In this document: positions 1 to 56,259 of the stretch, piece after piece
How positions within the stretch are numbered: position 1 is the stretch's first letter
Layout of the letters: each line of letters begins with the position of its first letter
Assembly: GCA_041674765.1 (NCBI GenBank)
Contig: JBAYVE010000006.1
Coordinates: 1-56,259 of the forward strand
Length of the DNA stretch: 56,259 nucleotides
Reading direction: 5' to 3'
Source: Patescibacteria group bacterium
GTDB taxonomy: Bacteria; Patescibacteriota; UBA1384; XYA2-FULL-43-10; 1-14-0-10-43-13
Made by a program: the position numbers and the translations under genes
Notes under the pieces: model-generated
The model's database searches: none
The model's input: the letters and a program-made list of their open reading frames with translations, nothing else
What the model was told of the DNA's origin: nothing

Positions 1-339
1 AAACCAGAAAATTTCATCCATCGTTAATACCCCATCACTAATTAGCCTTTGCCAGATTGGCCAAAAGTCGTTGGATGATATCCGGCTGTCTTCGATCTCG
101 ATCATATTAATACGGCGCTTCCGTTCGCGTGACAGGCTTATCATTGCCCGATAGAGTTTGTGATACTCTTCTACGTTCTCAGCCCAATCTAAGCCCAGTG
201 CTTGCGCACTAGCTCCAATCATTTGTTCAAGGTGCTTTTCATTTGTTGCTGCGGTCATGTCAATTTTAGCAACGTTCTTACAGGTCGAAACCATTGCAAT
301 CAGGCCATTGTGGTCTTTGTCTCTGTGTATGGTTATCAT
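1..339 (-). CDS. Hypothetical protein, truncated at window start
   Basis: Manual translation: ATG at 339-337 overlaps the upstream TAA; frame stays open for 113 codons (MITIHRDKDHNGLIAMV...DEIFWF) to position 1. Confidence 0.55.
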   Translation of the reverse strand, partial: MITIHRDKDHNGLIAMVSTCKNVAKIDMTAATNEKHLEQMIGASAQALGLDWAENVEEYHKLYRAMISLSRERKRRINMIEIEDSRISSNDFWPIWQRLISDGVLTMDEIFWF

Positions 340-530
340 TATAATAACTCCATCAGCTTTAGTTTGATATGCGTTAGATCGCAATGATGTTTTGCGTCAA
401 TCTCTTTGATGCTGTCATCAATCGATTCGATAAATGATTCTATCGCCTTGTTTATCCCTTGCTCTTTAATGAGCATTTCACCTAAGGCAACGTGTTTATT
501 AAAAAGCGGATCTATGTTAAATGTGTTCAT
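339..530 (-). CDS. Hypothetical protein, 63 aa
   Basis: Tightly packed in the leftward operon, coupled to neighbours. Confidence 0.6.
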   Translation of the reverse strand: MNTFNIDPLFNKHVALGEMLIKEQGINKAIESFIESIDDSIKEIDAKHHCDLTHIKLKLMELL

Positions 531-532
531 TT

Positions 533-1084
533 TTATTTATCCTCAATGATTGCAGCATACTTACCTGGATACCAGCTAACTACTCCGGCATCCTTGAGCG
601 ATGCGTTAAAAGTTTCTAGCGCTGACAGTACAGAGTCAGGAAGTTCAGTATCTTCTGGCAAATCATCTGCCCAGTAATCTGCATCTAATTCTCTAAGGTG
701 CTCAGGTTCGCAGATAATAAGACGTAATGAATCTATATTCTCTATTTGATGTTCATCAATATAGTCATTAAGCTGGTCATAATCAGCAAAATAAACATCG
801 TCTCTATCTGAGTGCAAATATGACTCGCCATCCCAAACTTTTCTTTCTAACTTTGAGTATCTTTCAATATCTTTTTTCTCTATGCAATCTACGCAGTAAC
901 GATAACTTCTCCTTATAATGGCTTCTTTGCAATCTTCGCATCTTTTATGCGTCGCGCTTGCATACCTTGCCATCTCTTCTAACTGACCCCAAAAAACGCC
1001 GTTTTTATCAACCCATCCGCTTAGACCAGTTACAAATTTTGCCGCCTCATCAGATTCAGCAAGTATTATTTTTTCTTCAGTCAT
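533..1084 (-). CDS. Conserved-type phage hypothetical protein (CxxC...CxxC, acidic C-terminus)
   Basis: Start MTEEK at 1084 overlaps the upstream stop; a variant 3' half recurs at 56014-56259. Confidence 0.75.
   Translation of the reverse strand: MTEEKIILAESDEAAKFVTGLSGWVDKNGVFWGQLEEMARYASATHKRCEDCKEAIIRRSYRYCVDCIEKKDIERYSKLERKVWDGESYLHSDRDDVYFADYDQLNDYIDEHQIENIDSLRLIICEPEHLRELDADYWADDLPEDTELPDSVLSALETFNASLKDAGVVSWYPGKYAAIIEDK
543..772. repeat. 230-bp direct repeat, copy 1 (copy 2 at 56030-56259)
   Basis: Manual alignment: 7 mismatches, all within 548-669; 670-772 identical to 56157-56259. Confidence 0.95.
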
Positions 1085-1703
1085 TTTTAGCCTCATCATA
1101 TTTTTTTATTCCCCACACAATGGCGTACAGATTCCAGATGTAATGAAAAGTGTATTTCTCTGTGCCACCACCATCTAAGAAATCAACAAACCTCTTATCT
1201 TCATAATCAAACGTGTAAACTGCGTCATAAGCCGCGTGTTCATCGTTTGCGTGATAAATAACATCATTTTTGATCGCATCCCAAAGAGCGTTTTTTTCTT
1301 CGTCATCAAGATCATCAATCATGTAATTTTCAAAATGCTCTTTAACCCTTGATTTAAACGCATCCTTATCAAACTTCATGTAACCTTGCCTTCCAATCGC
1401 CTCAAGTTTTTCTCCCCAATAATCTGGGTTGATGTTCAACAAACGATCTTTATTTTTATTAAAATCGTTATTTTTCATCCTGAAAAAATCGAACATATCT
1501 TCTGTGCGCGAGAAGACATAAGTACCGCAATCTCCGCTTATGCATAAAAATCCTGGCCAAGTTATTAGGTCGAACCAATATGACGAGTTGTCGGCTCGTT
1601 TAAATCTAACGAATCGGTGCGCCCCATCGTCTTTCACTATGTTTATTTGATGATTTTTTACGTCATCCAAGAACCTTGGTTCCGTGCATTCGTAGTCTTT
1701 CAT
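1077..1703 (-). CDS. Widespread phage early hypothetical protein
   Basis: Start MKDYEC at 1703; FDLITWPGFLCISGDCGTYVF motif typical of a common uncharacterised phage family. Confidence 0.75.
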   Translation of the reverse strand: MKDYECTEPRFLDDVKNHQINIVKDDGAHRFVRFKRADNSSYWFDLITWPGFLCISGDCGTYVFSRTEDMFDFFRMKNNDFNKNKDRLLNINPDYWGEKLEAIGRQGYMKFDKDAFKSRVKEHFENYMIDDLDDEEKNALWDAIKNDVIYHANDEHAAYDAVYTFDYEDKRFVDFLDGGGTEKYTFHYIWNLYAIVWGIKKYDEAKND

Positions 1704-1704
1704 A

Positions 1705-2184
1705 TTATCCTTGTTGAGATTTGATTTTCTTCTGATCTTCAAGCTGCTTTTTGATCCGATAAACATACTTGTCATGAGCGCCGACGATCTCTGATACCTC
1801 TTTGATTCCGAGTCCGTCATTAAGCAATTTTGTTATCTTCTCAATCTTGCTGTCTTTGTAGATTCGTATCCTGCGCTCGCGTGGGATTCCTGATTCCTTG
1901 ATTATTTCTTGCGCTATTCCTTTCACGTATTGCACGGACACCATCGTTCCATTTTCTCTGTACGCCAATTTATTCACTTTCATCCGTGCATGCATTTGTG
2001 CGTATGACATAGTTTTGAGATCCAGCGTTTTTATAAACGCTTTCATTTTTTCTACGTGATTATTCGATAACTTTATTCTGTTTACTTCTACTTCATTGCC
2101 GATGGAGTTTATTTTTGACGGCTTTTTATTGAGTAAAGCCGCTGGTATTAAGTCTTTAACTGTTCCGGTTAAAAGTTCAATCAT
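1705..2184 (-). CDS. Putative DNA-binding protein with C-terminal HTH
   Basis: Basic protein; LLNDGLGIKEVSEIVGAHDKYVYRIKK resembles an HTH. Confidence 0.6.
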   Translation of the reverse strand: MIELLTGTVKDLIPAALLNKKPSKINSIGNEVEVNRIKLSNNHVEKMKAFIKTLDLKTMSYAQMHARMKVNKLAYRENGTMVSVQYVKGIAQEIIKESGIPRERRIRIYKDSKIEKITKLLNDGLGIKEVSEIVGAHDKYVYRIKKQLEDQKKIKSQQG

Positions 2185-2200
2185 TTTTATCTCAAATCGA

Positions 2201-3862
2201 TTAAAAGTTAATCGTTACGTGCGGGATGTCACCTGATTTAATCGCGGTAACAATTCGCTCAGATTCTTGATGATTGAATCCTGCATCTTTGAAAGATTGG
2301 CATACTGTCTCTAGTATGTTTATACGATGTCTTTCATCAGCTTTCGTGCGGTCCTCTTCTCGCTTCTGGACCTCTGCTCGATGAGCTTCCATTGATTCTT
2401 TTGCTTTAGCTTCTTGCTCTAGTTTCCTTGCTTCAGATTCCTTGGCTTCAATCGCGAGTTTTTCTTCATTTTCTCTGGCGATTCGTTCACGCTCGGCGGC
2501 TGCCTCTGCCTGAGCACGCCCTCTCTCTTCTGCAGCTTTCAGTTCCTCAGCAACACGTTTTGCGACCTCTTCTTCCTTGCGTTTTTGTTCGGATAGGCGT
2601 GATTCAACCAGCAACTTAAAATCGTCTTCTGGTTTGGTTATGATTGATTGCAAGTCACGGAAGAGTGACAAATCTTCAGGCAGGTGAGTAAGGTTCTTGC
2701 GAAGAACGCGAGCTAATTCATCAAGCTTAATCTTGATTGCTGCGACTTCGGTATCAACTGCATTGTGCAGGCTGGCAAGTGTTCGCTTGTTTTTGCAGGC
2801 TGTTTCAAAGTTTTTAAGTGTAAAAATACTTGGTGAGAATTTTTGGAAAACAACCTTATTGCCCAATTCAATATCAATCTGAAGAGCATGTGAAGTGCAT
2901 AGATTGATCGCATCGCCAATTATTTTATCTTTAATACTTTCCTTCTGAGTTTTAACCAGCTTCTCAAGAGTCAAGCGTTTTGACCGGATCGACTCTTTGA
3001 TAAAATCAATCGTGTTCATCAACTCATCAATGCTGGCAGTCTGTCCGATTGCCGCAGCTTTTGCTGATTCAAGTTTCTTTTCTGTTTCGTCGCAGAATTT
3101 AACCGTGGCTTCAGCGTTAACGAAGTCTTCGTCTGTTTGCAGATCGGTATTTATTTTTGCAATAAATGTTTCCGCATCAGCCTTAAATTGCGGCAAATTG
3201 CTGGCAATTACTTCGCCTTTAATCTGGATCAATAGGGTAGGTAGTTGCATGATTGCTTCCGGTTCTGGCTTTTCTGCAAACTCTTTGTGCTCGTAATTTT
3301 TAAGGTCACTCTCGAACTGGTCCCAGCCTGCCTGGATACGTTCGAACCATTCTGTTGATGGATGAATATCGCAAGACACGCGCTTATTATCGGTTCCGTC
3401 TGATACAGTAAAGATCAATTTTATAGCTCTAGTTACCAACAAGATTTGCTGGCATTGAGGCATATGTGTATCAGGCGCTGAGTTGTTACGCCGTACATAT
3501 TCAGCCAGTTCTTCATTCCACTGCTTATGTTCCCATGCTATTTCTCCATCAAACGTCAAGCCGTCGCAGCTTGCGCTCAATTTCCCTGATGAGCATGTGA
3601 CTGGGAATAGGTCTGTACTCAACACAGATTCAGTTATAAGTCGCGCTGAATTTTCCGCCTCATGGCCATAATCAAGAATGTTCTTTTGTACCCAATCAGA
3701 ATATTCTTTAGACCTCCCTGTCTTTTTGTATAGCAGCAGGTCATTACGTGTTAATTGTATTGATAGTCCGAGCATGGCTGCTGCTTCTGATGCTCCGTAG
3801 TGACTTGCCCGGAATTCCATCCATTCTTTTGTGCCCTGCACTAGATTAAGCGGCGCGTTCAT
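2201..3862 (-). CDS. YqaJ-like viral recombinase exonuclease with long coiled-coil tail
   Basis: LVQGTKEWMEFR, GASEAAAMLG, ASCDG, WEHK, QCQQ lambda-exonuclease-type motifs; adjacent to bet. Confidence 0.88.
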   Translation of the reverse strand: MNAPLNLVQGTKEWMEFRASHYGASEAAAMLGLSIQLTRNDLLLYKKTGRSKEYSDWVQKNILDYGHEAENSARLITESVLSTDLFPVTCSSGKLSASCDGLTFDGEIAWEHKQWNEELAEYVRRNNSAPDTHMPQCQQILLVTRAIKLIFTVSDGTDNKRVSCDIHPSTEWFERIQAGWDQFESDLKNYEHKEFAEKPEPEAIMQLPTLLIQIKGEVIASNLPQFKADAETFIAKINTDLQTDEDFVNAEATVKFCDETEKKLESAKAAAIGQTASIDELMNTIDFIKESIRSKRLTLEKLVKTQKESIKDKIIGDAINLCTSHALQIDIELGNKVVFQKFSPSIFTLKNFETACKNKRTLASLHNAVDTEVAAIKIKLDELARVLRKNLTHLPEDLSLFRDLQSIITKPEDDFKLLVESRLSEQKRKEEEVAKRVAEELKAAEERGRAQAEAAAERERIARENEEKLAIEAKESEARKLEQEAKAKESMEAHRAEVQKREEDRTKADERHRINILETVCQSFKDAGFNHQESERIVTAIKSGDIPHVTINF

Positions 3863-4577
3863 CTTTTGCTCCTAATTTCTTGATTGCATCTTTTTGTTCG
3901 TCGGTCAGTGTGTGTTTCGTCGATATCATGTTGATGATGCTATCAGGCGTGTGCTTGCCGGAGTTGATGGCTGATACCCATGCGCCCTTGTTTGCATCAA
4001 ATTTGTCTGATGTGTATTCTGGCAATGTCTTTTCTTCTGGCGTTATGTCAATTTCTTTGCCTTTAACTTCAACAATTCTTTCGGCTTCGTCTTGGTCATA
4101 TATACCAGTGAATCCGAACGCTAAACGTGCTGCCTGTATCATTGCTTTGTGTCGCAACATCCGGCGAGGGTGAGACTTCCATGCTGGCGAATTGTCACGT
4201 TTACACTCTTCCATATACTCTGTTGCGCTGGTCGGGTGTGATCTGTCTTTGCGGTAAATGATGCATGTGCAAGATTCAGAATCGAACTTGAATTCCATGC
4301 CGTCGAATTGGTCGTGCGTGTTCATAATTCTCGACCATCCATCGATTCCTACTACCGGAACAATCCCGCCCTTATCAGGGAACGCATAAATCTCACGAGT
4401 AAATGGATTTAAACCGTACTGACTAGCGACAACAAGTAGTGCTGTCATCTGTGCGTCAGTTACCTGTATGCTGCTTTTGAAAGCTGTTGATTTAAGTGTA
4501 TCAAGCAATCCAGACCCATCACCCATGTCGAACTTAGACGCTAGATTGCTTGTTAATATTGATAATGCTGTTGTCAT
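3846..4577 (-). CDS. bet: Phage recombination protein Bet (single-strand annealing)
   Basis: QYGLNPFTREIYAFP, VVGIDGWSRIMN, W...PRRMLRHKAMIQAARLAFGF. Confidence 0.92.
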   Translation of the reverse strand: MTTALSILTSNLASKFDMGDGSGLLDTLKSTAFKSSIQVTDAQMTALLVVASQYGLNPFTREIYAFPDKGGIVPVVGIDGWSRIMNTHDQFDGMEFKFDSESCTCIIYRKDRSHPTSATEYMEECKRDNSPAWKSHPRRMLRHKAMIQAARLAFGFTGIYDQDEAERIVEVKGKEIDITPEEKTLPEYTSDKFDANKGAWVSAINSGKHTPDSIINMISTKHTLTDEQKDAIKKLGAKDERAA

Positions 4578-4592
4578 AACTCCCCCAATTTA

Positions 4593-4919
4593 TTATCCAA
4601 TAACCTGCATTTTTGCGATGTCTTTTTTAAATTCTTCAACTTTCTCGGCTCTCTTACTCAAGCCTGCGTGTTGGTAATCGATATCAACAAACCCAACACT
4701 CGCATCTAGCATTTCGATCACCTGCTGGACATTCATGCATTCTTTGCTGTCAGCGTAATCTGAGTTTTCCTGTGATCGCTCTTCCTGCATGTCTTCAAGA
4801 GCTGTTTTAAATGCTCCCAAAGCGTTGCAAATGCCGCATGATTCGATGGCAACCGCCATTCGTGACACTGTTCTTAGCCACATAACATCGCCGGCTGCTT
4901 TTCTGTCTGGATTGATCAT
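4593..4919 (-). CDS. Hypothetical protein
   Basis: In-operon ORF; ATG at 4919 overlaps the upstream TGA. Confidence 0.6.
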   Translation of the reverse strand: MINPDRKAAGDVMWLRTVSRMAVAIESCGICNALGAFKTALEDMQEERSQENSDYADSKECMNVQQVIEMLDASVGFVDIDYQHAGLSKRAEKVEEFKKDIAKMQVIG

Positions 4920-5029
4920 GATAGCCATCGCAATTCAAGCGCTCGTTTAAACGAATATCCTCTCTTCAGCCACCAGTACAGAAAATTTGCAAACTGGTTT
5001 GATGATCTGCGCTGCGGAATTATCATCAT
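4916..5029 (-). CDS. Small hypothetical protein, 37 aa (MMIIPQRRSSNQFANFLYWWLKRGYSFKRALELRWLS)
   Basis: Manual translation; fills the gap with stop/start coupling. Confidence 0.45.
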   Translation of the reverse strand: MMIIPQRRSSNQFANFLYWWLKRGYSFKRALELRWLS

Positions 5030-5032
5030 GAT

Positions 5033-5221
5033 TTAATCTCCAGATCTTCGTAAATCTGCCAGCGCTCTTGTCAGATCCATGCTTGATCTTTTTACAGAAC
5101 CAGATTCTTTTGATCCGTAAAAATAACTAGATGAAGTGCTATGAAATTTTTTAAGTTCATTCGCTTTCTGCAAAAAACGCTTGGCTTCAAAAATTGCGAC
5201 ATCCAATTTCTTAATGTTCAT
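5033..5221 (-). CDS. Hypothetical protein, 62 aa
   Basis: In-operon ORF with coupled start. Confidence 0.65.
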   Translation of the reverse strand: MNIKKLDVAIFEAKRFLQKANELKKFHSTSSSYFYGSKESGSVKRSSMDLTRALADLRRSGD

Positions 5222-5346
5222 GATTGTTCAACCTGCACATAATCCACGTCATTAAAAGGATGGTTGTCCCTCTCAACCATCCATGAGTAAACCACCGTAA
5301 GAATCAAGATGATTAAAAATCCGAATAAGTCATGTTTTTTCGTCAT
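5218..5346 (-). CDS. Small single-TM protein, 42 aa
   Basis: Manual translation MTKKHDLFGFLIILILTVVYSWMVERD...; TGA overlaps the next ATG. Confidence 0.5.
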   Translation of the reverse strand: MTKKHDLFGFLIILILTVVYSWMVERDNHPFNDVDYVQVEQS

Positions 5347-5361
5347 GATGTTTGCCTACGA

Positions 5362-5676
5362 TCACATACAAACCAAATCTCGGTGTACGCGCCTAACCGG
5401 CGGCGCAACGTACAGCAGTTCTTTAAATGGCGTGTTAAATCCGTTCTGAACTGTCGAGCAGTTCAGTGTCATCAATGCCTTGTCTATCATCAGTAAATTG
5501 GTCTTTGTAACAGCCAGCTTCTCGCTGACGAATGGATTCATGTACAAGTGCGCAATCGTGAAAGGCTTTGTCTGGCTAAGCACAAAATCCCTAATGATGT
5601 TCAGCACCCGCTGAAGTTGTTCTTTCTCAATCATGTCAACAACCTCTATTGTTTTTGCGCGTTCTTCAACTAGCAT
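5362..5676 (-). CDS. Hypothetical protein, 104 aa
   Basis: GAGGTG RBS upstream; in operon. Confidence 0.6.
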   Translation of the reverse strand: MLVEERAKTIEVVDMIEKEQLQRVLNIIRDFVLSQTKPFTIAHLYMNPFVSEKLAVTKTNLLMIDKALMTLNCSTVQNGFNTPFKELLYVAPPVRRVHRDLVCM

Positions 5677-5684
5677 GTTTCACC

Positions 5685-5975
5685 TCAATTTCTTTTTTGT
5701 ATGCAATCTGCGTCATAGTTCCAATGCACGATTGGAAGACTCCCGTTAGTGCCGCCCTGGCCAAGATAATCTTGTGAACGGCTTTCAACCTTTACTACCG
5801 CATCGCACAATTCCTTGCTTTCGAAGTCGTCAATTTCAATCGGTCTTGCAACTGGATCTTTGCCTTGTACTTGCGTGGTCAAAATTCCAACTGCGCTCCA
5901 CTTCGGATCTGCGTTTACTGCTGTCGCTGCGATGCTTAACAATGCTGCTATCAATAATCTGTTCAATCTGTTCAT
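5685..5975 (-). CDS. Secreted/periplasmic protein with two Cys
   Basis: Signal peptide MNRLNRLLIAALLSIAATAVNA; FESKELC...DC; GGGAG RBS. Confidence 0.7.
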   Translation of the reverse strand: MNRLNRLLIAALLSIAATAVNADPKWSAVGILTTQVQGKDPVARPIEIDDFESKELCDAVVKVESRSQDYLGQGGTNGSLPIVHWNYDADCIQKRN

Positions 5976-6057
5976 GTTCTGTCTCCCTTGCGTTATCTAC
6001 CAGAATTTCTCTGGTAGATAGAATTTCTCTGGTAGATTTCTCTTGGTCGTGAGTTTT

Positions 6058-6450
6058 TTAGTTAGCGGCGTGTACTGGATAGCATCCCAGGTGAACCACT
6101 TTTACCGCATTAACAGCCCCCCCGAGAGTGTTCTCGTCCCAAAGTTTGATTGATCCGGCTCCTTGCAGTGCTTCAGCTAAATTTCCGCTCAATGTATTTA
6201 CTCCGATGGCTTTGTACGCCTTGCTTGATCCATACATTTCGATGGGGGTTTGTGCTATCGATTTTTTTAAATTTGTGCAGGAATCCAGATCTGGTTTTCT
6301 TACATCGTAGGTAATCTCTATAGGAGTCCTACCTGTTATTTCAATTCGAACATGACCAACTAGGTCGTGGGATGATGCGTTTGCTGCCTGAGCAGCAACG
6401 GCTAGAAAAGTGATAACAAAAAATGCTAGTAAATAATTGATGCTTTTCAT
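6058..6450 (-). CDS. Secreted/periplasmic protein with two Cys, first gene after PL
   Basis: Signal peptide MKSINYLLAFFVITFLAVAAQA; AGGAG RBS. Confidence 0.7.
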   Translation of the reverse strand: MKSINYLLAFFVITFLAVAAQAANASSHDLVGHVRIEITGRTPIEITYDVRKPDLDSCTNLKKSIAQTPIEMYGSSKAYKAIGVNTLSGNLAEALQGAGSIKLWDENTLGGAVNAVKVVHLGCYPVHAAN

Positions 6451-6524
6451 GTGAATCTCCTATAAATTTTTGAATATCAACCAAACAAAACACGGTATAG
6501 TGAGTTATTGCTGTTGATGTGCTA

Positions 6525-6553
6525 ATCATAAACGCAATGTTTGCAAAAAGCAA
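6525..6553 (-). promoter_or_regulatory. PL-like sigma70 promoter
   Basis: Minus strand TTGCTT-17 nt-TATGAT. Confidence 0.7.
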
Positions 6554-6564
6554 ACTATTTGTTT
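6530..6564. promoter_or_regulatory. OL-like operator pair, AAAC-N5-GTTT x2
   Basis: Palindromes at 6530-6542 and 6552-6564, 22 bp apart, overlapping PL. Confidence 0.75.
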
Positions 6565-6693
6565 AATTTTTGAGTAATTATTTTCATAATGAGTTCAAAT
6601 GGTTTATTTTTGGCTCAAGAGCCTCCCAAACTCTGTTGTTAAATCAGGTTTATCCATGAAAAACATTTTAATCTTGCCGATTCATAATAAAAT

Positions 6694-6728
6694 AAACATA
6701 TAGTTTGCAATTCATAAACGATTGGTTT
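6694..6728. promoter_or_regulatory. OR-like operator pair, AAAC-N5-GTTT x2
   Basis: Palindromes at 6694-6706 and 6716-6728, 22 bp apart, overlapping PR. Confidence 0.75.
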
Positions 6729-6733
6729 ATCAT
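6705..6733 (+). promoter_or_regulatory. PR-like sigma70 promoter
   Basis: TTGCAA-17 nt-TATCAT. Confidence 0.72.
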
Positions 6734-6739
6734 ATAGGG

Positions 6740-6919
6740 ATGAAACAAAAAAACTTAACTCAAAAAAGAAAAGACTTTAGACTTATTGAATCCCTCGGAG
6801 GAAGTCTTGGGCTATCAAAAAGGCTAGGTTATTCAGTGCAAAGAATAAATAACTGGAAGAAGAGGGGAATCCCGGCGTGCGAGAAGTTAAAGCATCGTGA
6901 TGTGCTTCTAATAGATTAA
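6740..6919 (+). CDS. Cro-like HTH regulator
   Basis: LIESLGGSLGLSKRLGYSVQRINNWKKRGIP is a Cro/YdaS-type HTH; first gene after PR. Confidence 0.8.
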   Translation: MKQKNLTQKRKDFRLIESLGGSLGLSKRLGYSVQRINNWKKRGIPACEKLKHRDVLLID

Positions 6920-7017
6920 CAAAATCATGATAATTCTCCCTACCATCATGACACCGCACCATCCTGTGCAGCCCCTACTGCATAGTCGGAAGGATGGACT
7001 AATTCGATTTACCCCTT

Positions 7018-7060
7018 GCCAGATACGCCTTTCTTTCCTTTTGGTGTGTCTGGCTTTTTT
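7018..7060 (+). terminator. tR1-like intrinsic terminator
   Basis: GCCAGATACGCC...GGTGTGTCTGGC stem followed by TTTTTT. Confidence 0.75.
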
Positions 7061-7076
7061 ATTGGGTCAATAAATA

Positions 7077-7625
7077 ATGCGTAAGCAGATATCAAAAAAG
7101 ATGCGTTTTGAAATATTCCACAGGGATGGCTTTACTTGCCAATACTGCGGAGCAACGCCACCAAAGGTGGTTCTGCACGTTGATCACGTATTCCCGGTTA
7201 AAAGCGGCGGAACAAATGATCAAAATAATCTTATTACCTCGTGTGAAGCGTGCAATTTAGGAAAATCATCCAAGCATTTATCTGATATTCCCTTGAGTAT
7301 AAAAGATCGCGCAAAAAGAATATTGGAAATTGAGGATCAATTAAAAGGTTACAACGAGATATTACTAGCAAGGGCGGATCGAATAGAGCAACAAGCATGG
7401 ATGGTTGTTGCGGAGCTTGAAGGGGTTGAGTTTGCTGAGAGATACAACAGAGAAAGATTGCTAAGTATTAAAAGATTCCTTGAGTTGTTGCCTGTTTCAG
7501 AGGTTATAGAAGCAGCAGAAATAACCCTATCAAAATGGGGATCCACAACGAAAGAAAGAGCTTTTAAATATTTCTGTGCTGTTTGCTGGAACAAGATTAG
7601 AGGATCCAATAATGGCCAGAATTAG
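7077..7625 (+). CDS. HNH endonuclease
   Basis: RDGFTCQYCG, LHVDHVFP...GGTN...NLITSCEACNLGK. Confidence 0.9.
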   Translation: MRKQISKKMRFEIFHRDGFTCQYCGATPPKVVLHVDHVFPVKSGGTNDQNNLITSCEACNLGKSSKHLSDIPLSIKDRAKRILEIEDQLKGYNEILLARADRIEQQAWMVVAELEGVEFAERYNRERLLSIKRFLELLPVSEVIEAAEITLSKWGSTTKERAFKYFCAVCWNKIRGSNNGQN

Positions 7626-8430
7626 AACTATTAAACCAGAGTTCTGGACTTCCGAGCAAGTCGTAGAATGTTCGCCGATAGCTCGACTAATGTTCATTGG
7701 TATGTGGAACTTCTGTGACGATGGAGGAAATCATCCAGCAAGTTACAAAACATTAAAAATGGAAGTTTTCCCAGGCGATGAAATCTCATTGTCTCAAATT
7801 GAGCAATATACGAATGAGCTTTTAAAGAACAATTTGATTGTTGGTTATAACGGCGGTAATGGGCGCGAATACTGGCATGTAACTGGATGGGATCATCAGA
7901 AAATTGATAGGCCAAACCCAAAACACCCTGAATACGAATTTCAGAAAATCGTCGATCATTCGTCGAATCGTGATCGAAATGTCGGAGATCAATCACCCCC
8001 GGAAGGGAAGGTAATGGAAGGGAAGGGAAGGGAAGGGAAGGTAAAGGAAGAAATAAAAGAAAAAAATAATAAAAAAGAAAATTCAAAAAATCTTCGGGAT
8101 GAACTTTCTGATGTAACAGATCAAACATATTTGGATTTTATGCAACTTAGAAAAGCCAAGAAAGCGCCACTGACAGCACGAGCGATAGAAGGATTAAGAG
8201 CTGAGGCTACAAAAGCAGGTATTTCTTTAGAAACAGCTTTAATTGAATGCTGTCAGCGCGGATGGATAGGATTTAAGGCTGATTGGTATTGCAATCAACA
8301 AGCGTTGCCTCAGCGCGGATCTCCGGTTATCCCAATCGATAGGAGCGAATACAACAAGCAACAAACGGCGTTGGCGAGAGAAAAATTGTTCGGCACTCAA
8401 CAACAGGAAAGGGACGTGACAAATGGATAA
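7612..8430 (+). CDS. Phage replication initiator (O-like)
   Basis: MARIRTIKPEFW start, GKGREGK linker, RKAKKAPLT...GWIGF C-terminal domain. Confidence 0.85.
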   Translation: MARIRTIKPEFWTSEQVVECSPIARLMFIGMWNFCDDGGNHPASYKTLKMEVFPGDEISLSQIEQYTNELLKNNLIVGYNGGNGREYWHVTGWDHQKIDRPNPKHPEYEFQKIVDHSSNRDRNVGDQSPPEGKVMEGKGREGKVKEEIKEKNNKKENSKNLRDELSDVTDQTYLDFMQLRKAKKAPLTARAIEGLRAEATKAGISLETALIECCQRGWIGFKADWYCNQQALPQRGSPVIPIDRSEYNKQQTALAREKLFGTQQQERDVTNG

Positions 8431-9082
8431 CAGTAATTTTGATGAATTCAACGAGTTGCTTGATGTCGTTTCCGAACAATACGGGAAGCCGCTTTCTGGT
8501 GGAGCAAAAATGCTTTATTGGCAAGGATTGAAAGACTTTGATTTTAAAGCGATACAACAGGCTTTATTCCGTCACGTTAGAAATCCAGATACAGGCATGT
8601 TCATGCCGAAAATTGCTGACGTGATCAAGATGTTGCAAGGATCTACGCAGGATTCTGCGATGTCGGCATGGGCAAAGGTTGATAAAGCGTTGCGGCACAA
8701 AGGGACCTATGTTGATGTTGTTTTTGATGATCCATTGATTCACCGGGTTTTGCATGACATGGGTGGGTGGATAGCTTTGGGTCAAAAGAATGAAGATGAG
8801 TGGCCATTTGTCGCTCGTGAATTTGAGAACAGATACAGAGGATTCAAGCAGCGTGGTGAGGTTCCTGATTACCCGGCTGTGCTGATTGGAATTGCTAACG
8901 CACACAACATGGCTAAGGGGCACAAATCAGAGCCATATGTGATGGTTGGAAACGCAGAGCAGTGCAGCAAAGTTTTGGGTGGTGGAGTAGACAAACCGTT
9001 GATCAGTTTCAAGCAAGCTGGGAGTGATGTTTCTGGTTTAAAGATTGCCTTCGATTCATCGAAAGAAATCAAAAAAGCTTAA
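8423..9082 (+). CDS. Replication partner, putative helicase loader (DUF6475-like)
   Basis: FMPKIADVI, AWAKVDKA, VVFDDPLIHRVLHDMGGW; follows the initiator. Confidence 0.75.
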   Translation: MDNSNFDEFNELLDVVSEQYGKPLSGGAKMLYWQGLKDFDFKAIQQALFRHVRNPDTGMFMPKIADVIKMLQGSTQDSAMSAWAKVDKALRHKGTYVDVVFDDPLIHRVLHDMGGWIALGQKNEDEWPFVAREFENRYRGFKQRGEVPDYPAVLIGIANAHNMAKGHKSEPYVMVGNAEQCSKVLGGGVDKPLISFKQAGSDVSGLKIAFDSSKEIKKA

Positions 9083-9124
9083 ATTCCCAGCGAGAAATGA
9101 GTAAAAAATAATAGGTGGTGATAA

Positions 9125-9574
9125 ATGAAAATAGACATAAAGATTTTAGACGAAAGGCTGAGAAGCATGATGCCGGATTACGCTACGCCGGGTAGCGCTG
9201 GCATTGATTTGAGGGCTTGTTCGGTACCGGAGTGCGGGATAGAGATCGAGCAACGCGGCCAGGCTTTGATAAAAACAGGAATATCAATGCACATCAAAGA
9301 TCCAGGCTACGCTGGGATGATAATCCCGCGATCCGGTATGGGGAAAAAAGGCATAGTGCTTGGTAATCTAGTTGGCTTAATCGATAGCGACTATCAGGGG
9401 GAGATTATGGTCCTGCTTTGGAATCGAAACAATCACTCTGTCGAAATAGAATCAATGGATAGAATCGCACAGCTTGTAATAGTGCCAATCATGCAAGCTG
9501 AATTTAACCTGGTTGACGATTTTGAAGCAAGCGCAAGAGGAGAAGGTGGTTTTGGCAGTACTGGTAAACAATAA
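9125..9574 (+). CDS. dut: dUTP diphosphatase
   Basis: [43 protein letters not shown]. Confidence 0.97.
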
Positions 9575-9586
9575 CAGGAGATAAAA

Positions 9587-9772
9587 ATGGGTGAGGCAAA
9601 ACGCAGAGGTAGTTTCGAGGAACGCAAAAAACAGGCAATAGAAGCGGGTCGTATTAAAAAAAGTTATGAGGGTTCTCATGTTTTAGCTATGGGAGAGTAT
9701 TTTGTGCGGAGGCTTGGCAGTTATATGTTGAATGGCTTGAGCGCCAAACAGAAAAGATCGCTTGGTTCTTGA
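9587..9772 (+). CDS. Hypothetical protein
   Basis: AGGAG RBS; MGEAKRRG start common in phage small ORFs. Confidence 0.7.
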   Translation: MGEAKRRGSFEERKKQAIEAGRIKKSYEGSHVLAMGEYFVRRLGSYMLNGLSAKQKRSLGS

Positions 9773-9808
9773 TCTTTATTGGAAATTATATTCACCGGAG
9801 AAGTGTGC

Positions 9809-10105
9809 ATGGACGCAAAAGAAATGGGTGCTGATGGCCTGCTAAAGCTGGCGCAAGAAAAGATCAAGTTCGAGCATGACGATCATAAATACGAGCTGCA
9901 CGAGAGGGATGTGTTGATTAGAAATTTGCAAGAGCAAATCAGGATTCTGCGTGTTGAAAACGAACAATTCAGTGATAGATATGAATTTTTAGAATGCGAG
10001 TCAAAGAGATTATCTGTGGTATCTGATGTGAGTATTATTTTTATGATGATTTCGTTTGGAATATCGCTTAGCTGTCTTGGAATGTATGTTTTTTATTGGC
10101 CGTGA
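9809..10105 (+). CDS. Coiled-coil protein with C-terminal TM segment
   Basis: GGAG RBS before ATG 9809; hydrophobic C-terminus. Confidence 0.6.
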   Translation: MDAKEMGADGLLKLAQEKIKFEHDDHKYELHERDVLIRNLQEQIRILRVENEQFSDRYEFLECESKRLSVVSDVSIIFMMISFGISLSCLGMYVFYWP

Positions 10106-10314
10106 CATGCAAGTGTGCGCAATGCTGCAAAGATCCAGATCCAACGTACACGGAAGAGTTTAGGCACAAAACGGAAGTTGAATTTGTTAGTGGTCAATCT
10201 GGCATCTGGATCAAAAATTATCTGGAAAAGATAAAAGAAAAGCGCGGTTTTGATAGCTACAAAAAGCTGCGCGATGATGTTGCAAAAGAGTGGAAAAAGT
10301 CGAGAAATAATTAG
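10102..10314 (+). CDS. Hypothetical protein
   Basis: GTG start overlapping the upstream TGA. Confidence 0.6.
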   Translation: MTCKCAQCCKDPDPTYTEEFRHKTEVEFVSGQSGIWIKNYLEKIKEKRGFDSYKKLRDDVAKEWKKSRNN

Positions 10315-10365
10315 CGTAATTTGATGGTTATTACGTTTTAAAACAAATGGTTATGTTATAATTAT

Positions 10366-10776
10366 ATGAATAAACAATACTTCGTTTTATCGCATGATAC
10401 GGCACGAAATAACGCTGTTATAGCGTGTAGAAATGCCCCACATGGGTATGTGGTGGAGATAAAAGAGCCGAACAGGACATTAATGCAGAACTCCGCTCAA
10501 TGGCCAATTCTCGGAGAGTTTGCGCAGCAATTAAAGTGGCCGGTAAATGGCGAGATGGTCAATTTAATTGATGAGGAATTCAAGGATATTTTCACGGCAG
10601 CATTTAGAAAAGAAACTTTGCGGCTCGCGGCTGGTGTGGATGGTGGTGTCGTCATGCTAGGTAAAAGGACGAGTAAGTTTGGAAAGAAAGAATTTGGCGA
10701 ATGGCTTGAGTATCTGCACTATTTGGCAGCGAGATATGATGTCAATATCAATCATGAAGCCCGGAGAGCGTATTAA
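10366..10776 (+). CDS. ninB: NinB/Orf-family recombination protein
   Basis: VEIKEPNRTLMQNSAQW, GKRTSKFGKKEFGEWLEYL. Confidence 0.85.
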   Translation: MNKQYFVLSHDTARNNAVIACRNAPHGYVVEIKEPNRTLMQNSAQWPILGEFAQQLKWPVNGEMVNLIDEEFKDIFTAAFRKETLRLAAGVDGGVVMLGKRTSKFGKKEFGEWLEYLHYLAARYDVNINHEARRAY

Positions 10777-10780
10777 ATTG

Positions 10781-11017
10781 ATGGAGATTAATTTAACACT
10801 AGAGAGTATTTTTGGCGCTTTTATGCTCAGCGCTTTTGTGTCATTTTTCCTGACCGGTCAATTGTTGATAAGAGCCATAATCTTTGTGTTCATATGGCAG
10901 ATATTCACTCCGCTCTGCGATGTTTGGTACCTGGATATTTTTATGTGCGCAATGCTGTTCGTGGCCATTGAGTTTGTTTACTTTGAAACTGTCCGCGCAT
11001 GTCGATCACTGCCATAA
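10781..11017 (+). CDS. Small multi-TM membrane protein
   Basis: Hydrophobic 78-aa ORF from ATG 10781. Confidence 0.5.
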   Translation: MEINLTLESIFGAFMLSAFVSFFLTGQLLIRAIIFVFIWQIFTPLCDVWYLDIFMCAMLFVAIEFVYFETVRACRSLP

Positions 11018-11126
11018 AACCAAATCGATTCGTGGAATTCTATGCAACCGATGTAACACCGTTCTTGGCTTGTGCGAAGACGACGATAAGTTGCTTTCGG
11101 CTTTGGTGAGGTATTTGAGGAAATGA
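10998..11126 (+). pseudogene. C-terminal remnant of an endonuclease VII-family nuclease
   Basis: HVDHCHKTKSIRGILCNRCNTVLGLCEDD...YL; N-terminal half with the first CxxC-containing motif absent. Confidence 0.7.
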
Positions 11127-11887
11127 CATGGCTATTCAGCAAAGCAATGATGGAGGATTGCGGGAACTCGCGCTCTTTGCCGGAGCTGGTGGAGGAATAC
11201 TCGGAGGCAAATTGCTCGGATGGAAAACCGTGTGCGCAGTTGAGTGTAATGCCTACGCAGCACAAGTTCTCGCGCAACGGCAGAATGATAGAACCATTGA
11301 ATCTTTCCCGATTTGGTCTGACGTGTGTAGTTTTGACGGAAAGCCGTGGAAAGGAATTGTTGACATCGTTTCTGGAGGCTTCCCGTGCCAAGACATCAGC
11401 TCAGCCGGGAAAGGCGCAGGTATCGACGGGGAGAAATCAGGACTATGGAAACACATGGCGCGCATCATCGATGAAGTTCAGCCTAGATTCGTGTTCGTGG
11501 AGAATTCACCACTCCTTGTTTCCAGAGGACTTGTCAGAATCCTTGGTGACCTTGCCATCATGGGGTTTGATGCGAGATGGGGAATTATTGGAGCGATCGA
11601 CGCCGGATTCCATCACAACAGGAAACGTTTATGGATTGCTGCCAACACCGACAGCAACAGATCACAAAGGATCAGCGCCGAATCAAGTGATAAGGCGAGA
11701 AAATCACAAGCAAAAGAGTCTGACATTGCGCGAGTGGTTAGCAAAATACAGCAAGGCGGAGAAAACTGTATACCCGAATCCTGGATTCTTAGAAGCAGCA
11801 ATGGGATGGCCTCAAGGATGGACAGAACTGTCGCCATTGGAAATGGACAGGTTCCAGCGGTGGCAGCAAGAGCATGGAATATGTTGA
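11123..11887 (+). CDS. Overlapping-frame MTase partner carrying motif IX (true start may be internal)
   Basis: 254 open codons over the MTase gene; LLPTPTATDHKG and NPGFLEAAMGWPQGWT. Confidence 0.7.
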   Translation: MTWLFSKAMMEDCGNSRSLPELVEEYSEANCSDGKPCAQLSVMPTQHKFSRNGRMIEPLNLSRFGLTCVVLTESRGKELLTSFLEASRAKTSAQPGKAQVSTGRNQDYGNTWRASSMKFSLDSCSWRIHHSLFPEDLSESLVTLPSWGLMRDGELLERSTPDSITTGNVYGLLPTPTATDHKGSAPNQVIRRENHKQKSLTLREWLAKYSKAEKTVYPNPGFLEAAMGWPQGWTELSPLEMDRFQRWQQEHGIC

Positions 11888-11904
11888 TGGGGACGGATAA
11901 ATAA
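11128..11904 (+). CDS. C5-cytosine DNA methyltransferase, main polypeptide (motifs I-VIII and X)
   Basis: LFAGAGG, GGFPCQ, VENSP, HNRKRLWI, GNGQVPAVA; no motif IX. Confidence 0.92.
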   Translation: MAIQQSNDGGLRELALFAGAGGGILGGKLLGWKTVCAVECNAYAAQVLAQRQNDRTIESFPIWSDVCSFDGKPWKGIVDIVSGGFPCQDISSAGKGAGIDGEKSGLWKHMARIIDEVQPRFVFVENSPLLVSRGLVRILGDLAIMGFDARWGIIGAIDAGFHHNRKRLWIAANTDSNRSQRISAESSDKARKSQAKESDIARVVSKIQQGGENCIPESWILRSSNGMASRMDRTVAIGNGQVPAVAARAWNMLMGTDK

Positions 11905-12038
11905 ATGAGCAAAATAACCCAAGCGCACGCGGTAAAGAATGCCAAGTTCGCATAATTGGCGTGTGCAATGGAAATAATGAAACTGTTGTATGGGCGCATG
12001 CGAACGGCCTAGCCTCTGGTAGAGGCGTTTGGCTCTGA
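11905..12038 (+). pseudogene. Frameshifted, truncated DUF1364/YbcO-like nuclease
   Basis: Restoring 1 nt after codon 6 gives MSKITQxARGKECQVRIIGVCNGNNETVVWAHANGLASGRG, then TGA. Confidence 0.7.
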
Positions 12039-12058
12039 CAAAAACGTGAATTGGACTT

Positions 12059-12346
12059 ATGAATAAAAAAGAACAACAATTCCATGACAAGCTCCGACAA
12101 ATCGGATGTGTGATATGTCGAGAATTTGAAGATGTCAGAACAGATCCGGAAATACATCACATTTCTCAAGGATCTGGAGAGAGAAGTCATTATATGTGCG
12201 CACCGCTGTGCGTATCTCATCATCGAATCGGAGTAACTTCGCTGCATGGCGCTGGCGTTAAGCGATTCTTGAGTATGCATGGATTGCCAACGGAATTTCA
12301 TTTGTTGGAATTGGTTAATAAATTCAGAGCGGAAGACGGAGTGTAG
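12059..12346 (+). CDS. Ref-like / His-Me finger Zn nuclease
   Basis: GCVICR, EIHHI, APLCVSHHRIG. Confidence 0.75.
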   Translation: MNKKEQQFHDKLRQIGCVICREFEDVRTDPEIHHISQGSGERSHYMCAPLCVSHHRIGVTSLHGAGVKRFLSMHGLPTEFHLLELVNKFRAEDGV

Positions 12347-12535
12347 ATGAAAAACCCAAGCACGCAAGAACTTGATAGAGGTTACTCAGAGTGCCAAGAC
12401 TGCCGCAATGGAATACATCTGCATCAGAGCGGATTTGAGTGTGATACACACATGTGTGCGCAATGCGGATGTCATGTTGTCAATAAAGAAGAGTTTTTTA
12501 AATTCCAGTCAGGAATAGAGGTGCTGTCAAAATGA
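12347..12535 (+). CDS. Small Cys-rich protein
   Basis: CQDC and CAQC pairs; coupled to both neighbours. Confidence 0.6.
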   Translation: MKNPSTQELDRGYSECQDCRNGIHLHQSGFECDTHMCAQCGCHVVNKEEFFKFQSGIEVLSK

Positions 12536-14232
12536 GAACATCAGCAGCGCGCGCACTGGCAGAGCTGGAGGCTACCGGACAAGATCACGAGTGGTATCCC
12601 ACTACTAACGAAATAATCGATGCATTCCATGCTCATGCCAGTTCATTTGAAATGAGCAGCATTCTGGATATTGGCGCCGGGGACGGGAAAGTCCTCAAAC
12701 GTTTCCAAGAGAAGAACAGCAAAATACCGGACTGTTACCGGACAGAGTATTTCGCAATCGAGAAAGCGCGGCCATTGCTGGACAGTTTACCGGTTGATGT
12801 CGGTATCCTCGGCACGGATTTTTGGGAACAATCGCTGCTTGATAAATCGGTTGATTGCATATTTTCGAATCCTCCGTATTCAGAGTTCGTTGATTGGTGC
12901 GTGAAAGTCATTCGAGAAGCAAATTCGAATTACATCTATCTGGTTATCCCGCAGCGATGGAAAGAGCAGAAGAAGATTATCGACGCTCTCGAGATCAGGA
13001 AAGCCGGTTATAAAGTCCTGGGTGAGTACGATTTTCTGAGTTCTGAGGATCGGCAAGCACGCGCAAAGGTAGACTTGGTGTTTATCTGGCTTTGCCATTC
13101 AGAATATAGTTCAAATAGCCACAAATACCATAAAGGGGTCAATGCAAATGTTGATCCATTTGCCCTTTGGGTGAATGAGTTCTTTGAGCTGAGTGATAAA
13201 AAGGATAAGCACGGATTATCTGAGTACGCTCAAGCGCAGGAAGATGCTAAGGCGAGGCAAGCAAATATCAGCAATTCTTTGGTGCCCGGCAGGAGCATGA
13301 TTGAAGTGCTTGATCAACTCTACCGGGAAGAGTTGGATGAGTTAATTAGCAACTATAAGCGCGTTTGCTCGCTGGATGATGCTCTCTTTAAAGAGCTTGA
13401 TATATCGGTCAAATCGGTCGTGTCTTCGATTAAAACCCGGATACATGGCCTGAAAAATGCTTACTGGCAGGAGTTATTCAATAACTATGAGCCGTTGACT
13501 GAACGCCTGACCTCAGCCAGCCGAAGCACATTTATCGAAAGTATCCGCAGGAAAACAAACATAGACTTCACGGCATCCAATGCCTACGCAATTACCGTAT
13601 GGGCGATTAAAAACGCCGATCAATATCTTGATAAGCAGATGATTGAGACATTCGGCAAGATGGTTGATGCTGCCTGTGTGGTCAACTACAAGTCAAATGA
13701 GCGAGTATTTAAGAAAAACTCATTTCGATATTACGCTGACGAAGATAAGCATAGTCACTTCAAACTTGATTACCGGATAGTCGTGGAACGAATGGGTGGT
13801 TTGGTACAAATCGGATCATATAACAGCTATAGCGCTATCGGTGGATTGTGCGAAAACGCAGCAAACTTTATTGACGATTTAATTGTTATCGCAAGAAATC
13901 TTGGTTTTGAATGCGATGATTCAATGAAATCACATGCATTCAAAAGCGGAGGAAAGGAAGAATTTTATTGCACAGACAAGCGCGGAAATGAAAGATTGCT
14001 GATGACTGTAAGGGCGTACATGAACGGCAACCTGCACATTAAATTCGACCAATCATTCATGCTGGCTTTTAACGTCGAAATAGGCCGGCTGCAAGGATGG
14101 ATTCATAACGCGCAGCAAGCAGCCGAGGAAATGGGCGAAAAGGTCGATAGCGTGCAAGAGCATTTCAATTCAGCATATTCATTGGGATCAGATAACAAAG
14201 TTGTTCGTTTATTGATAGGAGTTAATGAATGA
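12532..14232 (+). CDS. Amino (N6-adenine type) DNA methyltransferase with DUF4942-like C-terminal domain
   Basis: WYPT, ILDIGAGDG (motif I), FSNPPY (motif IV), C-terminal YMNGNLHIKF. Confidence 0.85.
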   Translation: MRTSAARALAELEATGQDHEWYPTTNEIIDAFHAHASSFEMSSILDIGAGDGKVLKRFQEKNSKIPDCYRTEYFAIEKARPLLDSLPVDVGILGTDFWEQSLLDKSVDCIFSNPPYSEFVDWCVKVIREANSNYIYLVIPQRWKEQKKIIDALEIRKAGYKVLGEYDFLSSEDRQARAKVDLVFIWLCHSEYSSNSHKYHKGVNANVDPFALWVNEFFELSDKKDKHGLSEYAQAQEDAKARQANISNSLVPGRSMIEVLDQLYREELDELISNYKRVCSLDDALFKELDISVKSVVSSIKTRIHGLKNAYWQELFNNYEPLTERLTSASRSTFIESIRRKTNIDFTASNAYAITVWAIKNADQYLDKQMIETFGKMVDAACVVNYKSNERVFKKNSFRYYADEDKHSHFKLDYRIVVERMGGLVQIGSYNSYSAIGGLCENAANFIDDLIVIARNLGFECDDSMKSHAFKSGGKEEFYCTDKRGNERLLMTVRAYMNGNLHIKFDQSFMLAFNVEIGRLQGWIHNAQQAAEEMGEKVDSVQEHFNSAYSLGSDNKVVRLLIGVNE

Positions 14233-14531
14233 GTGAAAAAGAAATTGCAAGTGAGTCAGGAAACATAGCTGATAAAGCCAAGAAAATTATTTTTGGAGAT
14301 CGTGAGAAAACTTACGGAGATCCAGGTAAGAATCTGCGCGTTATTGCTGGCATGTGGTCGGCCTATTTAGGCATTGAAATAACGCCACATCATGTGTGTG
14401 ACATGATGGTACAGCTTAAGCTGGCGAGGCTAAAGAATAACCCTGATCACGAAGATAGTAAGGTTGATGTTATTGGATACGCTTTGCTTAAAGAGAGGTT
14501 GTCAGAGCCAGTTAAAAATGACGAGTATTGA
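14229..14531 (+). CDS. DUF6378-like phage protein
   Basis: GDREKTYGDP..N...IAGMWSAYL, LKLARL, DSKVDVIGYA. Confidence 0.8.
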   Translation: MSEKEIASESGNIADKAKKIIFGDREKTYGDPGKNLRVIAGMWSAYLGIEITPHHVCDMMVQLKLARLKNNPDHEDSKVDVIGYALLKERLSEPVKNDEY

Positions 14532-14728
14532 TAGTAAAGCGGTTGATGCCTATGCGTGAGTGCAAGCAGGATTGTACTGTTTTGGTTGATACTGACTTTT
14601 CAGAAGATTTGATCGAGGCGGCAGTTGACACAGAGAATCAAGTGATTATTACGAGTAGTGGGCATGAGGTTAAATTTTCAGACTGCGCTGGATGGATTCC
14701 TTTGCCGAGACACGAACCTGGAGACTGA
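14528..14728 (+). CDS. Hypothetical protein
   Basis: TTG start coupled to upstream stop; GWIPLP C-terminus. Confidence 0.55.
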   Translation: MIVKRLMPMRECKQDCTVLVDTDFSEDLIEAAVDTENQVIITSSGHEVKFSDCAGWIPLPRHEPGD

Positions 14729-14729
14729 G

Positions 14730-14861
14730 ATGAGATACATAATTCTTTTTTTAATGTTTGTTGTATGGTCCGTGGCTCTTTACGCTGCAGATTCTTTTTA
14801 TCATAATATGCTAATCAGCATAGGTTTTGTGTACGGAGTTATGCTCATGCAAAAGCTGTAA
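14730..14861 (+). CDS. Small membrane protein, 43 aa
   Basis: Hydrophobic ORF directly after the previous stop. Confidence 0.5.
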   Translation: MRYIILFLMFVVWSVALYAADSFYHNMLISIGFVYGVMLMQKL

Positions 14862-14895
14862 ATAATTAATATGGGTGAGATAGAGGAATAAGCAA

Positions 14896-15069
14896 ATGCT
14901 TGAATTTGTGGAACACGATGATGGTGTGATTGCCATAGTGAGTGAAACCGGAGAGAAAATGGGGAACTTTATAAAAGTTCGTGGGATATACAGTTTATCG
15001 CTGAATAATCTTGTAAATAGCCATGGTTACCTTCGACAGATGGCTGACAAGCTGCAAGAGTTGAATTGA
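14896..15069 (+). CDS. Hypothetical protein, 57 aa
   Basis: Manual translation MLEFVEHDDGVIAIV...; GAGG RBS. Confidence 0.5.
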   Translation: MLEFVEHDDGVIAIVSETGEKMGNFIKVRGIYSLSLNNLVNSHGYLRQMADKLQELN

Positions 15070-15071
15070 CC

Positions 15072-15212
15072 ATGAAAATTCTTACGATACTTATATTATT
15101 AATGTTGAATGGATATATCTGGTATGCAACATTGTCTTGCCAATCAAAAGATGGCGTTACAGTTGTTGGTATAGGTCAATTCCACTGCGTGGATAAAAGT
15201 GTTATTAAATGA
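15072..15212 (+). CDS. Small membrane/secreted protein, 46 aa
   Basis: Manual translation MKILTILILLMLNGYIWYATLSC...GQFHC. Confidence 0.45.
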   Translation: MKILTILILLMLNGYIWYATLSCQSKDGVTVVGIGQFHCVDKSVIK

Positions 15213-15241
15213 TAAATGATTGCATAGGATTGCAGTAAGCA

Positions 15242-15598
15242 ATGAATAAAATGTACGCCCTTGGACGGCTAAAAACCGGAGAAATGAACAAAACAGAGCA
15301 AGCGTATAGAAACACGCTTGAGTTGATGAGAATAGCCGGCGAAATACTCTGGTATCGATTCGAGGGTATCAAGCTAAAACTGGCTGAAAACACAACATAC
15401 ACGCCTGATTTCTTTGTCATGCGATCGAGCGGAGAAATCGAGGCTCACGAAGTAAAAGGTTTCGCAATGGATGACTCTATGGTTAAGGTAAAGGTGGCAG
15501 CAGAAACATTCCCATTCAGATTTTATATCGTTAGAACTCGACTAAAACGCGATGGCGGGGGGTGGGATATTAAGGAGGTTGGGAATGGAAGATCATAA
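15242..15598 (+). CDS. PD-(D/E)xK nuclease, putative junction resolvase (DUF1064-like)
   Basis: NKTEQAY, YTPDFFV, HEVKG. Confidence 0.8.
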   Translation: MNKMYALGRLKTGEMNKTEQAYRNTLELMRIAGEILWYRFEGIKLKLAENTTYTPDFFVMRSSGEIEAHEVKGFAMDDSMVKVKVAAETFPFRFYIVRTRLKRDGGGWDIKEVGNGRS

Positions 15599-15830
15599 AA
15601 TGACAGACAAACGCAAGCCTGGTAACTTGCTTAAGTGGATCAGTTGCGGCGAGCAAATGCCTCTGATGACATTAAAAATTATTTTGAAAATAGATGGCAG
15701 CATTATGAATGTCGGGACAGGTGAAGAGCTGCATCTTTACGCTTCTGTTGCTCAAAATTGGGACGTCAGAAAATCTTGTATTGAGTGGGTGCCGTACACG
15801 GAAGAAACATGGAATGAGTTAAATAAATGA
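15585..15830 (+). CDS. Hypothetical protein
   Basis: AAGGAGG RBS before ATG 15585. Confidence 0.6.
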   Translation: MEDHKMTDKRKPGNLLKWISCGEQMPLMTLKIILKIDGSIMNVGTGEELHLYASVAQNWDVRKSCIEWVPYTEETWNELNK

Positions 15831-16024
15831 GCAGAGCGTTGCCATCGTGGATGTACAGAAACCCTGAAGAAGTGCTTGAGCGCAAGCAAGAATCGGAGGC
15901 AAGAAGGTCCTGTGTCGGTTGTATCCACGGCTTTACCATCCAGTTCAAAAATGGTCCGGAGATGGGTTGTGATAAGAATAAAAAATACGGAAGACGATGC
16001 GAACTTTACAAGTCGCTGAAGTGA
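15827..16024 (+). CDS. Small Cys-rich protein
   Basis: YRNPEEV, CVGC, GC..RC; ATGA coupling. Confidence 0.65.
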   Translation: MSRALPSWMYRNPEEVLERKQESEARRSCVGCIHGFTIQFKNGPEMGCDKNKKYGRRCELYKSLK

Positions 16025-16060
16025 ATGGTGCAAAAAGTTTTTTCTAAAAACGGAGGTTAT

Positions 16061-16582
16061 ATGTTTCGCAACGCAGAAACGGCTATAAGGTGGGCAGTGG
16101 ATATAAAAAGCAAAGTAATTATTGATGGGTCATCAATTAATGATATGTGCGGCAAGCCAAGACCGTCTTCCAGAAATGACTTGCTGCGCGGATTATCACC
16201 GCAAGAAGCGCATTTGCAAGCAGAGCTGATTCTCAGGCACATTGAGAGCATTGGGGATGATGCATGCAAGGATTACCTGCTTGCTAAGTTCTGCTACTCA
16301 GAAAGATTCGATTCTTTAATGCAAAGAATATTCTCGCGCATGCTGTACTCGAGTGGTGTACACAATAGGGATGTAAGAAAAGTAGTGTTAAGGTACTTGG
16401 GGGCAAAGATCAGTAAGCGAGAAATAAGAGAGTCGCTGCAATGTGATCGTAACAAAGTAAATTATTTGATTGATAAGATCTATGGAATTATTGATTCTGT
16501 ACATTATCAATCTCTCAATGATATAGAGAATAAATTCGCTAATTCAGGGCTGATTGAACGTAGGGGCGAGGCCGTTGCTTAG
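16061..16582 (+). CDS. Putative late regulator (Q-like antiterminator/activator)
   Basis: Last early gene before the late promoter; GGAGG RBS; C-terminal HTH-like segment. Function inferred from position. Confidence 0.55.
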   Translation: MFRNAETAIRWAVDIKSKVIIDGSSINDMCGKPRPSSRNDLLRGLSPQEAHLQAELILRHIESIGDDACKDYLLAKFCYSERFDSLMQRIFSRMLYSSGVHNRDVRKVVLRYLGAKISKREIRESLQCDRNKVNYLIDKIYGIIDSVHYQSLNDIENKFANSGLIERRGEAVA

Positions 16583-16606
16583 AAATAATAAAGTGAAATA
16601 AACCTC

Positions 16607-16635
16607 TTGACACTACTACATAGTAGTAGTAATAT
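16607..16635 (+). promoter_or_regulatory. sigma70 promoter with inverted-repeat operator in the spacer
   Basis: TTGACA-17 nt-TAATAT; ACTACTA-CA-TAGTAGT at 16612-16627. Confidence 0.75.
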
Positions 16636-16639
16636 ACTC

Positions 16640-17085
16640 GCATGATCGAGATGTTCTTGATCATGTGCAAAGAAGTAAATCTTGCACCAGATTATCGGTG
16701 CAGAAGCTGTCGGTGTTGGGATAAGCTTCGTCTGCAAGAACGTTCATGTGGAACGTGTCCTGGGGTAGACAGATACAAAGAAGCCTACATAGTAGGTGAG
16801 CAGTCAACACTTGATAGGGGTGACTCTATGACGGGTCCGGAAACGGGGCCGACGTTTTAAATAGCTTGTCTAAGCGAACGGTGTTAGAAGGTGGGAAGTA
16901 GTAGTATTACAAGTACATCAATAACACTCCGTCTCTTAGATAATCTGGCCGGTCCAGTATCCCGCTACTGGCATCTACACGGTAACTAAACTGACATAGG
17001 CGGCTGCTATGTGTGCTAGGACTTGAGTGCGCTATCTGGCGGTGTAGCGTTCTGACGCTGGTTATATACAGTGATATAGCCGCCA
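16640..17085 (+). ncRNA. Candidate structured non-coding RNA / leader
   Basis: At least 8 hairpins visible by eye; no convincing ORF. Confidence 0.45.
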
Positions 17086-17105
17086 ATTTTTAAGACCAAA
17101 GTAAT

Positions 17106-17312
17106 ATGAAAAGACCAGCGATCAATCCCACGATTGAGCAGATAAAAGCATCGCGAGCAATAGCCGGGCTGACACAAAAGCAAGCTGCCGAGCTTGTGAT
17201 GTGTACGGCCAGAGCTTGGGAGCAGTGGGAGTGCGGCAATCGACGCATGCACCCAGGACTGTACGATTATTTTCTGACTAAAACTGGTCAAAAAGTACTT
17301 GATTCCGTTTAA
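17106..17312 (+). CDS. XRE-family HTH regulator, 68 aa
   Basis: IKASRAIAGLTQKQAAELV...RAWEQWECGNRRM. Confidence 0.85.
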   Translation: MKRPAINPTIEQIKASRAIAGLTQKQAAELVMCTARAWEQWECGNRRMHPGLYDYFLTKTGQKVLDSV

Positions 17313-17327
17313 GAACAATGTTATAAA
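17299..17327 (+). promoter_or_regulatory. Second late (PR'-like) promoter
   Basis: TTGATT-17 nt-TATAAA with TG extension. Confidence 0.5.
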
Positions 17328-17361
17328 GTAATTTCTAATGTGGGTAAGTGCCCACAAAGAT

Positions 17362-17395
17362 AACCCGCTTGGCTTAATTGCTCTGCGGGTTTTTT
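17362..17395 (+). terminator. Intrinsic terminator ahead of lysis genes
   Basis: AACCCGC...GCGGGTT plus T tract. Confidence 0.75.
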
Positions 17396-17465
17396 ATTGC
17401 CTAAATTTTATCAATCAACAGTGTGATTATTATCACATTCAAAGAGCAAATGAAGGGGTAGCATC

Positions 17466-17891
17466 GTGCGGGGACTTTTTAAATTAAACGATGACGTGCC
17501 GGAAATGAAAAGCAAAATAGCTGATATGCAAGGGGAGTTGGAAGAGCACCGCAAAAAGCATGTTTTGTGCGAGAGTAACCACGAACAGCATAGCAAGTAC
17601 CGAAGAGAAAATGATGAGAAGTTGGGGCATTTGATCGAATGTGTGAAAGAGAATACAAAAGCGTCTCTTCATGGTGGTAAAACCCTTGAGGAAATACTTG
17701 GCATATTGAAAGAAAATGCCCCCGAGATAAATTACGTTAAAGAAAATAGAACAATAATAGATAGGACCAGAAACAAGTACATCACTGCAGACACCATCAA
17801 AGGATGGGCGGCATACCTGAGCATAATGATCGGCGGTATATCTGCAGTTTACGGCGTGATCCATTTCATTAAAAACCACCTAATAACATAA
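17466..17891 (+). CDS. Putative holin / membrane-anchored lysis protein
   Basis: Coiled coil plus C-terminal TM; first lysis-cluster gene. Confidence 0.5.
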   Translation: MRGLFKLNDDVPEMKSKIADMQGELEEHRKKHVLCESNHEQHSKYRRENDEKLGHLIECVKENTKASLHGGKTLEEILGILKENAPEINYVKENRTIIDRTRNKYITADTIKGWAAYLSIMIGGISAVYGVIHFIKNHLIT

Positions 17892-17894
17892 TCG

Positions 17895-18476
17895 ATGATA
17901 CCTGTAGCAATAGCAAAACCACTAGCAGAACTGGCATTGAAGTACGGAAGCAAAATGCTCGTTGGTTTGGTTGTTTCGCTATTCCTGATAGGCGTTTATA
18001 TTTATCACAGAAACCAATTGTTAGAGGAAGGCAAGGCAATTGAGCGTGCTGATTGGCTAGAGAAAGAAGCCAAAGAAAAAGCGGCCTTGGAAAAAGAATT
18101 GGGTGCCGCGATAAGTAGAGTGGCGAAGCAGAACGAGGATAACGATATCAACACTATCAAGGTGCAAAATGAAAAAGATGCTGAAATTGACCGGCTTCGC
18201 AACGTGCTTGCTGATAATGCTAAGCGGGTGCGAATCAGTGCAAAGCAGGAAAATTGTGCTGCAGGAACATTGCGTGGACAAGCCGGTGGTGCAGAATTCG
18301 CTAGTGAATCCCCCGGTGAGTCTGGAGTTGGAGGGACTGGAGCAAGCAATCAATCGCTTGACGAAAACCAGATAAATCAATTGACTTACGGCCTTTGGAT
18401 TGAGCGCGAGGAATTGAAGGTGCACTTAAAGGCATGCACTAAGAAACTTAAAACGCTGGTCGAAGTAGCTCACTGA
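17895..18476 (+). CDS. Rz-like inner-membrane spanin
   Basis: N-terminal TM, coiled coil, embedded lipoprotein gene. Confidence 0.8.
   Translation: MIPVAIAKPLAELALKYGSKMLVGLVVSLFLIGVYIYHRNQLLEEGKAIERADWLEKEAKEKAALEKELGAAISRVAKQNEDNDINTIKVQNEKDAEIDRLRNVLADNAKRVRISAKQENCAAGTLRGQAGGAEFASESPGESGVGGTGASNQSLDENQINQLTYGLWIEREELKVHLKACTKKLKTLVEVAH
18169..18375 (+). CDS. Rz1-like outer-membrane spanin, embedded
   Basis: Lipobox LSGC at residue 21; wholly inside the Rz-like gene in another frame. Confidence 0.8.
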   Translation: MKKMLKLTGFATCLLIMLSGCESVQSRKIVLQEHCVDKPVVQNSLVNPPVSLELEGLEQAINRLTKTR

Positions 18477-18477
18477 G

Positions 18478-18915
18478 ATGGGAAGATTCATAACTGATCT
18501 GGAAACCAAATATATTGGTAATGGATATTACGAACTTCTTTCGCCTCTTATCTATGAGTCAAAGACATTCGGTTATGTGATTGCCCCCGCCGGGTTCAAG
18601 ACAAACTTTGCAAGCGTGCCGAGATTGCCAATCGTGTATATGATTTTCGGCGGCTTGGGTCCTAAAGAATCGACGATTCACGACTGGTTATATACGCCAC
18701 CGCATGTTAAAGACAAATATTGCAACATGTCCGTAAGCAGGTCGGAAGCTGACAAAATTTTTAGGGGTGCAAGATACGCTTGCGATAGGGTTTCCCTTGA
18801 GGATTATGAGCAGGTAAGCGTCATCAGTATTGCGAAAAATATATGGGCGTACATTGGAGCCTGGATGATGTGGGTTGCGGTGAGTCTGTTTGGCTGGCGC
18901 CATTGGAAAAAATGA
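18478..18915 (+). CDS. DUF1353-like protein
   Basis: APAGFKTNFASVPR, IHDWLY, RSEADKIF. Confidence 0.85.
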   Translation: MGRFITDLETKYIGNGYYELLSPLIYESKTFGYVIAPAGFKTNFASVPRLPIVYMIFGGLGPKESTIHDWLYTPPHVKDKYCNMSVSRSEADKIFRGARYACDRVSLEDYEQVSVISIAKNIWAYIGAWMMWVAVSLFGWRHWKK

Positions 18916-19271
18916 ATATGAGATATGTGGTTGTCATGATTGCTCTTATGTTATCTGCAATCGTGTTTTGCATCGAGGCTAATGCAGCAGAGTACGTTGA
19001 TATCCGGTGCTGCGTTGAAGTGAAGCGCTACAAAAACGGCAAGATAATACGCAGCAAGGCGGCTGTCGAAGCTTTTGAGCGGATGTACCCATTGCCAGCA
19101 GGGATCAGCAGAGATGATTATCAAGTAGATCACGCTGTTCCTCTGGTGTGCGGTGGCGTGGATGAGCCGGTGAATATGATCTGGATGCACAAATCAGCAA
19201 AAACATGCGCAGAAGATTATTGTCAGGATCGGCATGAGCGATTAACGATGTGTGGGATCAAGAATAAATGA
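18912..19271 (+). CDS. HNH-type nuclease with signal peptide
   Basis: Signal peptide ending ANA; YQVDHAVPLVCGGVDEPVNM. Confidence 0.7.
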   Translation: MNMRYVVVMIALMLSAIVFCIEANAAEYVDIRCCVEVKRYKNGKIIRSKAAVEAFERMYPLPAGISRDDYQVDHAVPLVCGGVDEPVNMIWMHKSAKTCAEDYCQDRHERLTMCGIKNK

Positions 19272-19717
19272 TTGAACTATCTTTATTTAGGTTCCAATTA
19301 TCAGATGACTCAGTGATTGGATCATTAAGCATGAGAACGGACAAGGCTGAGGAATTCTTGTGCTACACGCTGGAAGATAAAGTTCGTGAGGTTCCGGGCA
19401 TACCGGTTAGAGAATGGAAAGTCTTCGGTAAAACCGCCATTCCAAAGGGTAAGTACGAAGTAAAGAAAACCAGGTCCACCAGATTCGGTAGAGATACGCT
19501 TCAATTAATGAATGTTCCTGGGTTTGAGGGCATAAGGATTCATGCAGGCAATACAAGCAATGACACGGAAGGCTGCATCTTGGTCGGGACATCAATAAAT
19601 ACTAATTCAATTAATGGATCTCAGTCTATATTGCAAAGCAGAGATGCTCTGCATAAGCTGGAGGCCAAATTATTCCCGATTCTGGATGATAATCAGCTTG
19701 TGTTTATTACGGTATGA
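19268..19717 (+). CDS. DUF5675-like putative endolysin
   Basis: CYTLED, TAIPKGKY, GIRIHAGNT..DTEGCILVG. Confidence 0.75.
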   Translation: MIELSLFRFQLSDDSVIGSLSMRTDKAEEFLCYTLEDKVREVPGIPVREWKVFGKTAIPKGKYEVKKTRSTRFGRDTLQLMNVPGFEGIRIHAGNTSNDTEGCILVGTSINTNSINGSQSILQSRDALHKLEAKLFPILDDNQLVFITV

Positions 19718-20202
19718 CCAACAAGTTTAGAAAGATAGTTGACTGGGAAGCAATGCGACCAGACTGGATGGCTGGCGTTAAATCAGTGCTCCAATTATCA
19801 GAAGAATATGGCGTATCGAGAGCAGCAATATTAAAGCACTGGGGTAAGGAAGGATTAGAGCGTGATCTGGCTGGGAATATCAAAGCTAAGGCTGCATTGG
19901 TCAAAGGATCTCCAGATCTGTTTGATAAATCTGGATTTGTATATGTGATTTACATAGATGACTCATCAAAGAATCGTTATTACAAAATAGGTATGGCTTC
20001 TGGATTTAGTTCAAGATTTAGTAATCATCAATGTGCGTCTCCGTTTGATATTTGTGTTGCATGCGTTTATTACGTCAACAACATGCGTTTAGAAGAAAGA
20101 ATTCTTCATGAGTTATACGCAGACAAAAGAGTTAAAGGTGAATGGTTCCAATTGGACATGGATGATCTGATAGCAATCTCTGCTAGATCATTATTGATAT
20201 GA
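19714..20202 (+). CDS. TerS-like HTH fused to a T5orf172/MUG113 GIY-YIG-like nuclease domain
   Basis: N-terminal ~63 aa align with the next gene's N-terminus; GFVYVI...YKIG...E..LH...RVKGEWF. Confidence 0.8.
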   Translation: MTNKFRKIVDWEAMRPDWMAGVKSVLQLSEEYGVSRAAILKHWGKEGLERDLAGNIKAKAALVKGSPDLFDKSGFVYVIYIDDSSKNRYYKIGMASGFSSRFSNHQCASPFDICVACVYYVNNMRLEERILHELYADKRVKGEWFQLDMDDLIAISARSLLI

Positions 20203-20783
20203 ATGAAAAAGACGCGGTTGATTGGTTAGCAGTAGAGGCAGACTATCGACCAAATAAATTATCTTTACGTGCAATTGGCGAGAAGTACGGATGCACTGAA
20301 GGTGCCATCCGCAAGCGTGCCAAGAAGGAAGGATGGGTAAGAGACTTATCTGAGAAGATCAAAAGCAAGGCTGATGATCTGGTACGCAGAGAGTTGGTAC
20401 GCAACAGTACGCAAACTGAGAAGGGTATTGTCGAAGCTAACGCACATAACAGCGCCACAATCCAGATTAATGAGCGCAAGGATGTATCAAGAGCAAGATC
20501 GATCGCAATGAGCCTCTTGGATGAGTTGGAATCACAGATAACAGATAAGTCATTATATTCAGATCTGGCAGAGTTATTGCAATCGCAAGATGGCGGCGTT
20601 CTTGATAAGTTGAATGAATTGTTTCAGAAAGTAACATCGTTCAGCGGGCGCACAGATAATATAAAGAAACTCAGCGAGACGTTAAAAACCTTAATCGATT
20701 TGGAGCGTAGGGTTTATAAGATCGATGAGGATAATTCGCAAGACACTTTTGAGGACTGGTTAAGAAAAGCTCGCAATGCTTGA
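20199..20783 (+). CDS. terS: Terminase small subunit
   Basis: DW..VEADY...SLRAIGEKYG...AIRKRAKKEGWVRDL; overlaps the terL start. Confidence 0.85.
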   Translation: MNEKDAVDWLAVEADYRPNKLSLRAIGEKYGCTEGAIRKRAKKEGWVRDLSEKIKSKADDLVRRELVRNSTQTEKGIVEANAHNSATIQINERKDVSRARSIAMSLLDELESQITDKSLYSDLAELLQSQDGGVLDKLNELFQKVTSFSGRTDNIKKLSETLKTLIDLERRVYKIDEDNSQDTFEDWLRKARNA

Positions 20784-22260
20784 GATAATTGATGACTTCA
20801 AGGAATTCGCGCCGAGCTTCCTGAAGGTTAAGAGCAAGGCTGGGCAGATTGTTCCGTTTCGCATGAATGTCGCTCAGGAATACATTCACTCAAAGCTCGA
20901 AGAGCAGCTAAAGAAAACCGGGATGGTCCGGGCGATAATTTTGAAAGGTCGGCAGCAGGGTTGCTCTACATACATCGAAGCCCGATTCTTTCATAAAACC
21001 ATAACCAATTTTGGTAAGAAAACATTCATTCTTACGCACGAACAGGCTGCTACCGCAAACCTGTTTGAAATGACCGATAGGTATTATCAGAACTTGCCGG
21101 AACGGTTGAAGCCAGAACTATCGGCATCAAATGCCAAGGAACTCAGCTTCAGAAAGTTGGATAGCAGTTTTGTTGTGGCCACGGCAGGTAATAAAGGTGC
21201 CGGTAGATCAGCAACGGCTCATCTGTTTCATGGATCCGAGGCGGCGTACTGGCCATCTGCAGAGGATCATCAAGCAGGGATTATGCAGACTATTCCGATG
21301 GAGCCGGGCACGGAGATCGTGCTTGAGTCTACCGCCAACGGAATTGGCAATATGTTCCATCGAGTTTGGCAGCAAGGCGAATCAAATGATGGTGGATGGA
21401 TAGCTATATTTGTTCCGTGGTTCTGGCAGCAAGAGTATCGTTATGAAGGTGTGGAGCTGGGGGATGAAGATTACAATTATGGGAAGATCTTCGGACTGGA
21501 CAAGCAACAAATGCAGTGGCGCCGGTACAAAATCGGGGAGTTAGGCGGTGATGTTAAGTTGTTCATGCGTGAGTATCCATCTTCCTCTGCTGAAGCATTC
21601 TCTGTATCAAGTGATAAGTCATTAATCGATTCATTCAAAGTCCAGTTGGCGCGAAAAGCTGTTGCGACACCAGACAGTTCTGCACCAAAAATTATAGGCG
21701 TGGACCCAGCTAGATTCGGTAACGATAGCACTTCAATGTTCATACGGCAGGGGAGAATTTCCGAGCGAATTAAGAAGGTTAAGGGAAAGGACACCATGGA
21801 GGTTGTGGGAGAAGTGATCTCCGCAATGAATACATATAAGCCGGATGCAGTGTTTGTTGATCAAGGTGGGATTGGCGCTGGTATCTATGACCGCCTAAAG
21901 GAGTTGGGCTATGTGAATGTGTTTGCTGTCAACTTTGGCGGTGATGCATTGGACAAAAAGAAGTATTACAACAAACGTTCTGAAATGTGGTGCTTGATGC
22001 GTGACTGGATTGTATCTCAGCCTGCGCAAATACCTGATGATGATGTGCTGGAAACAGACCTTTGCGGCCTGCATTATAGTTACGACTCTGACGGAAGGAC
22101 AAAGCTTGAATCAAAGGATGATGCGAAAAAAAGAGGTATTAAAAGCCCTGACGATGGAGATGCACTCGCGCTTACGTTCGCAATGCCGGTAAAGAGAAAA
22201 GAATTTAACAAAGGATCATTCGGTTCATTTAAACCATCTGTGACAGGATTCGGTGGGTAG
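20776..22260 (+). CDS. terL: Terminase large subunit
   Basis: ILKGRQQGCST, HGSEAAYW, ESTANG, GVDPARFGND, SPDDGDALALTFA. Confidence 0.95.
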   Translation: MLEIIDDFKEFAPSFLKVKSKAGQIVPFRMNVAQEYIHSKLEEQLKKTGMVRAIILKGRQQGCSTYIEARFFHKTITNFGKKTFILTHEQAATANLFEMTDRYYQNLPERLKPELSASNAKELSFRKLDSSFVVATAGNKGAGRSATAHLFHGSEAAYWPSAEDHQAGIMQTIPMEPGTEIVLESTANGIGNMFHRVWQQGESNDGGWIAIFVPWFWQQEYRYEGVELGDEDYNYGKIFGLDKQQMQWRRYKIGELGGDVKLFMREYPSSSAEAFSVSSDKSLIDSFKVQLARKAVATPDSSAPKIIGVDPARFGNDSTSMFIRQGRISERIKKVKGKDTMEVVGEVISAMNTYKPDAVFVDQGGIGAGIYDRLKELGYVNVFAVNFGGDALDKKKYYNKRSEMWCLMRDWIVSQPAQIPDDDVLETDLCGLHYSYDSDGRTKLESKDDAKKRGIKSPDDGDALALTFAMPVKRKEFNKGSFGSFKPSVTGFGG

Positions 22261-22291
22261 ATAGATCAAACTACAGAAGTACAACACACAT

Positions 22292-22313
22292 ACCCGCCTA
22301 GTGCGGGTTTTTT
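22292..22313 (+). terminator. Intrinsic terminator after terL
   Basis: ACCCGC-CTAGT-GCGGGT plus T tract. Confidence 0.75.
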
Positions 22314-22333
22314 GTTTTATAGGAGATGAAATT

Positions 22334-22660
22334 TTGGCAAAGATAGCAAAGTCGACAGCTAACCAAGCATCAATACAAGCCGCAGTTGGACCAGTTGTCC
22401 TTAATGGAGTAGTAGGATACACGGCGAAAATTTCGTCTCAATACATTCTTTTCTTCGATTTAGCGGCTGCGCCAGATGATGGAGCCGTTCCTGAGTTCAT
22501 GCTGTTAGTCCAAGCATCAAGCACATTTACCATAGATTTCGGATTCCATGGATATGAGTTTAAAAATGGATTGTACATATGCAATTCATCTACACAGCAA
22601 ACCAAAACCATTGGATCCGCAGACTGTTGGTTTAACGCTCAGATGAGGAGCAGCATCTAA
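22334..22660 (+). CDS. Small beta-rich putative virion protein
   Basis: AGGAG 8 nt before TTG 22334; YILFFD...PDDGAVP...GLYICNSST. Confidence 0.65.
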
Positions 22661-24468
22661 TGGCAAGTTTTTCAAATGGAGGAACTTCTGGGGGTGGCGC
22701 TCCCGGAGCTGATGGTGCTGACGGAGATTTTATATATCATGGTTACGCATCTGACTCGGCAGGTACTGATTTCTCGCTGTCTCCAGCAGTCAACCTCAAG
22801 TACATATCAATACTCAGATCGGAAGTTGAAATAGCGGTCCCAGATTTGGCAGACTTTGTTTCAGGATGGTATAAATATTTGGGTGATGATGGTGCCGCAG
22901 GTGCAGAAGGCTCTCCTGGAGCGACCGGGCCAGCTGGTCCAACAGGGGCAACCGGTCCACAAGGTCCTCAGGGCATTGATGGTACAGAAGGTCCGCAAGG
23001 TCCTCAGGGGATCCAAGGTGTGACAGGGGCAACAGGTTCAACAGGTGCTCAAGGATTAACCGGTCCAACCGGCGCTACAGGACCGACCGGACCAACAGGG
23101 GCGACCGGCGCTCAGGGTCCTACCGGTCCAACCGGCGCAACCGGGGCAACCGGTGCTGATGGCGTAACAATTCACTCTCTAATAGAAAAGCATTTCTACA
23201 AATTTGATACAGGTATATTAGACAATCGTCCCGGCGCCGGTAAAAGTAAGATCAATAACTCTACTGTAATAAGCGCAAGTCTAATCTTTATCGATGACAT
23301 TGATAATAATGGATTGAATCAGGAAGGCTGGATACAGTCAATCCGAGCAGGCGACAAGTTGGTCTACCGTGATATCACGGACACAACCACGTACATTACG
23401 GTGACATTTACTGATGTAGCGACAACGCGCGTTGATTACTGGGGCGTGCCTATAACAGCAACGGGCACAAAGCCGGCAGACGAAGAACCGTGCCTCGTGT
23501 ACTTTATCAGCAAGGGCGCAGAGAAAGTCCTAAGACTGTCAGGTGATTTTGCTTTCTGGAATGGCACGGATTTGGTTGATAGTAACGATGTTGTTATATC
23601 CAATCCGTTGACATATGCAACTTGCGAGGACAAGGGAACTCCGGCAACGTTTAGCGGCAAAACAGCGATAGTTGTTAACCCAGGGGATAATGCAGATGGG
23701 TTGCCTAACTCAATTTATTGCAATGGGTCGAAATGGCAATATATGGGAGAGGGCAAGATTGCTCAAGGTTGCCCAATGCTCAAGGTTACCGCTCCTGCTG
23801 CGACATTCATTGGTACTTATACACTTGCTAATTCAAGTGGGAATACGAGCGTAACAGGTGCTGGTGCTCATGGGTTAACGACCGCTGTATCGGTGTCCAC
23901 CACTAACCCAGTATATGTAAGAGTTTTGAGTGGTACAAATTGGGTTCCGGGTTTGTATAAACTCATATCGATCACAGATGCGGGCAGTCAACTAACTATT
24001 GACCATCCTTACTCTGCATCACTTGGTCAGCCAACATTCGCGCTAGTCGGGGCGTCAGTAGAGATAATCAGGCTAAAAATACCGTCTCTTTCTGTGACTG
24101 GCGGCGCTAAATTGGTTGCTACGTTTGATCATACTGCGGTAGCGACTGCAAGCAGAACTGTCGAGGTGCGGCATACAACAAATGGAGGCGCCGTAGATAG
24201 CGGAACAGCGCTCCTGTCACTAGCAGAGACGACGAATGCACCGATTTCCAAAGGTGAGTGGGGTTTCCGCAACCGAGCAGCAACTAACGTTAATCGTAAA
24301 TTGCATAGCTCAGGTGATGTGGATGGATGGGGATCGGTAAACTCCGGTTCATCTGGCGAGGGAGCAATAGAGACAAACGTAGTTACGAATATCGTTATGT
24401 CGGCAATTTTCGCTGCTGCAAACGATTCTGTTAATTTAGAAACATACGCTTTGTATAACACGCTATGA
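22660..24468 (+). CDS. Collagen-repeat fibre/spike protein
   Basis: About 30 consecutive Gly-X-Y triplets (~22890-23163); beta-rich C-terminus. Confidence 0.8.
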
Positions 24469-25997
24469 CATTACCATACCTATCAGCATGTGACATTACA
24501 GGTAGTTCTGCGTTAGCGTCCCTTCCTGCTGCGCAGATGGTTCCAGGATTCTACTTCAAACCACACAACCTTCAGCCTCATTTTGCTGTAATCGAGGCCA
24601 TGTATACAGCCGCCGATTTAAGTGGGCGAACACAGGCGGCATGGAATACACGCCTAGATTGGGTGCAGGAAAGCATAAATTTCCGTGGATTCCAGTTATC
24701 GGTGCCATGGGGTTTGTACGAGACAGGGGTGAGCGGAGGGGATTTTAGCAATCTTTTATTGTTAAAAGAAATTGTTGATGAGCTGGAGTCCATAGGCAAG
24801 TATGCAATGCTGATGGTCTTTCAGTTTCGGGAATTCAGAAACCCTGATGTGTCCGGTATTGGCGTAGATAACCAAATGCGTTACCTTCTGCCTGCAGATA
24901 TGCGCACTCATCAGGGCGTTGTTGACTCCTTAACAATTCTTGCCTCACAAGGAATTACGCCACTATCAACAACAGGTAAGCCATCTAATGCTACTGGCGC
25001 TAATAATCAGTATGCGTATGATGCGGCAACGAATATGTTGTATGGCCCCAAGGCAAACGGTGTGTGGCCTAATGGTGCTGTGGACCCGATGCGTCAAAAC
25101 TTATGGGATTATGCTTACGGCTACCAGAAAGGACAGAATTCAAATTTTGGCTTTGAATTAAAGATATACGACTCATACGTTCAATCCAGGATGCTTTTGT
25201 TTGCCGAGGCGGTTGCTGATACTTTCAATGGCAGCTCTGCTGTGGTTGCTATAACAACGCACGAATCAGCAAATGCTGGACCAATGTACAGAGGTACCGC
25301 AGCCGGTAGTGTAGATGCAGACGGCTATGATGCAACGATTAGCCTGGTGGACACGCCAACAAACCCACGTAGGGCTGGGCTGGCTGGTAAGAGTGCGGTT
25401 CTAAAGGCAGCCAGGCCGCTATTCCCTAACAAAATATTCATGCAGGACATCAACGTCCCTCTTAATGGGTACAACTACGTAGCTGAATATTTTGGTTATG
25501 TGCTCGAACACAAGATGGGAGCCACTACTTCAGATGTTGGATGGTGGGAGCCTGATCTCAATGAATTGCCAGAGCCAACGCGCGGATGTCTGCCAAGAAT
25601 GGCTGATTACTCAGACCAGATACCTACATGTGCGCAGTGGCAACAGGATGGCTGGGATAGTGTTGTACATGACGCCCCAAGTATTACCAGTACCGCTGAT
25701 TACAACCAGAGATATGCTGATATTTATGCTCGAACCACAACAGGAAACGCTACTGTCGGTTTCGGTATGAATTGCCATATGTGTATTATCCAGTTAGAGA
25801 CGTCATACAATGTGTGGCTAGGTGGGAACACTCAGAATACTAATTCCGGGGCACTAATGTACAACTCTGCGGCACCAAACAACACGCCTATACCAAGCCT
25901 AAAAACATGGCTAAAAAACAAATTTACAGCAGAAGGCATAACGGATGGATCTGGCGGTTTATCAAAAACAGCAACTGACTTTATTGGCTATAGTTAA
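24465..25997 (+). CDS. Putative TIM-barrel glycoside hydrolase, possibly virion-associated
   Basis: [14 protein letters not shown]...GDFS and [11 protein letters not shown]...AITTHESA resemble clan GH-A enzymes; family not assigned. Confidence 0.55.
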
Positions 25998-28267
25998 TGC
26001 AAAATTCTATAAGCAATTACGATCAAGAATCTGAAAAAGATGAAGATTCAACAGCGTCTTTCTTGGAAGAGCTGCGCGAGAAGATAGAGTTCGATAGGCA
26101 GCAACGGATGGATCGGCTGCAAGCCAAGATATCGGCAATGAGGGACGAGTCTGTACGTGCAAGAAAAGCTTCCGGTATAGAAACGATATGGGAAGAGGAT
26201 ACAGAATATTACGAAGGGATTGATGATTTTAATAGATCAACCACGACTTATTCAAAACCATATTTCGACGGTCCATTGCAAAGAAACAACCAAGAATCAA
26301 CAAGCCAATGTACTGCATTTTTTAACATTACACGTCAATTTGTTGATTCAGCGGCGGCGCGATGCGGAGACATATTGCTTCCAGCTGGAGACTGGAACTG
26401 GGGCGTAAAGAAGACGCCGATCTCTGATGATATTGACAGTCAAGATGTAAGTGTTTATGACCAGGCACAGCAAGATATCAATGCCGAGAAAGTAAAGAAA
26501 GGCGAGCGCAGAATAAAGGATTGGTTAGTAGATGCAAGATATCATCGTGAGTATCGTCGGGCAATAGAATTTGCGGCCAAGATTGGCACTGGCGTTATCA
26601 AGGGACCATATCCATTATTGAAGATATCAACAGCGGTGATAAATGGGGAGGTGGTAACTAAGCAAGAGATTATCCCGGCAGTGAAGGCTGTTAACCCAAG
26701 GAATTTCTTCCCTGATCTGAATTGTGGAGACGATATACATAAGGGTGATTGCGTATTTGAGCGCGATTATCTGACGTATAAGCAGTTAAGTGATCTTGGG
26801 AAAGATCCGTCATATTTTGCGGATGCCATTCAGAAAGTCTTAAAAGAAGGTCCAAAAGGGTCATATAAAGAAGAGCAGAAGAGTGCCAAAGAGACGGATT
26901 TATTTGAGGTTTGGTACGGTATTGTAAATATAGATATGAATGATATGGATCTCATCGATGACAGATTCAAGAATGAATTGTCGTTTGAGGTTGGCGAGGA
27001 TGGATCGATTGAATTAAGTGAAGGTAATTGCGAAGATAGAGATAAGGATTATCAGTCAATAGTCGTTGTGTTGGTAAATTCGACCATTATCCAGGGTCAT
27101 ATGAATCCTTTGCAGAGTGGGAAATATGATTACCGGGTTCTGTGCTGGCAGCGAAGAGATGATTCTCCGTTTGGGATAGGCATAGCCAGGCAGGGAAGGG
27201 TTGCACAGCAAATGCTGTTATCTTCTGCGCGAAATTTAATAGACAACATGGCGCTATCATCTATGCCTATGCTTGCTTTGCGCAGAGAGGGTGTGGAGCC
27301 AGAGAATGGTAAGTGGGAGCTGACGAAAGGGAAGGTATGGTGGTTGACTAGCGAAAACATTAGGTCGATTCAGGAGGCTATTCAGTTTCTTCAGTTGCCA
27401 TCACTTCAAAAAGAGCTGATGGAGATCATGATGCTGGCTGGCAAGATGTTTGAGGATGCCACCGGTGTTAATTCTCTATTGCAAGGACAGCAAGGGGCCG
27501 CTCCCGATACTGTCGGTGGCATGGATCTATTGCACAAGAATGCGTCTGCATTGCTCAGAAGGATTGCAAGAACAAGCGATGAGGAAGTTACTGAGCCGCT
27601 GATACTTGATTATTACGACTGGCTATTGATGTATGGAAATGACGAAGAGAAGGGTGACTTTAGTATAGAGGCATTCGGTTCTTCGATATTGGTTGAGCGC
27701 GAGATAGAACAGATGCAAGCGCAGACTTTGTTGCAGTATTCTCAAGATCCAAGCTATGGATTATCTAAGTCCAAGATTATGGCCAAGATTGTTGATAGCT
27801 GGGGCTTTGAATCATCGTCAGTAATGATGGATGAGAAGGAGAAGCAAGCGCTTAGTGAGCAAGGACAGCAGCAGCAACCAGATCCGAGGGTGCAGGTTGC
27901 TCAAATGAATGTTGAAAAAGATCTTCAGATTGCAGAGACTCGCGCTCAAGTAGAGCTGGCTAGGATTAAGAAAGATCAGGACCGTGATGCGATATTCTCT
28001 CAGGGAGTAACTGAACGCAATCAGATCAATTACCAAGCGCAGATAGCTAAATTGCAGCTAGAGAGAGAACTTGCAATGCTTCAGTACGCGAACGAACATA
28101 GGATGACTCTCGATAAAATAAAAGCCGATCTTGCAAGTGACTCAATGAAACTGAGTGTGCAAAAGGAATTGGCTTCTATGAATAACGCGATGCCGGCCAA
28201 ACAAATGCTGACACCGCCGTCCGAGCCGCCACAAAGAGCCGATCCTGGGATGGCATTTCAGCAGTAA
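25997..28267 (+). CDS. Portal protein
   Basis: 756 aa podovirus-type portal with long helical C-terminus; position before scaffold and capsid. Confidence 0.85.
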   Translation: MQNSISNYDQESEKDEDSTASFLEELREKIEFDRQQRMDRLQAKISAMRDESVRARKASGIETIWEEDTEYYEGIDDFNRSTTTYSKPYFDGPLQRNNQESTSQCTAFFNITRQFVDSAAARCGDILLPAGDWNWGVKKTPISDDIDSQDVSVYDQAQQDINAEKVKKGERRIKDWLVDARYHREYRRAIEFAAKIGTGVIKGPYPLLKISTAVINGEVVTKQEIIPAVKAVNPRNFFPDLNCGDDIHKGDCVFERDYLTYKQLSDLGKDPSYFADAIQKVLKEGPKGSYKEEQKSAKETDLFEVWYGIVNIDMNDMDLIDDRFKNELSFEVGEDGSIELSEGNCEDRDKDYQSIVVVLVNSTIIQGHMNPLQSGKYDYRVLCWQRRDDSPFGIGIARQGRVAQQMLLSSARNLIDNMALSSMPMLALRREGVEPENGKWELTKGKVWWLTSENIRSIQEAIQFLQLPSLQKELMEIMMLAGKMFEDATGVNSLLQGQQGAAPDTVGGMDLLHKNASALLRRIARTSDEEVTEPLILDYYDWLLMYGNDEEKGDFSIEAFGSSILVEREIEQMQAQTLLQYSQDPSYGLSKSKIMAKIVDSWGFESSSVMMDEKEKQALSEQGQQQQPDPRVQVAQMNVEKDLQIAETRAQVELARIKKDQDRDAIFSQGVTERNQINYQAQIAKLQLERELAMLQYANEHRMTLDKIKADLASDSMKLSVQKELASMNNAMPAKQMLTPPSEPPQRADPGMAFQQ

Positions 28268-28290
28268 CCTTATAACCGTTATAACCAAAC

Positions 28291-28312
28291 AACCCGCTCC
28301 GGCGGGTTTTTT
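28291..28312 (+). terminator. Intrinsic terminator
   Basis: AACCCGC-TCCG-GCGGGTT plus T tract. Confidence 0.8.
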
Positions 28313-28317
28313 ATTTT

Positions 28318-28521
28318 ATGCAGATCAAGCCGCCAGAAAGATTCGAGTTGACCGATGCAGAGAAGCATTCGGTTTTATGGCAAAGACTGAAGGAATTTCT
28401 GAAGAGAGAGAACGATAGAGATCGTCTTAAAAACGATTGCATCAATCTTTCTGATGAAGAAACAAGAAATTTGAGGGCAATGATTGCAGCAAGGAAATCA
28501 TTACTCAACCTGGATCAATAA
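28318..28521 (+). CDS. Small head-module protein
   Basis: Typical small ORF between portal and scaffold. Confidence 0.7.
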   Translation: MQIKPPERFELTDAEKHSVLWQRLKEFLKRENDRDRLKNDCINLSDEETRNLRAMIAARKSLLNLDQ

Positions 28522-28551
28522 CACGACCGAGAGGCCGAGGAGCAAAGCAGC

Positions 28552-29493
28552 ATGGATATAACCAATGATGAAGTAAGTAATGATGATGCAATCATTCAGA
28601 AAGCAAAGGAGGATGAGATTGCTAAGAATTTTGGCACCCCAGTAGAGGCGCTAGAAGAAAAGCATGATGAACAGCCATTGCAACAGGATGAGCAGCATGG
28701 TCAACCAGTTGATGACGAGCCTCAGCAACAGGCCGCGCCGAATCTGGAGGAAAGAATTGCTGCACTGAATGAAGAAAATTTGCGGCTACGTAAAGCCATT
28801 GACACAACGAATGGGCGTTACGGTAACGAGATACAGAAGTTACGTACGCAAATAGAATCATCGCAAAAAACATCAGGGTTGAAAAATCTTTTAACCAATT
28901 TAGATATTAATCATCCGGCATTCGAGGACATTAAGAATGATTTCCCCGAGCTCGGAGAAAGGTTTTTAAATGGTTTAAGGAAAGCTTTTGCTGAGCCTGA
29001 ACAAGTTATTGAGCAGAAGAAAGATGAGACGACGCAACAGAGTATGGATATGGCTGTGCCAGCAAATGACCAATTTAATGTTGAATTGGCCATGGATAGG
29101 CTTGCAGAGAAGCATCCAGATTATGGTGATGTTGCTAAGTTTACTGCAAAGCAGATTGCGCACGGGGTTACCAAGATTGAATGGAAAAACCCTGAATTCG
29201 GTGCTTTTGTTGAGTCACTTGATGATGACGATAGAGATGTGATTATTAACGGAGAATCGCCATCAGATATCTTAAAAATATCAAGAATATTGACCCAATT
29301 CAAAGAATCACATTCTTCGCAGGACGCAGAGCAAGTGGGGCAAAGATCAACGGTTAAGGAAAAAATCAAGCCAGATCTAAATAGATCAATCCTACCCAGC
29401 GGCAGGAATCAATCAAGCAGAATAGCCATGACCGATGACGAAATTATAGAAGCTGCCAAAAAAGCAGAAATGAAAAAGCAAATGGGATATTAA
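28552..29493 (+). CDS. Putative scaffolding protein
   Basis: Acidic, coiled coil, directly upstream of the capsid gene. Confidence 0.7.
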   Translation: MDITNDEVSNDDAIIQKAKEDEIAKNFGTPVEALEEKHDEQPLQQDEQHGQPVDDEPQQQAAPNLEERIAALNEENLRLRKAIDTTNGRYGNEIQKLRTQIESSQKTSGLKNLLTNLDINHPAFEDIKNDFPELGERFLNGLRKAFAEPEQVIEQKKDETTQQSMDMAVPANDQFNVELAMDRLAEKHPDYGDVAKFTAKQIAHGVTKIEWKNPEFGAFVESLDDDDRDVIINGESPSDILKISRILTQFKESHSSQDAEQVGQRSTVKEKIKPDLNRSILPSGRNQSSRIAMTDDEIIEAAKKAEMKKQMGY

Positions 29494-29495
29494 CA

Positions 29496-29517
29496 GGCCG
29501 CTTTGAGCGGTTTTTTT
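29496..29517 (+). terminator. Intrinsic terminator
   Basis: GCCGCT-TTG-AGCGGT plus T tract. Confidence 0.7.
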
Positions 29518-29536
29518 ATTTTATAGGACAACAAAA

Positions 29537-30616
29537 ATGGGACTTCAATCTTTAGTAATTACTCCTGATCGTATCGGGAAATCACTTGGCAGAATTCTGC
29601 CGCATGCGATGTCTAAGCATTGCCTTGGCTTGCTAGGCATGACTGAGAAACAAAAGAAAAATACAGGCACAAAGACAGTTTATCGTCGGTACTTGCCGAA
29701 AGGTGCCACTACTAGCAACCCGAACCAATTTTTCCAGAATGGCACTGGAGATCGAACTGCTGCTTATGTCGCTCAACATCTTACTCAAGATGGCGTTACG
29801 CCTATGGCTGAAACCTTGACCCCGCAGGATATCGAGGTAGAGCAAAAAGAACACGGTTTTGCCTATGGTTTTACCAATCGCACTGCTGAAATGAGCGAGG
29901 ACCCAATTCCTAAAATCATGGAAGAGATGCTTGGTGATCGTATCGGACTGGTCCGTGAGATGACTTTGTTTGGTGTGCTGAAAGGTTGCACCAATAAATT
30001 CTATGGTGGAACCGGCACTTCTCGCGCTACCGTGAATGGTCGATTGACTCTGCAATTGCTTCGCAAGGTAGAGCGTAGCTTAAAAGCTAACCACTCAACA
30101 CCTGCAAGAAAATTGTTGAGACCAATCCCTGCATCCGGGAATTATGCGACTGCGCCAACAAAAGCGTGTTACCCAGTTTTTGTTAGCAGTGATTTGTCTC
30201 CAGATGTCCGCGACCTTCCAAATTTTATAGATGTCTCTAAATATGGGAATCCGGCGCTGGCTGTGGAGAACGAAATCGGAAGCTGTGAAGAATTCCGCTT
30301 TATTTGGTCCCCTGATCTTATACCTGTGCAAGACTCCGGAGCTGCTGTTGCCGGGACAGTCCCAGCACTGTATTCGACAAGCGGCACCAATGCTGACGTG
30401 TATCAGGTAGTTGTCGGTACCGAGGATGCGTGGGGTCATTTGGAGCTTGATATCGGCAAAAACGACATTTCTTTATTGCCTGCTGGGCAAAAAGATAAAA
30501 CAGACATATTGGGTCAGCGTGGCTATGTTGGCGCAATCACTAAGTACAATGCTGTTCGCTTGAACGAGGGGCAGATGGCTGTGGTAGAAGTCGGTGCAAG
30601 CGCATTAACAGACTAA
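29537..30616 (+). CDS. Major capsid protein (N4-gp56-type)
   Basis: RRYLP, LTQDGVTP, YGNPALAVENEIGSCEEFRF, KDKTDILGQRGYVG. Confidence 0.9.
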   Translation: MGLQSLVITPDRIGKSLGRILPHAMSKHCLGLLGMTEKQKKNTGTKTVYRRYLPKGATTSNPNQFFQNGTGDRTAAYVAQHLTQDGVTPMAETLTPQDIEVEQKEHGFAYGFTNRTAEMSEDPIPKIMEEMLGDRIGLVREMTLFGVLKGCTNKFYGGTGTSRATVNGRLTLQLLRKVERSLKANHSTPARKLLRPIPASGNYATAPTKACYPVFVSSDLSPDVRDLPNFIDVSKYGNPALAVENEIGSCEEFRFIWSPDLIPVQDSGAAVAGTVPALYSTSGTNADVYQVVVGTEDAWGHLELDIGKNDISLLPAGQKDKTDILGQRGYVGAITKYNAVRLNEGQMAVVEVGASALTD

Positions 30617-30631
30617 CAAGGAGAATCTATT

Positions 30632-31147
30632 ATGATGGAACCATTAGCGCAGCGTCTTCTAGCGATTCCAGATAAGGCTATGGCAAGAGCATTGCAATTG
30701 CTTTTAGAGCCTTATGTGGAGCGCATGAAGTCTTGCGCATTGAGCACTGCTGGTTTGGTTATAAAGACCGGCGGATCTGCTCTGGCTAAAACCGGATCTG
30801 CTATCACTCACTACATTGCAAACGGCGTAAAAGGGCGAATTGCAGGTAGTACCGATATGCCTGCTCTGGCCGGTACCGTAACGAACGCAATGTTTAATGT
30901 GTTCGTCTTTACGGTTGATAGTGGCGGCACTGTGCGCGTTCAAATTGGTGTCGAGGGCGCAACAGAGGCCGCTATTAAATGGCCAGTTCTTGATCAAAAG
31001 AGAGCAATTCTTGGGATGATCATTATTAACCCGACTGGGACCGGTAACTTTGTTGGTGGCACAACGCCTCTCGATGACGCTACCGTTACGCCTAACGCAC
31101 AGTACGTAAGCCCGGTTGGAGTATTTGATCCAACCACTAAAATTTAA
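30632..31147 (+). CDS. Putative capsid decoration protein
   Basis: Gly/Thr/Ala-rich, immediately after MCP. Confidence 0.55.
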   Translation: MMEPLAQRLLAIPDKAMARALQLLLEPYVERMKSCALSTAGLVIKTGGSALAKTGSAITHYIANGVKGRIAGSTDMPALAGTVTNAMFNVFVFTVDSGGTVRVQIGVEGATEAAIKWPVLDQKRAILGMIIINPTGTGNFVGGTTPLDDATVTPNAQYVSPVGVFDPTTKI

Positions 31148-31158
31148 GGAAAAGAACC

Positions 31159-31650
31159 ATGCAAAAAGCAGATATGAATGGAGCTACGTTTTGTACTTCC
31201 AAAGCCGCATTGGCCGCTGGGACGACCACAACGTTTTCAACAACCGGGGCAACCCTGTATTGTATCAATGGTAAGGCATATTCGACCGCAGCAGGATCGA
31301 ACGCAGCCACACCAACACTTGATGGCAATACCGGAGAAGCATTTTTGCCAGTCCCAATCAACAAAGGCAGTGTGTTTGTGTATGCGTACGACGGCAGTTC
31401 TACGGCGGCAAACGCGATTGAGGTATACCAAGGCACTATTGTGGATCTGGATGCCGGCGGTAACTTCACGTCAGCGCCTGAATTCCCAGCTCTCCCTGAT
31501 AGCGTGTGCCCATTTGCGTATGAACTGATCCAGGTTGCATCTAATGGGTCAGCATGGACGTTTGGAACGAGTAATCAGTCAAGCGTTACAGGCGTGACAT
31601 TTACCCGCCAGGATGTAATGGTACTTCCAGATCGTCCGCAATTAAGATAG
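31159..31650 (+). CDS. Putative virion structural protein
   Basis: Thr/Gly-rich beta protein; AAGGA RBS. Confidence 0.55.
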   Translation: MQKADMNGATFCTSKAALAAGTTTTFSTTGATLYCINGKAYSTAAGSNAATPTLDGNTGEAFLPVPINKGSVFVYAYDGSSTAANAIEVYQGTIVDLDAGGNFTSAPEFPALPDSVCPFAYELIQVASNGSAWTFGTSNQSSVTGVTFTRQDVMVLPDRPQLR

Positions 31651-31670
31651 TAATAGAAGCTTTAAACCAG

Positions 31671-31698
31671 AGGGCGGGTTTGATACCGCCCTTCTTTT
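31671..31698 (+). terminator. Intrinsic terminator after capsid cluster
   Basis: AGGGCGG...CCGCCCT followed by TCTTTT. Confidence 0.7.
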
Positions 31699-31717
31699 AT
31701 TTCTAACAAGGAAAATT

Positions 31718-32185
31718 ATGAGACCAAAAATCACGACTGAAGATGTTGCCCCAACAATCAATCAAAGTATCGACATGAATTCAAGTATTGCCGCCGATGA
31801 TATTGATCATCCAGATATTGGTATCGTTACGGATGTTGACCCGAATGGTAAATATATTCGTGACTTGGCTTTTATGGAAGAGGTTGTGACTTTCATCGTT
31901 GGTAAGGGCGGCAAGTTTGATCCTAACCCAATAATCGCCGGGTGCAATGGGCAAAATCTGGTAATCGAGCGCGGAAAACCTATCAAGGCTAAGCGCAAAT
32001 TTCTTAACACTCTGATTAATACTGTTTTCTCGCTTGAGACGCAAGAGTATTTGGATGAGAACGGATTAAAACAAACGAAGGTTGAAACTACACATACCCC
32101 ATCATTGTCGATTCAGTTGTTAACTGATCCATCAGGACATAAAGGTATGGAGTGGTTTGCTAACGTGCAGCACGGGACATACTAA
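31718..32185 (+). CDS. Hypothetical head/tail-region protein
   Basis: AAGGA RBS; in the late operon. Confidence 0.7.
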   Translation: MRPKITTEDVAPTINQSIDMNSSIAADDIDHPDIGIVTDVDPNGKYIRDLAFMEEVVTFIVGKGGKFDPNPIIAGCNGQNLVIERGKPIKAKRKFLNTLINTVFSLETQEYLDENGLKQTKVETTHTPSLSIQLLTDPSGHKGMEWFANVQHGTY

Positions 32186-32187
32186 AC

Positions 32188-32862
32188 GTGAATTATATTG
32201 AGTTGGCTCAGCGTGCAGTTATGGAGGCCGGGGCATCCGGCAGAAATAGCACGGTGGTCAATGCGAGTGGAGAATGGCTGCGTTTCGTAACGTGGGTAAA
32301 TCAGGCATGGCTTGATATTCAGAATGAGCATGCTGATTGGCTTTGGATGAGGAAAACTAAGTCATTCCAGACAATAGCTAATCAAGCGGAATATCCGGTA
32401 ACTGCTGCGCCAATATCGCTTACTGACTTCGCAAGCTGGGTTAATGACTCGTTCAGGATTTACAGGACTTCAATACAAAGCGAGTTATTTTTAAACCAGG
32501 TTGAATATGGAATGTTCCGTGATATGTGGCTGTATGGTTCTCTCAGAACATCATATGGTCAACCTACAAATATAACGGTTTCCCCTAGTAAGTCATTGAT
32601 ACTGGCATTGCCGCCTGATAGTACAGATTACACGGTAACCGGAGACTATCAATCAACTCCTTCTAATTTGGTTGCAGATACCGACATTCCAGATATGCCG
32701 GAGCGTTTTCATATGTGCATAGTGTGGAAAGCTTTGGTTCATTATGGCGGGAAAGAATCTTATCCTGATGCTTATACGCGAGGCAAAGAAGAGCTTAATA
32801 GGCTGATGACAAGACTTGCTATCGATCAACGTCCATCAATAACTATTAATAGAAGATTCTGA
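32188..32862 (+). CDS. Head-to-tail adaptor (tail tubular A / gp4-like)
   Basis: WVNQAWLDIQ...W.W, DIPDMPERFH..IVWKAL. Confidence 0.75.
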   Translation: MNYIELAQRAVMEAGASGRNSTVVNASGEWLRFVTWVNQAWLDIQNEHADWLWMRKTKSFQTIANQAEYPVTAAPISLTDFASWVNDSFRIYRTSIQSELFLNQVEYGMFRDMWLYGSLRTSYGQPTNITVSPSKSLILALPPDSTDYTVTGDYQSTPSNLVADTDIPDMPERFHMCIVWKALVHYGGKESYPDAYTRGKEELNRLMTRLAIDQRPSITINRRF

Positions 32863-34922
32863 TGCAATTTAACAAGGTGCAGGCAGACATAATACCTCTC
32901 GCTGGAGGTGTTGATATGGTTACAACGCCGATCATGTTAAGCCCAGGGAAGTGCATATTTGCTCAAAATTTCGAGCCTGATATTAATGGTGGCTACAGAA
33001 GAATGAGGGGTATAGAGCGCTTCGATGGTAGGCCAAGGCCGTCAGATGCAGATTATGCAGTATTGGATTGTTTGATTACAGGTCCTCTGGTTGTTGGTGA
33101 TGCAATAGTTGGCATGTCGAGCGGGGCAAGTGCTGTTGTTGCTCTTATAGTAAGTTCAACAAGGGTGGTGGTAACCAAGTTACGAAAATCGTTTTCGATA
33201 GAGGCGTTCAGTGTCGGGGCGGTAGAGTATGGTTCAATAAGTGGTGAGATTGCATCTGGGGCGCTTAGTAATCAAGAGCATGCGCAATTCAATAACGCAG
33301 CTGCGGATATTTATCGGGCAGACATTGGATCTGTTCCCGGATCTGGTCCGGTTAGGGGGGTGAAATACTACAAGGGATCTGTCTACGCATTCAGAGATAA
33401 TGCAGGTGCCACGGCATGCGTCATGTACAAACAATCGACATTCGGTTGGACAGAAATTCAGTTCGGTAGAGAATTAAGATTCGATGGCGCCGTTGGTGAA
33501 ATAAAGGAAGGGCAGACGGTAACCCAGTTGACTTCTGGCGCTACTGGGGTGGTAAAAAGAGCGCTGTTAAGGACCGGGACATGGACGGTATCAGGCGCCG
33601 GCACTTTAGTGTTCGATTCAATAAATGGATCGTTTCTGGATAACGAGGCTATTCAGGTTGGTGGTGTGACAAAAGTCACAGCAGACGGAGCGGACTTGGC
33701 AATCTCGTTGTTGCCGGGCGGCAAGTTCGAGTTCGATATCGTTAATTTCCAGGGCAATGTGGAAGCATCTCGCATGTATTGCGTGGATGGCGTGAACAAG
33801 ATGGGGGAATTCGACGGAGTTCGTTGGGTTCCTATTAGAACCGGTGTCGGTTCGGATAATCCCAAGTTCGTCGTAGGCCATAAGAAGCAGCTTATTTGCG
33901 CGATAGAGAGTGAGATCATAGTTTCTGGCATAGGCGCTCCATATTCATTCACTGCATTGACTGGTGCGGCACAAATAGCCACTGGCGAGACAATAACTGG
34001 ATTAAAGGCTCAGGTAGGGGACCCGACTAATGGCGTTTTGGTGGTGGCTACCGAACGCAAAATTTATATGCTGTACGGGAACGATCTTACTGATTACATT
34101 CTGTCAGCACATTCACCGGATAGCGGAGCGGTCGCATACACTCTTCAGAATATAGGATTTGCGCATTATTTCGATGTACGCGGATTGACGCAGCTAATGG
34201 CTTCTCAGGCATACGGCAGTTTCCAATCACACATACTAACCCAATCAGTGCAGCCATACGTGGATGATAAGGCAGGCAAGGTTATCGCAAGTACAGTGGT
34301 AAGGAATCAAAATTTGTACCGGATATATTTTGATGACGGATCCGGATTAAACATCCAAGTAAAACCAAATGGCAACTCTAATGCACCAGCAATAGGTGAC
34401 ATTATGCCATTTTATTATGGTAGCCGCGTTATGCATGCGCTCGATTCCGTGATTGATGTTGCCGGGAAAGAGCGCAAGTTTGGGGCATGTAGCGATGGTT
34501 ATGTTTATGAGATTGATGTTGGAACAAGCTTTGATGGTGATCCAATCAATGCGTTCGCGGTTCTTGCATTTAATCATTCCAAGTCTCCCGATACACAGAA
34601 GAACTACAAAAGAACAAAACTTCTATTCGATGCTGGTACTACTGCGCACTTGAGCGTGTCCTACGATCTATCCTTTGGTAACTTTGATGCATCATATGGC
34701 TTGGCGTCCACTCATGCAATAACCGGGTCAGGAGGTTACTGGGATAACTCTAGCTGGGATTCCATATTTTGGGATGCAGCGTATGCTCAGGAAATAACGA
34801 TAGACACGCCGGGCAATGGCACCAGCATTTCAATTAATATTTCAAATGAATCTGACATCGATGAAAGTTTTGTGATCAATGCGGTAAAACTTCAATATTC
34901 ACCTGGAAGGTTAATTAGATGA
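32862..34922 (+). CDS. Tail hub / tubular protein B (gp10-like)
   Basis: 686 aa, beta-propeller-like character; follows the adaptor. Confidence 0.75.
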   Translation: MQFNKVQADIIPLAGGVDMVTTPIMLSPGKCIFAQNFEPDINGGYRRMRGIERFDGRPRPSDADYAVLDCLITGPLVVGDAIVGMSSGASAVVALIVSSTRVVVTKLRKSFSIEAFSVGAVEYGSISGEIASGALSNQEHAQFNNAAADIYRADIGSVPGSGPVRGVKYYKGSVYAFRDNAGATACVMYKQSTFGWTEIQFGRELRFDGAVGEIKEGQTVTQLTSGATGVVKRALLRTGTWTVSGAGTLVFDSINGSFLDNEAIQVGGVTKVTADGADLAISLLPGGKFEFDIVNFQGNVEASRMYCVDGVNKMGEFDGVRWVPIRTGVGSDNPKFVVGHKKQLICAIESEIIVSGIGAPYSFTALTGAAQIATGETITGLKAQVGDPTNGVLVVATERKIYMLYGNDLTDYILSAHSPDSGAVAYTLQNIGFAHYFDVRGLTQLMASQAYGSFQSHILTQSVQPYVDDKAGKVIASTVVRNQNLYRIYFDDGSGLNIQVKPNGNSNAPAIGDIMPFYYGSRVMHALDSVIDVAGKERKFGACSDGYVYEIDVGTSFDGDPINAFAVLAFNHSKSPDTQKNYKRTKLLFDAGTTAHLSVSYDLSFGNFDASYGLASTHAITGSGGYWDNSSWDSIFWDAAYAQEITIDTPGNGTSISINISNESDIDESFVINAVKLQYSPGRLIR

Positions 34923-36073
34923 GTAATTATGCACCAACAGGCAACCCGATTAACGGCGCCCGTAACATTTCAGATCAAATTAGGGATGAGTTTGTATTAA
35001 TACAGAACGCAATATCAAGCAAGGCTGAGCGTAACGCCACTAATTCGGTAAGTTCAACTTCTCTTGATATTGGTACCGGGGTTAAAACCTTGGTGATTGA
35101 GACCGGAAAAGAACTGGTTGGAAGTCAGAATGTGTCTATTGCAGATGCAGCCAATCCTTCTGCGAATTACATGACCGGGACCTTGATTTCATACGACTCT
35201 ATTACTGGGCTGGCACAGGTAAATGTAACCGCATTTAGTGGATCTGGAACCAAGACTGCATGGATAGTCGGCTTATCGAATCCAGCTGGCGTTACTCTTG
35301 GATCTAACACATTCACTGGGGCACAGAACTATGCTCGCGCAACAGTAGCTTCTCATGCCACTACTGCGGACATATGGGGTGCGGCAGGAAACCAAATTGA
35401 TTTTACTGGCATTGCAACGGTAACCGCGTTTCCTTCTGCTCCTCAAGCCGGGGTATCAAGGGAACTGATTTGTGCAGCGGCATGCTCGTTCACTGCCGGA
35501 GCTAATATGTTAATCGATGGCTTGTCATCAGGGCAGACATTCGTTTGTGAAGCTAATGATGTGGTAATTGTTCGAGCGATAACAGTCACGCAGTTTAGGC
35601 TTTCTATTGGTAGATATGATGGAAAACCGCCATTTTGGCCAAAGACGAGATATAAATTCTATGGGCACACCGGCAATGCTCATGGATCTTCTCATGACAT
35701 GAAAAGACGTCTGGCAACCATCGTTACTAATACAGGTGATGGGATAGCTTGGACATATACTGATAGCGCAACATTAGGAGGCAAGATAACTTTTATTATC
35801 CCAGGGATATATAATTTCACATACTCAGATATTGGTACAAAGCAGTATGGGTTATCAAAAAATCAAGCAAGCGCAGGAACAACAGTATTTGATTCATTGA
35901 CCGCTGCAGAGAAATTTTTAAGAGTAAGTGGCGAGTCTGGGAATAGATTCAATTGCGCATCAATCACAGCATACATGGATACAAATGACTTTGTTGAGAT
36001 GGTCACTAACGGCGACGCATGGACCATTAACGCAAACGTATGGACATCTCTGCAAATAGAGAGGTTGGCGTAA
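34919..36073 (+). CDS. Tail fibre/spike
   Basis: Anchor-like N-terminus IRDEFVLIQNAI; Thr/Gly-rich body. Confidence 0.7.
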   Translation: MSNYAPTGNPINGARNISDQIRDEFVLIQNAISSKAERNATNSVSSTSLDIGTGVKTLVIETGKELVGSQNVSIADAANPSANYMTGTLISYDSITGLAQVNVTAFSGSGTKTAWIVGLSNPAGVTLGSNTFTGAQNYARATVASHATTADIWGAAGNQIDFTGIATVTAFPSAPQAGVSRELICAAACSFTAGANMLIDGLSSGQTFVCEANDVVIVRAITVTQFRLSIGRYDGKPPFWPKTRYKFYGHTGNAHGSSHDMKRRLATIVTNTGDGIAWTYTDSATLGGKITFIIPGIYNFTYSDIGTKQYGLSKNQASAGTTVFDSLTAAEKFLRVSGESGNRFNCASITAYMDTNDFVEMVTNGDAWTINANVWTSLQIERLA

Positions 36074-36588
36074 TGTACAAGATATTGATTGAGTTTCCTG
36101 ACGGGAATCAAATTACTACTGAAGTGAGTGAGACAGGTGGTTTTTTTGATCAATCAAAAGTTCTGTGGGATGAGCGTACTGATGGAAAATTGCCGGAAGG
36201 TGTTGAGTCTGGCAAGATGGAGCGCAGAGGCAATAAATTGATCAAGCTCGATAATTATAAGCCTGAATTTGTCCAATTAAAGCAGGCAAAAGATCAGGAA
36301 AAAATTAACGAAAAATTGGCTTTGTTGTGGGCTGCTGCTGATGCGCATATTAATTCGGAGATCAATGGTGTTGCATTAAGCATGCTATCCGCTGGAGTTC
36401 AGAACGCAAAACCGAAAGCAATAGCCGTTGCAAATTGGTGCGATGCTATTTGGACAGAATATTACATCAGGAAAGCCGGGATAACCGCTGATGCAGAGGT
36501 AAATCTTGATTTCTCAGAGTTTGGTGGAAAGCCGCACACAGTAATTGAATTGCGCGAAGAGATATCTAATCTTTGGACAGGTAATTAA
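36073..36588 (+). CDS. Tail-fibre-associated protein / chaperone
   Basis: ATG 36073 coupled to the fibre stop. Confidence 0.55.
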   Translation: MYKILIEFPDGNQITTEVSETGGFFDQSKVLWDERTDGKLPEGVESGKMERRGNKLIKLDNYKPEFVQLKQAKDQEKINEKLALLWAAADAHINSEINGVALSMLSAGVQNAKPKAIAVANWCDAIWTEYYIRKAGITADAEVNLDFSEFGGKPHTVIELREEISNLWTGN

Positions 36589-36597
36589 GGGGAATAT

Positions 36598-37887
36598 ATG
36601 GCTGGAATACTTGGTAGTAACGCGCCACTTGGTAAATATGTTGACCCAAAAGCGCAGATTCTTTATGGAACAGGCAACAACAAATATACTCCAGAGCAGA
36701 TCCGGCAGTATGTACAGACACCTGGGAGAACGCCGGATGATGTTTTTAATGCCGCTTTGGGTGGTGGGATTAATAGGGACCAGCTTGTTAATGCAATGAA
36801 GGGTGTTGATGGGTATAATGCTGATGTAATTGACAAATATATAGCTGGCAAGGGTGTAAAGCTTGATAGAGAACCAACCGGGATACTGTATCAGCCAACG
36901 GAGGTTAAGGGAGTGACGGCATCGCCCATTACGGTAGGCGTAAATGAAACTGTTCAGGGGCAACTTAAAGGCATTCTTGAAGACAAAAACAGCCCACTGA
37001 TGCAGCAAGCGCAAACCACAGGTAATTCATACTCAAATAAACGTGGGATGCTGAATAGTTCAATTGGTGCAAGTGCCGCAGAAGGCGCTATGATCAACGC
37101 TGCAACGCCGATTGCACAGCAAGACGCATCGACATATTATGACGCAAAGAAAACCAATTCTGCGCAGTCTCTGCAAGCCGGTATGTTCAATAGCGACCTG
37201 AACGCAAGGACATCAATGTTTGATAAGGGCGTGGCCAAGGATCTGACTATCAATCAATCAAATAACGATCTTCAGAAAACCATTGCCACAATGGACTCTG
37301 ATAACAAATTGGCCATAGCAAATATACAAGCGATGGCTAGTGATTCTGGAATCATGGGTGATCTCGGTAAGTCCTTAATGAATTTGTATCAGCAAACTGC
37401 CGCAGATCCGAACATAAAGCCAGAGCAGAAAACAGAAATATTCAACAATCTCAGAACTCAGTTCGAGAATTTATCTACCTTGCTGCCGAGTTTCCAGAAA
37501 GCAGGGAAAAACCTAAACTTTAATATCCCGTCTAGTGCCGGCAATGCAGCGTCTGGATCACAGCCCGGCACGGGCGCGAGTGGTGGCGGCTCAAATCAGC
37601 AAGCCAATCAAGTAGCGAGAACCATACCATCGCCAGCCGGTGATCTGATATCCACAAATTATCGATTGAGTCCGAAAGAAATCACAAAAGTTACGCAGTA
37701 CAATACTAAATTCGGTTCCAGTATAGATATCAATGATGTCGTTCCAACCGAGCTGGTGGAGGAAAGAAAACGACTAAACCCATCAGAGAACATAGAGAAG
37801 TATTTCTTCCCGGTACCTTTGCCGGGTTCGCGCGTAACAATGGATTACTTCTATATCTATAAGGATGCTGTAAGCAAATACCAATGA
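36598..37887 (+). CDS. Putative DNA ejection/pilot protein
   Basis: Gln/Asn/Ala-rich; RGMLNSSIGASAA...ATPIAQQDA motif. Confidence 0.65.
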   Translation: MAGILGSNAPLGKYVDPKAQILYGTGNNKYTPEQIRQYVQTPGRTPDDVFNAALGGGINRDQLVNAMKGVDGYNADVIDKYIAGKGVKLDREPTGILYQPTEVKGVTASPITVGVNETVQGQLKGILEDKNSPLMQQAQTTGNSYSNKRGMLNSSIGASAAEGAMINAATPIAQQDASTYYDAKKTNSAQSLQAGMFNSDLNARTSMFDKGVAKDLTINQSNNDLQKTIATMDSDNKLAIANIQAMASDSGIMGDLGKSLMNLYQQTAADPNIKPEQKTEIFNNLRTQFENLSTLLPSFQKAGKNLNFNIPSSAGNAASGSQPGTGASGGGSNQQANQVARTIPSPAGDLISTNYRLSPKEITKVTQYNTKFGSSIDINDVVPTELVEERKRLNPSENIEKYFFPVPLPGSRVTMDYFYIYKDAVSKYQ

Positions 37888-38345
37888 TCCAGTACGAGAT
37901 AACGGATGATGCTGGGTTTATAAATAACTGCTTAACATCGCCCAGCGTTTGGCGAATGGGTTCTGATGACTCAATGACTATGGTCAAGCCAAACCTATTC
38001 TTTGTTCAACTTGGTAATATGTTCTTTTTGAAAGCAGGAGACTATGGCTTGTTGGTTGGAATCCCAGTCAATTCAATTATGCTGGATGTCCATGTAGCTC
38101 TGCTTCCAACCGCGCGCGGCAAGTCTGCTGAGATATGCCTCGGCGCTTTAATGTGGATGGCCAACAACACTCAGTACGTGCGTTTCGTGGCATCGATTCC
38201 TGAATACAATAAATTGGCAATTAGGCTGGCGATGAACGTTGGCATGCAATGTATTGGGGTAAACGAAAAATCATTTATGAAGAATGGCAATTTGGTTAAT
38301 CAAATTTTATTTGGTATCAGCAAGGAGGATCTATGCCACCAGTAG
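37884..38345 (+). CDS. GNAT-fold protein (P22 gp14 / DUF2824-like)
   Basis: LDVHVALLP.ARG, NKLAIRLAMNVGM; position among ejection genes. Confidence 0.75.
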   Translation: MIQYEITDDAGFINNCLTSPSVWRMGSDDSMTMVKPNLFFVQLGNMFFLKAGDYGLLVGIPVNSIMLDVHVALLPTARGKSAEICLGALMWMANNTQYVRFVASIPEYNKLAIRLAMNVGMQCIGVNEKSFMKNGNLVNQILFGISKEDLCHQ

Positions 38346-39007
38346 CAGCGTTCGGAGCAGCAATCGCGTCATCGGTAACTTTAACCGGTTTAGCCGCAGG
38401 TGCGGCAATTATAGGTACCGGTATGCAAGCAATCGGCATGGTCACTGGAAGTAAAACATTGCAGAAGATAGGCACCGGCTTCAGTATGGCTGGTGGCGTT
38501 GGTATGGGAGCATCTGCTCTCAGTGGAATGAATGCTTCTAGGGTGACTGGGGGTGGTTCAAAATCAATGGGAATATTGCAAACTGACAATATTGACGAAA
38601 TGCTATCTACTTCAATCAAGGGTAAGTCTGGTGGATTATCAACGTTCAATCCATCGAAAGCAGACACATCAAGTATGAATAACTTCCAAAGCGCGTCAAA
38701 AGGTATAGGAAGCAATCAGGCTGGCATGACAAGTTTTGATCCTGAGCTTGAGAAGAATTTCTTTCAACGTGCAAATGATACTTTAACAAAGCATAACTCA
38801 TTGTTGAACATTGCTGGCGGCATGGGTGAAGCGTACATGGTGAATGAGCGCATGGATCTTGAACGGGAATTGCTTGATAAGAAACTTGGGTTCGAGCAGC
38901 AATTGGTTGATCGGGTAAATACCAACAACGGGACACCATTGAACATAAACCCGTCATTTAATCTGAACCGTGATCCACGGGCATACACCGGAATTTTGGG
39001 GAGATAA
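38333..39007 (+). CDS. Putative ejection protein (gp7-like)
   Basis: Hydrophobic Gly/Ala-rich N-terminus. Confidence 0.6.
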   Translation: MPPVAAFGAAIASSVTLTGLAAGAAIIGTGMQAIGMVTGSKTLQKIGTGFSMAGGVGMGASALSGMNASRVTGGGSKSMGILQTDNIDEMLSTSIKGKSGGLSTFNPSKADTSSMNNFQSASKGIGSNQAGMTSFDPELEKNFFQRANDTLTKHNSLLNIAGGMGEAYMVNERMDLERELLDKKLGFEQQLVDRVNTNNGTPLNINPSFNLNRDPRAYTGILGR

Positions 39008-39009
39008 TT

Positions 39010-39606
39010 ATGCAGATGCAGCAAGGACAGCCGCAAGCCGAAGGGTCGCAAATGGATCCTATGGAAGAAGGTCAAGAAATGGGCGATATCTCTGCCGGTG
39101 AATTTACAATAGACAGCCAGCAAATAGAATCCGGCATAAAAGAACAAATGGACAAAACTCAGTCGAGCAACCTTGATCGAGTGCTGAATGAGGGCAATGA
39201 GTTATTGTTTGGCGAAGACACGCATTATCAGTTGATGGATAGCTTGCAAGGAAGCAAGGATATATCCGGTGATCTTGGTAATGGTGCTTTCAATATCATG
39301 TCTATGCTCATTAAAGAAAGTGGTAATAGCATACCAGGTGATGTGATTCTTCCTGCTGGGGTAATTCTCTTGGCGCGCGCAAGTGAATTTTTGAACGAAT
39401 CTAAAACAGTTCAAGTCACTGATGATGACTTTGAGGAAGCCGCTCATTTATTCACTGTAAAAACAATGAATGCATACGACAAAGATTTTCAGGGCAAGAT
39501 GAAACAATATTCTGCTCCAGGAGTGCAGGAAGATTCTGGTGATGAGCAGCAGCCTGATGTTGACGGTATGCAATCTCAGGGCGTAGGCATTTTGGGGAGG
39601 GGTTGA
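39010..39606 (+). CDS. Hypothetical virion-module protein
   Basis: Acidic 198-aa ORF in the ejection cluster. Confidence 0.65.
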   Translation: MQMQQGQPQAEGSQMDPMEEGQEMGDISAGEFTIDSQQIESGIKEQMDKTQSSNLDRVLNEGNELLFGEDTHYQLMDSLQGSKDISGDLGNGAFNIMSMLIKESGNSIPGDVILPAGVILLARASEFLNESKTVQVTDDDFEEAAHLFTVKTMNAYDKDFQGKMKQYSAPGVQEDSGDEQQPDVDGMQSQGVGILGRG

Positions 39607-39607
39607 G

Positions 39608-40276
39608 ATGGTTGGTTTTCTTGGAATGATGGCGGCTGGCGCTGCGGTAGGTGCTAGGAATGCATCGAATATGGATGTTCAAGCACAGAACCAGATGGAG
39701 ATGGAAAGAATCCGCAGTAATATTGATATTGACCGTGAAGCGCTCAGGCAGAAGTATCTTGATAAGAAATTTGCGCAGCAATCGGAAATAGGTGCGCAAC
39801 AATTCAAGGCAAAGGCTTTATTGGACGAGTCAAGGTACCAAAGAGAAAGGCAAGATAAGCTGTCTGACAGTGAGGCAAATAGAAAACATCAGCTTGAACT
39901 AGAGGGTATCAAGGAATCTGGTCGAAATTCAAGATTTAATCAAAGACAATCTTTGCTAAAAGAGAAGGGGTCTTCTGGTCCGCAAAGTGCGTCTGGCGAT
40001 GTGAAAGCCTCTTCACCTATTGGCAAAGCTACGCAGGATCTTGTTCGGCTTGGGTTGGCTCCAGACAACCAGACCGCTTACGAGATGGCCATGAAGCTTG
40101 ATATCGTAAAAGCGGCGCAGCAAAACCCAATGAATAAATTCTCTGATGACGAGTTGTTGAATAGCGTGAACAGACTGACGAGAGGGTTATATCCATCAGG
40201 TAGTTCTCAGCAAACGCAGCAACCAACCAATGATTTAATTCGGTCATTTAATCCAAAAACAGGACGATTCGAGTAA
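39608..40276 (+). CDS. Putative ejection protein
   Basis: GMMAAGAAVG N-terminus plus coiled coil. Confidence 0.6.
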   Translation: MVGFLGMMAAGAAVGARNASNMDVQAQNQMEMERIRSNIDIDREALRQKYLDKKFAQQSEIGAQQFKAKALLDESRYQRERQDKLSDSEANRKHQLELEGIKESGRNSRFNQRQSLLKEKGSSGPQSASGDVKASSPIGKATQDLVRLGLAPDNQTAYEMAMKLDIVKAAQQNPMNKFSDDELLNSVNRLTRGLYPSGSSQQTQQPTNDLIRSFNPKTGRFE

Positions 40277-43200
40277 TGGTGCAACAAGTTCGCGCGTATG
40301 GGCAAGTTCTGCAATTCCCGGATGATATGTCTGATGATGATATGGCGAAAGCAATTCAGAATAATGAGCATGTTCTGAATCCAAACTTCAAAGCGCCAGA
40401 AGGTCTTAGCGGCATTGCTAAAAATGTTGTGAGTGGCACTAAGCAAACCGGGCGCATGGTTGGGGCGGGGTTTGACACGATAAGGAATGAATTGGCCGGG
40501 GTTGAGGACTACGCGAAAGCATCTGATATCGCGCGTCAGCAAGAAACTCCAATTGAGCAAAGAAAACTGTTGGGTGAATTGTCTTCGATCGATCGGGATC
40601 AAGGTGCCCTAAGACAAATCGGAGATACGCTATCGGCTGCCGGTCGCAATCCGATGGGAACCGCTCAAATGATAACCGAGCAATTGCCAAACACGGCGGT
40701 ATCTCTCGGTGGTGGTTATGCTGGATTTAAAACAGGCGCAGCCGCAGGCGCTTTGTTCGGTCCTGTTGGCGCAACCATCGGCGGCACGCTTGGATTCCTA
40801 GGTGGCATGTTTCTTGGTAATGTGTTGCTAGAGACTGGTGGGAAAGCAATTGAAAAAGCATCTGACGAAGATGGATATACGCCAGAGGATCGTGATAACG
40901 CGCTGCGCGAAGGTGCTGTTAAAGGGGCTGTAATTACCGGTGTAGATGCTGCGACCTTAAAGCTTGGCAGTATGGTGACGAATAGGCTTGGAGCTGCTGC
41001 CACGAATGCGGGTGCCAAAGCGGAGGCGAAGGTGTTGATTGAAGCAGGGGTGGATATGTCTAGCACATCCGCAATCAATGCCGCTCTCAAGAGTTCTCCT
41101 GAGTTGTTGAAATCGGCAAAAGTGGCTGGTGAGAAAGCCGCAATACAAGCTTTGTCTAAATCAAAAAAGGCTGGGATCATCGGTACCGGCTTGGTCCTCG
41201 AAACTGCAGGCGAAGGTATTGGAGAGTATGCTGGAGAAATGGCTGCCACTGGCAAGGGTGATGTTGTTGATGCCACTATTGAAGCGCTATCGAGCGCAAC
41301 ACAAAGTATTGCTGAGACTGCATACAATTTCAATAAACTGAAATCAGGAAACGATCTGTCTGCTGACGGGATGCGTAAAGTAGCTGATAGTGTTAATGAA
41401 ATTACTCTCAAGGATGGGATAAATAATATAAGCAAGTCTCAGTCTGTCGATGAGGCAATTCAATCCGCAGTGGAAACGGTTTCCGCAAAGCCAGTTACGG
41501 CGAATGATGTATTAAAAACAGTTGACCCTACATTGCTAGATGTTGAAAGGTTGACGGGATTAAAACCAAGCGAAGTAATAAATGACGCAAATCTACAAGG
41601 AGAGCAAGATGTCAAAAACGAAGCCAGCCAAGAAGCCAAGCAGAAGGCCGGTCAAAAGCCCGTCTTACTAGGTAACGACACAGAAATAGTATTGCCAGAT
41701 GGGCAATCCATCCCCGCCAAATGGGGTGTTGTCGATGCAAATCAGGTTAGTGCATCGATAAAAGAGGGCATTAATCAGCCAAGGGACCGCACAAGAGCGG
41801 CTTCCGACATTCAGATTCAAGGAATCGCCAACAATCCTGATTATCGGCGTTTGTCTGACTCGGTGTTGATGGATACCGGGTCACCAACGTTAAGTTATGA
41901 CGGCTTGATTGTGGGTGGTAATGGTCGTTTTGAGGGAATCAGTCGGGCACACGAAACAGGCGCTTCTGAAAAGTATAGGGAAAGTTTACTAAATGATGCG
42001 CTAAGTAAAGGAATTGACGTTTCCCTTATACAAGGCATAAAGAGCCCGGTACTCGTGCGGCAGATCACGCAGCCATTCGACACTAGAAAGCTGGCTGTTG
42101 CGTCCAATTCCGGAACAAACATGCAGTATTCAGGCTTAGAATTAGCCAAGATTGATGCAGGTCGCATGTTCGGCATAGAGGATCTTGATATCGCTGATAA
42201 TGGCGATATCGCAATGACTGGGCTAAATTTTCAGAGAATTAAGCAATCTCTTGCTGATTATAATCAATCAGAGATTGCGGCAATTGTCGATAAGAACGGC
42301 GCATTATCTCAAGATGGCGTTAAGAGAATACGCAATGCAATACTAGCCAAGGCATACGGAAATTCAGAAACACTCGGGCGCATGGTTGAATCAACCGATA
42401 ATGACATGCGTAATGTGCTTGGCGCGCTAACTCGCACATCCGGAACGGTGGCTAGAGTACGATCTGAAATAAAATCAGGTGCAATACCGGAAGAATTGGA
42501 TATCACAGACAACCTTTTGAATGCCGTTGAAACACTGGCGCAAATTCGGTCAAAAGGTCAGCCGCTTGATCATTATCTTTCTCAGGAAAATATGTTTGGT
42601 GATAACATAGATTCTGACAGCAAAGAGATATTGCAATATCTTCACGATAATATTCGTAGCCAAAAGAAAATGGCTGAATTTATCAATAATGTGTACGGTC
42701 AGATCGGTAGCATTGACCAATCTACTGAGGATATTTTTGGCGATAATGTTGTGCCAACCAAAAAGGAAGTTATTGATAATGCAAAACCAACCGAACAAGA
42801 CGAACAGCAAGGAATCTTCAGCCAGCAAAAACCTGGTGGAACAAATGAACAAGAATCAAAAACTGAAGCAGATAATTCTGCAAGCGGCAAGGAAAAATTC
42901 AGAACGTCTGACGAACTCAGAAATAGAGCAATTACAGCAAGAGACACAAGAAGCCAACGTATCGCTGCAAAAAGCATTCAAAAATCTGAAGATAATCAAG
43001 TCAGCTTAAAACCTTCTCGCTCTCCAGAAGAAAGGCTAAAAGATCGTGAAAGAGCCAAGCAACTCGAAAGAAAGCTCAACGCCCAAGGATTCAACTACAC
43101 AGTCACAGCCAAGGATGTGCGGGACTTTTCTGCTGGAGATCGGGGCAAAGAAAATGAAGCGGATGCAGCGGAAAAGATTGCCAAAATCTTTGGCAGAAGA

Positions 43201-46200
43201 ATAGTATGGATTGAAGCCCGGGGTGATCATGCTATCAATGGCGTGGTTATCACAAGTATCAAAGATACGATATTCATTGACGTTAATACAGATAAAGCCG
43301 CTCATGCCATCATGGGGCATGAATTATCACATCACTTAGAGCACGACAAGCCGGAAGTATACAAAGAACTAACTCGATCTCTTATGACGGTTATAAGAGA
43401 TCATCCAGGTTATGCAAATAAATATGGAATAGAAGGCGCCCGCCAGTCTGATATTACCAAAGAAATTGTTGGCGATATCATGGGCGATAACTTCACAAAA
43501 CCGGAATTCTGGAATCGTGTTGCCGAAGCCAATCCTAGTACATACAAAAATATTGCGGATACAATTATCTCTTGGCTGAAACGTCTGATCATAAATGCAA
43601 AAGCACGTAGCCTTGGATCCGAGCAATGGGTAACTGACGCTCAGAAAGCACAGGATATTGTTGCTAAGGCGATTGCTCAGTACACCAGTCAATCCAATGC
43701 TCCGGCTTCAGGTAAAGCCAAATTCCATTCAGCATTTCACGGTTCACCGCACGACCACGATAAATTCGATTCATCCAAGATCGGCACAGGGGAAGGTGCG
43801 CAGGCATACGGTCATGGGTTGTATTTCGCTGAAAGCAAGGATGTGGCTGAGTCTTATAAAAAAGTTTTAACAGATGGGAAAATGGCTATAAACGGAATTC
43901 CGTTTGAGCCTAAAAACTACACAATCACAAAAATGGTTGCTAATCATAAAGGAAGCGATGATTCGTTAATTAGTAGGCTAGAGACTTATATTAAATGGAA
44001 TTCATCAAATCCATACGCAATGACAGAAGATGCGCAAATTGTTATTGATGCACTGAAAGACGGAACATTAACTAAGAAAGTTGGCGGCAAACTCTACCAA
44101 GTAGAACTAGCGCCAAAACAAGATGAATATCTGTTGTGGGATAAGCCATTATTAGAGCAGAGTGATAAAGTTATTGCGTCTCTTGAAAAGAAATTCTCGC
44201 TACCATCATTTGATAAAGACTTCGGTACGGCAGGTGAGTTTTATAGGTCAAGAGCGAGAAAGTTTGATAGCCAGGAGAAGGCTAGTTCCGAACTCTATAG
44301 TTTAGGCATTCGCGGTATTAAGTACCTGGACGGATCGAGCAGGCACAAAAAATATGTTGTGATTCTCTCCACTAAGAAGGGTGAATTCTCAAGAGGTGAA
44401 TTTGACAACAAGAGCCAAGCTGAAGAATACGCGAAGGATAAGCTCGAAGAAGGATTTGTGGCTGAAGTAAAATTCAATGAAGACGGAAACTTTAATTATG
44501 TAATTTTTGATGAAAATGACGTAACTATCACGGCCAAGTTCAGCAAGAAAGCGACTGATGAGCAGAACAAGCAAACGTTTGCACAGAAGGTCGCTGCATA
44601 TCAAGTTCTGGATGCCAAGTTCGATGATGATAATTTCATCAAGAATCTTGATATTGATTCATGGGGAGCATTGCGCAATTCATTGCAAGCTATCCGTGAA
44701 GACATAGCAAATGCTCTTGAAAATAACATCATTGATGCTATTGATGCGAACGGCAAAAGGCTATTGTCGCGCAATTCAACTGATAGTGGTAACGACTGGA
44801 GAATCACGTCATTTGATGCGGATGGTGATCCTCTCGGTCATTCTGAATACAGGAATGCAAAACGTGCTGTTGATGATCTTTTCGTATCAGGTATAAACCA
44901 AAATTGGAAAGCATTAAGCAAGGATGATCCTGATGCCGTGAAATTCTCTCGCGCTTCTCAAGGCAGTCTATTTGGTAACAATGATAATCTGGCCAGCCAA
45001 GAAGAGGTGTTAAAAGCAAATTCTGCGCGTCCAGGTGATTTATTCTCAAGCAGCAATAAGGGCGGCGTGCAACAAAACACGGCCATATCCGATGATATGT
45101 TTGCTAATACTGGTTCAGTAGAGAAAGATCCTGTGTTGCCGGAAGGTTTTAGTTTCACCGAAGGAAAGGGATTGATAGCAGGTAGATTTGCTGTATCCGA
45201 TAGTAATGGTGATACAGTAAGCAACTTCCATACTGACAAGCAGAAAGCGGCGCAGGAATTCGAGAGCAATCAATACCTTAAGAAGCAGTTTGAAGAAAAA
45301 TCCAAACGTAATGATGAAATATTTGAGAAAATTTCCAATAAATTGTTGGCCGGCGGTAAGGCTAGTGATGAAGATTTGAAAGGTTTGGATTTAAAACAGG
45401 TATCGAGATTTGATTATATTTCCCCGGTGATCCAAAAATTATTTGGGATAAGTAAATCAAAAGTAAGGGATGCAATGGGAGCGGCTTTATTCAAAAGTCA
45501 AGGCATTTATGGAGGGGAAACTTTTGAAGCAAATTCAAAATCTGCCTTAGAGAATGCTGCGAAATTTGTAAATTCTCAGAATGTCGGCCTAGATATTCCT
45601 AGAGATCAAGCTGCCGCCAAAATAGAAGATTTTGGGGAAAAGATTGGCGGCGCACGCAAAGACTTAGAGCGTTCTATTTCCAGAGAATACACCGACGACG
45701 ACATTGCTACTCAACCACTGAGCAAGATATGGCCGAAGGATGATTACCTTAATATTGAAAATCCTTTCTTATCGGCATTTTATTATTCAGCTCGTGAACA
45801 GATACCTACCAAGCCAAAGTTAAGCTACCGGGTAAAATCTTGGGTTCAAAAGGTCAAGATGTTTCGTGGCCTAGCAAAACTGGCTGTGTCTGGCTCCTTA
45901 AATGAAGACAAGATTATCGAATTCAGTAAAAAATTTCCAGGACTCGAGAATTTCTTTGCTCGTGCGCAAGTTTTGTCCAGGGTGCCGAACCGTCAGGACT
46001 GGTCAAGGGTGGAGAGCGTAGCCATTTATCCAGATGCCGGAAAATACGATAGCAATGGGATATTAATCAATTACCCAATGGCTCAAATTAAGATCGATGG
46101 CAGAACGACTGTTGTTAATGTAACGGACGTCGATCGGGTTGCCGAGAGCGTAAATGACCTTCTGCAGAAAGAAAAGCCAAATGATGACAAGAAAATGCAG

Positions 46201-49200
46201 TTTGAGTTGCGTGGTAGAACTGGCTCATATTTCATCAACAAGAAAGGCGATCGTGAATATCGTAAGCTCAAAACTTTCACTGATCTGAAGGAAGCTAGTC
46301 AATATCTCAAAAACAATTACGATGATCTTGTTGCTGCATGGGAGCTTGTAAAGGAAAGCGATAACGTCAAAAAAACCGATGTTAGGGGCGAAGAGAATCG
46401 ACCACGTACCGGGCAGGATTGGAGGCAAGGGAAGGATGTAACGCCGGACCAATTTCAATCTGCGTTCGGATTCCGTGGAGTCGAATTCGGTAATTGGGTA
46501 TCTCAAGGCAAAGATAATCGTGAGCGACAAGGAATGCTTAATCAGGCTTATGATGCATTGATGGACCTATCCAACATTGTTGGTGTGCCACCAAAAGCGC
46601 TATCTCTTAATGGATCGTTGGGGCTTGGATTCGGTTCGCGCGGCAAGGGAGCAGCGCTGGCTCACTTCGAGCCGGGTGCGCTTGTGATAAATCTCACTAA
46701 GACGAAAGGCGCAGGCAACCTAGCTCATGAATGGTTTCACGCTATGGATAATTATTTCCAGCGGAAGCGTGGAGAACCAAAGCCTGTACGTGAGGATATG
46801 TTCATTACATATCGGCCAGAACCGATGATGATGCACAAGAAAAGCGGCTCATTGATGACTCAATATCAGATTGAAAAAAGACGGTTGAGCAATCCTACTG
46901 CCGGATATTTTAGTCCCGAGAATTGGGTTAAAGATCCCAATCATCCTATGGGTGTGCGTCCTGAAGTAGAAGCCAGATTCTCTGATCTAGTGATAGCTCT
47001 TGATGAGTCCCCAATGAAGAAACGGGCGGGAGCGATCGACAAGGGTAAGGAAGATGGCTACTGGTCCAGAATCATTGAGCGTGCCGCGAGATCATTCGAG
47101 AATTATGTTATCGCCAAGATGATGAAGAAAGGCTATAACAATGACTATCTAGCCAATGTTACCAATGCAGAGGACTTCGCTCGAGACAAAGAGCGCTATC
47201 CTTACTTGCTTGAGAGCGAGGTTGCTCCAGTTGAGGAAGCATTCGATAATCTGTTCAGCGAGATTAAGACCAAAGAGACTGACAAAGGCATAGCAATGTT
47301 CAGTCGCGCCTCAATCCCCGACACAATCAACATCGACGGCGTTGACCGTCCAACCACGAACAGCGAAGGTAAGCCGATACATCCTACTGAGGAAGGTATT
47401 CGGAATTTTTGGCGGTGGTTTGGTGATAGCAAAGCCGTGGATGCTGGCGGTCGGCCAATTGTTTACAAACATTCAACGAAAGAGAGATTCTCTGAGTTTA
47501 AATCATCATACGGCGGAATATATTTAACAACCGGTAATTCTATTGCTGCAGATATATTTAATAATGACGGAGCAGGATTTACGCACGATATTTATATCAA
47601 GACAGAAAAGCCATTTATTGCTGTATGGAAAAAAATGCCTGGCGAGGAAAAGCAAGTATTGAAAGATATTATGAATTCAATATTTGATGAAAATGATATT
47701 CAAGATCTACGTGAAATTGATTCTGCAAATAGTGGAAGAGAATCAGAAATAGACCACTTTGAGTTATTTACTGATGGAGAATTTTATTTAACTCTAGGAA
47801 GGAATGCCCAGGATAAAGTTTTGGATATGATTAAAACGTATGGGTATGACTCGGTTGAATTCAGTGATTCTTTGGCATGGGGAGAAAACAATACATCAAC
47901 AGTTGTTTTTGATCCTGCGCGCCTCAAAATTTCTATGGGCGATGATGGTCCTAAGTTTAGTTTTGCCGGGAAGAAATCTGAAACGGCTGATTCAATGTCA
48001 CTTACTGCTGCGCAAGATCGTATTGCCAATGGCGACGATCAAGAACAAGTTAGGCAAGATACCGGATGGTTTCTGGGCGTCGATCGTAAGTGGCGTTATG
48101 AAATAAATGATAGTGATGCCTCAATCAAAAAACCGTTTCCTACTAAAAATCAGCCGTGGGGCGAGGTATACAAATCGGTGTACGCGCAACGCCTGAAAGA
48201 TGGATTTGCCGGAATAGCATTAGAGGATGTTATTGATCATCCTAAGTTGTTCGCAGCATATCCAAATTTAGCTAATCTCAGTATTGATACGGAAGTAGGT
48301 TCAGGAGCTTCTTTCAGAGTAAGTACAGGACTATCCCCGTCTATGATAACAATAGGAGAGGATGTGCCAATGAGCGATGTTTTGTCAGTATTGCTGCATG
48401 AGATCCAACATGGAATTCAAAGAACAGAAGGATTTGCTACTGGTGGTAGTGTGCAATCTTCTGCTCAATTTATCAGAGATAATGAGATAAAAAGAAATGA
48501 ATATCATGAAAGTTCCGCATATAAAAAATGGGCAGCCGAGCAGAATAAATTAATCGATAGTATTGATGATGAAGCTGATCTTCAAAAAGCACTTGAAGAT
48601 CACAGTAAAAAAAGACCGCCAAGCAATCATGTCTATCTTGATTTTTTTGATAGACCTGAATCAGTTTACAGGAGATTAGGTGGCGAAGTGGAGGCCAGAA
48701 ACGTTCAGGCTCGCATGGGCATGTCTGACGATCAGAGAAAGAGACAATCTCCAGAAGAAACACAAGATATCAAAAACGATGATGTCATATTAATGTTCAA
48801 TGGCAAGGTAATGAATAATGCACCGCCACCACAGAACGCACAAAAATCAATCCTGAATGAAGATAATGGTATTGGCAATGCCGACATAAAGACAACGGAA
48901 GGTGTGTCTCCTGAACGCACAAATAGCTTGGATATCCCTAGAGAATCACGCTTCAGAAAATTCCAACGTAAATATCAAGATTCATTCAATCGATTCACGG
49001 TAGTTAAAGAGTGGCTTGCGGATAAGGGTATAAACGTATCACAGCAAGCTGACGTGTACGCAGCAGAAGAACGATATCACGCAAAAGTAGCTAATCAAGT
49101 CGAGGACTTCCGCGAGCAGATCCGCAATCCTTTGATTGAGAAAATCGCTAAAGCAGGCTTTACGATGGATGATATTGCTGATTATCTGGAAGCGCAGCAT

Positions 49201-51660
49201 GCACCGGAGGCAAACGAGGCTATCCGCAAACTGCGCGACGATCCAGAAGCCACCGCCTACGGTATTGCTGATGATGAAGCCAAGGAATACTTGTCCAAAG
49301 CACCGGGTGAACTTGGTAAGCTTGCAAATGAACTGAGATCGATTACTGAGCAAACAAAGAAACTGCGTCTTGATGGCGGGTTGTTGAACAAAGACATTAC
49401 CGATGCTTGGGAAGCCACATACAAGCATTACATCCCAGTTAAGGGGGCTGAGCAGGGCAATTCAGGCACCGGCAAGGGTATGTCGGTCAAGGTGAAGAAT
49501 AAGCGCAGGCTTGGGCACGGTAGGCGCGATGAGGCTGTGATCGAGAACATTCTCCAAGATCATGAACGCGCGATCATGGAAGTCGAGAAAAACCGGGTAG
49601 GAAAGCATGTTGTTATGATGGCTGCGGAGATCGGCATACCTGAGTTGATGACTATCGGACAGCCGGCTAAACGTCAGATGTTGCGCAACACAACTGCTTA
49701 TGAAGTGCAGGTAAAAGGGCGGACTAAAGCTGTATTTGACACCAAGGAAGGCGCAAATCTATTCAGACAATCATTGCCATTGACAGATAAGAAGATTGCT
49801 CTCAGCGATGTTGTTATTAATCCAACGGCAGATCAGAGAGTGGTTATGTCTGCGTCTCCAATGCTGGCAGATAACGAGATTAACGTTTATATCGACGGCC
49901 ATGCAATCAGGGTCCAGATCAATGATGAATTGATGGCCAGGGCATACAAGAAGCTTGGTATTGAAGGGTATGGTGAAATTGTTTCTGCCGGAAGAATGCT
50001 GAATAGCTACCTCTCCAAAGTCTATACCGGTTATAACCCAGAGTTCATTATGACCAACATGGTCAGGGATTTTACTACTGGCGTGATAAATCTCACAGGC
50101 GAGCAGGGTTTGAAGATGGCAGCAAAGGCCATATCAAATTATCCAAAGTCATTTGCAACACTTCTTCGTTATGCGGCAACAAACGGCAAGCAAAGCACGG
50201 ATTGGATAGATGCGTATCGACGCAATGGCGGGAATACCGGGGCGGCATACCTATCTGATATGGAGCGATTGGGTAATGAGGTAGCATCAGAATATGCCGC
50301 ATATCAGGGTGTTATTGCCAATCTGAAACAAGGTGACATGGCTAATGCCGCTCGTGCAGCAGGAAGGAAAGCATATAACGCTACTCTTAAGTGGATCTAT
50401 AACTTGAATCAAGCTGGTGAAAATGCAATGCGGCTATCTGCATTCAAGGCGATGATCGACAGTGGCATGAACGTTAATGATGCTGCTAAGGCAGCAAAAA
50501 ATATCACAGTTAATTTTAACCGTAAGGGTGAGCTCGGTGTTGAGGCTAATGCTGCTTATTTATTCTTTAATGCGTCTGTGCAGGGCACGGCTGCCACGTT
50601 GCATGCTCTTGTAAAAGGCAAGAATAAATATCAAGCATGGGCGCTTGCCAGTGGTCTGACTACACTTGGATATCTTGCCGCAGCATCGCTCGGCGGCGGT
50701 GGTGAAGATGATTACGATAAGATTGACGACTACACCAAAGAGCGCAATGCTGTCATTAAATACGGAGATGGTTATCTCAAACTTCCAATCCCTTATGGAT
50801 ATGGATTTTTCTGGAATATTGGCAGGTCCATGGCTGATGCGCAACGTAAGGATGAACTGCATACAATGCCTTGGCATATTGCAGCATCAGCGATTGAGGA
50901 ACTGACGCCATTTGGCAGCATTGTTGTTGGATCTGATGGAGAGTTTAAATCCGATCAGGTGCTTGGTGGGGCGCTACCTACTGTCGCGCAGATTCCTTAT
51001 CAAATATCGAACAACAAACAATTATTTAGCGGCGGCGAATTGATGCCAGATAGCCCATTTGACCAATCTCAGCCAGATCGTGAAAAAATGTGGCGCGGCA
51101 CTAAAGGGACAATGTACGACCAGGTATCCGGATGGTTGGCAGGCGCTGGCATGGATGTATCTCCGGAAACACTCAAGTTCATGACGCGCACGGCCACGGG
51201 TGGCGCAGGCGCACTTGTGGATTCGTCTGTGAGCGCAGCTATGCTGAAAGCCGATGGAGCCGAACTTGACTCAGCGGAGATGCCATTCATCCGCAAAGCT
51301 TACAAAGAAATATCGATTAAAGATACCCGGTCTGCATTTTACAAAGCGCGGGAAGAAGCTAAGCTTGCCGCAGAAGAATTCAATCGTGCCCGGAGAAAGA
51401 ATGATCTTGTCGCCATGCAGACAGTCATCAACGACAAGAAAGAAATGTTGGCGCTGGATGCGTATGCGGATAAATTATCAGAAGTTATACGATATGCGCG
51501 TGACCAACAAGATGCAGTGCGACTAAATAAGGATATTCCTATTGCAGAGAAGCGCCTGAGATTGAAGGAATTAGAGATGAATGAGTCAAAATTCTATGAT
51601 AAGTACCTAGATGTGTTCAATATCAATAAGATTGAAATGAAGAAGAGAGTTAATCAATAG
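40276..51660 (+). CDS. Giant polyvalent virion/ejection protein, 3794 aa
   Basis: Gly-rich hydrophobic N-region; ddrB/ParB-like (IVGGNGR); HELSH; ART-like (FHGSPH...GEGAQAYGHGLYFAES); LPD1-like (FRGVEFGNW...HEWFH); second ART-like (FWRWFGDSK); LPD23-like (GWFLGVDRKWRYEI, HEIQH); LPD38-like C-terminus. Confidence 0.88.
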   Translation: MVQQVRAYGQVLQFPDDMSDDDMAKAIQNNEHVLNPNFKAPEGLSGIAKNVVSGTKQTGRMVGAGFDTIRNELAGVEDYAKASDIARQQETPIEQRKLLGELSSIDRDQGALRQIGDTLSAAGRNPMGTAQMITEQLPNTAVSLGGGYAGFKTGAAAGALFGPVGATIGGTLGFLGGMFLGNVLLETGGKAIEKASDEDGYTPEDRDNALREGAVKGAVITGVDAATLKLGSMVTNRLGAAATNAGAKAEAKVLIEAGVDMSSTSAINAALKSSPELLKSAKVAGEKAAIQALSKSKKAGIIGTGLVLETAGEGIGEYAGEMAATGKGDVVDATIEALSSATQSIAETAYNFNKLKSGNDLSADGMRKVADSVNEITLKDGINNISKSQSVDEAIQSAVETVSAKPVTANDVLKTVDPTLLDVERLTGLKPSEVINDANLQGEQDVKNEASQEAKQKAGQKPVLLGNDTEIVLPDGQSIPAKWGVVDANQVSASIKEGINQPRDRTRAASDIQIQGIANNPDYRRLSDSVLMDTGSPTLSYDGLIVGGNGRFEGISRAHETGASEKYRESLLNDALSKGIDVSLIQGIKSPVLVRQITQPFDTRKLAVASNSGTNMQYSGLELAKIDAGRMFGIEDLDIADNGDIAMTGLNFQRIKQSLADYNQSEIAAIVDKNGALSQDGVKRIRNAILAKAYGNSETLGRMVESTDNDMRNVLGALTRTSGTVARVRSEIKSGAIPEELDITDNLLNAVETLAQIRSKGQPLDHYLSQENMFGDNIDSDSKEILQYLHDNIRSQKKMAEFINNVYGQIGSIDQSTEDIFGDNVVPTKKEVIDNAKPTEQDEQQGIFSQQKPGGTNEQESKTEADNSASGKEKFRTSDELRNRAITARDTRSQRIAAKSIQKSEDNQVSLKPSRSPEERLKDRERAKQLERKLNAQGFNYTVTAKDVRDFSAGDRGKENEADAAEKIAKIFGRRIVWIEARGDHAINGVVITSIKDTIFIDVNTDKAAHAIMGHELSHHLEHDKPEVYKELTRSLMTVIRDHPGYANKYGIEGARQSDITKEIVGDIMGDNFTKPEFWNRVAEANPSTYKNIADTIISWLKRLIINAKARSLGSEQWVTDAQKAQDIVAKAIAQYTSQSNAPASGKAKFHSAFHGSPHDHDKFDSSKIGTGEGAQAYGHGLYFAESKDVAESYKKVLTDGKMAINGIPFEPKNYTITKMVANHKGSDDSLISRLETYIKWNSSNPYAMTEDAQIVIDALKDGTLTKKVGGKLYQVELAPKQDEYLLWDKPLLEQSDKVIASLEKKFSLPSFDKDFGTAGEFYRSRARKFDSQEKASSELYSLGIRGIKYLDGSSRHKKYVVILSTKKGEFSRGEFDNKSQAEEYAKDKLEEGFVAEVKFNEDGNFNYVIFDENDVTITAKFSKKATDEQNKQTFAQKVAAYQVLDAKFDDDNFIKNLDIDSWGALRNSLQAIREDIANALENNIIDAIDANGKRLLSRNSTDSGNDWRITSFDADGDPLGHSEYRNAKRAVDDLFVSGINQNWKALSKDDPDAVKFSRASQGSLFGNNDNLASQEEVLKANSARPGDLFSSSNKGGVQQNTAISDDMFANTGSVEKDPVLPEGFSFTEGKGLIAGRFAVSDSNGDTVSNFHTDKQKAAQEFESNQYLKKQFEEKSKRNDEIFEKISNKLLAGGKASDEDLKGLDLKQVSRFDYISPVIQKLFGISKSKVRDAMGAALFKSQGIYGGETFEANSKSALENAAKFVNSQNVGLDIPRDQAAAKIEDFGEKIGGARKDLERSISREYTDDDIATQPLSKIWPKDDYLNIENPFLSAFYYSAREQIPTKPKLSYRVKSWVQKVKMFRGLAKLAVSGSLNEDKIIEFSKKFPGLENFFARAQVLSRVPNRQDWSRVESVAIYPDAGKYDSNGILINYPMAQIKIDGRTTVVNVTDVDRVAESVNDLLQKEKPNDDKKMQFELRGRTGSYFINKKGDREYRKLKTFTDLKEASQYLKNNYDDLVAAWELVKESDNVKKTDVRGEENRPRTGQDWRQGKDVTPDQFQSAFGFRGVEFGNWVSQGKDNRERQGMLNQAYDALMDLSNIVGVPPKALSLNGSLGLGFGSRGKGAALAHFEPGALVINLTKTKGAGNLAHEWFHAMDNYFQRKRGEPKPVREDMFITYRPEPMMMHKKSGSLMTQYQIEKRRLSNPTAGYFSPENWVKDPNHPMGVRPEVEARFSDLVIALDESPMKKRAGAIDKGKEDGYWSRIIERAARSFENYVIAKMMKKGYNNDYLANVTNAEDFARDKERYPYLLESEVAPVEEAFDNLFSEIKTKETDKGIAMFSRASIPDTINIDGVDRPTTNSEGKPIHPTEEGIRNFWRWFGDSKAVDAGGRPIVYKHSTKERFSEFKSSYGGIYLTTGNSIAADIFNNDGAGFTHDIYIKTEKPFIAVWKKMPGEEKQVLKDIMNSIFDENDIQDLREIDSANSGRESEIDHFELFTDGEFYLTLGRNAQDKVLDMIKTYGYDSVEFSDSLAWGENNTSTVVFDPARLKISMGDDGPKFSFAGKKSETADSMSLTAAQDRIANGDDQEQVRQDTGWFLGVDRKWRYEINDSDASIKKPFPTKNQPWGEVYKSVYAQRLKDGFAGIALEDVIDHPKLFAAYPNLANLSIDTEVGSGASFRVSTGLSPSMITIGEDVPMSDVLSVLLHEIQHGIQRTEGFATGGSVQSSAQFIRDNEIKRNEYHESSAYKKWAAEQNKLIDSIDDEADLQKALEDHSKKRPPSNHVYLDFFDRPESVYRRLGGEVEARNVQARMGMSDDQRKRQSPEETQDIKNDDVILMFNGKVMNNAPPPQNAQKSILNEDNGIGNADIKTTEGVSPERTNSLDIPRESRFRKFQRKYQDSFNRFTVVKEWLADKGINVSQQADVYAAEERYHAKVANQVEDFREQIRNPLIEKIAKAGFTMDDIADYLEAQHAPEANEAIRKLRDDPEATAYGIADDEAKEYLSKAPGELGKLANELRSITEQTKKLRLDGGLLNKDITDAWEATYKHYIPVKGAEQGNSGTGKGMSVKVKNKRRLGHGRRDEAVIENILQDHERAIMEVEKNRVGKHVVMMAAEIGIPELMTIGQPAKRQMLRNTTAYEVQVKGRTKAVFDTKEGANLFRQSLPLTDKKIALSDVVINPTADQRVVMSASPMLADNEINVYIDGHAIRVQINDELMARAYKKLGIEGYGEIVSAGRMLNSYLSKVYTGYNPEFIMTNMVRDFTTGVINLTGEQGLKMAAKAISNYPKSFATLLRYAATNGKQSTDWIDAYRRNGGNTGAAYLSDMERLGNEVASEYAAYQGVIANLKQGDMANAARAAGRKAYNATLKWIYNLNQAGENAMRLSAFKAMIDSGMNVNDAAKAAKNITVNFNRKGELGVEANAAYLFFNASVQGTAATLHALVKGKNKYQAWALASGLTTLGYLAAASLGGGGEDDYDKIDDYTKERNAVIKYGDGYLKLPIPYGYGFFWNIGRSMADAQRKDELHTMPWHIAASAIEELTPFGSIVVGSDGEFKSDQVLGGALPTVAQIPYQISNNKQLFSGGELMPDSPFDQSQPDREKMWRGTKGTMYDQVSGWLAGAGMDVSPETLKFMTRTATGGAGALVDSSVSAAMLKADGAELDSAEMPFIRKAYKEISIKDTRSAFYKAREEAKLAAEEFNRARRKNDLVAMQTVINDKKEMLALDAYADKLSEVIRYARDQQDAVRLNKDIPIAEKRLRLKELEMNESKFYDKYLDVFNINKIEMKKRVNQ

Positions 51661-51934
51661 ATCTGAATAATTCAGGATATCTATTTTTGTAAATATCAAT
51701 TACTTTCTGAATTTCTTCATTAAGAATATTAATTTTATGTTGCGTTTCATAATCATGCTCGTATTTCACGCACGGTGATTGAGCCACAATTTTAGGTATT
51801 GCCAAAGATAATATCTTAAGCATACTATCTTGCAATGGCTTTATGTCAATAAGATATTGGCGTTGGATTCTTATTATCTGTTCGTCTGTTATATTTGAGC
51901 GTGTCGTAGTGCTCTGATCTTTGTCTGTTTTCAT
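51650..51934 (-). CDS. Hypothetical protein, start uncertain
   Basis: Converges on the giant gene; overlaps the upstream lipoprotein ORF. Confidence 0.45.
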   Translation of the reverse strand: MKTDKDQSTTTRSNITDEQIIRIQRQYLIDIKPLQDSMLKILSLAIPKIVAQSPCVKYEHDYETQHKINILNEEIQKVIDIYKNRYPELFRSID

Positions 51935-52088
51935 CAACAATCTTTTGTTCAATATCATTACAAACTTCTTCAATCTCTGAAAGAAAATCATCCAATTCAT
52001 TGCTGTGTTTTGGATGATTCTCTCCATTGTCTGCGCATGATGCGATTATTATCATCGATGCAACTACAAATAACCTTATCACATTCAA
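51846..52088 (-). CDS. Putative lipoprotein
   Basis: MNVIRLFVVASMIIIASC lipobox-like; ATGA-type coupling. Confidence 0.5.
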   Translation of the reverse strand: MNVIRLFVVASMIIIASCADNGENHPKHSNELDDFLSEIEEVCNDIEQKIVDENRQRSEHYDTLKYNRRTDNKNPTPISY

Positions 52089-52372
52089 TATCTATTATAT
52101 CTTCCAGTAGATCCGCTTTCATATCCTTCATAAAGCATTTCATTGCGCATGACATTCGACCGAATATCCAATTCACGCATGTCATTATCTAGCTGACGAC
52201 GAATATAATTATTTTGGTCACGAACCATGTCTGCATTCGTGTATCCATTAAGCCCCGGTGTCTGTGAGCGGTATCTGTATTCGTTCGCGCCATAATCTCG
52301 ATATCCGTAACTTTGGCCAACGGCTGAAGACGATACAATCATCAACGCTGAAATTAAAATTAATTTATACAT
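52085..52372 (-). CDS. Secreted Tyr/Arg-rich protein
   Basis: Signal peptide; AGGAGG RBS. Confidence 0.7.
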   Translation of the reverse strand: MYKLILISALMIVSSSAVGQSYGYRDYGANEYRYRSQTPGLNGYTNADMVRDQNNYIRRQLDNDMRELDIRSNVMRNEMLYEGYESGSTGRYNRY

Positions 52373-52522
52373 ATCAACCTCCTGTATCTATAACGGTACA
52401 AATATTCATTTATTGACATCATATAATAAAAATATGAACTGAATCTGAATGGACGGAATTTTATATGTAGATACCCTGATGTGCAGAATAATAGCGGAAT
52501 GAAGCTTGAATTTGCGGGACAG

Positions 52523-52783
52523 TCATTTTGGGTCCTCGGGCAATTCTTGCCAGTGGGTGGGTGCAAATGGCCAATCTCTGCCTAGAGAACCAACCCACTT
52601 TTTATTCGGTGAAAAGTACAACACCAAATCCCTATCCTTTGGCGTATTCTCATCAATCGGCTGCCATGCGTTTAATTCGGTGCATTCCGATAACAGAGCA
52701 TCGAAAAACTTTTTCTCTGCATCTGATGGCCAGTAAAACCAACTAAAAACCTCTTTCAATCTTTCTTCTGTTATTCCTTTCAT
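52523..52783 (-). CDS. DUF551-like protein
   Basis: WQPIDE.TPKD...PTHWQELPEDP. Confidence 0.75.
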   Translation of the reverse strand: MKGITEERLKEVFSWFYWPSDAEKKFFDALLSECTELNAWQPIDENTPKDRDLVLYFSPNKKWVGSLGRDWPFAPTHWQELPEDPK

Positions 52784-52899
52784 GATACAGCCTCTATAAT
52801 CCATTTTACTAGATGAATACATACTAAGACTGCGAGTGGCACTATAACCATAGTGAAAACTGTCGCAAAAATTACCTCAAAAAATTTATAGAAATTCAT
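52780..52899 (-). CDS. Small single-TM protein, 39 aa
   Basis: Manual translation MNFYKFFEVIFATVFTMVIVPLAVLVCIHLVKWIIEAVS; GGAGG upstream. Confidence 0.5.
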   Translation of the reverse strand: MNFYKFFEVIFATVFTMVIVPLAVLVCIHLVKWIIEAVS

Positions 52900-52928
52900 T
52901 TCCCATCCTCCATTATTTTTCTATAATT

Positions 52929-53144
52929 TCAGTCAAATCCATTAGGGCTGCTTGGATCATAACTTTCATTATTGTCTATCCTGCGCGGCTGCTTTTTGCG
53001 GACTACTAGCCATAAATTTTCAAAATTTATATGCGCTAATCTAATTCCTCCTGATCCAAAATAATACTCACCAACTTCTGGAACCTTATAAGCAACAGCC
53101 TCCCATCCTTCAGGCAAATCTGGTATTTCAATCTCGTGTTTCAT
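52929..53144 (-). CDS. Hypothetical protein (related to 54745-55092)
   Basis: LPEGWEAV...P..GEYY. Confidence 0.65.
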   Translation of the reverse strand: MKHEIEIPDLPEGWEAVAYKVPEVGEYYFGSGGIRLAHINFENLWLVVRKKQPRRIDNNESYDPSSPNGFD

Positions 53145-53147
53145 TTT

Positions 53148-53648
53148 TTATTCCTTGTCTCGTGCGTTATCAAGCAAATCAATGATTGCTCTCGCCACTT
53201 TGTTTCTGTCTTCCATATAGTCAAAATAATAATATTGTCCCAGAATATCAATCGAATGGGTCTTGCAAAACTCACTATTGCTAGGACAAGGCAACTGCTT
53301 ACCGTTTAACTCAAATGTGCGCTTCTTTTTTGGCGCTTTTAGTGTCCAATTATATGCAACTATAACTGGAATATTATTACCTACTGTGTGCATAGAGCCA
53401 TCTAATTTATAATAAATCTTATCCCCTAAAAAAACAGGCATGTCTTCTATGATTGCTACTGCTAGATCGTAGTTTGACGCATCAAATACATGATGATTAA
53501 TGATAGATCCACAAACAATGTCATAATATTTCACGCACTGCTGAGGTTTAATATTTGTTCCATGCTGTTTATTGTAAGAATCGCACATATCATGTACGCG
53601 ACCCCAGTATTCAAGAATTAACTCTCGTTGTGTTTTTTTAGTTGTCAT
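53148..53648 (-). CDS. Hypothetical protein, paralog copy 2
   Basis: Near-identical blocks shared with 53826-54317. Confidence 0.8.
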   Translation of the reverse strand: MTTKKTQRELILEYWGRVHDMCDSYNKQHGTNIKPQQCVKYYDIVCGSIINHHVFDASNYDLAVAIIEDMPVFLGDKIYYKLDGSMHTVGNNIPVIVAYNWTLKAPKKKRTFELNGKQLPCPSNSEFCKTHSIDILGQYYYFDYMEDRNKVARAIIDLLDNARDKE

Positions 53649-53652
53649 TTTT

Positions 53653-53820
53653 TTAATCCTCATAAATTACTTCTATGCGTTCATCCGTTTCCATGTCAAC
53701 AAAAGCAATATTTACAAACTCATTTTTTACCCAGCCTTTTATGCCATGGCAAAAATGAGATTGAATTTGCGCATGATCGAATAGCCAAGTATTTAACTCA
53801 TCACGGTTTTTAATTTCCAT
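53653..53820 (-). CDS. Hypothetical protein, 55 aa
   Basis: Manual translation MEIKNRDELNTWLF...; fills the gap between the paralogs. Confidence 0.55.
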   Translation of the reverse strand: MEIKNRDELNTWLFDHAQIQSHFCHGIKGWVKNEFVNIAFVDMETDERIEVIYED

Positions 53821-53825
53821 TATTT

Positions 53826-54317
53826 TTAGTCCTTGTCTCGTGCGTTAACTAGCATGTCAAAAATAGCTCGTTCAACTTCATTTATATCTTTATATTCTTT
53901 ATAATAAAAATTATGTCCAAGAAGACCAAGAGTAAAACCGCATGGAGCAGTTTCAGGACAAGGCAACTGCTGGCCGTTCAACTCAAATGTTCGCTTCGGT
54001 TTTGGTGGCGTTAGTGTCCAGTAACGAGGATCATAAAATGCGCTGTCAATTATCGCTACGCAGTTTCTATGCTCTTTATGATAAATCTTATCCCCTAAAA
54101 AAACAGGCATGTCTTCTATGATTGCTACTGCTAGATCGTAGTTTGACCCATCAAATACAGGATGATTAATGATATATCCCCAAATATTGCCACAATATTT
54201 CACGCACCGCTGAGGTCTAATATTTGTTCCATGCTGTTTATTGTAAGAATCGCACATATCATGTACGCGACCCCAGTATTCAAGAATTAACTCTCGTTGT
54301 GTTTTTTTAGTTGTCAT
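53826..54317 (-). CDS. Hypothetical protein, paralog copy 1
   Basis: MTTKKTQRELILEYWGRVHDMCDSYNK shared with copy 2. Confidence 0.8.
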   Translation of the reverse strand: MTTKKTQRELILEYWGRVHDMCDSYNKQHGTNIRPQRCVKYCGNIWGYIINHPVFDGSNYDLAVAIIEDMPVFLGDKIYHKEHRNCVAIIDSAFYDPRYWTLTPPKPKRTFELNGQQLPCPETAPCGFTLGLLGHNFYYKEYKDINEVERAIFDMLVNARDKD

Positions 54318-54339
54318 TTTTTAGTCCTTAATGTTTTTG

Positions 54340-54615
54340 TTACATGATGGTTCTATTGCCTGATAGCTGCGCTCTTAAAAAATTTTCGCTTACAAGGTTA
54401 AAATCCCAATCTTTCTTGGAGAATGTGACAACAGCATCGCTAAACATATTTGACTCTTTGCTTACTATCTTCCCCACCAATCTTTTATCATCGCGCTCGA
54501 TACATATAAATGTTGATGATGCCCAGCTGCGGTCGTTCTTACTCTTGCTCTCTGCTGCGAAATGATCCCCCACGTTAATATTTATTTTGTCACGTTTAAA
54601 AAAATCGAATATCAT
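54340..54615 (-). CDS. Hypothetical protein
   Basis: AAGGA RBS; in operon. Confidence 0.65.
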   Translation of the reverse strand: MIFDFFKRDKININVGDHFAAESKSKNDRSWASSTFICIERDDKRLVGKIVSKESNMFSDAVVTFSKKDWDFNLVSENFLRAQLSGNRTIM

Positions 54616-54675
54616 TTTTGGTCCTTATCAATAATTAGCAAATCAATGTCAGAGATCGATAAATTAACATGTCCA

Positions 54676-54707
54676 TCAGCCATTTCTTTGTGCTTATAGA
54701 AATCACT
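54676..54707. repeat. 32-bp direct repeat, copy 1
   Basis: TCAGCCATTTCTTTGTGCTTATAGAAATCACT, identical at 55418-55449. Confidence 0.92.
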
Positions 54708-54744
54708 AATTCTTTTTTTTAGTTCATCTGGTATAGATGGGCCG

Positions 54745-55092
54745 TCATTTCACGTTATTGTTGATTACCTCATAAAGCTGCATGGAATTAATTTTCTGGC
54801 CATTAACAAGACCAAGACTGTTAAGAGTTTTCTGCTCAACATGAACATGAAGTTCATTGTGGATTACAAAAGCATTGTATTTATCCTGTATTTTTGAAAC
54901 AATAATTAATGGTAATGGAGGGCATGTGTTTAAAATTTCCCCGGTTAAAAGATCTTTAAAAGGTGATTCACTATATTGATAAATGTTGCCGTTAAAAATA
55001 AAAAATTCTCCATATTCTGGTTTCCCAATACGGATTGCCTCAAATCCTTTGGGCATCCAGTCAACATCAACATGCATAGTTTGATTTATCAT
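54745..55092 (-). CDS. Hypothetical protein inside the repeat-flanked segment
   Basis: MPKGFEAI...P..GEFF, similar to 52929-53144. Confidence 0.65.
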   Translation of the reverse strand: MINQTMHVDVDWMPKGFEAIRIGKPEYGEFFIFNGNIYQYSESPFKDLLTGEILNTCPPLPLIIVSKIQDKYNAFVIHNELHVHVEQKTLNSLGLVNGQKINSMQLYEVINNNVK

Positions 55093-55096
55093 TAAT

Positions 55097-55363
55097 TTAC
55101 CTATTTATAAGCAGTGGATGTGTTGGTTGATGAAACTCGATTCCATTCCCGTCTTGGTCAAAGATTCCTTGTGCTCTGCACATAGAACATTTAACCAATA
55201 CTTTGTAAAATATTTTTATCGGATTACTCTGATAATCCTCAGTTGGATGTTGTATTATCTTTGGTTGCATAACTGGCATACGTTTCCCAGACTCATAGAG
55301 AATATGCTTGCCGAAAGGATTTTCTGGATATGAGCAGAAAACATTCATCTTAAATATACTCAT
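55097..55363 (-). CDS. Hypothetical protein with CxxC, inside the repeat-flanked segment
   Basis: 88-aa ORF; KCSMC. Confidence 0.6.
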   Translation of the reverse strand: MSIFKMNVFCSYPENPFGKHILYESGKRMPVMQPKIIQHPTEDYQSNPIKIFYKVLVKCSMCRAQGIFDQDGNGIEFHQPTHPLLINR

Positions 55364-55380
55364 TTTTAATGATGTTTGAA

Positions 55381-55503
55381 CTAAGGACCTGATTGAGAAT
55401 GAATTAAGACGGTTACGTCAGCCATTTCTTTGTGCTTATAGAAATCACTTAATTCTTTTGTTTTGTTGCATTTAAAACATTTTTTCACTTTCAATTCATC
55501 CAT
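55381..55503 (-). pseudogene. Truncated Zn-finger (endonuclease N-terminal-type) ORF, 40 aa
   Basis: MDELKVKKCFKCNKTKELSDFYKHKEMAD, then unrelated sequence; second Cys pair missing. Confidence 0.6.
55418..55449. repeat. 32-bp direct repeat, copy 2
   Basis: Identical to 54676-54707. Confidence 0.92.
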
Positions 55504-55548
55504 TTCTATAGCCCTGAGAATTCTATATAATCTATAGATAACAAGGGC

Positions 55549-56010
55549 TTAATTAAAAGGAATGTCGTCTTCAAAATCATCGAAACCGCTACCAGCCGGA
55601 GCTCGGCTTTGTTTTTGAGTCGACTGTTTTCTAGGTGAATTACTTTCGTCGAATTGACGATCATCAGAAGTAACTTTTTCTCTTGCTTGTCCGAGCATCT
55701 TCATGTCATTGGCAATGATCTCTGTCGAGTAGCGCTCTACGCCATTTTTATCTTCCCATTTGCGAGTGGACATCTTGCCGGACACGTATATTTGCATTCC
55801 TTTTGTGCAATAGGTCGACATAATTTCAGCAAGCTTTCTGTAAGCTACCACATTCACCCACTCGACTTTTTCTTGCTTGTCTCCATTTTTGTCTTTGTAC
55901 GACTCATTAACGGCGATTGAGCAGGTAACAACTGCATCGCCATTGCTCATATAACGGTTTTCGATCTTTCCGATCCAGCCAATAAATTGGCATAAATTTA
56001 GTGAGGCCAT
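55549..56010 (-). CDS. ssb: Single-stranded DNA-binding protein
   Basis: SLNLCQFIG, VEWVNVV, IYVSGKMSTRKWEDK, STEII, acidic DDIPF tail. Confidence 0.95.
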   Translation of the reverse strand: MASLNLCQFIGWIGKIENRYMSNGDAVVTCSIAVNESYKDKNGDKQEKVEWVNVVAYRKLAEIMSTYCTKGMQIYVSGKMSTRKWEDKNGVERYSTEIIANDMKMLGQAREKVTSDDRQFDESNSPRKQSTQKQSRAPAGSGFDDFEDDIPFN

Positions 56011-56013
56011 TTA

Positions 56014-56259
56014 TTACTCCATTTGATTATCAATAATTGCAGCATACTTACCTTGATGCCAGCCAACTACTCCGGCATCCTTGAGCGATGCGTTAAAAGT
56101 TTCTAGCGCGGACAGTACAGAGTCAGGAAGTTCAGCATCTTCTGGCAAATCATCTTCCCAGTAATCTGCATCTAATTCTCTAAGGTGCTCAGGTTCGCAG
56201 ATAATAAGACGTAATGAATCTATATTCTCTATTTGATGTTCATCAATATAGTCATTAAG
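56014..56259 (-). CDS. 3' part of a variant allele of the 533-1084 gene, truncated at window end
   Basis: LNDYIDEHQ...GVVGWHQGKYAAIIDNQME-stop. Confidence 0.8.
   Translation of the reverse strand, partial: LNDYIDEHQIENIDSLRLIICEPEHLRELDADYWEDDLPEDAELPDSVLSALETFNASLKDAGVVGWHQGKYAAIIDNQME
56030..56259. repeat. 230-bp direct repeat, copy 2
   Basis: Matches 543-772. Confidence 0.95.

Follow-up and report, generated by a model that had tools for sequence, protein, structure and literature searches.

Predicted paired operators and a Cro-family gene, without an intervening repressor gene, in the early control region of a closed, wastewater-associated phage genome

The window, meaning the whole 56,259-bp stretch of DNA analysed here, contains a compact early control region in which four copies of the palindrome AAACNNNNNGTTT (AAAC-N5-GTTT) lie in two pairs between a leftward and a rightward operon. 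The features of this region are as follows.

6058-6450, minus strand: first gene of the leftward operon, encoding a 130-aa protein with an N-terminal signal peptide
6525-6553, minus strand: predicted promoter PL, recognised by eye, with the -35 element TTGCTT (6553 to 6548), a 17-bp spacer and the -10 element TATGAT (6530 to 6525)
6530-6542: OL1, the site proximal to PL, core AAACGCAATGTTT, an exact match to the motif
6552-6564: OL2, the distal site, core AAACTATTTGTTT, whose flank gives the TTGC of the PL -35 element
6565-6693: spacer of 129 bp between the two operator pairs, without a repressor gene
6587 to 6555, minus strand: micro-ORF of 10 aa in the spacer, running into OL2
6657 to 6604, minus strand: micro-ORF of 17 aa in the spacer
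6656-6703, plus strand: micro-ORF of 15 aa in the spacer
6694-6706: OR2, the distal site, core AAACATATAGTTT, whose flank GTTTGCAA gives the PR -35 element
6705-6733, plus strand: predicted promoter PR, from the promoter scan, with TTGCAA (6705-6710), 17 bp and TATCAT (6728-6733)
6716-6728: OR1, the proximal site, core AAACGATTGGTTT, in the PR spacer and abutting the -10 element
6740-6919, plus strand: cro, encoding a 59-aa Cro-family helix-turn-helix (HTH) protein, the predicted ligand of the four sites
6925-7066, plus strand: structured region after cro, with hairpins at 6925-6951 and 6959-6997 and a GC-rich stem followed by a T-run at about 7018-7066

The motif AAACNNNNNGTTT has four exact matches in the 56,259-bp window (6530-6542, 6552-6564, 6694-6706 and 6716-6728), against about 1.2 expected, and the chance of finding four such sites inside 200 bp is about 1e-9 or below by a Poisson estimate. 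One-mismatch matches in the rest of the window are at chance level (32 against 30.9 expected), indicating that the sites are confined to the 6530-6728 region. The spacing within each pair is 22 bp, 129 bp (6565-6693) separate the pairs, and the two modules are mirror images that share AAAC-N5-GTTTGC-N7-AAAC-N5-GTTTAT. With their flanks, the four sites form 17-bp elements of the type RYAAAC-N5-GTTTRY; OL1 takes the form ATAAAC-N5-GTTTGC at 6528-6544, sitting in the PL spacer and overlapping the -10 element, and the outer half-sites of OR1 are symmetric (ATAAAC ... GTTTAT, 6714-6730). In the 20 metagenome contigs described below, the half-sites of OL1 are constant and the sole change lies inside N5 (6534 G/A), while none of the nine variable positions within the lineage falls in a half-site against 0.6 expected, a number too small to be informative. 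Taken together, these features support the prediction that the four sites are operators of a lambdoid-type switch. The preliminary description of this DNA had reported two pairs of palindromes, each 22 bp apart and separated by 129 bp, and the exact pattern scan bears this out. However, its term "intact OL/OR" was too strong: two sites are present on each side, but no further exact or credible one-mismatch site lies near the pairs, and the third site that temperate relatives carry at the repressor promoter is absent here.

Both pairs overlap divergent predicted sigma-70 promoters, as had also been proposed, so that several copies of a single palindromic operator lie over each early promoter. 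The TTGC of each -35 element comes from the distal site of the module, and the proximal site occupies the promoter spacer and reaches the -10 element; a protein bound to either site should therefore block RNA polymerase. PR has a predicted start at about 6740, which is the A of the cro ATG. PL, the mirror image of PR with a predicted start at about 6518, matches the consensus at 8 of 12 positions, one short of the threshold of the promoter scan, and a PL-type module is also present in three viral contigs (L012, L013 and L014). Contigs assembled from RNA libraries, some of which clearly contain phage DNA, were used as a hint to transcription. Three runs of one study show almost no contig depth from 6523 to 6735; one contig has its first base exactly at 6740, and contigs on the leftward side stop at 6520 and 6500, which agrees with the predicted PR and PL starts and weakly hints at them. 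In two other RNA libraries, contigs cross the 129-bp spacer, and these probably represent contaminating DNA.

The gene to the right of the sites, previously described as Cro-like, encodes a product that matches PHROG 8008 (DNA-binding protein; E = 3.5e-14) and, at 24.6 bits and thus under the cut-off of 30, the YdaS family HTH of Pfam (PF15943). A Cro profile built from 10 relatives matches in the PDB the Cro of Xfaso 1 (3bd1, E = 3e-4), XPH1 (7e-3) and P22 Cro (1rzs, 0.18). These profile matches place the 6740-6919 product in the Cro family, with a predicted fold of the all-alpha P22/Xfaso 1 type. Downstream of PR, cro comes first; its ATG lies 7 nt after the -10 element, and a Shine-Dalgarno sequence at usable distance is absent. 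Since the predicted PR start coincides with the A of the ATG, the cro mRNA would be leaderless, which is probably the case; a relative on a Methylotenera contig (L029) shares this PR/ATG geometry. The structured region that follows cro (6925-7066) has a predicted RNA fold of -46.2 kcal/mol (z = -4.5) and resembles a tR1-type terminator placed in front of the HNH and replication genes. No Rfam family matches it, and the segment after cro is conserved in relatives to about 7005 and mosaic beyond.

Past the terminator-like region, the rightward genes encode an HNH endonuclease, an O-like replication protein, a DUF6475 protein, a dUTPase, NinB and methyltransferases. In the leftward operon, the 130-aa gene (6058-6450), whose product has no Pfam or PHROG match, is followed by RecT and then RecE. 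An ORF spans the junction between the end and the start of the window, with SSB just beyond, indicating that the window is a closed, complete genome. The late region encodes a large terminase about 45% identical to those of Vibrio and Pseudoalteromonas podophages, an SU10-type adaptor, and a polyvalent protein of 3,794 aa that combines ddrB-ParB, ADP-ribosyltransferase and LPD domains. The early genes (Cro, O-like protein, NinB, RecE/RecT, SSB) are lambdoid, and the virion module corresponds to an SU10-type podovirus. Many homing-endonuclease genes are present in the genome, which, together with the injected polyvalent protein and the SU10-type adaptor, fits a lytic lifestyle. A comparison with 50,697 phage records by megablast, using 4 kb and 24 kb, gave no match, nor did tblastn of the 130-aa protein against phage records, and searches for RNA genes returned neither Rfam matches nor tRNAs.

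The preliminary description had noted that no cI-sized HTH/S24 gene, cII or int was recognisable in the window, and this was upheld. Pfam and PHROG scans, covering the great majority of coding-strand ORFs of at least 90 aa as well as smaller ORFs of the early region, found no integrase, S24 peptidase, cI-type repressor or cII in the closed genome, and no partition gene, protelomerase or transposase was detected. A six-frame phmmer search for a second HTH of the Cro/repressor type, with four family members as queries, found cro alone. An HNH endonuclease occupies the position that cII has in the Nitrosomonas prophage relative. The genome encodes one further clear HTH, an XRE-type protein of 68 aa (HTH_31) at 17106-17312, just upstream of the lysis genes; it shows weak PHROG similarity to transcriptional repressors and none to the Cro/repressor family associated with these sites. 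An ORF at 1705-2184 on the minus strand has a weak C-terminal HTH, and about half of the small ORFs belong to no recognisable family, so that they may hide an unrecognised repressor or maintenance function. The phage could still be temperate, with a repressor encoded elsewhere (at 17106-17312, at 1705-2184 or in an unannotated ORF) that binds the sites or silences the phage otherwise, and with a prophage maintained without a classical integrase. The repressor-like HTH_31 similarity and the many ORFs without annotation speak for this scenario, but the 17106 protein lies directly before lysis genes, the six-frame search, which included its ORF, returned no other family match, and no gene for integration, partition, telomere resolution or transposition was detected. 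Moreover, a search of 185,579 species genomes turned up no near-identical prophage, a protein neighbouring the switch reaching 79% at best, and contigs of 55.6 and 56.3 kb, the former from another assembly and nearly the size of the window, carry no bacterial flanks. A temperate lifestyle is accordingly considered very unlikely.

The arrangement is not restricted to a single assembly. The four sites and the 129-bp spacer occur at the same positions in all 20 contigs that cover the region, representing six haplotypes; these contigs derive from wastewater, sludge and landfill and were taken from ENA, JGI and Logan assemblies, which cover different samples. Twenty contigs encode a 98%-identical Cro, and an identical 130-aa protein is found in 47 blocks of a metagenome collection. 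Four independent DNA runs (landfill, wastewater and activated sludge) have contigs that match the region, and they show no joints, loose ends or branches inside 6565-6693. DNA contigs of runs X1, X4 and X18 cross the spacer, for which the preliminary description had proposed a check of read coverage, without a break. The same layout in 20 contigs and the independent DNA contigs across the spacer refute misassembly, and an assembly collapse or a one-off, laboratory-type deletion mutant has a negligible probability. The repressor-less layout is fixed and widespread in the lineage and does not represent a sporadic mutant. A variant branch at 6697 in run X10 has a 35-mer that is absent from JGI metagenomes. 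The phage is abundant in wastewater, reaching up to 277x contig depth in one run.

Related operators in other phages are nearly always accompanied by a repressor gene, located either next to OR or between OL and OR. A DNA-pattern scan of IMG/VR for the bare site pair returned 113 loci, mostly chance matches, which were then filtered with a Cro HMM; the pair abuts a Cro-family gene in 16 contigs, 15 of which also carry a divergent larger repressor (113-274 aa), which may or may not contain an S24 peptidase domain. The repressors share the recognition-helix signature of the Cros, which reads TNW-x-(K/R)-RGIS in the former and QRV-x-NW-K-x-RGIP in the latter. Three contigs from other searches (L001, L015 and L029) encode a repressor as well. 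In L015, a 66%-identical Cro lies beside a divergent 237-aa HTH+S24 repressor, with three motif-like sites between the two genes and two more about 1.2 kb off, past two small genes; L001, with a 45%-identical Cro, has the same layout. L029 carries a repressor, two AAACCTGTGGTTT sites and a cro ATG a few bases after the -10 element. A search of IMG/VR by the promoter/operator module alone yielded three contigs, L012, L013 and L014. The first two have two divergent modules 1.2-1.3 kb apart, with a third site at the repressor start, and between the modules encode a repressor-like HTH protein (about 133-145 aa) together with a secreted protein or lipoprotein. Three OR sites are present in L012, L013, L015, L057 and L115.

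Compared with these temperate relatives (L012, L013, L034, L057, L115, L015 and L029), the phage described here shares the AAAC-N5-GTTT operators and a Cro that is up to 66% identical, and with many of them the 22-bp pair spacing, GTTTGC as -35 and GTTTAT as -10; with L029 it also shares an ATG just after the -10 element. It differs from them in lacking the divergent repressor, the third operator at the repressor promoter and the one or two extra genes that often precede OL. That the motif occurs together with the Cro family and a cognate repressor provides the strongest evidence at hand for the sites being operators of this HTH family, and it makes the missing repressor the unusual feature. 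From the association of Cro-family genes with site pairs in 16 viral contigs, we infer that Cro binds the four sites as a dimer.

With a repressor in 15 of 16 IMG/VR contigs and in L001, L015 and L029, its absence here is a derived or minority state, and loss of the gene is the more parsimonious reading of this comparative pattern, which suggests that the ancestor of this phage had a repressor. The preliminary description had called the phage a naturally cI-deleted derivative and proposed to look for cI in its closest relatives. Relatives do nearly always have a repressor, as this view expects, but no close sibling with one was found, and neither a truncated repressor remnant in the spacer nor a close temperate sibling with the missing segment was found; the deletion itself is for this reason presumptive. 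In 241 million metagenome records, a pattern validated on 19 contigs of the lineage found no case in which the 26 bases next to OR2 continue into another left side. The presumed loss is old relative to the spread of the lineage, and it is fixed.

An alternative scenario is that the repressor-less layout is ancestral, in that lytic phages evolved a Cro-only divergent-promoter cassette, to which a repressor paralogue was added later in temperate phages. That neither a repressor remnant in the spacer nor a repressor-bearing sibling was found would be in line with this, as would the HTH type shared by repressor and Cro, which is expected if one gave rise to the other. A second lineage is arranged alike: in L014 (UViG_3300033068_001780), a leftward operator pair is followed by about 120 bp without genes, then by a rightward promoter that contains an operator site, and by genes for a Cro-family protein and a DUF1376 replication protein. 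L014 differs in having one clear PR site and unrelated flanking genes, and on the 11 kb read of its 49-kb contig it appears to be a second, unrelated lineage with a repressor-less layout. However, the predominance of repressor-bearing forms among the independent site-pair lineages argues against an ancestral state, the remaining early region is typical of temperate lambdoid phages, and the Nitrosomonas and Methylotenera prophage relatives have repressor, cro and cII. An ancestral origin of the layout is thus unlikely.

The best matches of the DUF6475 protein are in a Nitrosomonas MAG contig (79%), the N. supralitoralis isolate APG5 (65%) and Methylotenera MAGs (63-67%). The switches at these loci are of the classical kind. 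The N. supralitoralis locus contains a 178-aa repressor, cro, a cII-like gene and O, and one Methylotenera MAG has a cI-like gene with RecE/RecT. The host of the phage may therefore belong to the Nitrosomonadales, an assignment that is tentative because it is based on one protein and partly binned contigs.

In our preferred reading, to which we assign a probability of roughly 0.7, the phage would be obligately lytic, and Cro alone would bind the four sites and turn down both early operons. On infection, host sigma-70 RNA polymerase would fire the divergent PL and PR, and PR would yield a probably leaderless cro mRNA. Cro dimers would then occupy the four 17-bp operators, two per promoter; because the centres within a pair are 22 bp apart, or about two helical turns, the dimers would lie on the same face of the DNA, and pairwise cooperativity is likely at this spacing. 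One site of each pair would cover the -35 element while the other would fill the promoter spacer and touch the -10 element, so that occupancy would shut both early operons and auto-limit Cro. Repression of PL and PR by Cro binding, as predicted from this geometry, recalls phage lambda, in which Cro turns down PL and PR late in infection. As no maintenance repressor, cII or integrase is present, lysogeny would not be an option, and the operators would have been kept because Cro needs them, with no trans-acting repressor required. The module would originate from a widespread family of temperate-phage switches that have a larger repressor adjoining OR and a third operator at its promoter.

The region resembles that of lambda in its divergent early promoters overlapped by repeated palindromic 17-bp operators, in cro as the first rightward gene followed by a terminator-like structure and replication genes, and in the recombination genes of the leftward operon. 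In contrast to lambda, it has 129 bp in place of cI, rex and PRM between the operator sets and two operators per side instead of three, and cII, N and int were undetected. In addition, cro appears to be leaderless, and its product is predicted to be of the all-alpha P22/Xfaso 1 type and not of the lambda Cro fold.

The case is of a known kind, namely lytic phages of temperate descent that keep operator sites, for which D29 is the classic precedent. D29 is a lytic L5-like derivative that lacks a repressor gene, keeps the repressor-binding sites, and is excluded by homoimmune L5 and StarStuff lysogens (PMC5712189). The phage described here is likewise a lytic phage of apparent temperate descent, in which the operator sites are kept and the repressor gene is missing. 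However, the deletion in D29 ends within the repressor gene and D29 has close temperate siblings on record, while neither a gene remnant nor such a sibling was found here, and the sites here are predicted to serve a resident Cro, whereas the D29 stoperators have no such resident ligand.

It is also conceivable that the sites serve mainly a regulator acting in trans, either a prophage repressor or a host factor, with a minor role for Cro and a sensitivity to homoimmune lysogens like that of D29, which outlasts repressor loss (PMC5712189). Temperate phages with the same half-sites and family-type repressors do exist, one of them binned with a genome of Methylotenera, which belongs to the suggested host clade, and L015 and L029 are plausible candidate donors of a cross-acting repressor. 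On the other hand, being repressible is a cost and gives no reason to keep the sites, which are embedded in the -35 and -10 elements of both promoters beside a cognate cro; moreover, no host regulator is known to use AAAC-N5-GTTT. Control primarily in trans is therefore judged highly improbable. Under the preferred reading of Cro acting alone, exclusion by a prophage with the same half-site specificity would plausibly be a consequence of the arrangement and not its purpose.

The locus opens no new kind of mechanism, and provides a clean natural example of a temperate-type switch after its lysogeny half has gone: Cro and its promoter-embedded operators are retained, and the third operator, the repressor and cII have disappeared. 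The suggested host order, Nitrosomonadales, includes ammonia oxidisers and methylotrophs. Given the abundance of the phage in wastewater and its possible Nitrosomonadales host, the predicted prophage-mediated immunity could matter for phage control of these populations.

Among the 20 contigs and six haplotypes, the 129-bp spacer varies at one position (6569), and this near-invariance, observed on few haplotypes and in small numbers, hints that the spacer has a function, which may lie outside the model in which Cro acts alone. A broader interpretation is that leaderless Cro and the four operators form a minimal switch that runs the early programme, that the spacer is functional, and that prophage cross-immunity sets the host range; as a whole, this combination is speculative and rather doubtful. 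Within it, the spacer may contribute as a micro-ORF, as an architectural or looping site, or as an origin element, and since temperate phages of the same bacterial clade have matching operators, the host range would, if it is true, be set by resident prophages through their repressors, so that an immunity network would connect the lytic with the temperate phages of wastewater Nitrosomonadales. Such a minimal switch would then be maintained in a stable, globally spread lineage.

No HTH-like ORF of at least 20 aa is present in the spacer. Local DNA alignment of the spacer with the switch regions of 10 temperate relatives revealed no significant similarity, the scores being within the shuffle range (the best alignment, with L012, scores 33, and the highest shuffled score is also 33). 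One minus-strand micro-ORF, MDKPDLTTEFGRLLSQK*, has its start 37 bp from OR2 and 7 nt after TAAAAT, a distance from OR2 that resembles that of the repressor start in L012 and L013; it was rejected as a repressor remnant, since it is unlike repressor N-termini and the DNA alignments of the spacer are at shuffle level. The other spacer micro-ORFs show no resemblance to repressor N-termini. A structured RNA in the spacer was likewise rejected, as no stable fold was predicted (z = 0.36). The spacer also holds a 12-bp palindrome, GGCTCAAGAGCC, at 6612-6623.

Assembly-graph breaks recur at positions 6493, 6697 and 7067, flanking the switch, which looks like an exchangeable cassette. Position 6493 is the exact start of four JGI contigs, which come from different samples, and divergence past 7067 was found in several runs. 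In X10, a single high-depth sequencing run, a variant at approximately 40% diverges past 6697, within the distal right operator OR2 (6694-6706); the 35-mer of this variant at 6697 had no match in JGI metagenomes. Within and downstream of the switch, the following features were recognized:

6612-6623, mid-spacer: perfect 12-bp palindrome GGCTCAAGAGCC
6925-7066, forward strand, directly 3' of cro: two conserved hairpins plus a stem that resembles a terminator and has a T-run
7077-7625, forward strand: homing-endonuclease slot from cro to the replication gene, with equivalent places in the related phage contigs L002-L025

The palindrome GGCTCAAGAGCC showed no variation in any relative compared. 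RNA folding of the region directly after cro gave a z-score of -4.5, and a search of Rfam returned no family matching it. No N-like antiterminator was recognized, and the region might act in cis as a signal for antitermination or processing.

The content of the slot varies among relatives, comprising an HNH gene, an HNH_3 gene, or no homing-endonuclease gene, and in several runs the form with a 381-bp skip (7097 to 7479) predominates. The relatives also have numerous additional HNH and NUMOD4 genes. In the Nitrosomonas prophage, a temperate relative, cII occupies the slot that takes homing-endonuclease genes in the window and its relatives.

Using positions 6058-7076 as the query, close variants of the phage were found not in wastewater alone: RNA-seq and other libraries whose labels name a mosquito metagenome or several unrelated coded organisms also contained them. 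Because the contigs of these RNA-seq and other libraries span non-transcribed DNA, the presence of the variants in mosquito-labelled and unrelated libraries suggests environmental or reagent-borne DNA contamination.

At the end/start junction of the window and next to it lie two ORFs:

56017-56259 joined to 1-396, reverse strand: ORF of approximately 193 aa
533-1099: 188-aa protein

PHROG 11053 is common to the C-terminal part of the junction ORF and the 188-aa protein, and on this shared family the two therefore look like tandem paralogues. Among the leftward operons of the relatives, that of L016 carries an IS605 OrfB/Cas12f-like TnpB gene adjoining SSB (1-839, reverse strand), which is absent from the window. 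In L014, an IMG/VR contig representing the second lineage without a repressor, the leftward operon opens with the gene for a 292-aa pentapeptide-repeat protein (5796-6674, reverse strand).

Farther to the right in the window lie the following:

22660-24468, forward strand: 602-aa protein with collagen repeats
32188-32862, forward strand: SU10-type adaptor protein
40276-51660, forward strand: polyvalent protein, a single 3,794-aa ORF identified by domain matches

The virion module looks podovirus-like and without relation to the lambdoid early region, and the genome is thus a mosaic. The polyvalent protein, whose domains include ddrB-like ParB, ADP-ribosyltransferase, LPD1, LPD5, LPD23, and LPD38, probably enters with the injected DNA as an anti-defence factor.

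Follow-up and report, generated by a model that had tools for sequence, protein, structure and literature searches.

Does a single stretch of phage DNA encode two different proteins that together make up one cytosine-5 (C5) DNA methyltransferase? This question is raised by a methylase gene at positions 11123-11904 of the window, the term used here for the whole stretch of DNA that was analysed, an entire contig of 56,259 nt consisting of phage genes. Two reading frames of the plus strand, A and B, run along this gene. The initial annotation, which was made from the letters of the sequence, had read frame A as a C5 methyltransferase with motifs I, IV, VI, VIII and X and without motif IX, and frame B as its missing motif IX subunit.

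The 56-kb contig encodes homologs of RecE and RecT, an O-like replication initiator, NinB, endonuclease VII, the methylase and a Ref-like nuclease as well as terminase, portal and tail-fibre genes, and the methylase is located in a nin-like early region. No tRNA genes, host flanks or terminal repeat were found on the contig, which belongs to a 1.49-Mb genome bin, and all ORFs checked were phage-like; instead of being an integrated prophage, it may represent a free phage that was placed in this bin. A second methyltransferase-like gene (12532-14232, plus strand) lies 645 nt downstream of the methylase and encodes 566 aa with an MTS small domain, DUF4942 and a weak PHROG match to DNA methyltransferase. 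Elsewhere on the contig (40276-51660, plus strand), a single polyvalent ORF of 3794 aa combines ddrB-ParB, LPD5, LPD1, ART-PolyVal (ADP-ribosyltransferase), LPD23 and LPD38 domains. Giant multi-domain polyvalent proteins are thought to be delivered into the host by phages and conjugative elements.

The two reading frames and their predicted products

Table 1. Features of the methylase locus, in window coordinates; A and B denote the two reading frames and residue numbers refer to their translations.
Feature	Position	Strand	Details
Upstream ORF, recombination endonuclease VII	10884-11126	+	80 aa; Pfam PF02945 1.3e-13; PHROG endonuclease VII
Shine-Dalgarno-like purine runs	11105-11120	+	read from the sequence
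Frame B ORF, proposed beta chain	11123-11887	+	254 aa; ATG at 11123; phase A+1
Upstream copy of apparent 39-nt duplication	11123-11161	+	B sense kept, MTWLFSKAMMEDC
Frame A ORF, proposed alpha chain	11128-11904	+	258 aa; ATG at 11128; large catalytic domain of C5 methyltransferase, linker and motif X
Downstream copy of apparent 39-nt duplication	11162-11200	+	A sense kept: motif I, ELALFAGAGGG
Motif I, LFAGAGGG	11173-11196	+	frame A
Block LSRFGLTCVVLTESRGKELLTSFL, B61-84	11303-11374	+	frame B; A synonymous sites constrained
Motif IV, GGFPCQDIS	11374-11400	+	frame A; catalytic Cys87; residues invariant in alignment A2
Block SCSWRIHHSLFPEDLSESLVTLPSWGLMRDGE, B123-154	11489-11584	+	frame B; A synonymous-site ratio 1.8-1.9; from B143 on, part of the Arturo-aligned stretch B143-198
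Motif VI, ENSP	11500-11511	+	frame A
Motif VIII, HNRKRLWIAA	11614-11643	+	frame A; confidently folded large domain ends here
TRD-like PTPTA module LLPTPTATDHKG	11636-11671	+	frame B
Linker, A173-215	11644-11772	+	frame A; predicted disordered, neutral at amino-acid level, stop-free
Motif IX-like segment NPGFLEAAMGWPQGWT	11777-11824	+	frame B; ends 12 nt before A motif X
Motif X, IGNGQVP	11836-11856	+	frame A; C-terminal helix

Frames A and B are both open across 760 common nucleotides, and the third frame over the gene contains 21 stops. When the A protein was kept and its synonymous codons were redrawn from the codon usage of the window, none of 20,000 trials left the +1 frame open, and the mean number of stops was 10. 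Contigs of three further studies span 11055-12100 with few substitutions and no gaps, and the frame pair is therefore neither an assembly frameshift nor a sequencing artefact. Near-identical contigs show seven substitutions, none of which creates a stop in B and one of which (11315 G>A) creates a stop in A. The contig with this change comes from a wastewater RNA-labelled run; W63 of A is turned into a stop and G65 of B into serine, so that the catalytic frame is knocked out in this strain variant. The gene sequence was present in RNA-labelled runs as contigs only, and a scan for promoters and terminators gave results at chance level.

The hallmarks of C5 methyltransferases, namely motifs I (FxGxG AdoMet loop), IV (PCQ), VI (ENV/ENS) and VIII (RxR), are all present in A. 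Pfam PF00145 (1.2e-30) and TIGR00675 match A only at profile positions 4-195 of 324 and 4-189 of 329, respectively; since these matches cover the first 60% of the profiles, A shows no target recognition domain (TRD) or motif IX. Both elements were absent between motifs VIII and X of frame A by profiles, by the AF2 model and by codon tests. The open frames and the motif content of A were thus correctly described at the outset, as supported by coordinates, motif positions and the partial profile matches. In the AF2 model of A (pTM 0.72), residues 11-178 and 237-258 are confident and most of 179-236 is below pLDDT 50. Best Foldseek matches of this model were M.HaeIII (1dct) and M.HhaI, with 5e-13 to 1e-12 over approximately 170 columns. 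The fold predicted for A is thus that of the M.HhaI/M.HaeIII large domain alone, plus a disordered linker. The model superposes on the large domain of these two monomeric enzymes, in which a single chain also includes the small domain (TRD and motif IX), whereas A of the window is without this domain. With no small domain and a linker between motifs VIII and X that is predicted disordered and is neutral, A alone would have no means of DNA recognition.

The linker DNA (11644-11772) also encodes the variable recognition region of B, in which the copy number of the PTPTA module varies among relatives. The segment NPGFLEAAMGWPQGWT fits E-x2-(L/M)-(Q/G)-G-(F/W)-P, which we take to be the motif IX pattern, and sits just before motif X, like its counterpart in single-frame relatives. 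Searches of B against Pfam, NCBIfam and PDB sequences (profile and C-terminal fragment) returned no match, and the motif IX and TRD labels are therefore based on pattern and position. Structure prediction of B alone gave a pLDDT of 56.5, and Foldseek with this low-confidence model yielded nothing usable. Residues B143-198 align with the second methylase ORF of mycobacteriophage Arturo (BLASTP 3e-08), PHROG 1008, annotated as DNA methyltransferase, matches B74-196 at 1.6e-15, and the N-terminal 125 residues have no known counterpart. The description of B as the motif IX subunit by the initial annotation was therefore apt as far as pattern and position of this segment go and too narrow otherwise, since B carries a TRD-like PTPTA module and N-terminal blocks as well.

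An exhaustive HMMER scan with B returned 5967 representative clusters at E<=1e-3 and 408 at E<=1e-30. All 575 called B homologs in protein databases are "hypothetical" or unnamed, and none has a Pfam domain. The exact B protein of the contig is absent from a collection of 15 billion proteins in which A is present, and PGAP annotates only A in E. coli relatives, as would be expected from the early suspicion that annotation pipelines drop one of the two frames.

Selection in each frame

The closest relatives show 83% DNA identity and 76% protein A identity to the window. In the catalytic part, differences at A codon positions 1/2/3 amount to 0.15/0.08/0.33, the pattern of a coding frame A. Along A173-216 the values are 0.30-0.48/0.16/0.05-0.07, which is the pattern of frame B, and B identity is 76-78% and A identity 48-60%. 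The C-terminal part is A-like again.

Synonymous constraint was assessed in 37 non-redundant relatives by comparing same-codon use in same-amino-acid pairs with resampling from each relative's own codon usage. Internal control stretches served as reference, because the closest methylase relatives, which are Nitrosomonas prophages, share only the methylase gene at the DNA level and hence provide no flanking dS. For A, the observed/expected ratio was 1.4-1.7 opposite B15-90 (1.6-1.7 opposite B61-84 versus about 1.1 in the internal control stretches), 1.1-1.2 opposite B90-119, 1.5-1.9 opposite B110-160 with 1.8-1.9 opposite B120-159, and 1.1-1.2 opposite B150-174. It was 1.7 at the PTPTA module and reached 2.5-2.9 in the motif IX-like segment, where synonymous constraint is stronger than anywhere else in the gene. 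For B, the ratio was 2.0-2.8 where A is catalytic, 0.95-1.04 opposite the A linker and 1.8-2.0 opposite the pre-X helix and motif X of A (B225-249). As stretches near 1 indicate that synonymous sites are saturated, the raised ratios reflect local constraint and not shared ancestry.

Selection acts on both proteins, in complementary segments. Constraint on protein A covers the catalytic part (residues 13-172) and the surroundings of motif X, and the A linker is not under amino-acid-level selection. Constraint on protein B is seen in the blocks 15-90, 110-160 and 170-190, and above all in 205-240 (NPxFxExxMGWPxGWT); amino-acid-level selection acts on most of the B protein, and the stretch overlapping the catalytic domain is no exception. 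The dual coding over about 760 bp that had been suggested initially is borne out by these signatures in both frames, and the suppressed synonymous variation in homologs, named at the time as a sign to look for, occurs in blocks (A ratios of 1.5-2.9). Constrained segments of each frame are found opposite the relaxed ones of the other, so that a putative recognition domain could diversify in B against the free spacer of A.

From the B sequence, approximately 2.5 stops per locus are expected in the A linker, yet it is stop-free; the chance of staying open is 0.125 in the window and around 0.1 per relative. That a neutral linker remains open despite this expectation argues that ribosomes read A through to motif X. 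Some of the similarity between relatives follows from the overlap itself. Part of the conservation of B is an arithmetic shadow of A, in that Gly65 of B follows from Trp63 of A and ASRAKTS in B is the +1 reading of GFPCQDIS in A, and G226-R233 of A is arithmetically forced by MGWPxGWT of B. Whole-segment resampling of B identity, which gave 0.42 for the third frame, 0.43 for B and 0.30 for the null, does not on its own single out B.

Relatives, start codons and an apparent 5' duplication

Full-length tblastn matches to B were detected beneath annotated methylase genes of phages of Salmonella, Acinetobacter, Ralstonia, Pseudomonas, Microcystis and other hosts; in Vibrio phages the match begins only at B residues 19-24. 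S9-5, ABMM1 and Gerry, the three phages inspected, have both frames open, and an annotated "hypothetical protein" of Ralstonia phage Gerry is the B frame. For counts of stops, 80 species-genome and 80 viral-contig loci were fetched by frame A patterns alone, which avoids selection on B, and 156 of them span the gene fully. Stops that precede the start codons or terminate B itself were not counted. Interruption of B in close homologs, which the initial annotation had regarded as speaking against its proposal, was rare at most: B is without internal stop in at least 154 of these 156 loci and A in 152, and the third frame contains 15-16 stops on average. Both frames are thus open end to end in more than 97% of relatives, with hosts ranging over Proteobacteria, Akkermansia, Planctomycetota as well as cyanobacterial and other bins.

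In some relatives the split between the chains is different. The B-type protein continues in frame into motif X in P0162, P0212, P0220, P0181 and L166, an AquI-like arrangement that puts motifs IX and X together on the second chain, unlike the window, where motif X remains on the first chain. In L166 the A frame stops before motif X, and B carries, fused to it, a copy of the pre-X helix and GNGQVP that lies outside the overlap. In the same locus (1438-2718, on the Logan contig carrying P0011) B runs through an insert of about 110 aa before the pre-X helix copy, with an HNH endonuclease ORF (2255-2614) inside the insert in the third frame; a group I intron in L166 was not detected by Rfam. In two further lineages (L090/L094 and L095) a TAA occurs in the A linker with motif X intact downstream, so a continuous alpha chain is not universal. 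These loci may represent a three-piece or AquI-like variant, or early decay. The TAA of L090/L094 is located just after motif VIII, is common to two diverged sequences and derives from B Arg-Lys codons (CGT AAA).

The B ATG lies beside the A start in nearly all loci. Most relatives have the layout NTG-A-ATG, in which the A start is ATG, GTG or TTG and the B ATG follows 4 nt after it, immediately 3' of a TGA in the B frame. In the subfamily of the window, with ATGNCATGG, the B start comes first and the A start 5 nt later. The purine runs upstream of the starts in the window are GGTGAGG (11105-11111), at distances of 11 nt to the B ATG and 16 nt to the A ATG, and GAGG (11117-11120), at distances of 2 nt and 7 nt; paired starts in relatives have a GGAG-type run 5-10 nt upstream. 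The stop TGA of the endonuclease VII ORF (11124-11126) overlaps the B ATG (ATGA), an arrangement that would allow translational coupling. This upstream ORF begins with TTG and matches only positions 26-82 of the 82-position Pfam profile, and a hydrophobic 112-aa ORF (10679-11017) overlaps it in another frame; the start of the endonuclease VII gene may be mis-set or the gene truncated.

The subfamily of the window has about 13 extra codons at its 5' end, which appear to have arisen by tandem duplication. The upstream copy has the consensus M[ST]WLFSxA[LM]M in frame B, and in frame A it reads MAIQQSNDGG, without conservation; eight subfamily loci show an identity of 0.60 for B and 0.21 for A across the first 10 codons. 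The downstream copy carries motif I in A and reads GNSRSLPELVEEY in B. One sense is kept in each of the duplicate copies, which is direct evidence that both senses matter. Six B-type proteins (P0014, P0073, P0103, P0125, P0229 and P0245) contain an insert of about 150 aa that follows the MSWLFSKAL start and precedes the region overlapping motif I, a longer form of the 13-codon extension in the window.

A putative two-chain methyltransferase

The two frames of this gene are open and conserved, and selection at the amino-acid level acts on each of them in its own right. In our reading of the sequence, the locus is probably a dual-coding gene for a two-polypeptide C5 methyltransferase with start codons 5 nt apart; we infer that B is translated, that the two chains assemble and that they act as an enzyme. 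One phage mRNA would be translated from two starts, the B ATG at 11123 and the A ATG at 11128. The alpha chain (frame A) would provide the large domain for AdoMet binding and catalysis (motifs I-VIII), along with a disordered spacer and the helix that bears motif X. The beta chain (frame B) would contribute conserved N-terminal blocks, possibly for binding alpha, and a PTPTA-type recognition module that would form a small DNA-recognising domain together with the motif IX-like segment. Alpha and beta might then assemble into one active cytosine-5 methyltransferase, which would most likely shield phage DNA from host restriction.

M.EcoHK31I, a system reportedly described by Lee, Kam and Shaw in 1995, has a beta chain of approximately 176 aa. 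In the passages that treat it in two publications, this enzyme of E. coli HK31 (YGGCCR) is a two-polypeptide C5 methyltransferase whose alpha chain holds motifs I-VIII as well as X and whose motif IX chain is encoded in another frame of the same DNA (PMC2836561, PMC3404938), and its recall as a precedent in the initial annotation was accurate in this respect. For M.EcoHK31I and M.AquI the need of two chains for one enzyme was proven experimentally, according to the same passages (PMC2836561, PMC3404938). M.AquI (CYCGRG) is a two-subunit C5 methyltransferase as well, and the part of the source that deals with it mentions no frame overlap (PMC3404938). In full-text literature searches, no natural split C5 methyltransferases other than M.EcoHK31I and M.AquI came up.

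The window resembles M.EcoHK31I in having a first chain with motifs I-VIII as well as X and a second chain in an alternative frame, the two systems being compared by description and not by sequence. It differs in several respects. The beta chain of M.EcoHK31I is nested in a longer alpha chain, whereas the overlap in the window is complete, spanning the whole gene with B starting 5 nt before A. The TRD of M.EcoHK31I is assigned to alpha, whereas alpha of the window has a disordered, unconstrained spacer in its place and the recognition part, with the PTPTA modules, lies in B. Unlike the beta chain of M.EcoHK31I, that of the window has 254 aa, with the recognition module and extra N-terminal blocks. 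The division into a large-domain part and a recognition part is shared with M.AquI. A further relative is the gp76/gp75 "DNA methyltransferase" pair of Arturo (NC_042339), with motifs I-VIII in one frame and PTP-type modules, a motif IX-like EWMMGWEEGW and motif X in the second; in contrast to the window, the two frames there overlap by only about 185 nt, the second one is not open further upstream, and it contains motif X. The Arturo pair and the relatives with motif X on the B-type chain speak for a modular split of the enzyme.

Other readings were considered. B might be a real and selected protein without being a methyltransferase subunit, for example a regulator or anti-defence protein overprinted on the methylase, in line with the lack of profile matches to methyltransferase families in Pfam, NCBIfam and PDB and with an N-terminal part of 125 residues that has no known counterpart. 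We regard this as unlikely, given that A itself has no small domain and only a disordered, neutral linker between VIII and X, that B aligns at residues 143-198 with the second methylase ORF of Arturo and at 74-196 with PHROG 1008 (DNA methyltransferase, 1.6e-15), and that the B-type chain runs in frame into motif X in several relatives.

Less likely still, and quite improbable, is a single hybrid chain that starts in A, shifts +1 into B after motif VIII and returns by a -1 shift into A for motif X, the double frameshift that had been mentioned early on as an alternative. Such a chain would fit the A-B-A order of the strongest constraint, the stops in the A linker of two lineages with an intact motif X downstream, and the Arturo-type relatives, in which one +1 shift would restore the canonical motif order. 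It would, however, leave untranslated both the first 170 codons of B, which are stop-free in at least 154 of 156 loci and include a conserved ATG and selected blocks, and the A linker, which is stop-free in 152 of 156 against about 2.5 stops expected per locus. Moreover, motif VIII of A (to 11643) and LLPTPTA of B (from 11636) overlap in nucleotides. GWT of B likewise shares nucleotides with the helix preceding motif X of A, an argument that is weakened because G226-R233 of A is forced by B. Programmed frameshifting is characterised by a slippery site with a stimulator and by frames that are open only where they are used; no slippery heptamer was seen at either junction when the window sequence was read by eye, no Rfam element was found, and both frames stay open over their full length in more than 97% of relatives.

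A frameshifted pseudogene, an assembly error or a chance-open frame, to which the nonsense change in A of the wastewater variant (11315 G>A, W63*) might point, is already refuted by the comparative data, i.e. independent assemblies without indels, no chance-open B in 20,000 recodings and conservation of both frames over 156 loci from many phyla.

Returning to the two-polypeptide methyltransferase, we consider it fairly likely that full-length dual coding (230-300 codons) is a property of thousands of cytosine methyltransferase genes in phages and prophages, with two proteins made from neighbouring start codons rebuilding one enzyme. If so, few same-strand overlaps known in prokaryotic viruses would be longer or more widespread, and this one is missing from Pfam, NCBIfam and standard annotation. 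In the window and in RefSeq E. coli relatives the second protein is without annotation, and elsewhere it is named hypothetical protein. Methylome predictions that treat frame A as a complete enzyme would then be wrong, and M.EcoHK31I would no longer be an isolated oddity but the earliest known representative of a very large class of phage enzymes. The gene would be a natural model of two folded proteins sharing 760 bases; the data show that constraint is split between the two frames and that an apparent duplication has locally released them from the overlap.

Follow-up and report, generated by a model that had tools for sequence, protein, structure and literature searches.

A probable Aca10-type anti-defence cassette with an unusual cargo region in a phage contig

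The window analysed here is the stretch from position 1 to position 56,259 of contig JBAYVE010000006.1, 56,259 nucleotides of phage DNA read on the forward strand. The terminase of this phage is at most 45% identical to the terminases of Vibrio and Pseudoalteromonas phages. The features of interest (Table 1) include a gene for a 185-residue protein with no match in Pfam, PHROG, NCBIfam or the PDB. Its homologue at a second locus, L001 (42% identity), directly precedes a promoter, a terminator and a holin-like gene. Further downstream in the window lie a sigma-70 promoter, a cargo region of 464 bases, the gene for a small helix-turn-helix (HTH) protein, and a second promoter that overlaps the 3′ end of the HTH gene and is followed by a hairpin and an intrinsic terminator.

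Table 1. Features at the cassette locus and its borders, in window coordinates
Feature	Position	Strand	Basis or remark
Gene for 185-aa protein, candidate Q-like late regulator, outside cassette	16025..16582	+	Context of L001 homologue
Inserted Aca10 cassette (moron)	16583..17289	+	Junction in cassette-less variant, and other contigs
Cassette sigma-70 promoter, TTGACA-17-TAATAT	16607..16635	+	10/12 consensus matches
Promoter hexamers, -35 TTGACA and -10 TAATAT	16607-16612; 16630-16635		17-bp spacer
Operator O1 (predicted), perfect 19-bp palindrome ACTACTAC-ATA-GTAGTAGT	16612..16630	.	Read from sequence
RNA hairpin H1, Aca10-associated 5′ leader motif	16641..16665	+	z -4.7, covariation
ORF72, 72 codons, candidate leaderless zinc-ribbon mini-protein	16642..16860	+	Starts at predicted 5′-terminal AUG
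O2, identical to the 11-bp centre of the operator (CTAC-ATA-GTAG)	16785..16795	.	169 bp from O1
GC-rich hairpin, GAAA tetraloop then UUUU, terminator/attenuator-like	16828..16858	+	On ORF72 stop codon; fold
ORF-free 245-nt spacer	16861..17105	+	5-7 stops per frame
Long interrupted stem	16864-16945	+	z -3.5 on + strand, -1.1 on - strand
Operator half-site copy AGTAGTAGTATTA	16897-16909		Inside ORF-free spacer
Hairpin inside ORF-free spacer	16954-16971	+
Branched multi-stem, then U5	16999-17084	+	z about -1
aca10-family HTH repressor gene, 68 aa	17106..17312	+	PDB 7XI5 (Aca10), E 8.7e-14
Candidate late promoter TTGATT-17-TATAAA, outside cassette	17299..17327	+	Read from sequence
Hairpin (17339-17356) and intrinsic terminator with U6 (17362-17391)	17339..17397	+	z -4.74

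The cassette promoter is present as described in the initial annotation, and transcription is predicted to start at A16642, 7 nt past the -10 hexamer. The inverted repeat reported in its spacer is also there and is perfect, but it had been measured too short: the palindrome fills the spacer and abuts both hexamers. As is characteristic of Aca10-type operators, a palindrome of about 19-21 bp thus overlaps the -35 and -10 elements, and it is the predicted site of repressor binding. Its inner TACTAC/GTAGTA does not change across five cassette types. The operator core CTACATAGTAG has an exact second copy in O2, which as RNA would form the hairpin CCUAC-AUA-GUAGG, and the recurrence of AGTAGTAGTA at 16897-16906, reported earlier, was confirmed. 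In the 56 kb, CTACNNNGTAG has three matches against 0.21 expected. O2 is kept at locus L020 and missing from cassettes with protein cargo. A search of the segment for a tandemly duplicated copy of the promoter region found none.

The 68-residue HTH reading frame, also recognised from the outset, was confirmed. The match of its product to Aca10 spans residues 8-60 and retains the equivalents of Aca10 Q22, R34, R44 (a DNA-binding residue) and G49 (a dimer residue). The protein also matches HTH_31 (E 3.6e-5), and a motif RRMHP is invariant in 12 homologues. The gene lacks a Shine-Dalgarno (SD) sequence, encodes a short N-terminus and is the last of its unit.

Directly after the start site comes H1, a conserved hairpin in the position of the aca10 5′ untranslated RNA motif already published (NAR 2026, PMC13551039). 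Its nine core pairs are 100% paired in five cassette types, two of them altered on both sides, against 33-65% paired in slid controls. Covariation is therefore evident for H1, but no distant homologues of the cargo were found on which to extend it. The two candidate AUGs of ORF72, at 16642 and 16663, are both sequestered in H1, which counts against ORF72. H1 is part of a regulatory leader common to protein-cargo cassettes and is not itself cargo.

These features make it very probable, as far as identification alone is concerned, that the locus is an Aca10-type self-repressing acr-aca anti-defence cassette. The likeness to acr-aca operons drawn in the initial annotation was correct, and stronger than its author could know, since the HTH protein belongs to the Aca10 family and the operator is placed as in Aca10 systems. 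The cassette is unusual only in its cargo, where 464 bases replace the usual small protein gene. A protein cargo is the rule, for across 145 Aca10 loci a median of 23 nt separates the cargo open reading frame (ORF) from aca. Here, no small acr gene led by a ribosome-binding site (RBS) directly precedes aca; the nearest co-directional ORF of at least 40 residues ends 246 nt before it, the largest gap of the 145 loci.

The borders of the insertion are defined by a variant of the phage in sequencing run X13, in which 16582 is joined to 17290 with only CGCAA between them (depth 44), and by other contigs, which differ in sequence upstream of 17290. The cassette is inserted 3′ of the Q-like gene and 5′ of the late promoter that belongs to the phage itself. 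Promoter, operator, H1 and aca move jointly as a mobile cassette through unrelated contexts, being found 3′ of an integrase gene, adjacent to a tRNA-Asn remnant and, in a sister phage, together with Tad2-like genes; the promoter is kept with the cassette in L002, L007, L023 and L027. Of the sister phages, some lack the cassette and others have versions whose cargos encode small proteins, in some cases adjoining a Tad2-like gene. The anti-defence role that had been suggested as possible is thus supported, at the level of genomic context, by Tad2-like genes in sister phages. The cargos of this Aca10 subfamily have no matches in Pfam, PHROG or the PDB.

This mobility bears on the earlier suggestion of an antitermination RNA, in which the promoter and long leader would constitute a late promoter with a Q-utilisation/antitermination RNA, similar to lambda PR′-qut-6S or HK022 put. 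The locus does lie between a Q-like gene and lysis genes, and at L001 a promoter with an inverted repeat comes directly after the Q-like gene. However, the L001 repeat has an unrelated sequence, the promoter-operator-hairpin module follows aca to non-late sites (integrase, tRNA), and the cassette-less variant still has, at 17299-17397, a promoter of its own followed by a hairpin and a terminator. We consider this reading extremely improbable, and antitermination finds no support. A lambda-type PR′-qut-tR′ leader was rejected, the 16607 promoter being mobile with aca while 17299-17397 fits the late role. The promoter at 17299-17327, which survives in the cassette-less variant with its joint at 17290, we infer to be the late promoter of the phage, in a layout that mirrors L001. 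The hairpin and terminator that follow are conserved in L002 and L020; they probably end the cassette transcript and would also act as a tR′-like terminator of the late operon.

The cargo region consists of a doubtful zinc-ribbon mini-gene, ORF72, followed by 245 bases of folded, ORF-free sequence. ORF72 and the terminator-like hairpin at its stop codon, together with the late promoter, are what the otherwise sound feature list of the initial annotation lacked. The encoded knuckles are two CxxC motifs (C20, C23 and C36, C39). A leader ORF of at least 72 codons would arise by chance with P 0.0096, and one with the CxxC..CxxC pattern with P 0.0012, a pattern that was spotted post hoc. Single-sequence AF2 models place four strands in residues 11-40 with pLDDT 62-72, within a model of low overall confidence (pLDDT 55) for which Foldseek returned no structural match. 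Among 1.84e9 representative proteins, ORF72 has no homologue besides its own variants. A six-frame concatenated protein query also found nothing; it missed a known self-hit as well and is a weak negative. No SD precedes ORF72 or occurs anywhere in the cargo. The position of its start has parallels in other cassettes, the cargo ORF being in frame with the same leader AUG in L002, L023 and L027, and the stop of the leader-AUG frame abutting the cargo ATG in L007.

A natural +T frameshift variant of ORF72 leaves residues 1-42 intact, no variant alters a knuckle cysteine, and the two SNPs that fall in codons 12-41 are silent. In total there are three synonymous and six non-synonymous SNPs and one frameshift, a tally that gives no clear sign of purifying selection beyond the core. 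Moreover, because the two synonymous core SNPs also preserve RNA pairing, they are uninformative on protein versus RNA. In the stop-codon hairpin, U16836C converts a U.G pair to C-G.

All the stems listed in the initial annotation exist. Set against shuffled sequences, H1 and the interrupted stem at 16864-16945 stand out, but the branched multi-stem does not, and the whole 464 nt, at z -2.33, is unexceptional. Against a background covering the first 8.2 kb of the window, 7% of 200-nt segments reach -2.3; the aca coding region itself scores -2.7. The folding energies of the cargo are therefore ordinary for this genome. Among the SNPs, G16868A and U17017C preserve pairing. In well-predicted helices pairing is kept by all five SNPs at bpp>0.9 (P about 3e-4) and by five of six at bpp>0.8 (P 0.004), and the minus strand gives no such signal. 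At bpp>0.5 five are compatible and five breaking, which is not significant (P 0.14).

The initial annotation recognised no known RNA family here, and this was borne out, Rfam 15 giving nothing in the cargo at the gathering score across the window or at E 10 across the region, CRISPR-DR families included; its two chance matches (E 0.2-8) both fall outside the cargo. ARAGORN found no tRNA or tmRNA in the window, TRF at score 30 no tandem repeats, and searches of the cargo neither CRISPR-like repeat units nor the CRISPR I-F repeat consensus within three mismatches, a consensus from which the host's own repeats may differ. A toxin-antitoxin arrangement, another of the early suggestions, is unsupported: tandem repeats and a toxin-like gene, which a type III ToxI-like RNA would lead one to expect, are both absent, and the next gene is Aca10. 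Megablast and blastn of the cargo against phages, plasmids and E. coli gave no match. Exact-pattern scans of IMG/VR and metagenomes gave none, and an 18-mer scan of genomes gave chance matches only, with no extended similarity. With blastn and nhmmer against 174 loci, of which 142 were further Aca10 loci, only L020 was recovered, and it is the same element. Antisense complementarity between the cargo and the rest of the phage goes no further than a 14-mer (E 0.08). The phage was found in runs labelled 'RNA-Seq', but these cover the whole phage evenly, promoter DNA included; they thus behave as DNA and give no evidence of a transcript.

These results bear on the reading in which ORF72 is fortuitous and the cassette delivers a structured non-coding RNA, some 215-450 nt long and under Aca10 control, that would serve as a decoy for, or inhibit, a host defence component. 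The proposal that the cargo is RNA and not protein holds up only in part and is not established, the signs of RNA function being confined to the pairing-compatible SNPs and one strand-specific stem. The pairing-compatible SNPs at high bpp, the strand-specific stem, the longest ORF-free stretch before aca among the 145 loci, the want of any SD, the frameshift variant in circulation, the low divergence of the cargo (see below) and the precedent of RNA anti-CRISPRs (PMC10651486) all favour it. Against it, an open frame with a zinc-ribbon signature, improbable by chance, fills the first 219 nt, the family and repeat searches were negative, distant homologues are absent, the z-scores are ordinary, the SNP signal fades at bpp>0.5, and the 'RNA-Seq' runs are silent on transcription. 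The extent originally given for the RNA needs similar qualification: only 16861-17105 is clearly ORF-free, and H1 belongs to the shared leader. On balance we regard an RNA payload as possible but rather unlikely.

More than 12 metagenomes, sampled from landfill, wastewater, rivers, lakes and the plastisphere, contain the same cargo segment with identical junctions, linked to at least three distinct aca alleles and with or without Tad2. Between lineages the segment diverges by 2.5%, against about 13.5% for the flanking aca and about 8% for the leader. Unlikely, in our estimate, is the more specific proposal that the 442-nt segment represents a new class of Aca-controlled structured RNA anti-defence effector, unrelated to CRISPR repeats and spread by cassette exchange; such an effector may have passed among wastewater and freshwater phages and may titrate Aca10 through the operator-like hairpin and half-site. 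Conversely, the segment might be inert filler, left when illegitimate recombination replaced the acr gene with what is now the long leader of an aca-only regulator, and spread by hitch-hiking with the phage. An orphan sequence without homologues, with poor translation signals for ORF72 and aca, weak structure overall and a 3′ domain no better than shuffles, would suit this description, as would the minority status of the cargo-bearing form in several metagenomes (depth 3-5 versus 7-44 for other forms). It is, though, hard to reconcile with the recurrence of one segment and its junctions beside different aca alleles, with divergence far below that of the flanks, with the operator-like motifs within it and with the non-random SNP pattern, and we think it decidedly improbable.

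Overall, a protein payload is somewhat more likely than an RNA one, and to the complete explanation, an Aca10-type cassette with the zinc-ribbon mini-ORF protein as its payload, we assign an even chance of being right. According to this explanation, the strong cassette promoter would fire early after entry, until Aca10 dimers build up and switch it off by occupying the palindrome, possibly together with its weaker copies at 16785 and 16897. The payload would most likely be ORF72, functionally about 42 codons, translated from a 5′-terminal AUG without an SD. The hairpin and U4 at the ORF72 stop, and the 245-nt spacer with its branched stem and U5, may serve as attenuators that hold aca expression low. 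Judged by context, the payload would act on a host defence system.

New anti-defence genes are best located in genomes by means of Aca-regulated cassettes, whose known cargos are almost all small proteins. Since the cargo here has no RBS or ordinary gene, this cassette is a cheap and well-defined test case. If it encodes a leaderless zinc-ribbon inhibitor, acr hunts that rely on ORF and RBS callers overlook such payloads; if it is a long structured RNA inhibitor, its mechanism has until now been seen solely in short mimics of CRISPR repeats and guides; if it is inert, the finding is one more Aca10 operon. The locus also illustrates how cargos are swapped as modules, flanked by a conserved 5′ leader on one side and the 5′ end of aca on the other.

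Morons of lambda-type phages sit between Q/PR′ and the lysis genes, as in the stx region of Stx phages. Like them, the present cassette is an accessory element between a late regulator and a late promoter, terminator and lysis genes, and is variable among sister phages; unlike them, it is driven by an autoregulated promoter of its own, and its place is upstream of the late promoter instead of downstream. RNA anti-CRISPRs (Racrs, solitary repeat units) are short CRISPR-repeat mimics (PMC10651486), and phage guide-mimic RNAs have also been described (bioRxiv 10.64898/2026.06.03.729762). With these the locus would share a non-coding payload just 3′ of a promoter in a phage anti-defence region, but the segment is about 440 nt long, no repeat-like unit was found in it, and its 5′ hairpin is common to protein-cargo cassettes. 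Aca2 and Aca1 exert dual DNA and RNA control of acr operons (Birkholz et al., summarised in PMC13551039). The combination of a promoter operator with a structured mRNA 5′ motif that possibly occludes translation starts is similar, although here the hairpin hides AUGs and not an SD, and RNA binding by Aca10 was tested and not detected (PMC13551039).

The closest reference is the acrIC7-acrIC6-aca10 operon of Pseudomonas citronellolis, whose Aca10 structure is PDB 7XI5 and whose operator is a 19-21 bp site in the promoter spacer (Lee et al. NAR 2022, PMC9410881). The two differ in operator sequence, ACTACTAC-ATA-GTAGTAGT here being unrelated to ATACGCTCA-T-TGAGCGTAT there. They differ also in the cargo, which here is a mini-ORF at the 5′ AUG and a 245-nt ORF-free structured spacer in place of an SD-led acr gene abutting aca, with additional operator-like copies in the transcribed region; for the cargos of this subfamily no anti-CRISPR activity is known. 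What they have in common is a homologous small HTH protein with R44 and G49 kept, an operator that matches in position and size, a covarying hairpin at the transcription start, aca as the last gene and an anti-defence neighbourhood.

The 68-residue helix-turn-helix (HTH) protein encoded by the last gene of the cassette (aca) matches PDB entry 7XI5, the Aca10 repressor of Pseudomonas citronellolis (PMC9410881), with an E-value of 8.7e-14. In Aca10, DNA binding depends critically on R44 and dimerisation on G49 (PMC9410881); the equivalents of both are kept in the 68-aa protein, and RRMHP is unchanged in its 12 closest homologues. On sequence grounds, the gene belongs to the Aca10 family of anti-CRISPR-associated repressors and the unit is a mobile cassette of the acr-aca type. 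The acr-aca layout proposed in the initial annotation (inverted-repeat promoter, cargo, HTH gene) is supported by the Aca10 homology, the operator layout and a conserved 5′ hairpin, and every hairpin, stem and motif recurrence that it listed is present in the sequence, as is the HTH gene.

The window, a ~56-kb phage genome, turns up in metagenomes of landfill, wastewater, river, lake and plastisphere origin; no deposited phage has a terminase more than 45% identical to its own. The Rz-like spanin downstream of the cassette (PHROG 2466, 13) contains an embedded +1-frame ORF with a lipobox-like LSGC motif, an Rz/Rz1-type arrangement. A single 3794-aa ORF after the tail-gene block is a candidate giant virion or injected protein.

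Features of the cassette and of the surrounding phage genome
Feature	Position
Resolvase-like gene	15242-15598
185-aa ORF, no family match	16025-16582
Promoter TTGACA-17-TAATAT	16607-16635
Operator palindrome	16612-16630
Leader hairpin	16641-16665
464 nt without an ordinary gene	16642-17105
72-codon frame (ORF72)	16642-16860
Long stem	16864-16945
68-aa HTH gene (aca)	17106-17312
Putative late promoter TTGATT-17-TATAAA	17299-17327
Hairpin, then a second hairpin that is a strong intrinsic terminator	17339-17397
Holin-like gene	17466-17891
Rz/Rz1-type spanin, DUF1353 and DUF5675 genes, then terminase	from 17895
Rz-like spanin	17895-18476
Embedded +1-frame ORF	18169-18375
3794-aa ORF	40276-51660

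The promoter with an inverted repeat in its spacer is confirmed, the repeat being longer than first claimed: a perfect 19-bp palindrome, ACTACTAC-ATA-GTAGTAGT, which abuts both the -35 and the -10 hexamers. Its central 11 bp (CTACATAGTAG) are repeated exactly at 16785-16795, the chance expectation of CTACNNNGTAG being 0.21 per 56 kb, and the right half-site with a degenerate -10 (AGTAGTAGTATTA) is repeated at 16897-16909; protein-cargo cassettes have the promoter copy only. The centre-to-centre spacings, 169 and about 106 bp, are near whole helical turns and would suit cooperative binding or looping, although they are not statistically compelling. The operator centre (16620-16624) varies while its arms are kept, ATA being replaced by TAT (metagenome run X13), ATG (X14) or ATT (X17 and related locus L007). 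Run X19 has T16621C together with a 3-nt deletion that would shorten the promoter spacer, which may mark an inactivated cassette.

According to a 2026 paper, aca10 operons also bear a covarying RNA hairpin (PMC13551039), with which the leader hairpin of the window agrees. Its folding z-score is -4.7, and pairing of its nine core pairs is 100% across five cassette types (the window and loci L002, L007, L023 and L027), two of them with both sides changed, against 33-65% in slid controls. In L002 (2435-2680), L023 (722-976) and L027 (63-437) the leader AUG, located at the predicted transcription start, shares its frame with the cargo ORF and no stop codon intervenes; in L007 (1142-1195) a 1-nt difference puts it in another frame, which ends 2 nt ahead of the cargo ATG. 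This pattern hints at use of the 5′-terminal AUG, with dual initiation or coupling as the outcome.

The module of promoter, operator, hairpin and aca is found in several unrelated settings: in a near-identical sister phage (L002-L006), where the cargo is a 63-aa protein and a Tad2-like gene follows the terminator, as also in L020; after an integrase and convergent with an endolysin (L007-L014); beside a tRNA-Asn remnant, where the cargo is another small protein (L023); and with a 106-aa cargo and a second ORF (L027). In a phage variant from run X13, position 16582 is joined directly to 17290 and the whole cassette is missing, so the cassette can be delimited as a moron at 16583-17289. The Tad2-like gene (PF11195) has its own terminator and separates the holin-like gene from the aca terminator (L002 3027-3308, L020 760-1041). 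This slot is a hot spot of accessory cargo; in the window it holds no Tad2-like gene. Just before the aca start is one copy of an 18-nt direct repeat (TTTAAGACCAAAGTAATA, 17089-17106), and the other copy, 83% identical (TTTAAGAACAATGTTATA, 17308-17325), falls on the aca stop and the late-promoter spacer; cassette insertion may have left the repeat as a recombination scar.

The regulatory frame is of known Aca10 type, and what is unusual is the 442-nt cargo between the shared leader and aca. Similarity to protein-cargo cassettes ends at ~16660-16664 and restarts at ~17108-17123, and the usual second leader hairpin and GGAG Shine-Dalgarno sequence are missing. Enough sequence lay upstream of aca in 145 Aca10-like loci to measure how far away the closest co-directional ORF of 40 aa or more lies: the median is 23 nt, and this locus is the extreme, at 246 nt with ORF72 counted. 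The cargo has no match to any known RNA or protein family: Rfam gave no match at gathering score and none in the cargo at E 10, bearing out the initial remark that no known RNA family was recognisable. ARAGORN found no tRNA or tmRNA, no tandem repeats were found, blastn against phages, plasmids and E. coli gave no match, and pattern scans of three public collections gave nothing real. Searches of 174 fetched loci with blastn and nhmmer, 142 further Aca10 loci included, returned L020 only, which is the same element. In L020 and contigs from more than 12 runs the cargo shows 17 substitutions and two main lineages 2.5% apart, and is far less diverged than its flanks (aca ~13.5%, leader ~8%), while the same cargo is joined to at least three aca alleles. 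The low divergence and the multiple aca partners point to selection or recent spread. That the cargo is inert filler is improbable.

The payload is most likely a zinc-ribbon mini-protein encoded by ORF72, a reading to which we give a little under an even chance. This frame, overlooked initially, starts at an A 7 nt past the -10; because A16642 is the predicted +1, its start would be a 5′-terminal AUG. With the leader held fixed, 0.96% of shuffles have a comparable frame that runs on through 72 codons and 0.12% have any plus-strand ORF with CxxC-x6-25-CxxC, the zinc-ribbon pattern having been spotted post hoc. The product includes ...YRCRSCRCWDKLRLQERSCGTCPG..., and AlphaFold without an alignment predicts four short strands in residues 11-40 (pLDDT 62-72) and disorder past residue 47. 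The knuckle cysteines are unaltered in all variants, both substitutions in codons 12-41 are synonymous, and a circulating +T variant (L176, run X7) shifts the frame only past codon 42; the stop codon lies exactly at a hairpin that is GC-rich and has a GAAA loop and U4 tract. Against this, there is no Shine-Dalgarno sequence, base pairing in the leader hairpin ties up both AUGs, and changes overall number 3 synonymous, 6 non-synonymous and 1 frameshift. When 1.84e9 representatives were searched exhaustively with phmmer, only ORF72 variants and one spurious Cys-rich repeat protein came back, and Foldseek gave no match to the model. The two synonymous core changes cannot separate protein from RNA, since they also preserve RNA pairing.

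The main rival, an RNA effector, is distinctly less probable, and the initial proposal that the cargo is RNA rather than protein finds only partial support. The long stem is strand-specific (z -3.5 on the plus strand, -1.1 on the minus) and, with the leader hairpin, is the only sub-domain above background. The 3′ multi-stem is unremarkable against shuffles. The whole 464 nt fold better than shuffles on the plus strand (z -2.33) and not on the minus (-0.5), yet this is ordinary for this genome: the aca coding region scores -2.7, and across the first 8 kb a z of -2.3 is reached in 7% of 200-nt windows. Substitutions in the best-predicted helices keep pairing: at base-pair probability >0.9, five keep and none break (permutation P about 3e-4), all being A-U to G.U, U.G to C-G or G.U to A-U; at >0.8, five keep and one breaks (P 0.004); at >0.5, five keep and five break (P 0.14). 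The minus strand gave no such signal. This support for a functional RNA is real but thin, the independent events being few, the result threshold-dependent and double compensatory changes absent. Covariation, suggested initially as a check, is seen in the two double-sided pairs of the leader hairpin. Wastewater runs labelled 'METAGENOMIC RNA-Seq cDNA' (X17, X31-X33) cover early and late genes and promoter DNA evenly (window 11000-23000); they act like DNA or virion nucleic acid and are unusable for expression. Raw-read runs yielded no reads. The loop of hairpin 16683-16702 (16687-16696) is perfectly complementary over 10 nt to the long stem at its 3′ base (16939-16948), and the two could meet in a pseudoknot or long-range contact; chance alone would give about 0.35 such pairs in the region.

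An antitermination RNA, also raised in the initial annotation, or a late-leader RNA is very improbable. The cassette-less X13 form retains the promoter at 17299-17327, followed by a hairpin and terminator, and the distant relative L001 (2505-2590) has the same order of Q-like gene, promoter, terminator and holin-like gene. We infer that the promoter at 17299-17327, and not the 16607 promoter, is the real late promoter, and the antitermination reading is set aside on that account. The 185-aa ORF and its L001 homologue (42% identical) lie directly upstream of the promoter-hairpin-terminator arrangement, which suggests an unclassified family of Q-like antiterminators; no Pfam or PHROG model covers it. 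The L001 promoter spacer has its own inverted repeat, CAGCG-GGAAA-CGCTG.

Aca10 would occupy the spacer palindrome and repress the promoter, and the 5′ hairpin would limit initiation at the terminal AUG; with ORF72 as payload, the hairpin-plus-U tracts and spacer downstream of it would attenuate aca. The aca gene has no Shine-Dalgarno sequence, and AAUUUUUAA comes after the branched stem GGCGGCT...AGCCGCC. In the L020 lineage T17091C shortens the U-run and abolishes the in-frame stop ahead of aca, which accounts for the 116-aa gene call P0002. At the level of sequence, Aca10 homology, operator layout, conserved 5′ hairpin, mobility and anti-defence neighbourhood are all evident, and the cassette lends itself as a clean test case for anti-defence payloads of a non-canonical kind, be they leaderless micro-proteins or long RNAs, which ORF-based searches overlook. 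The regulatory frame shares three defining features with Aca10 operons and lacks one, the acr gene that is led by a ribosome-binding site and abuts aca.
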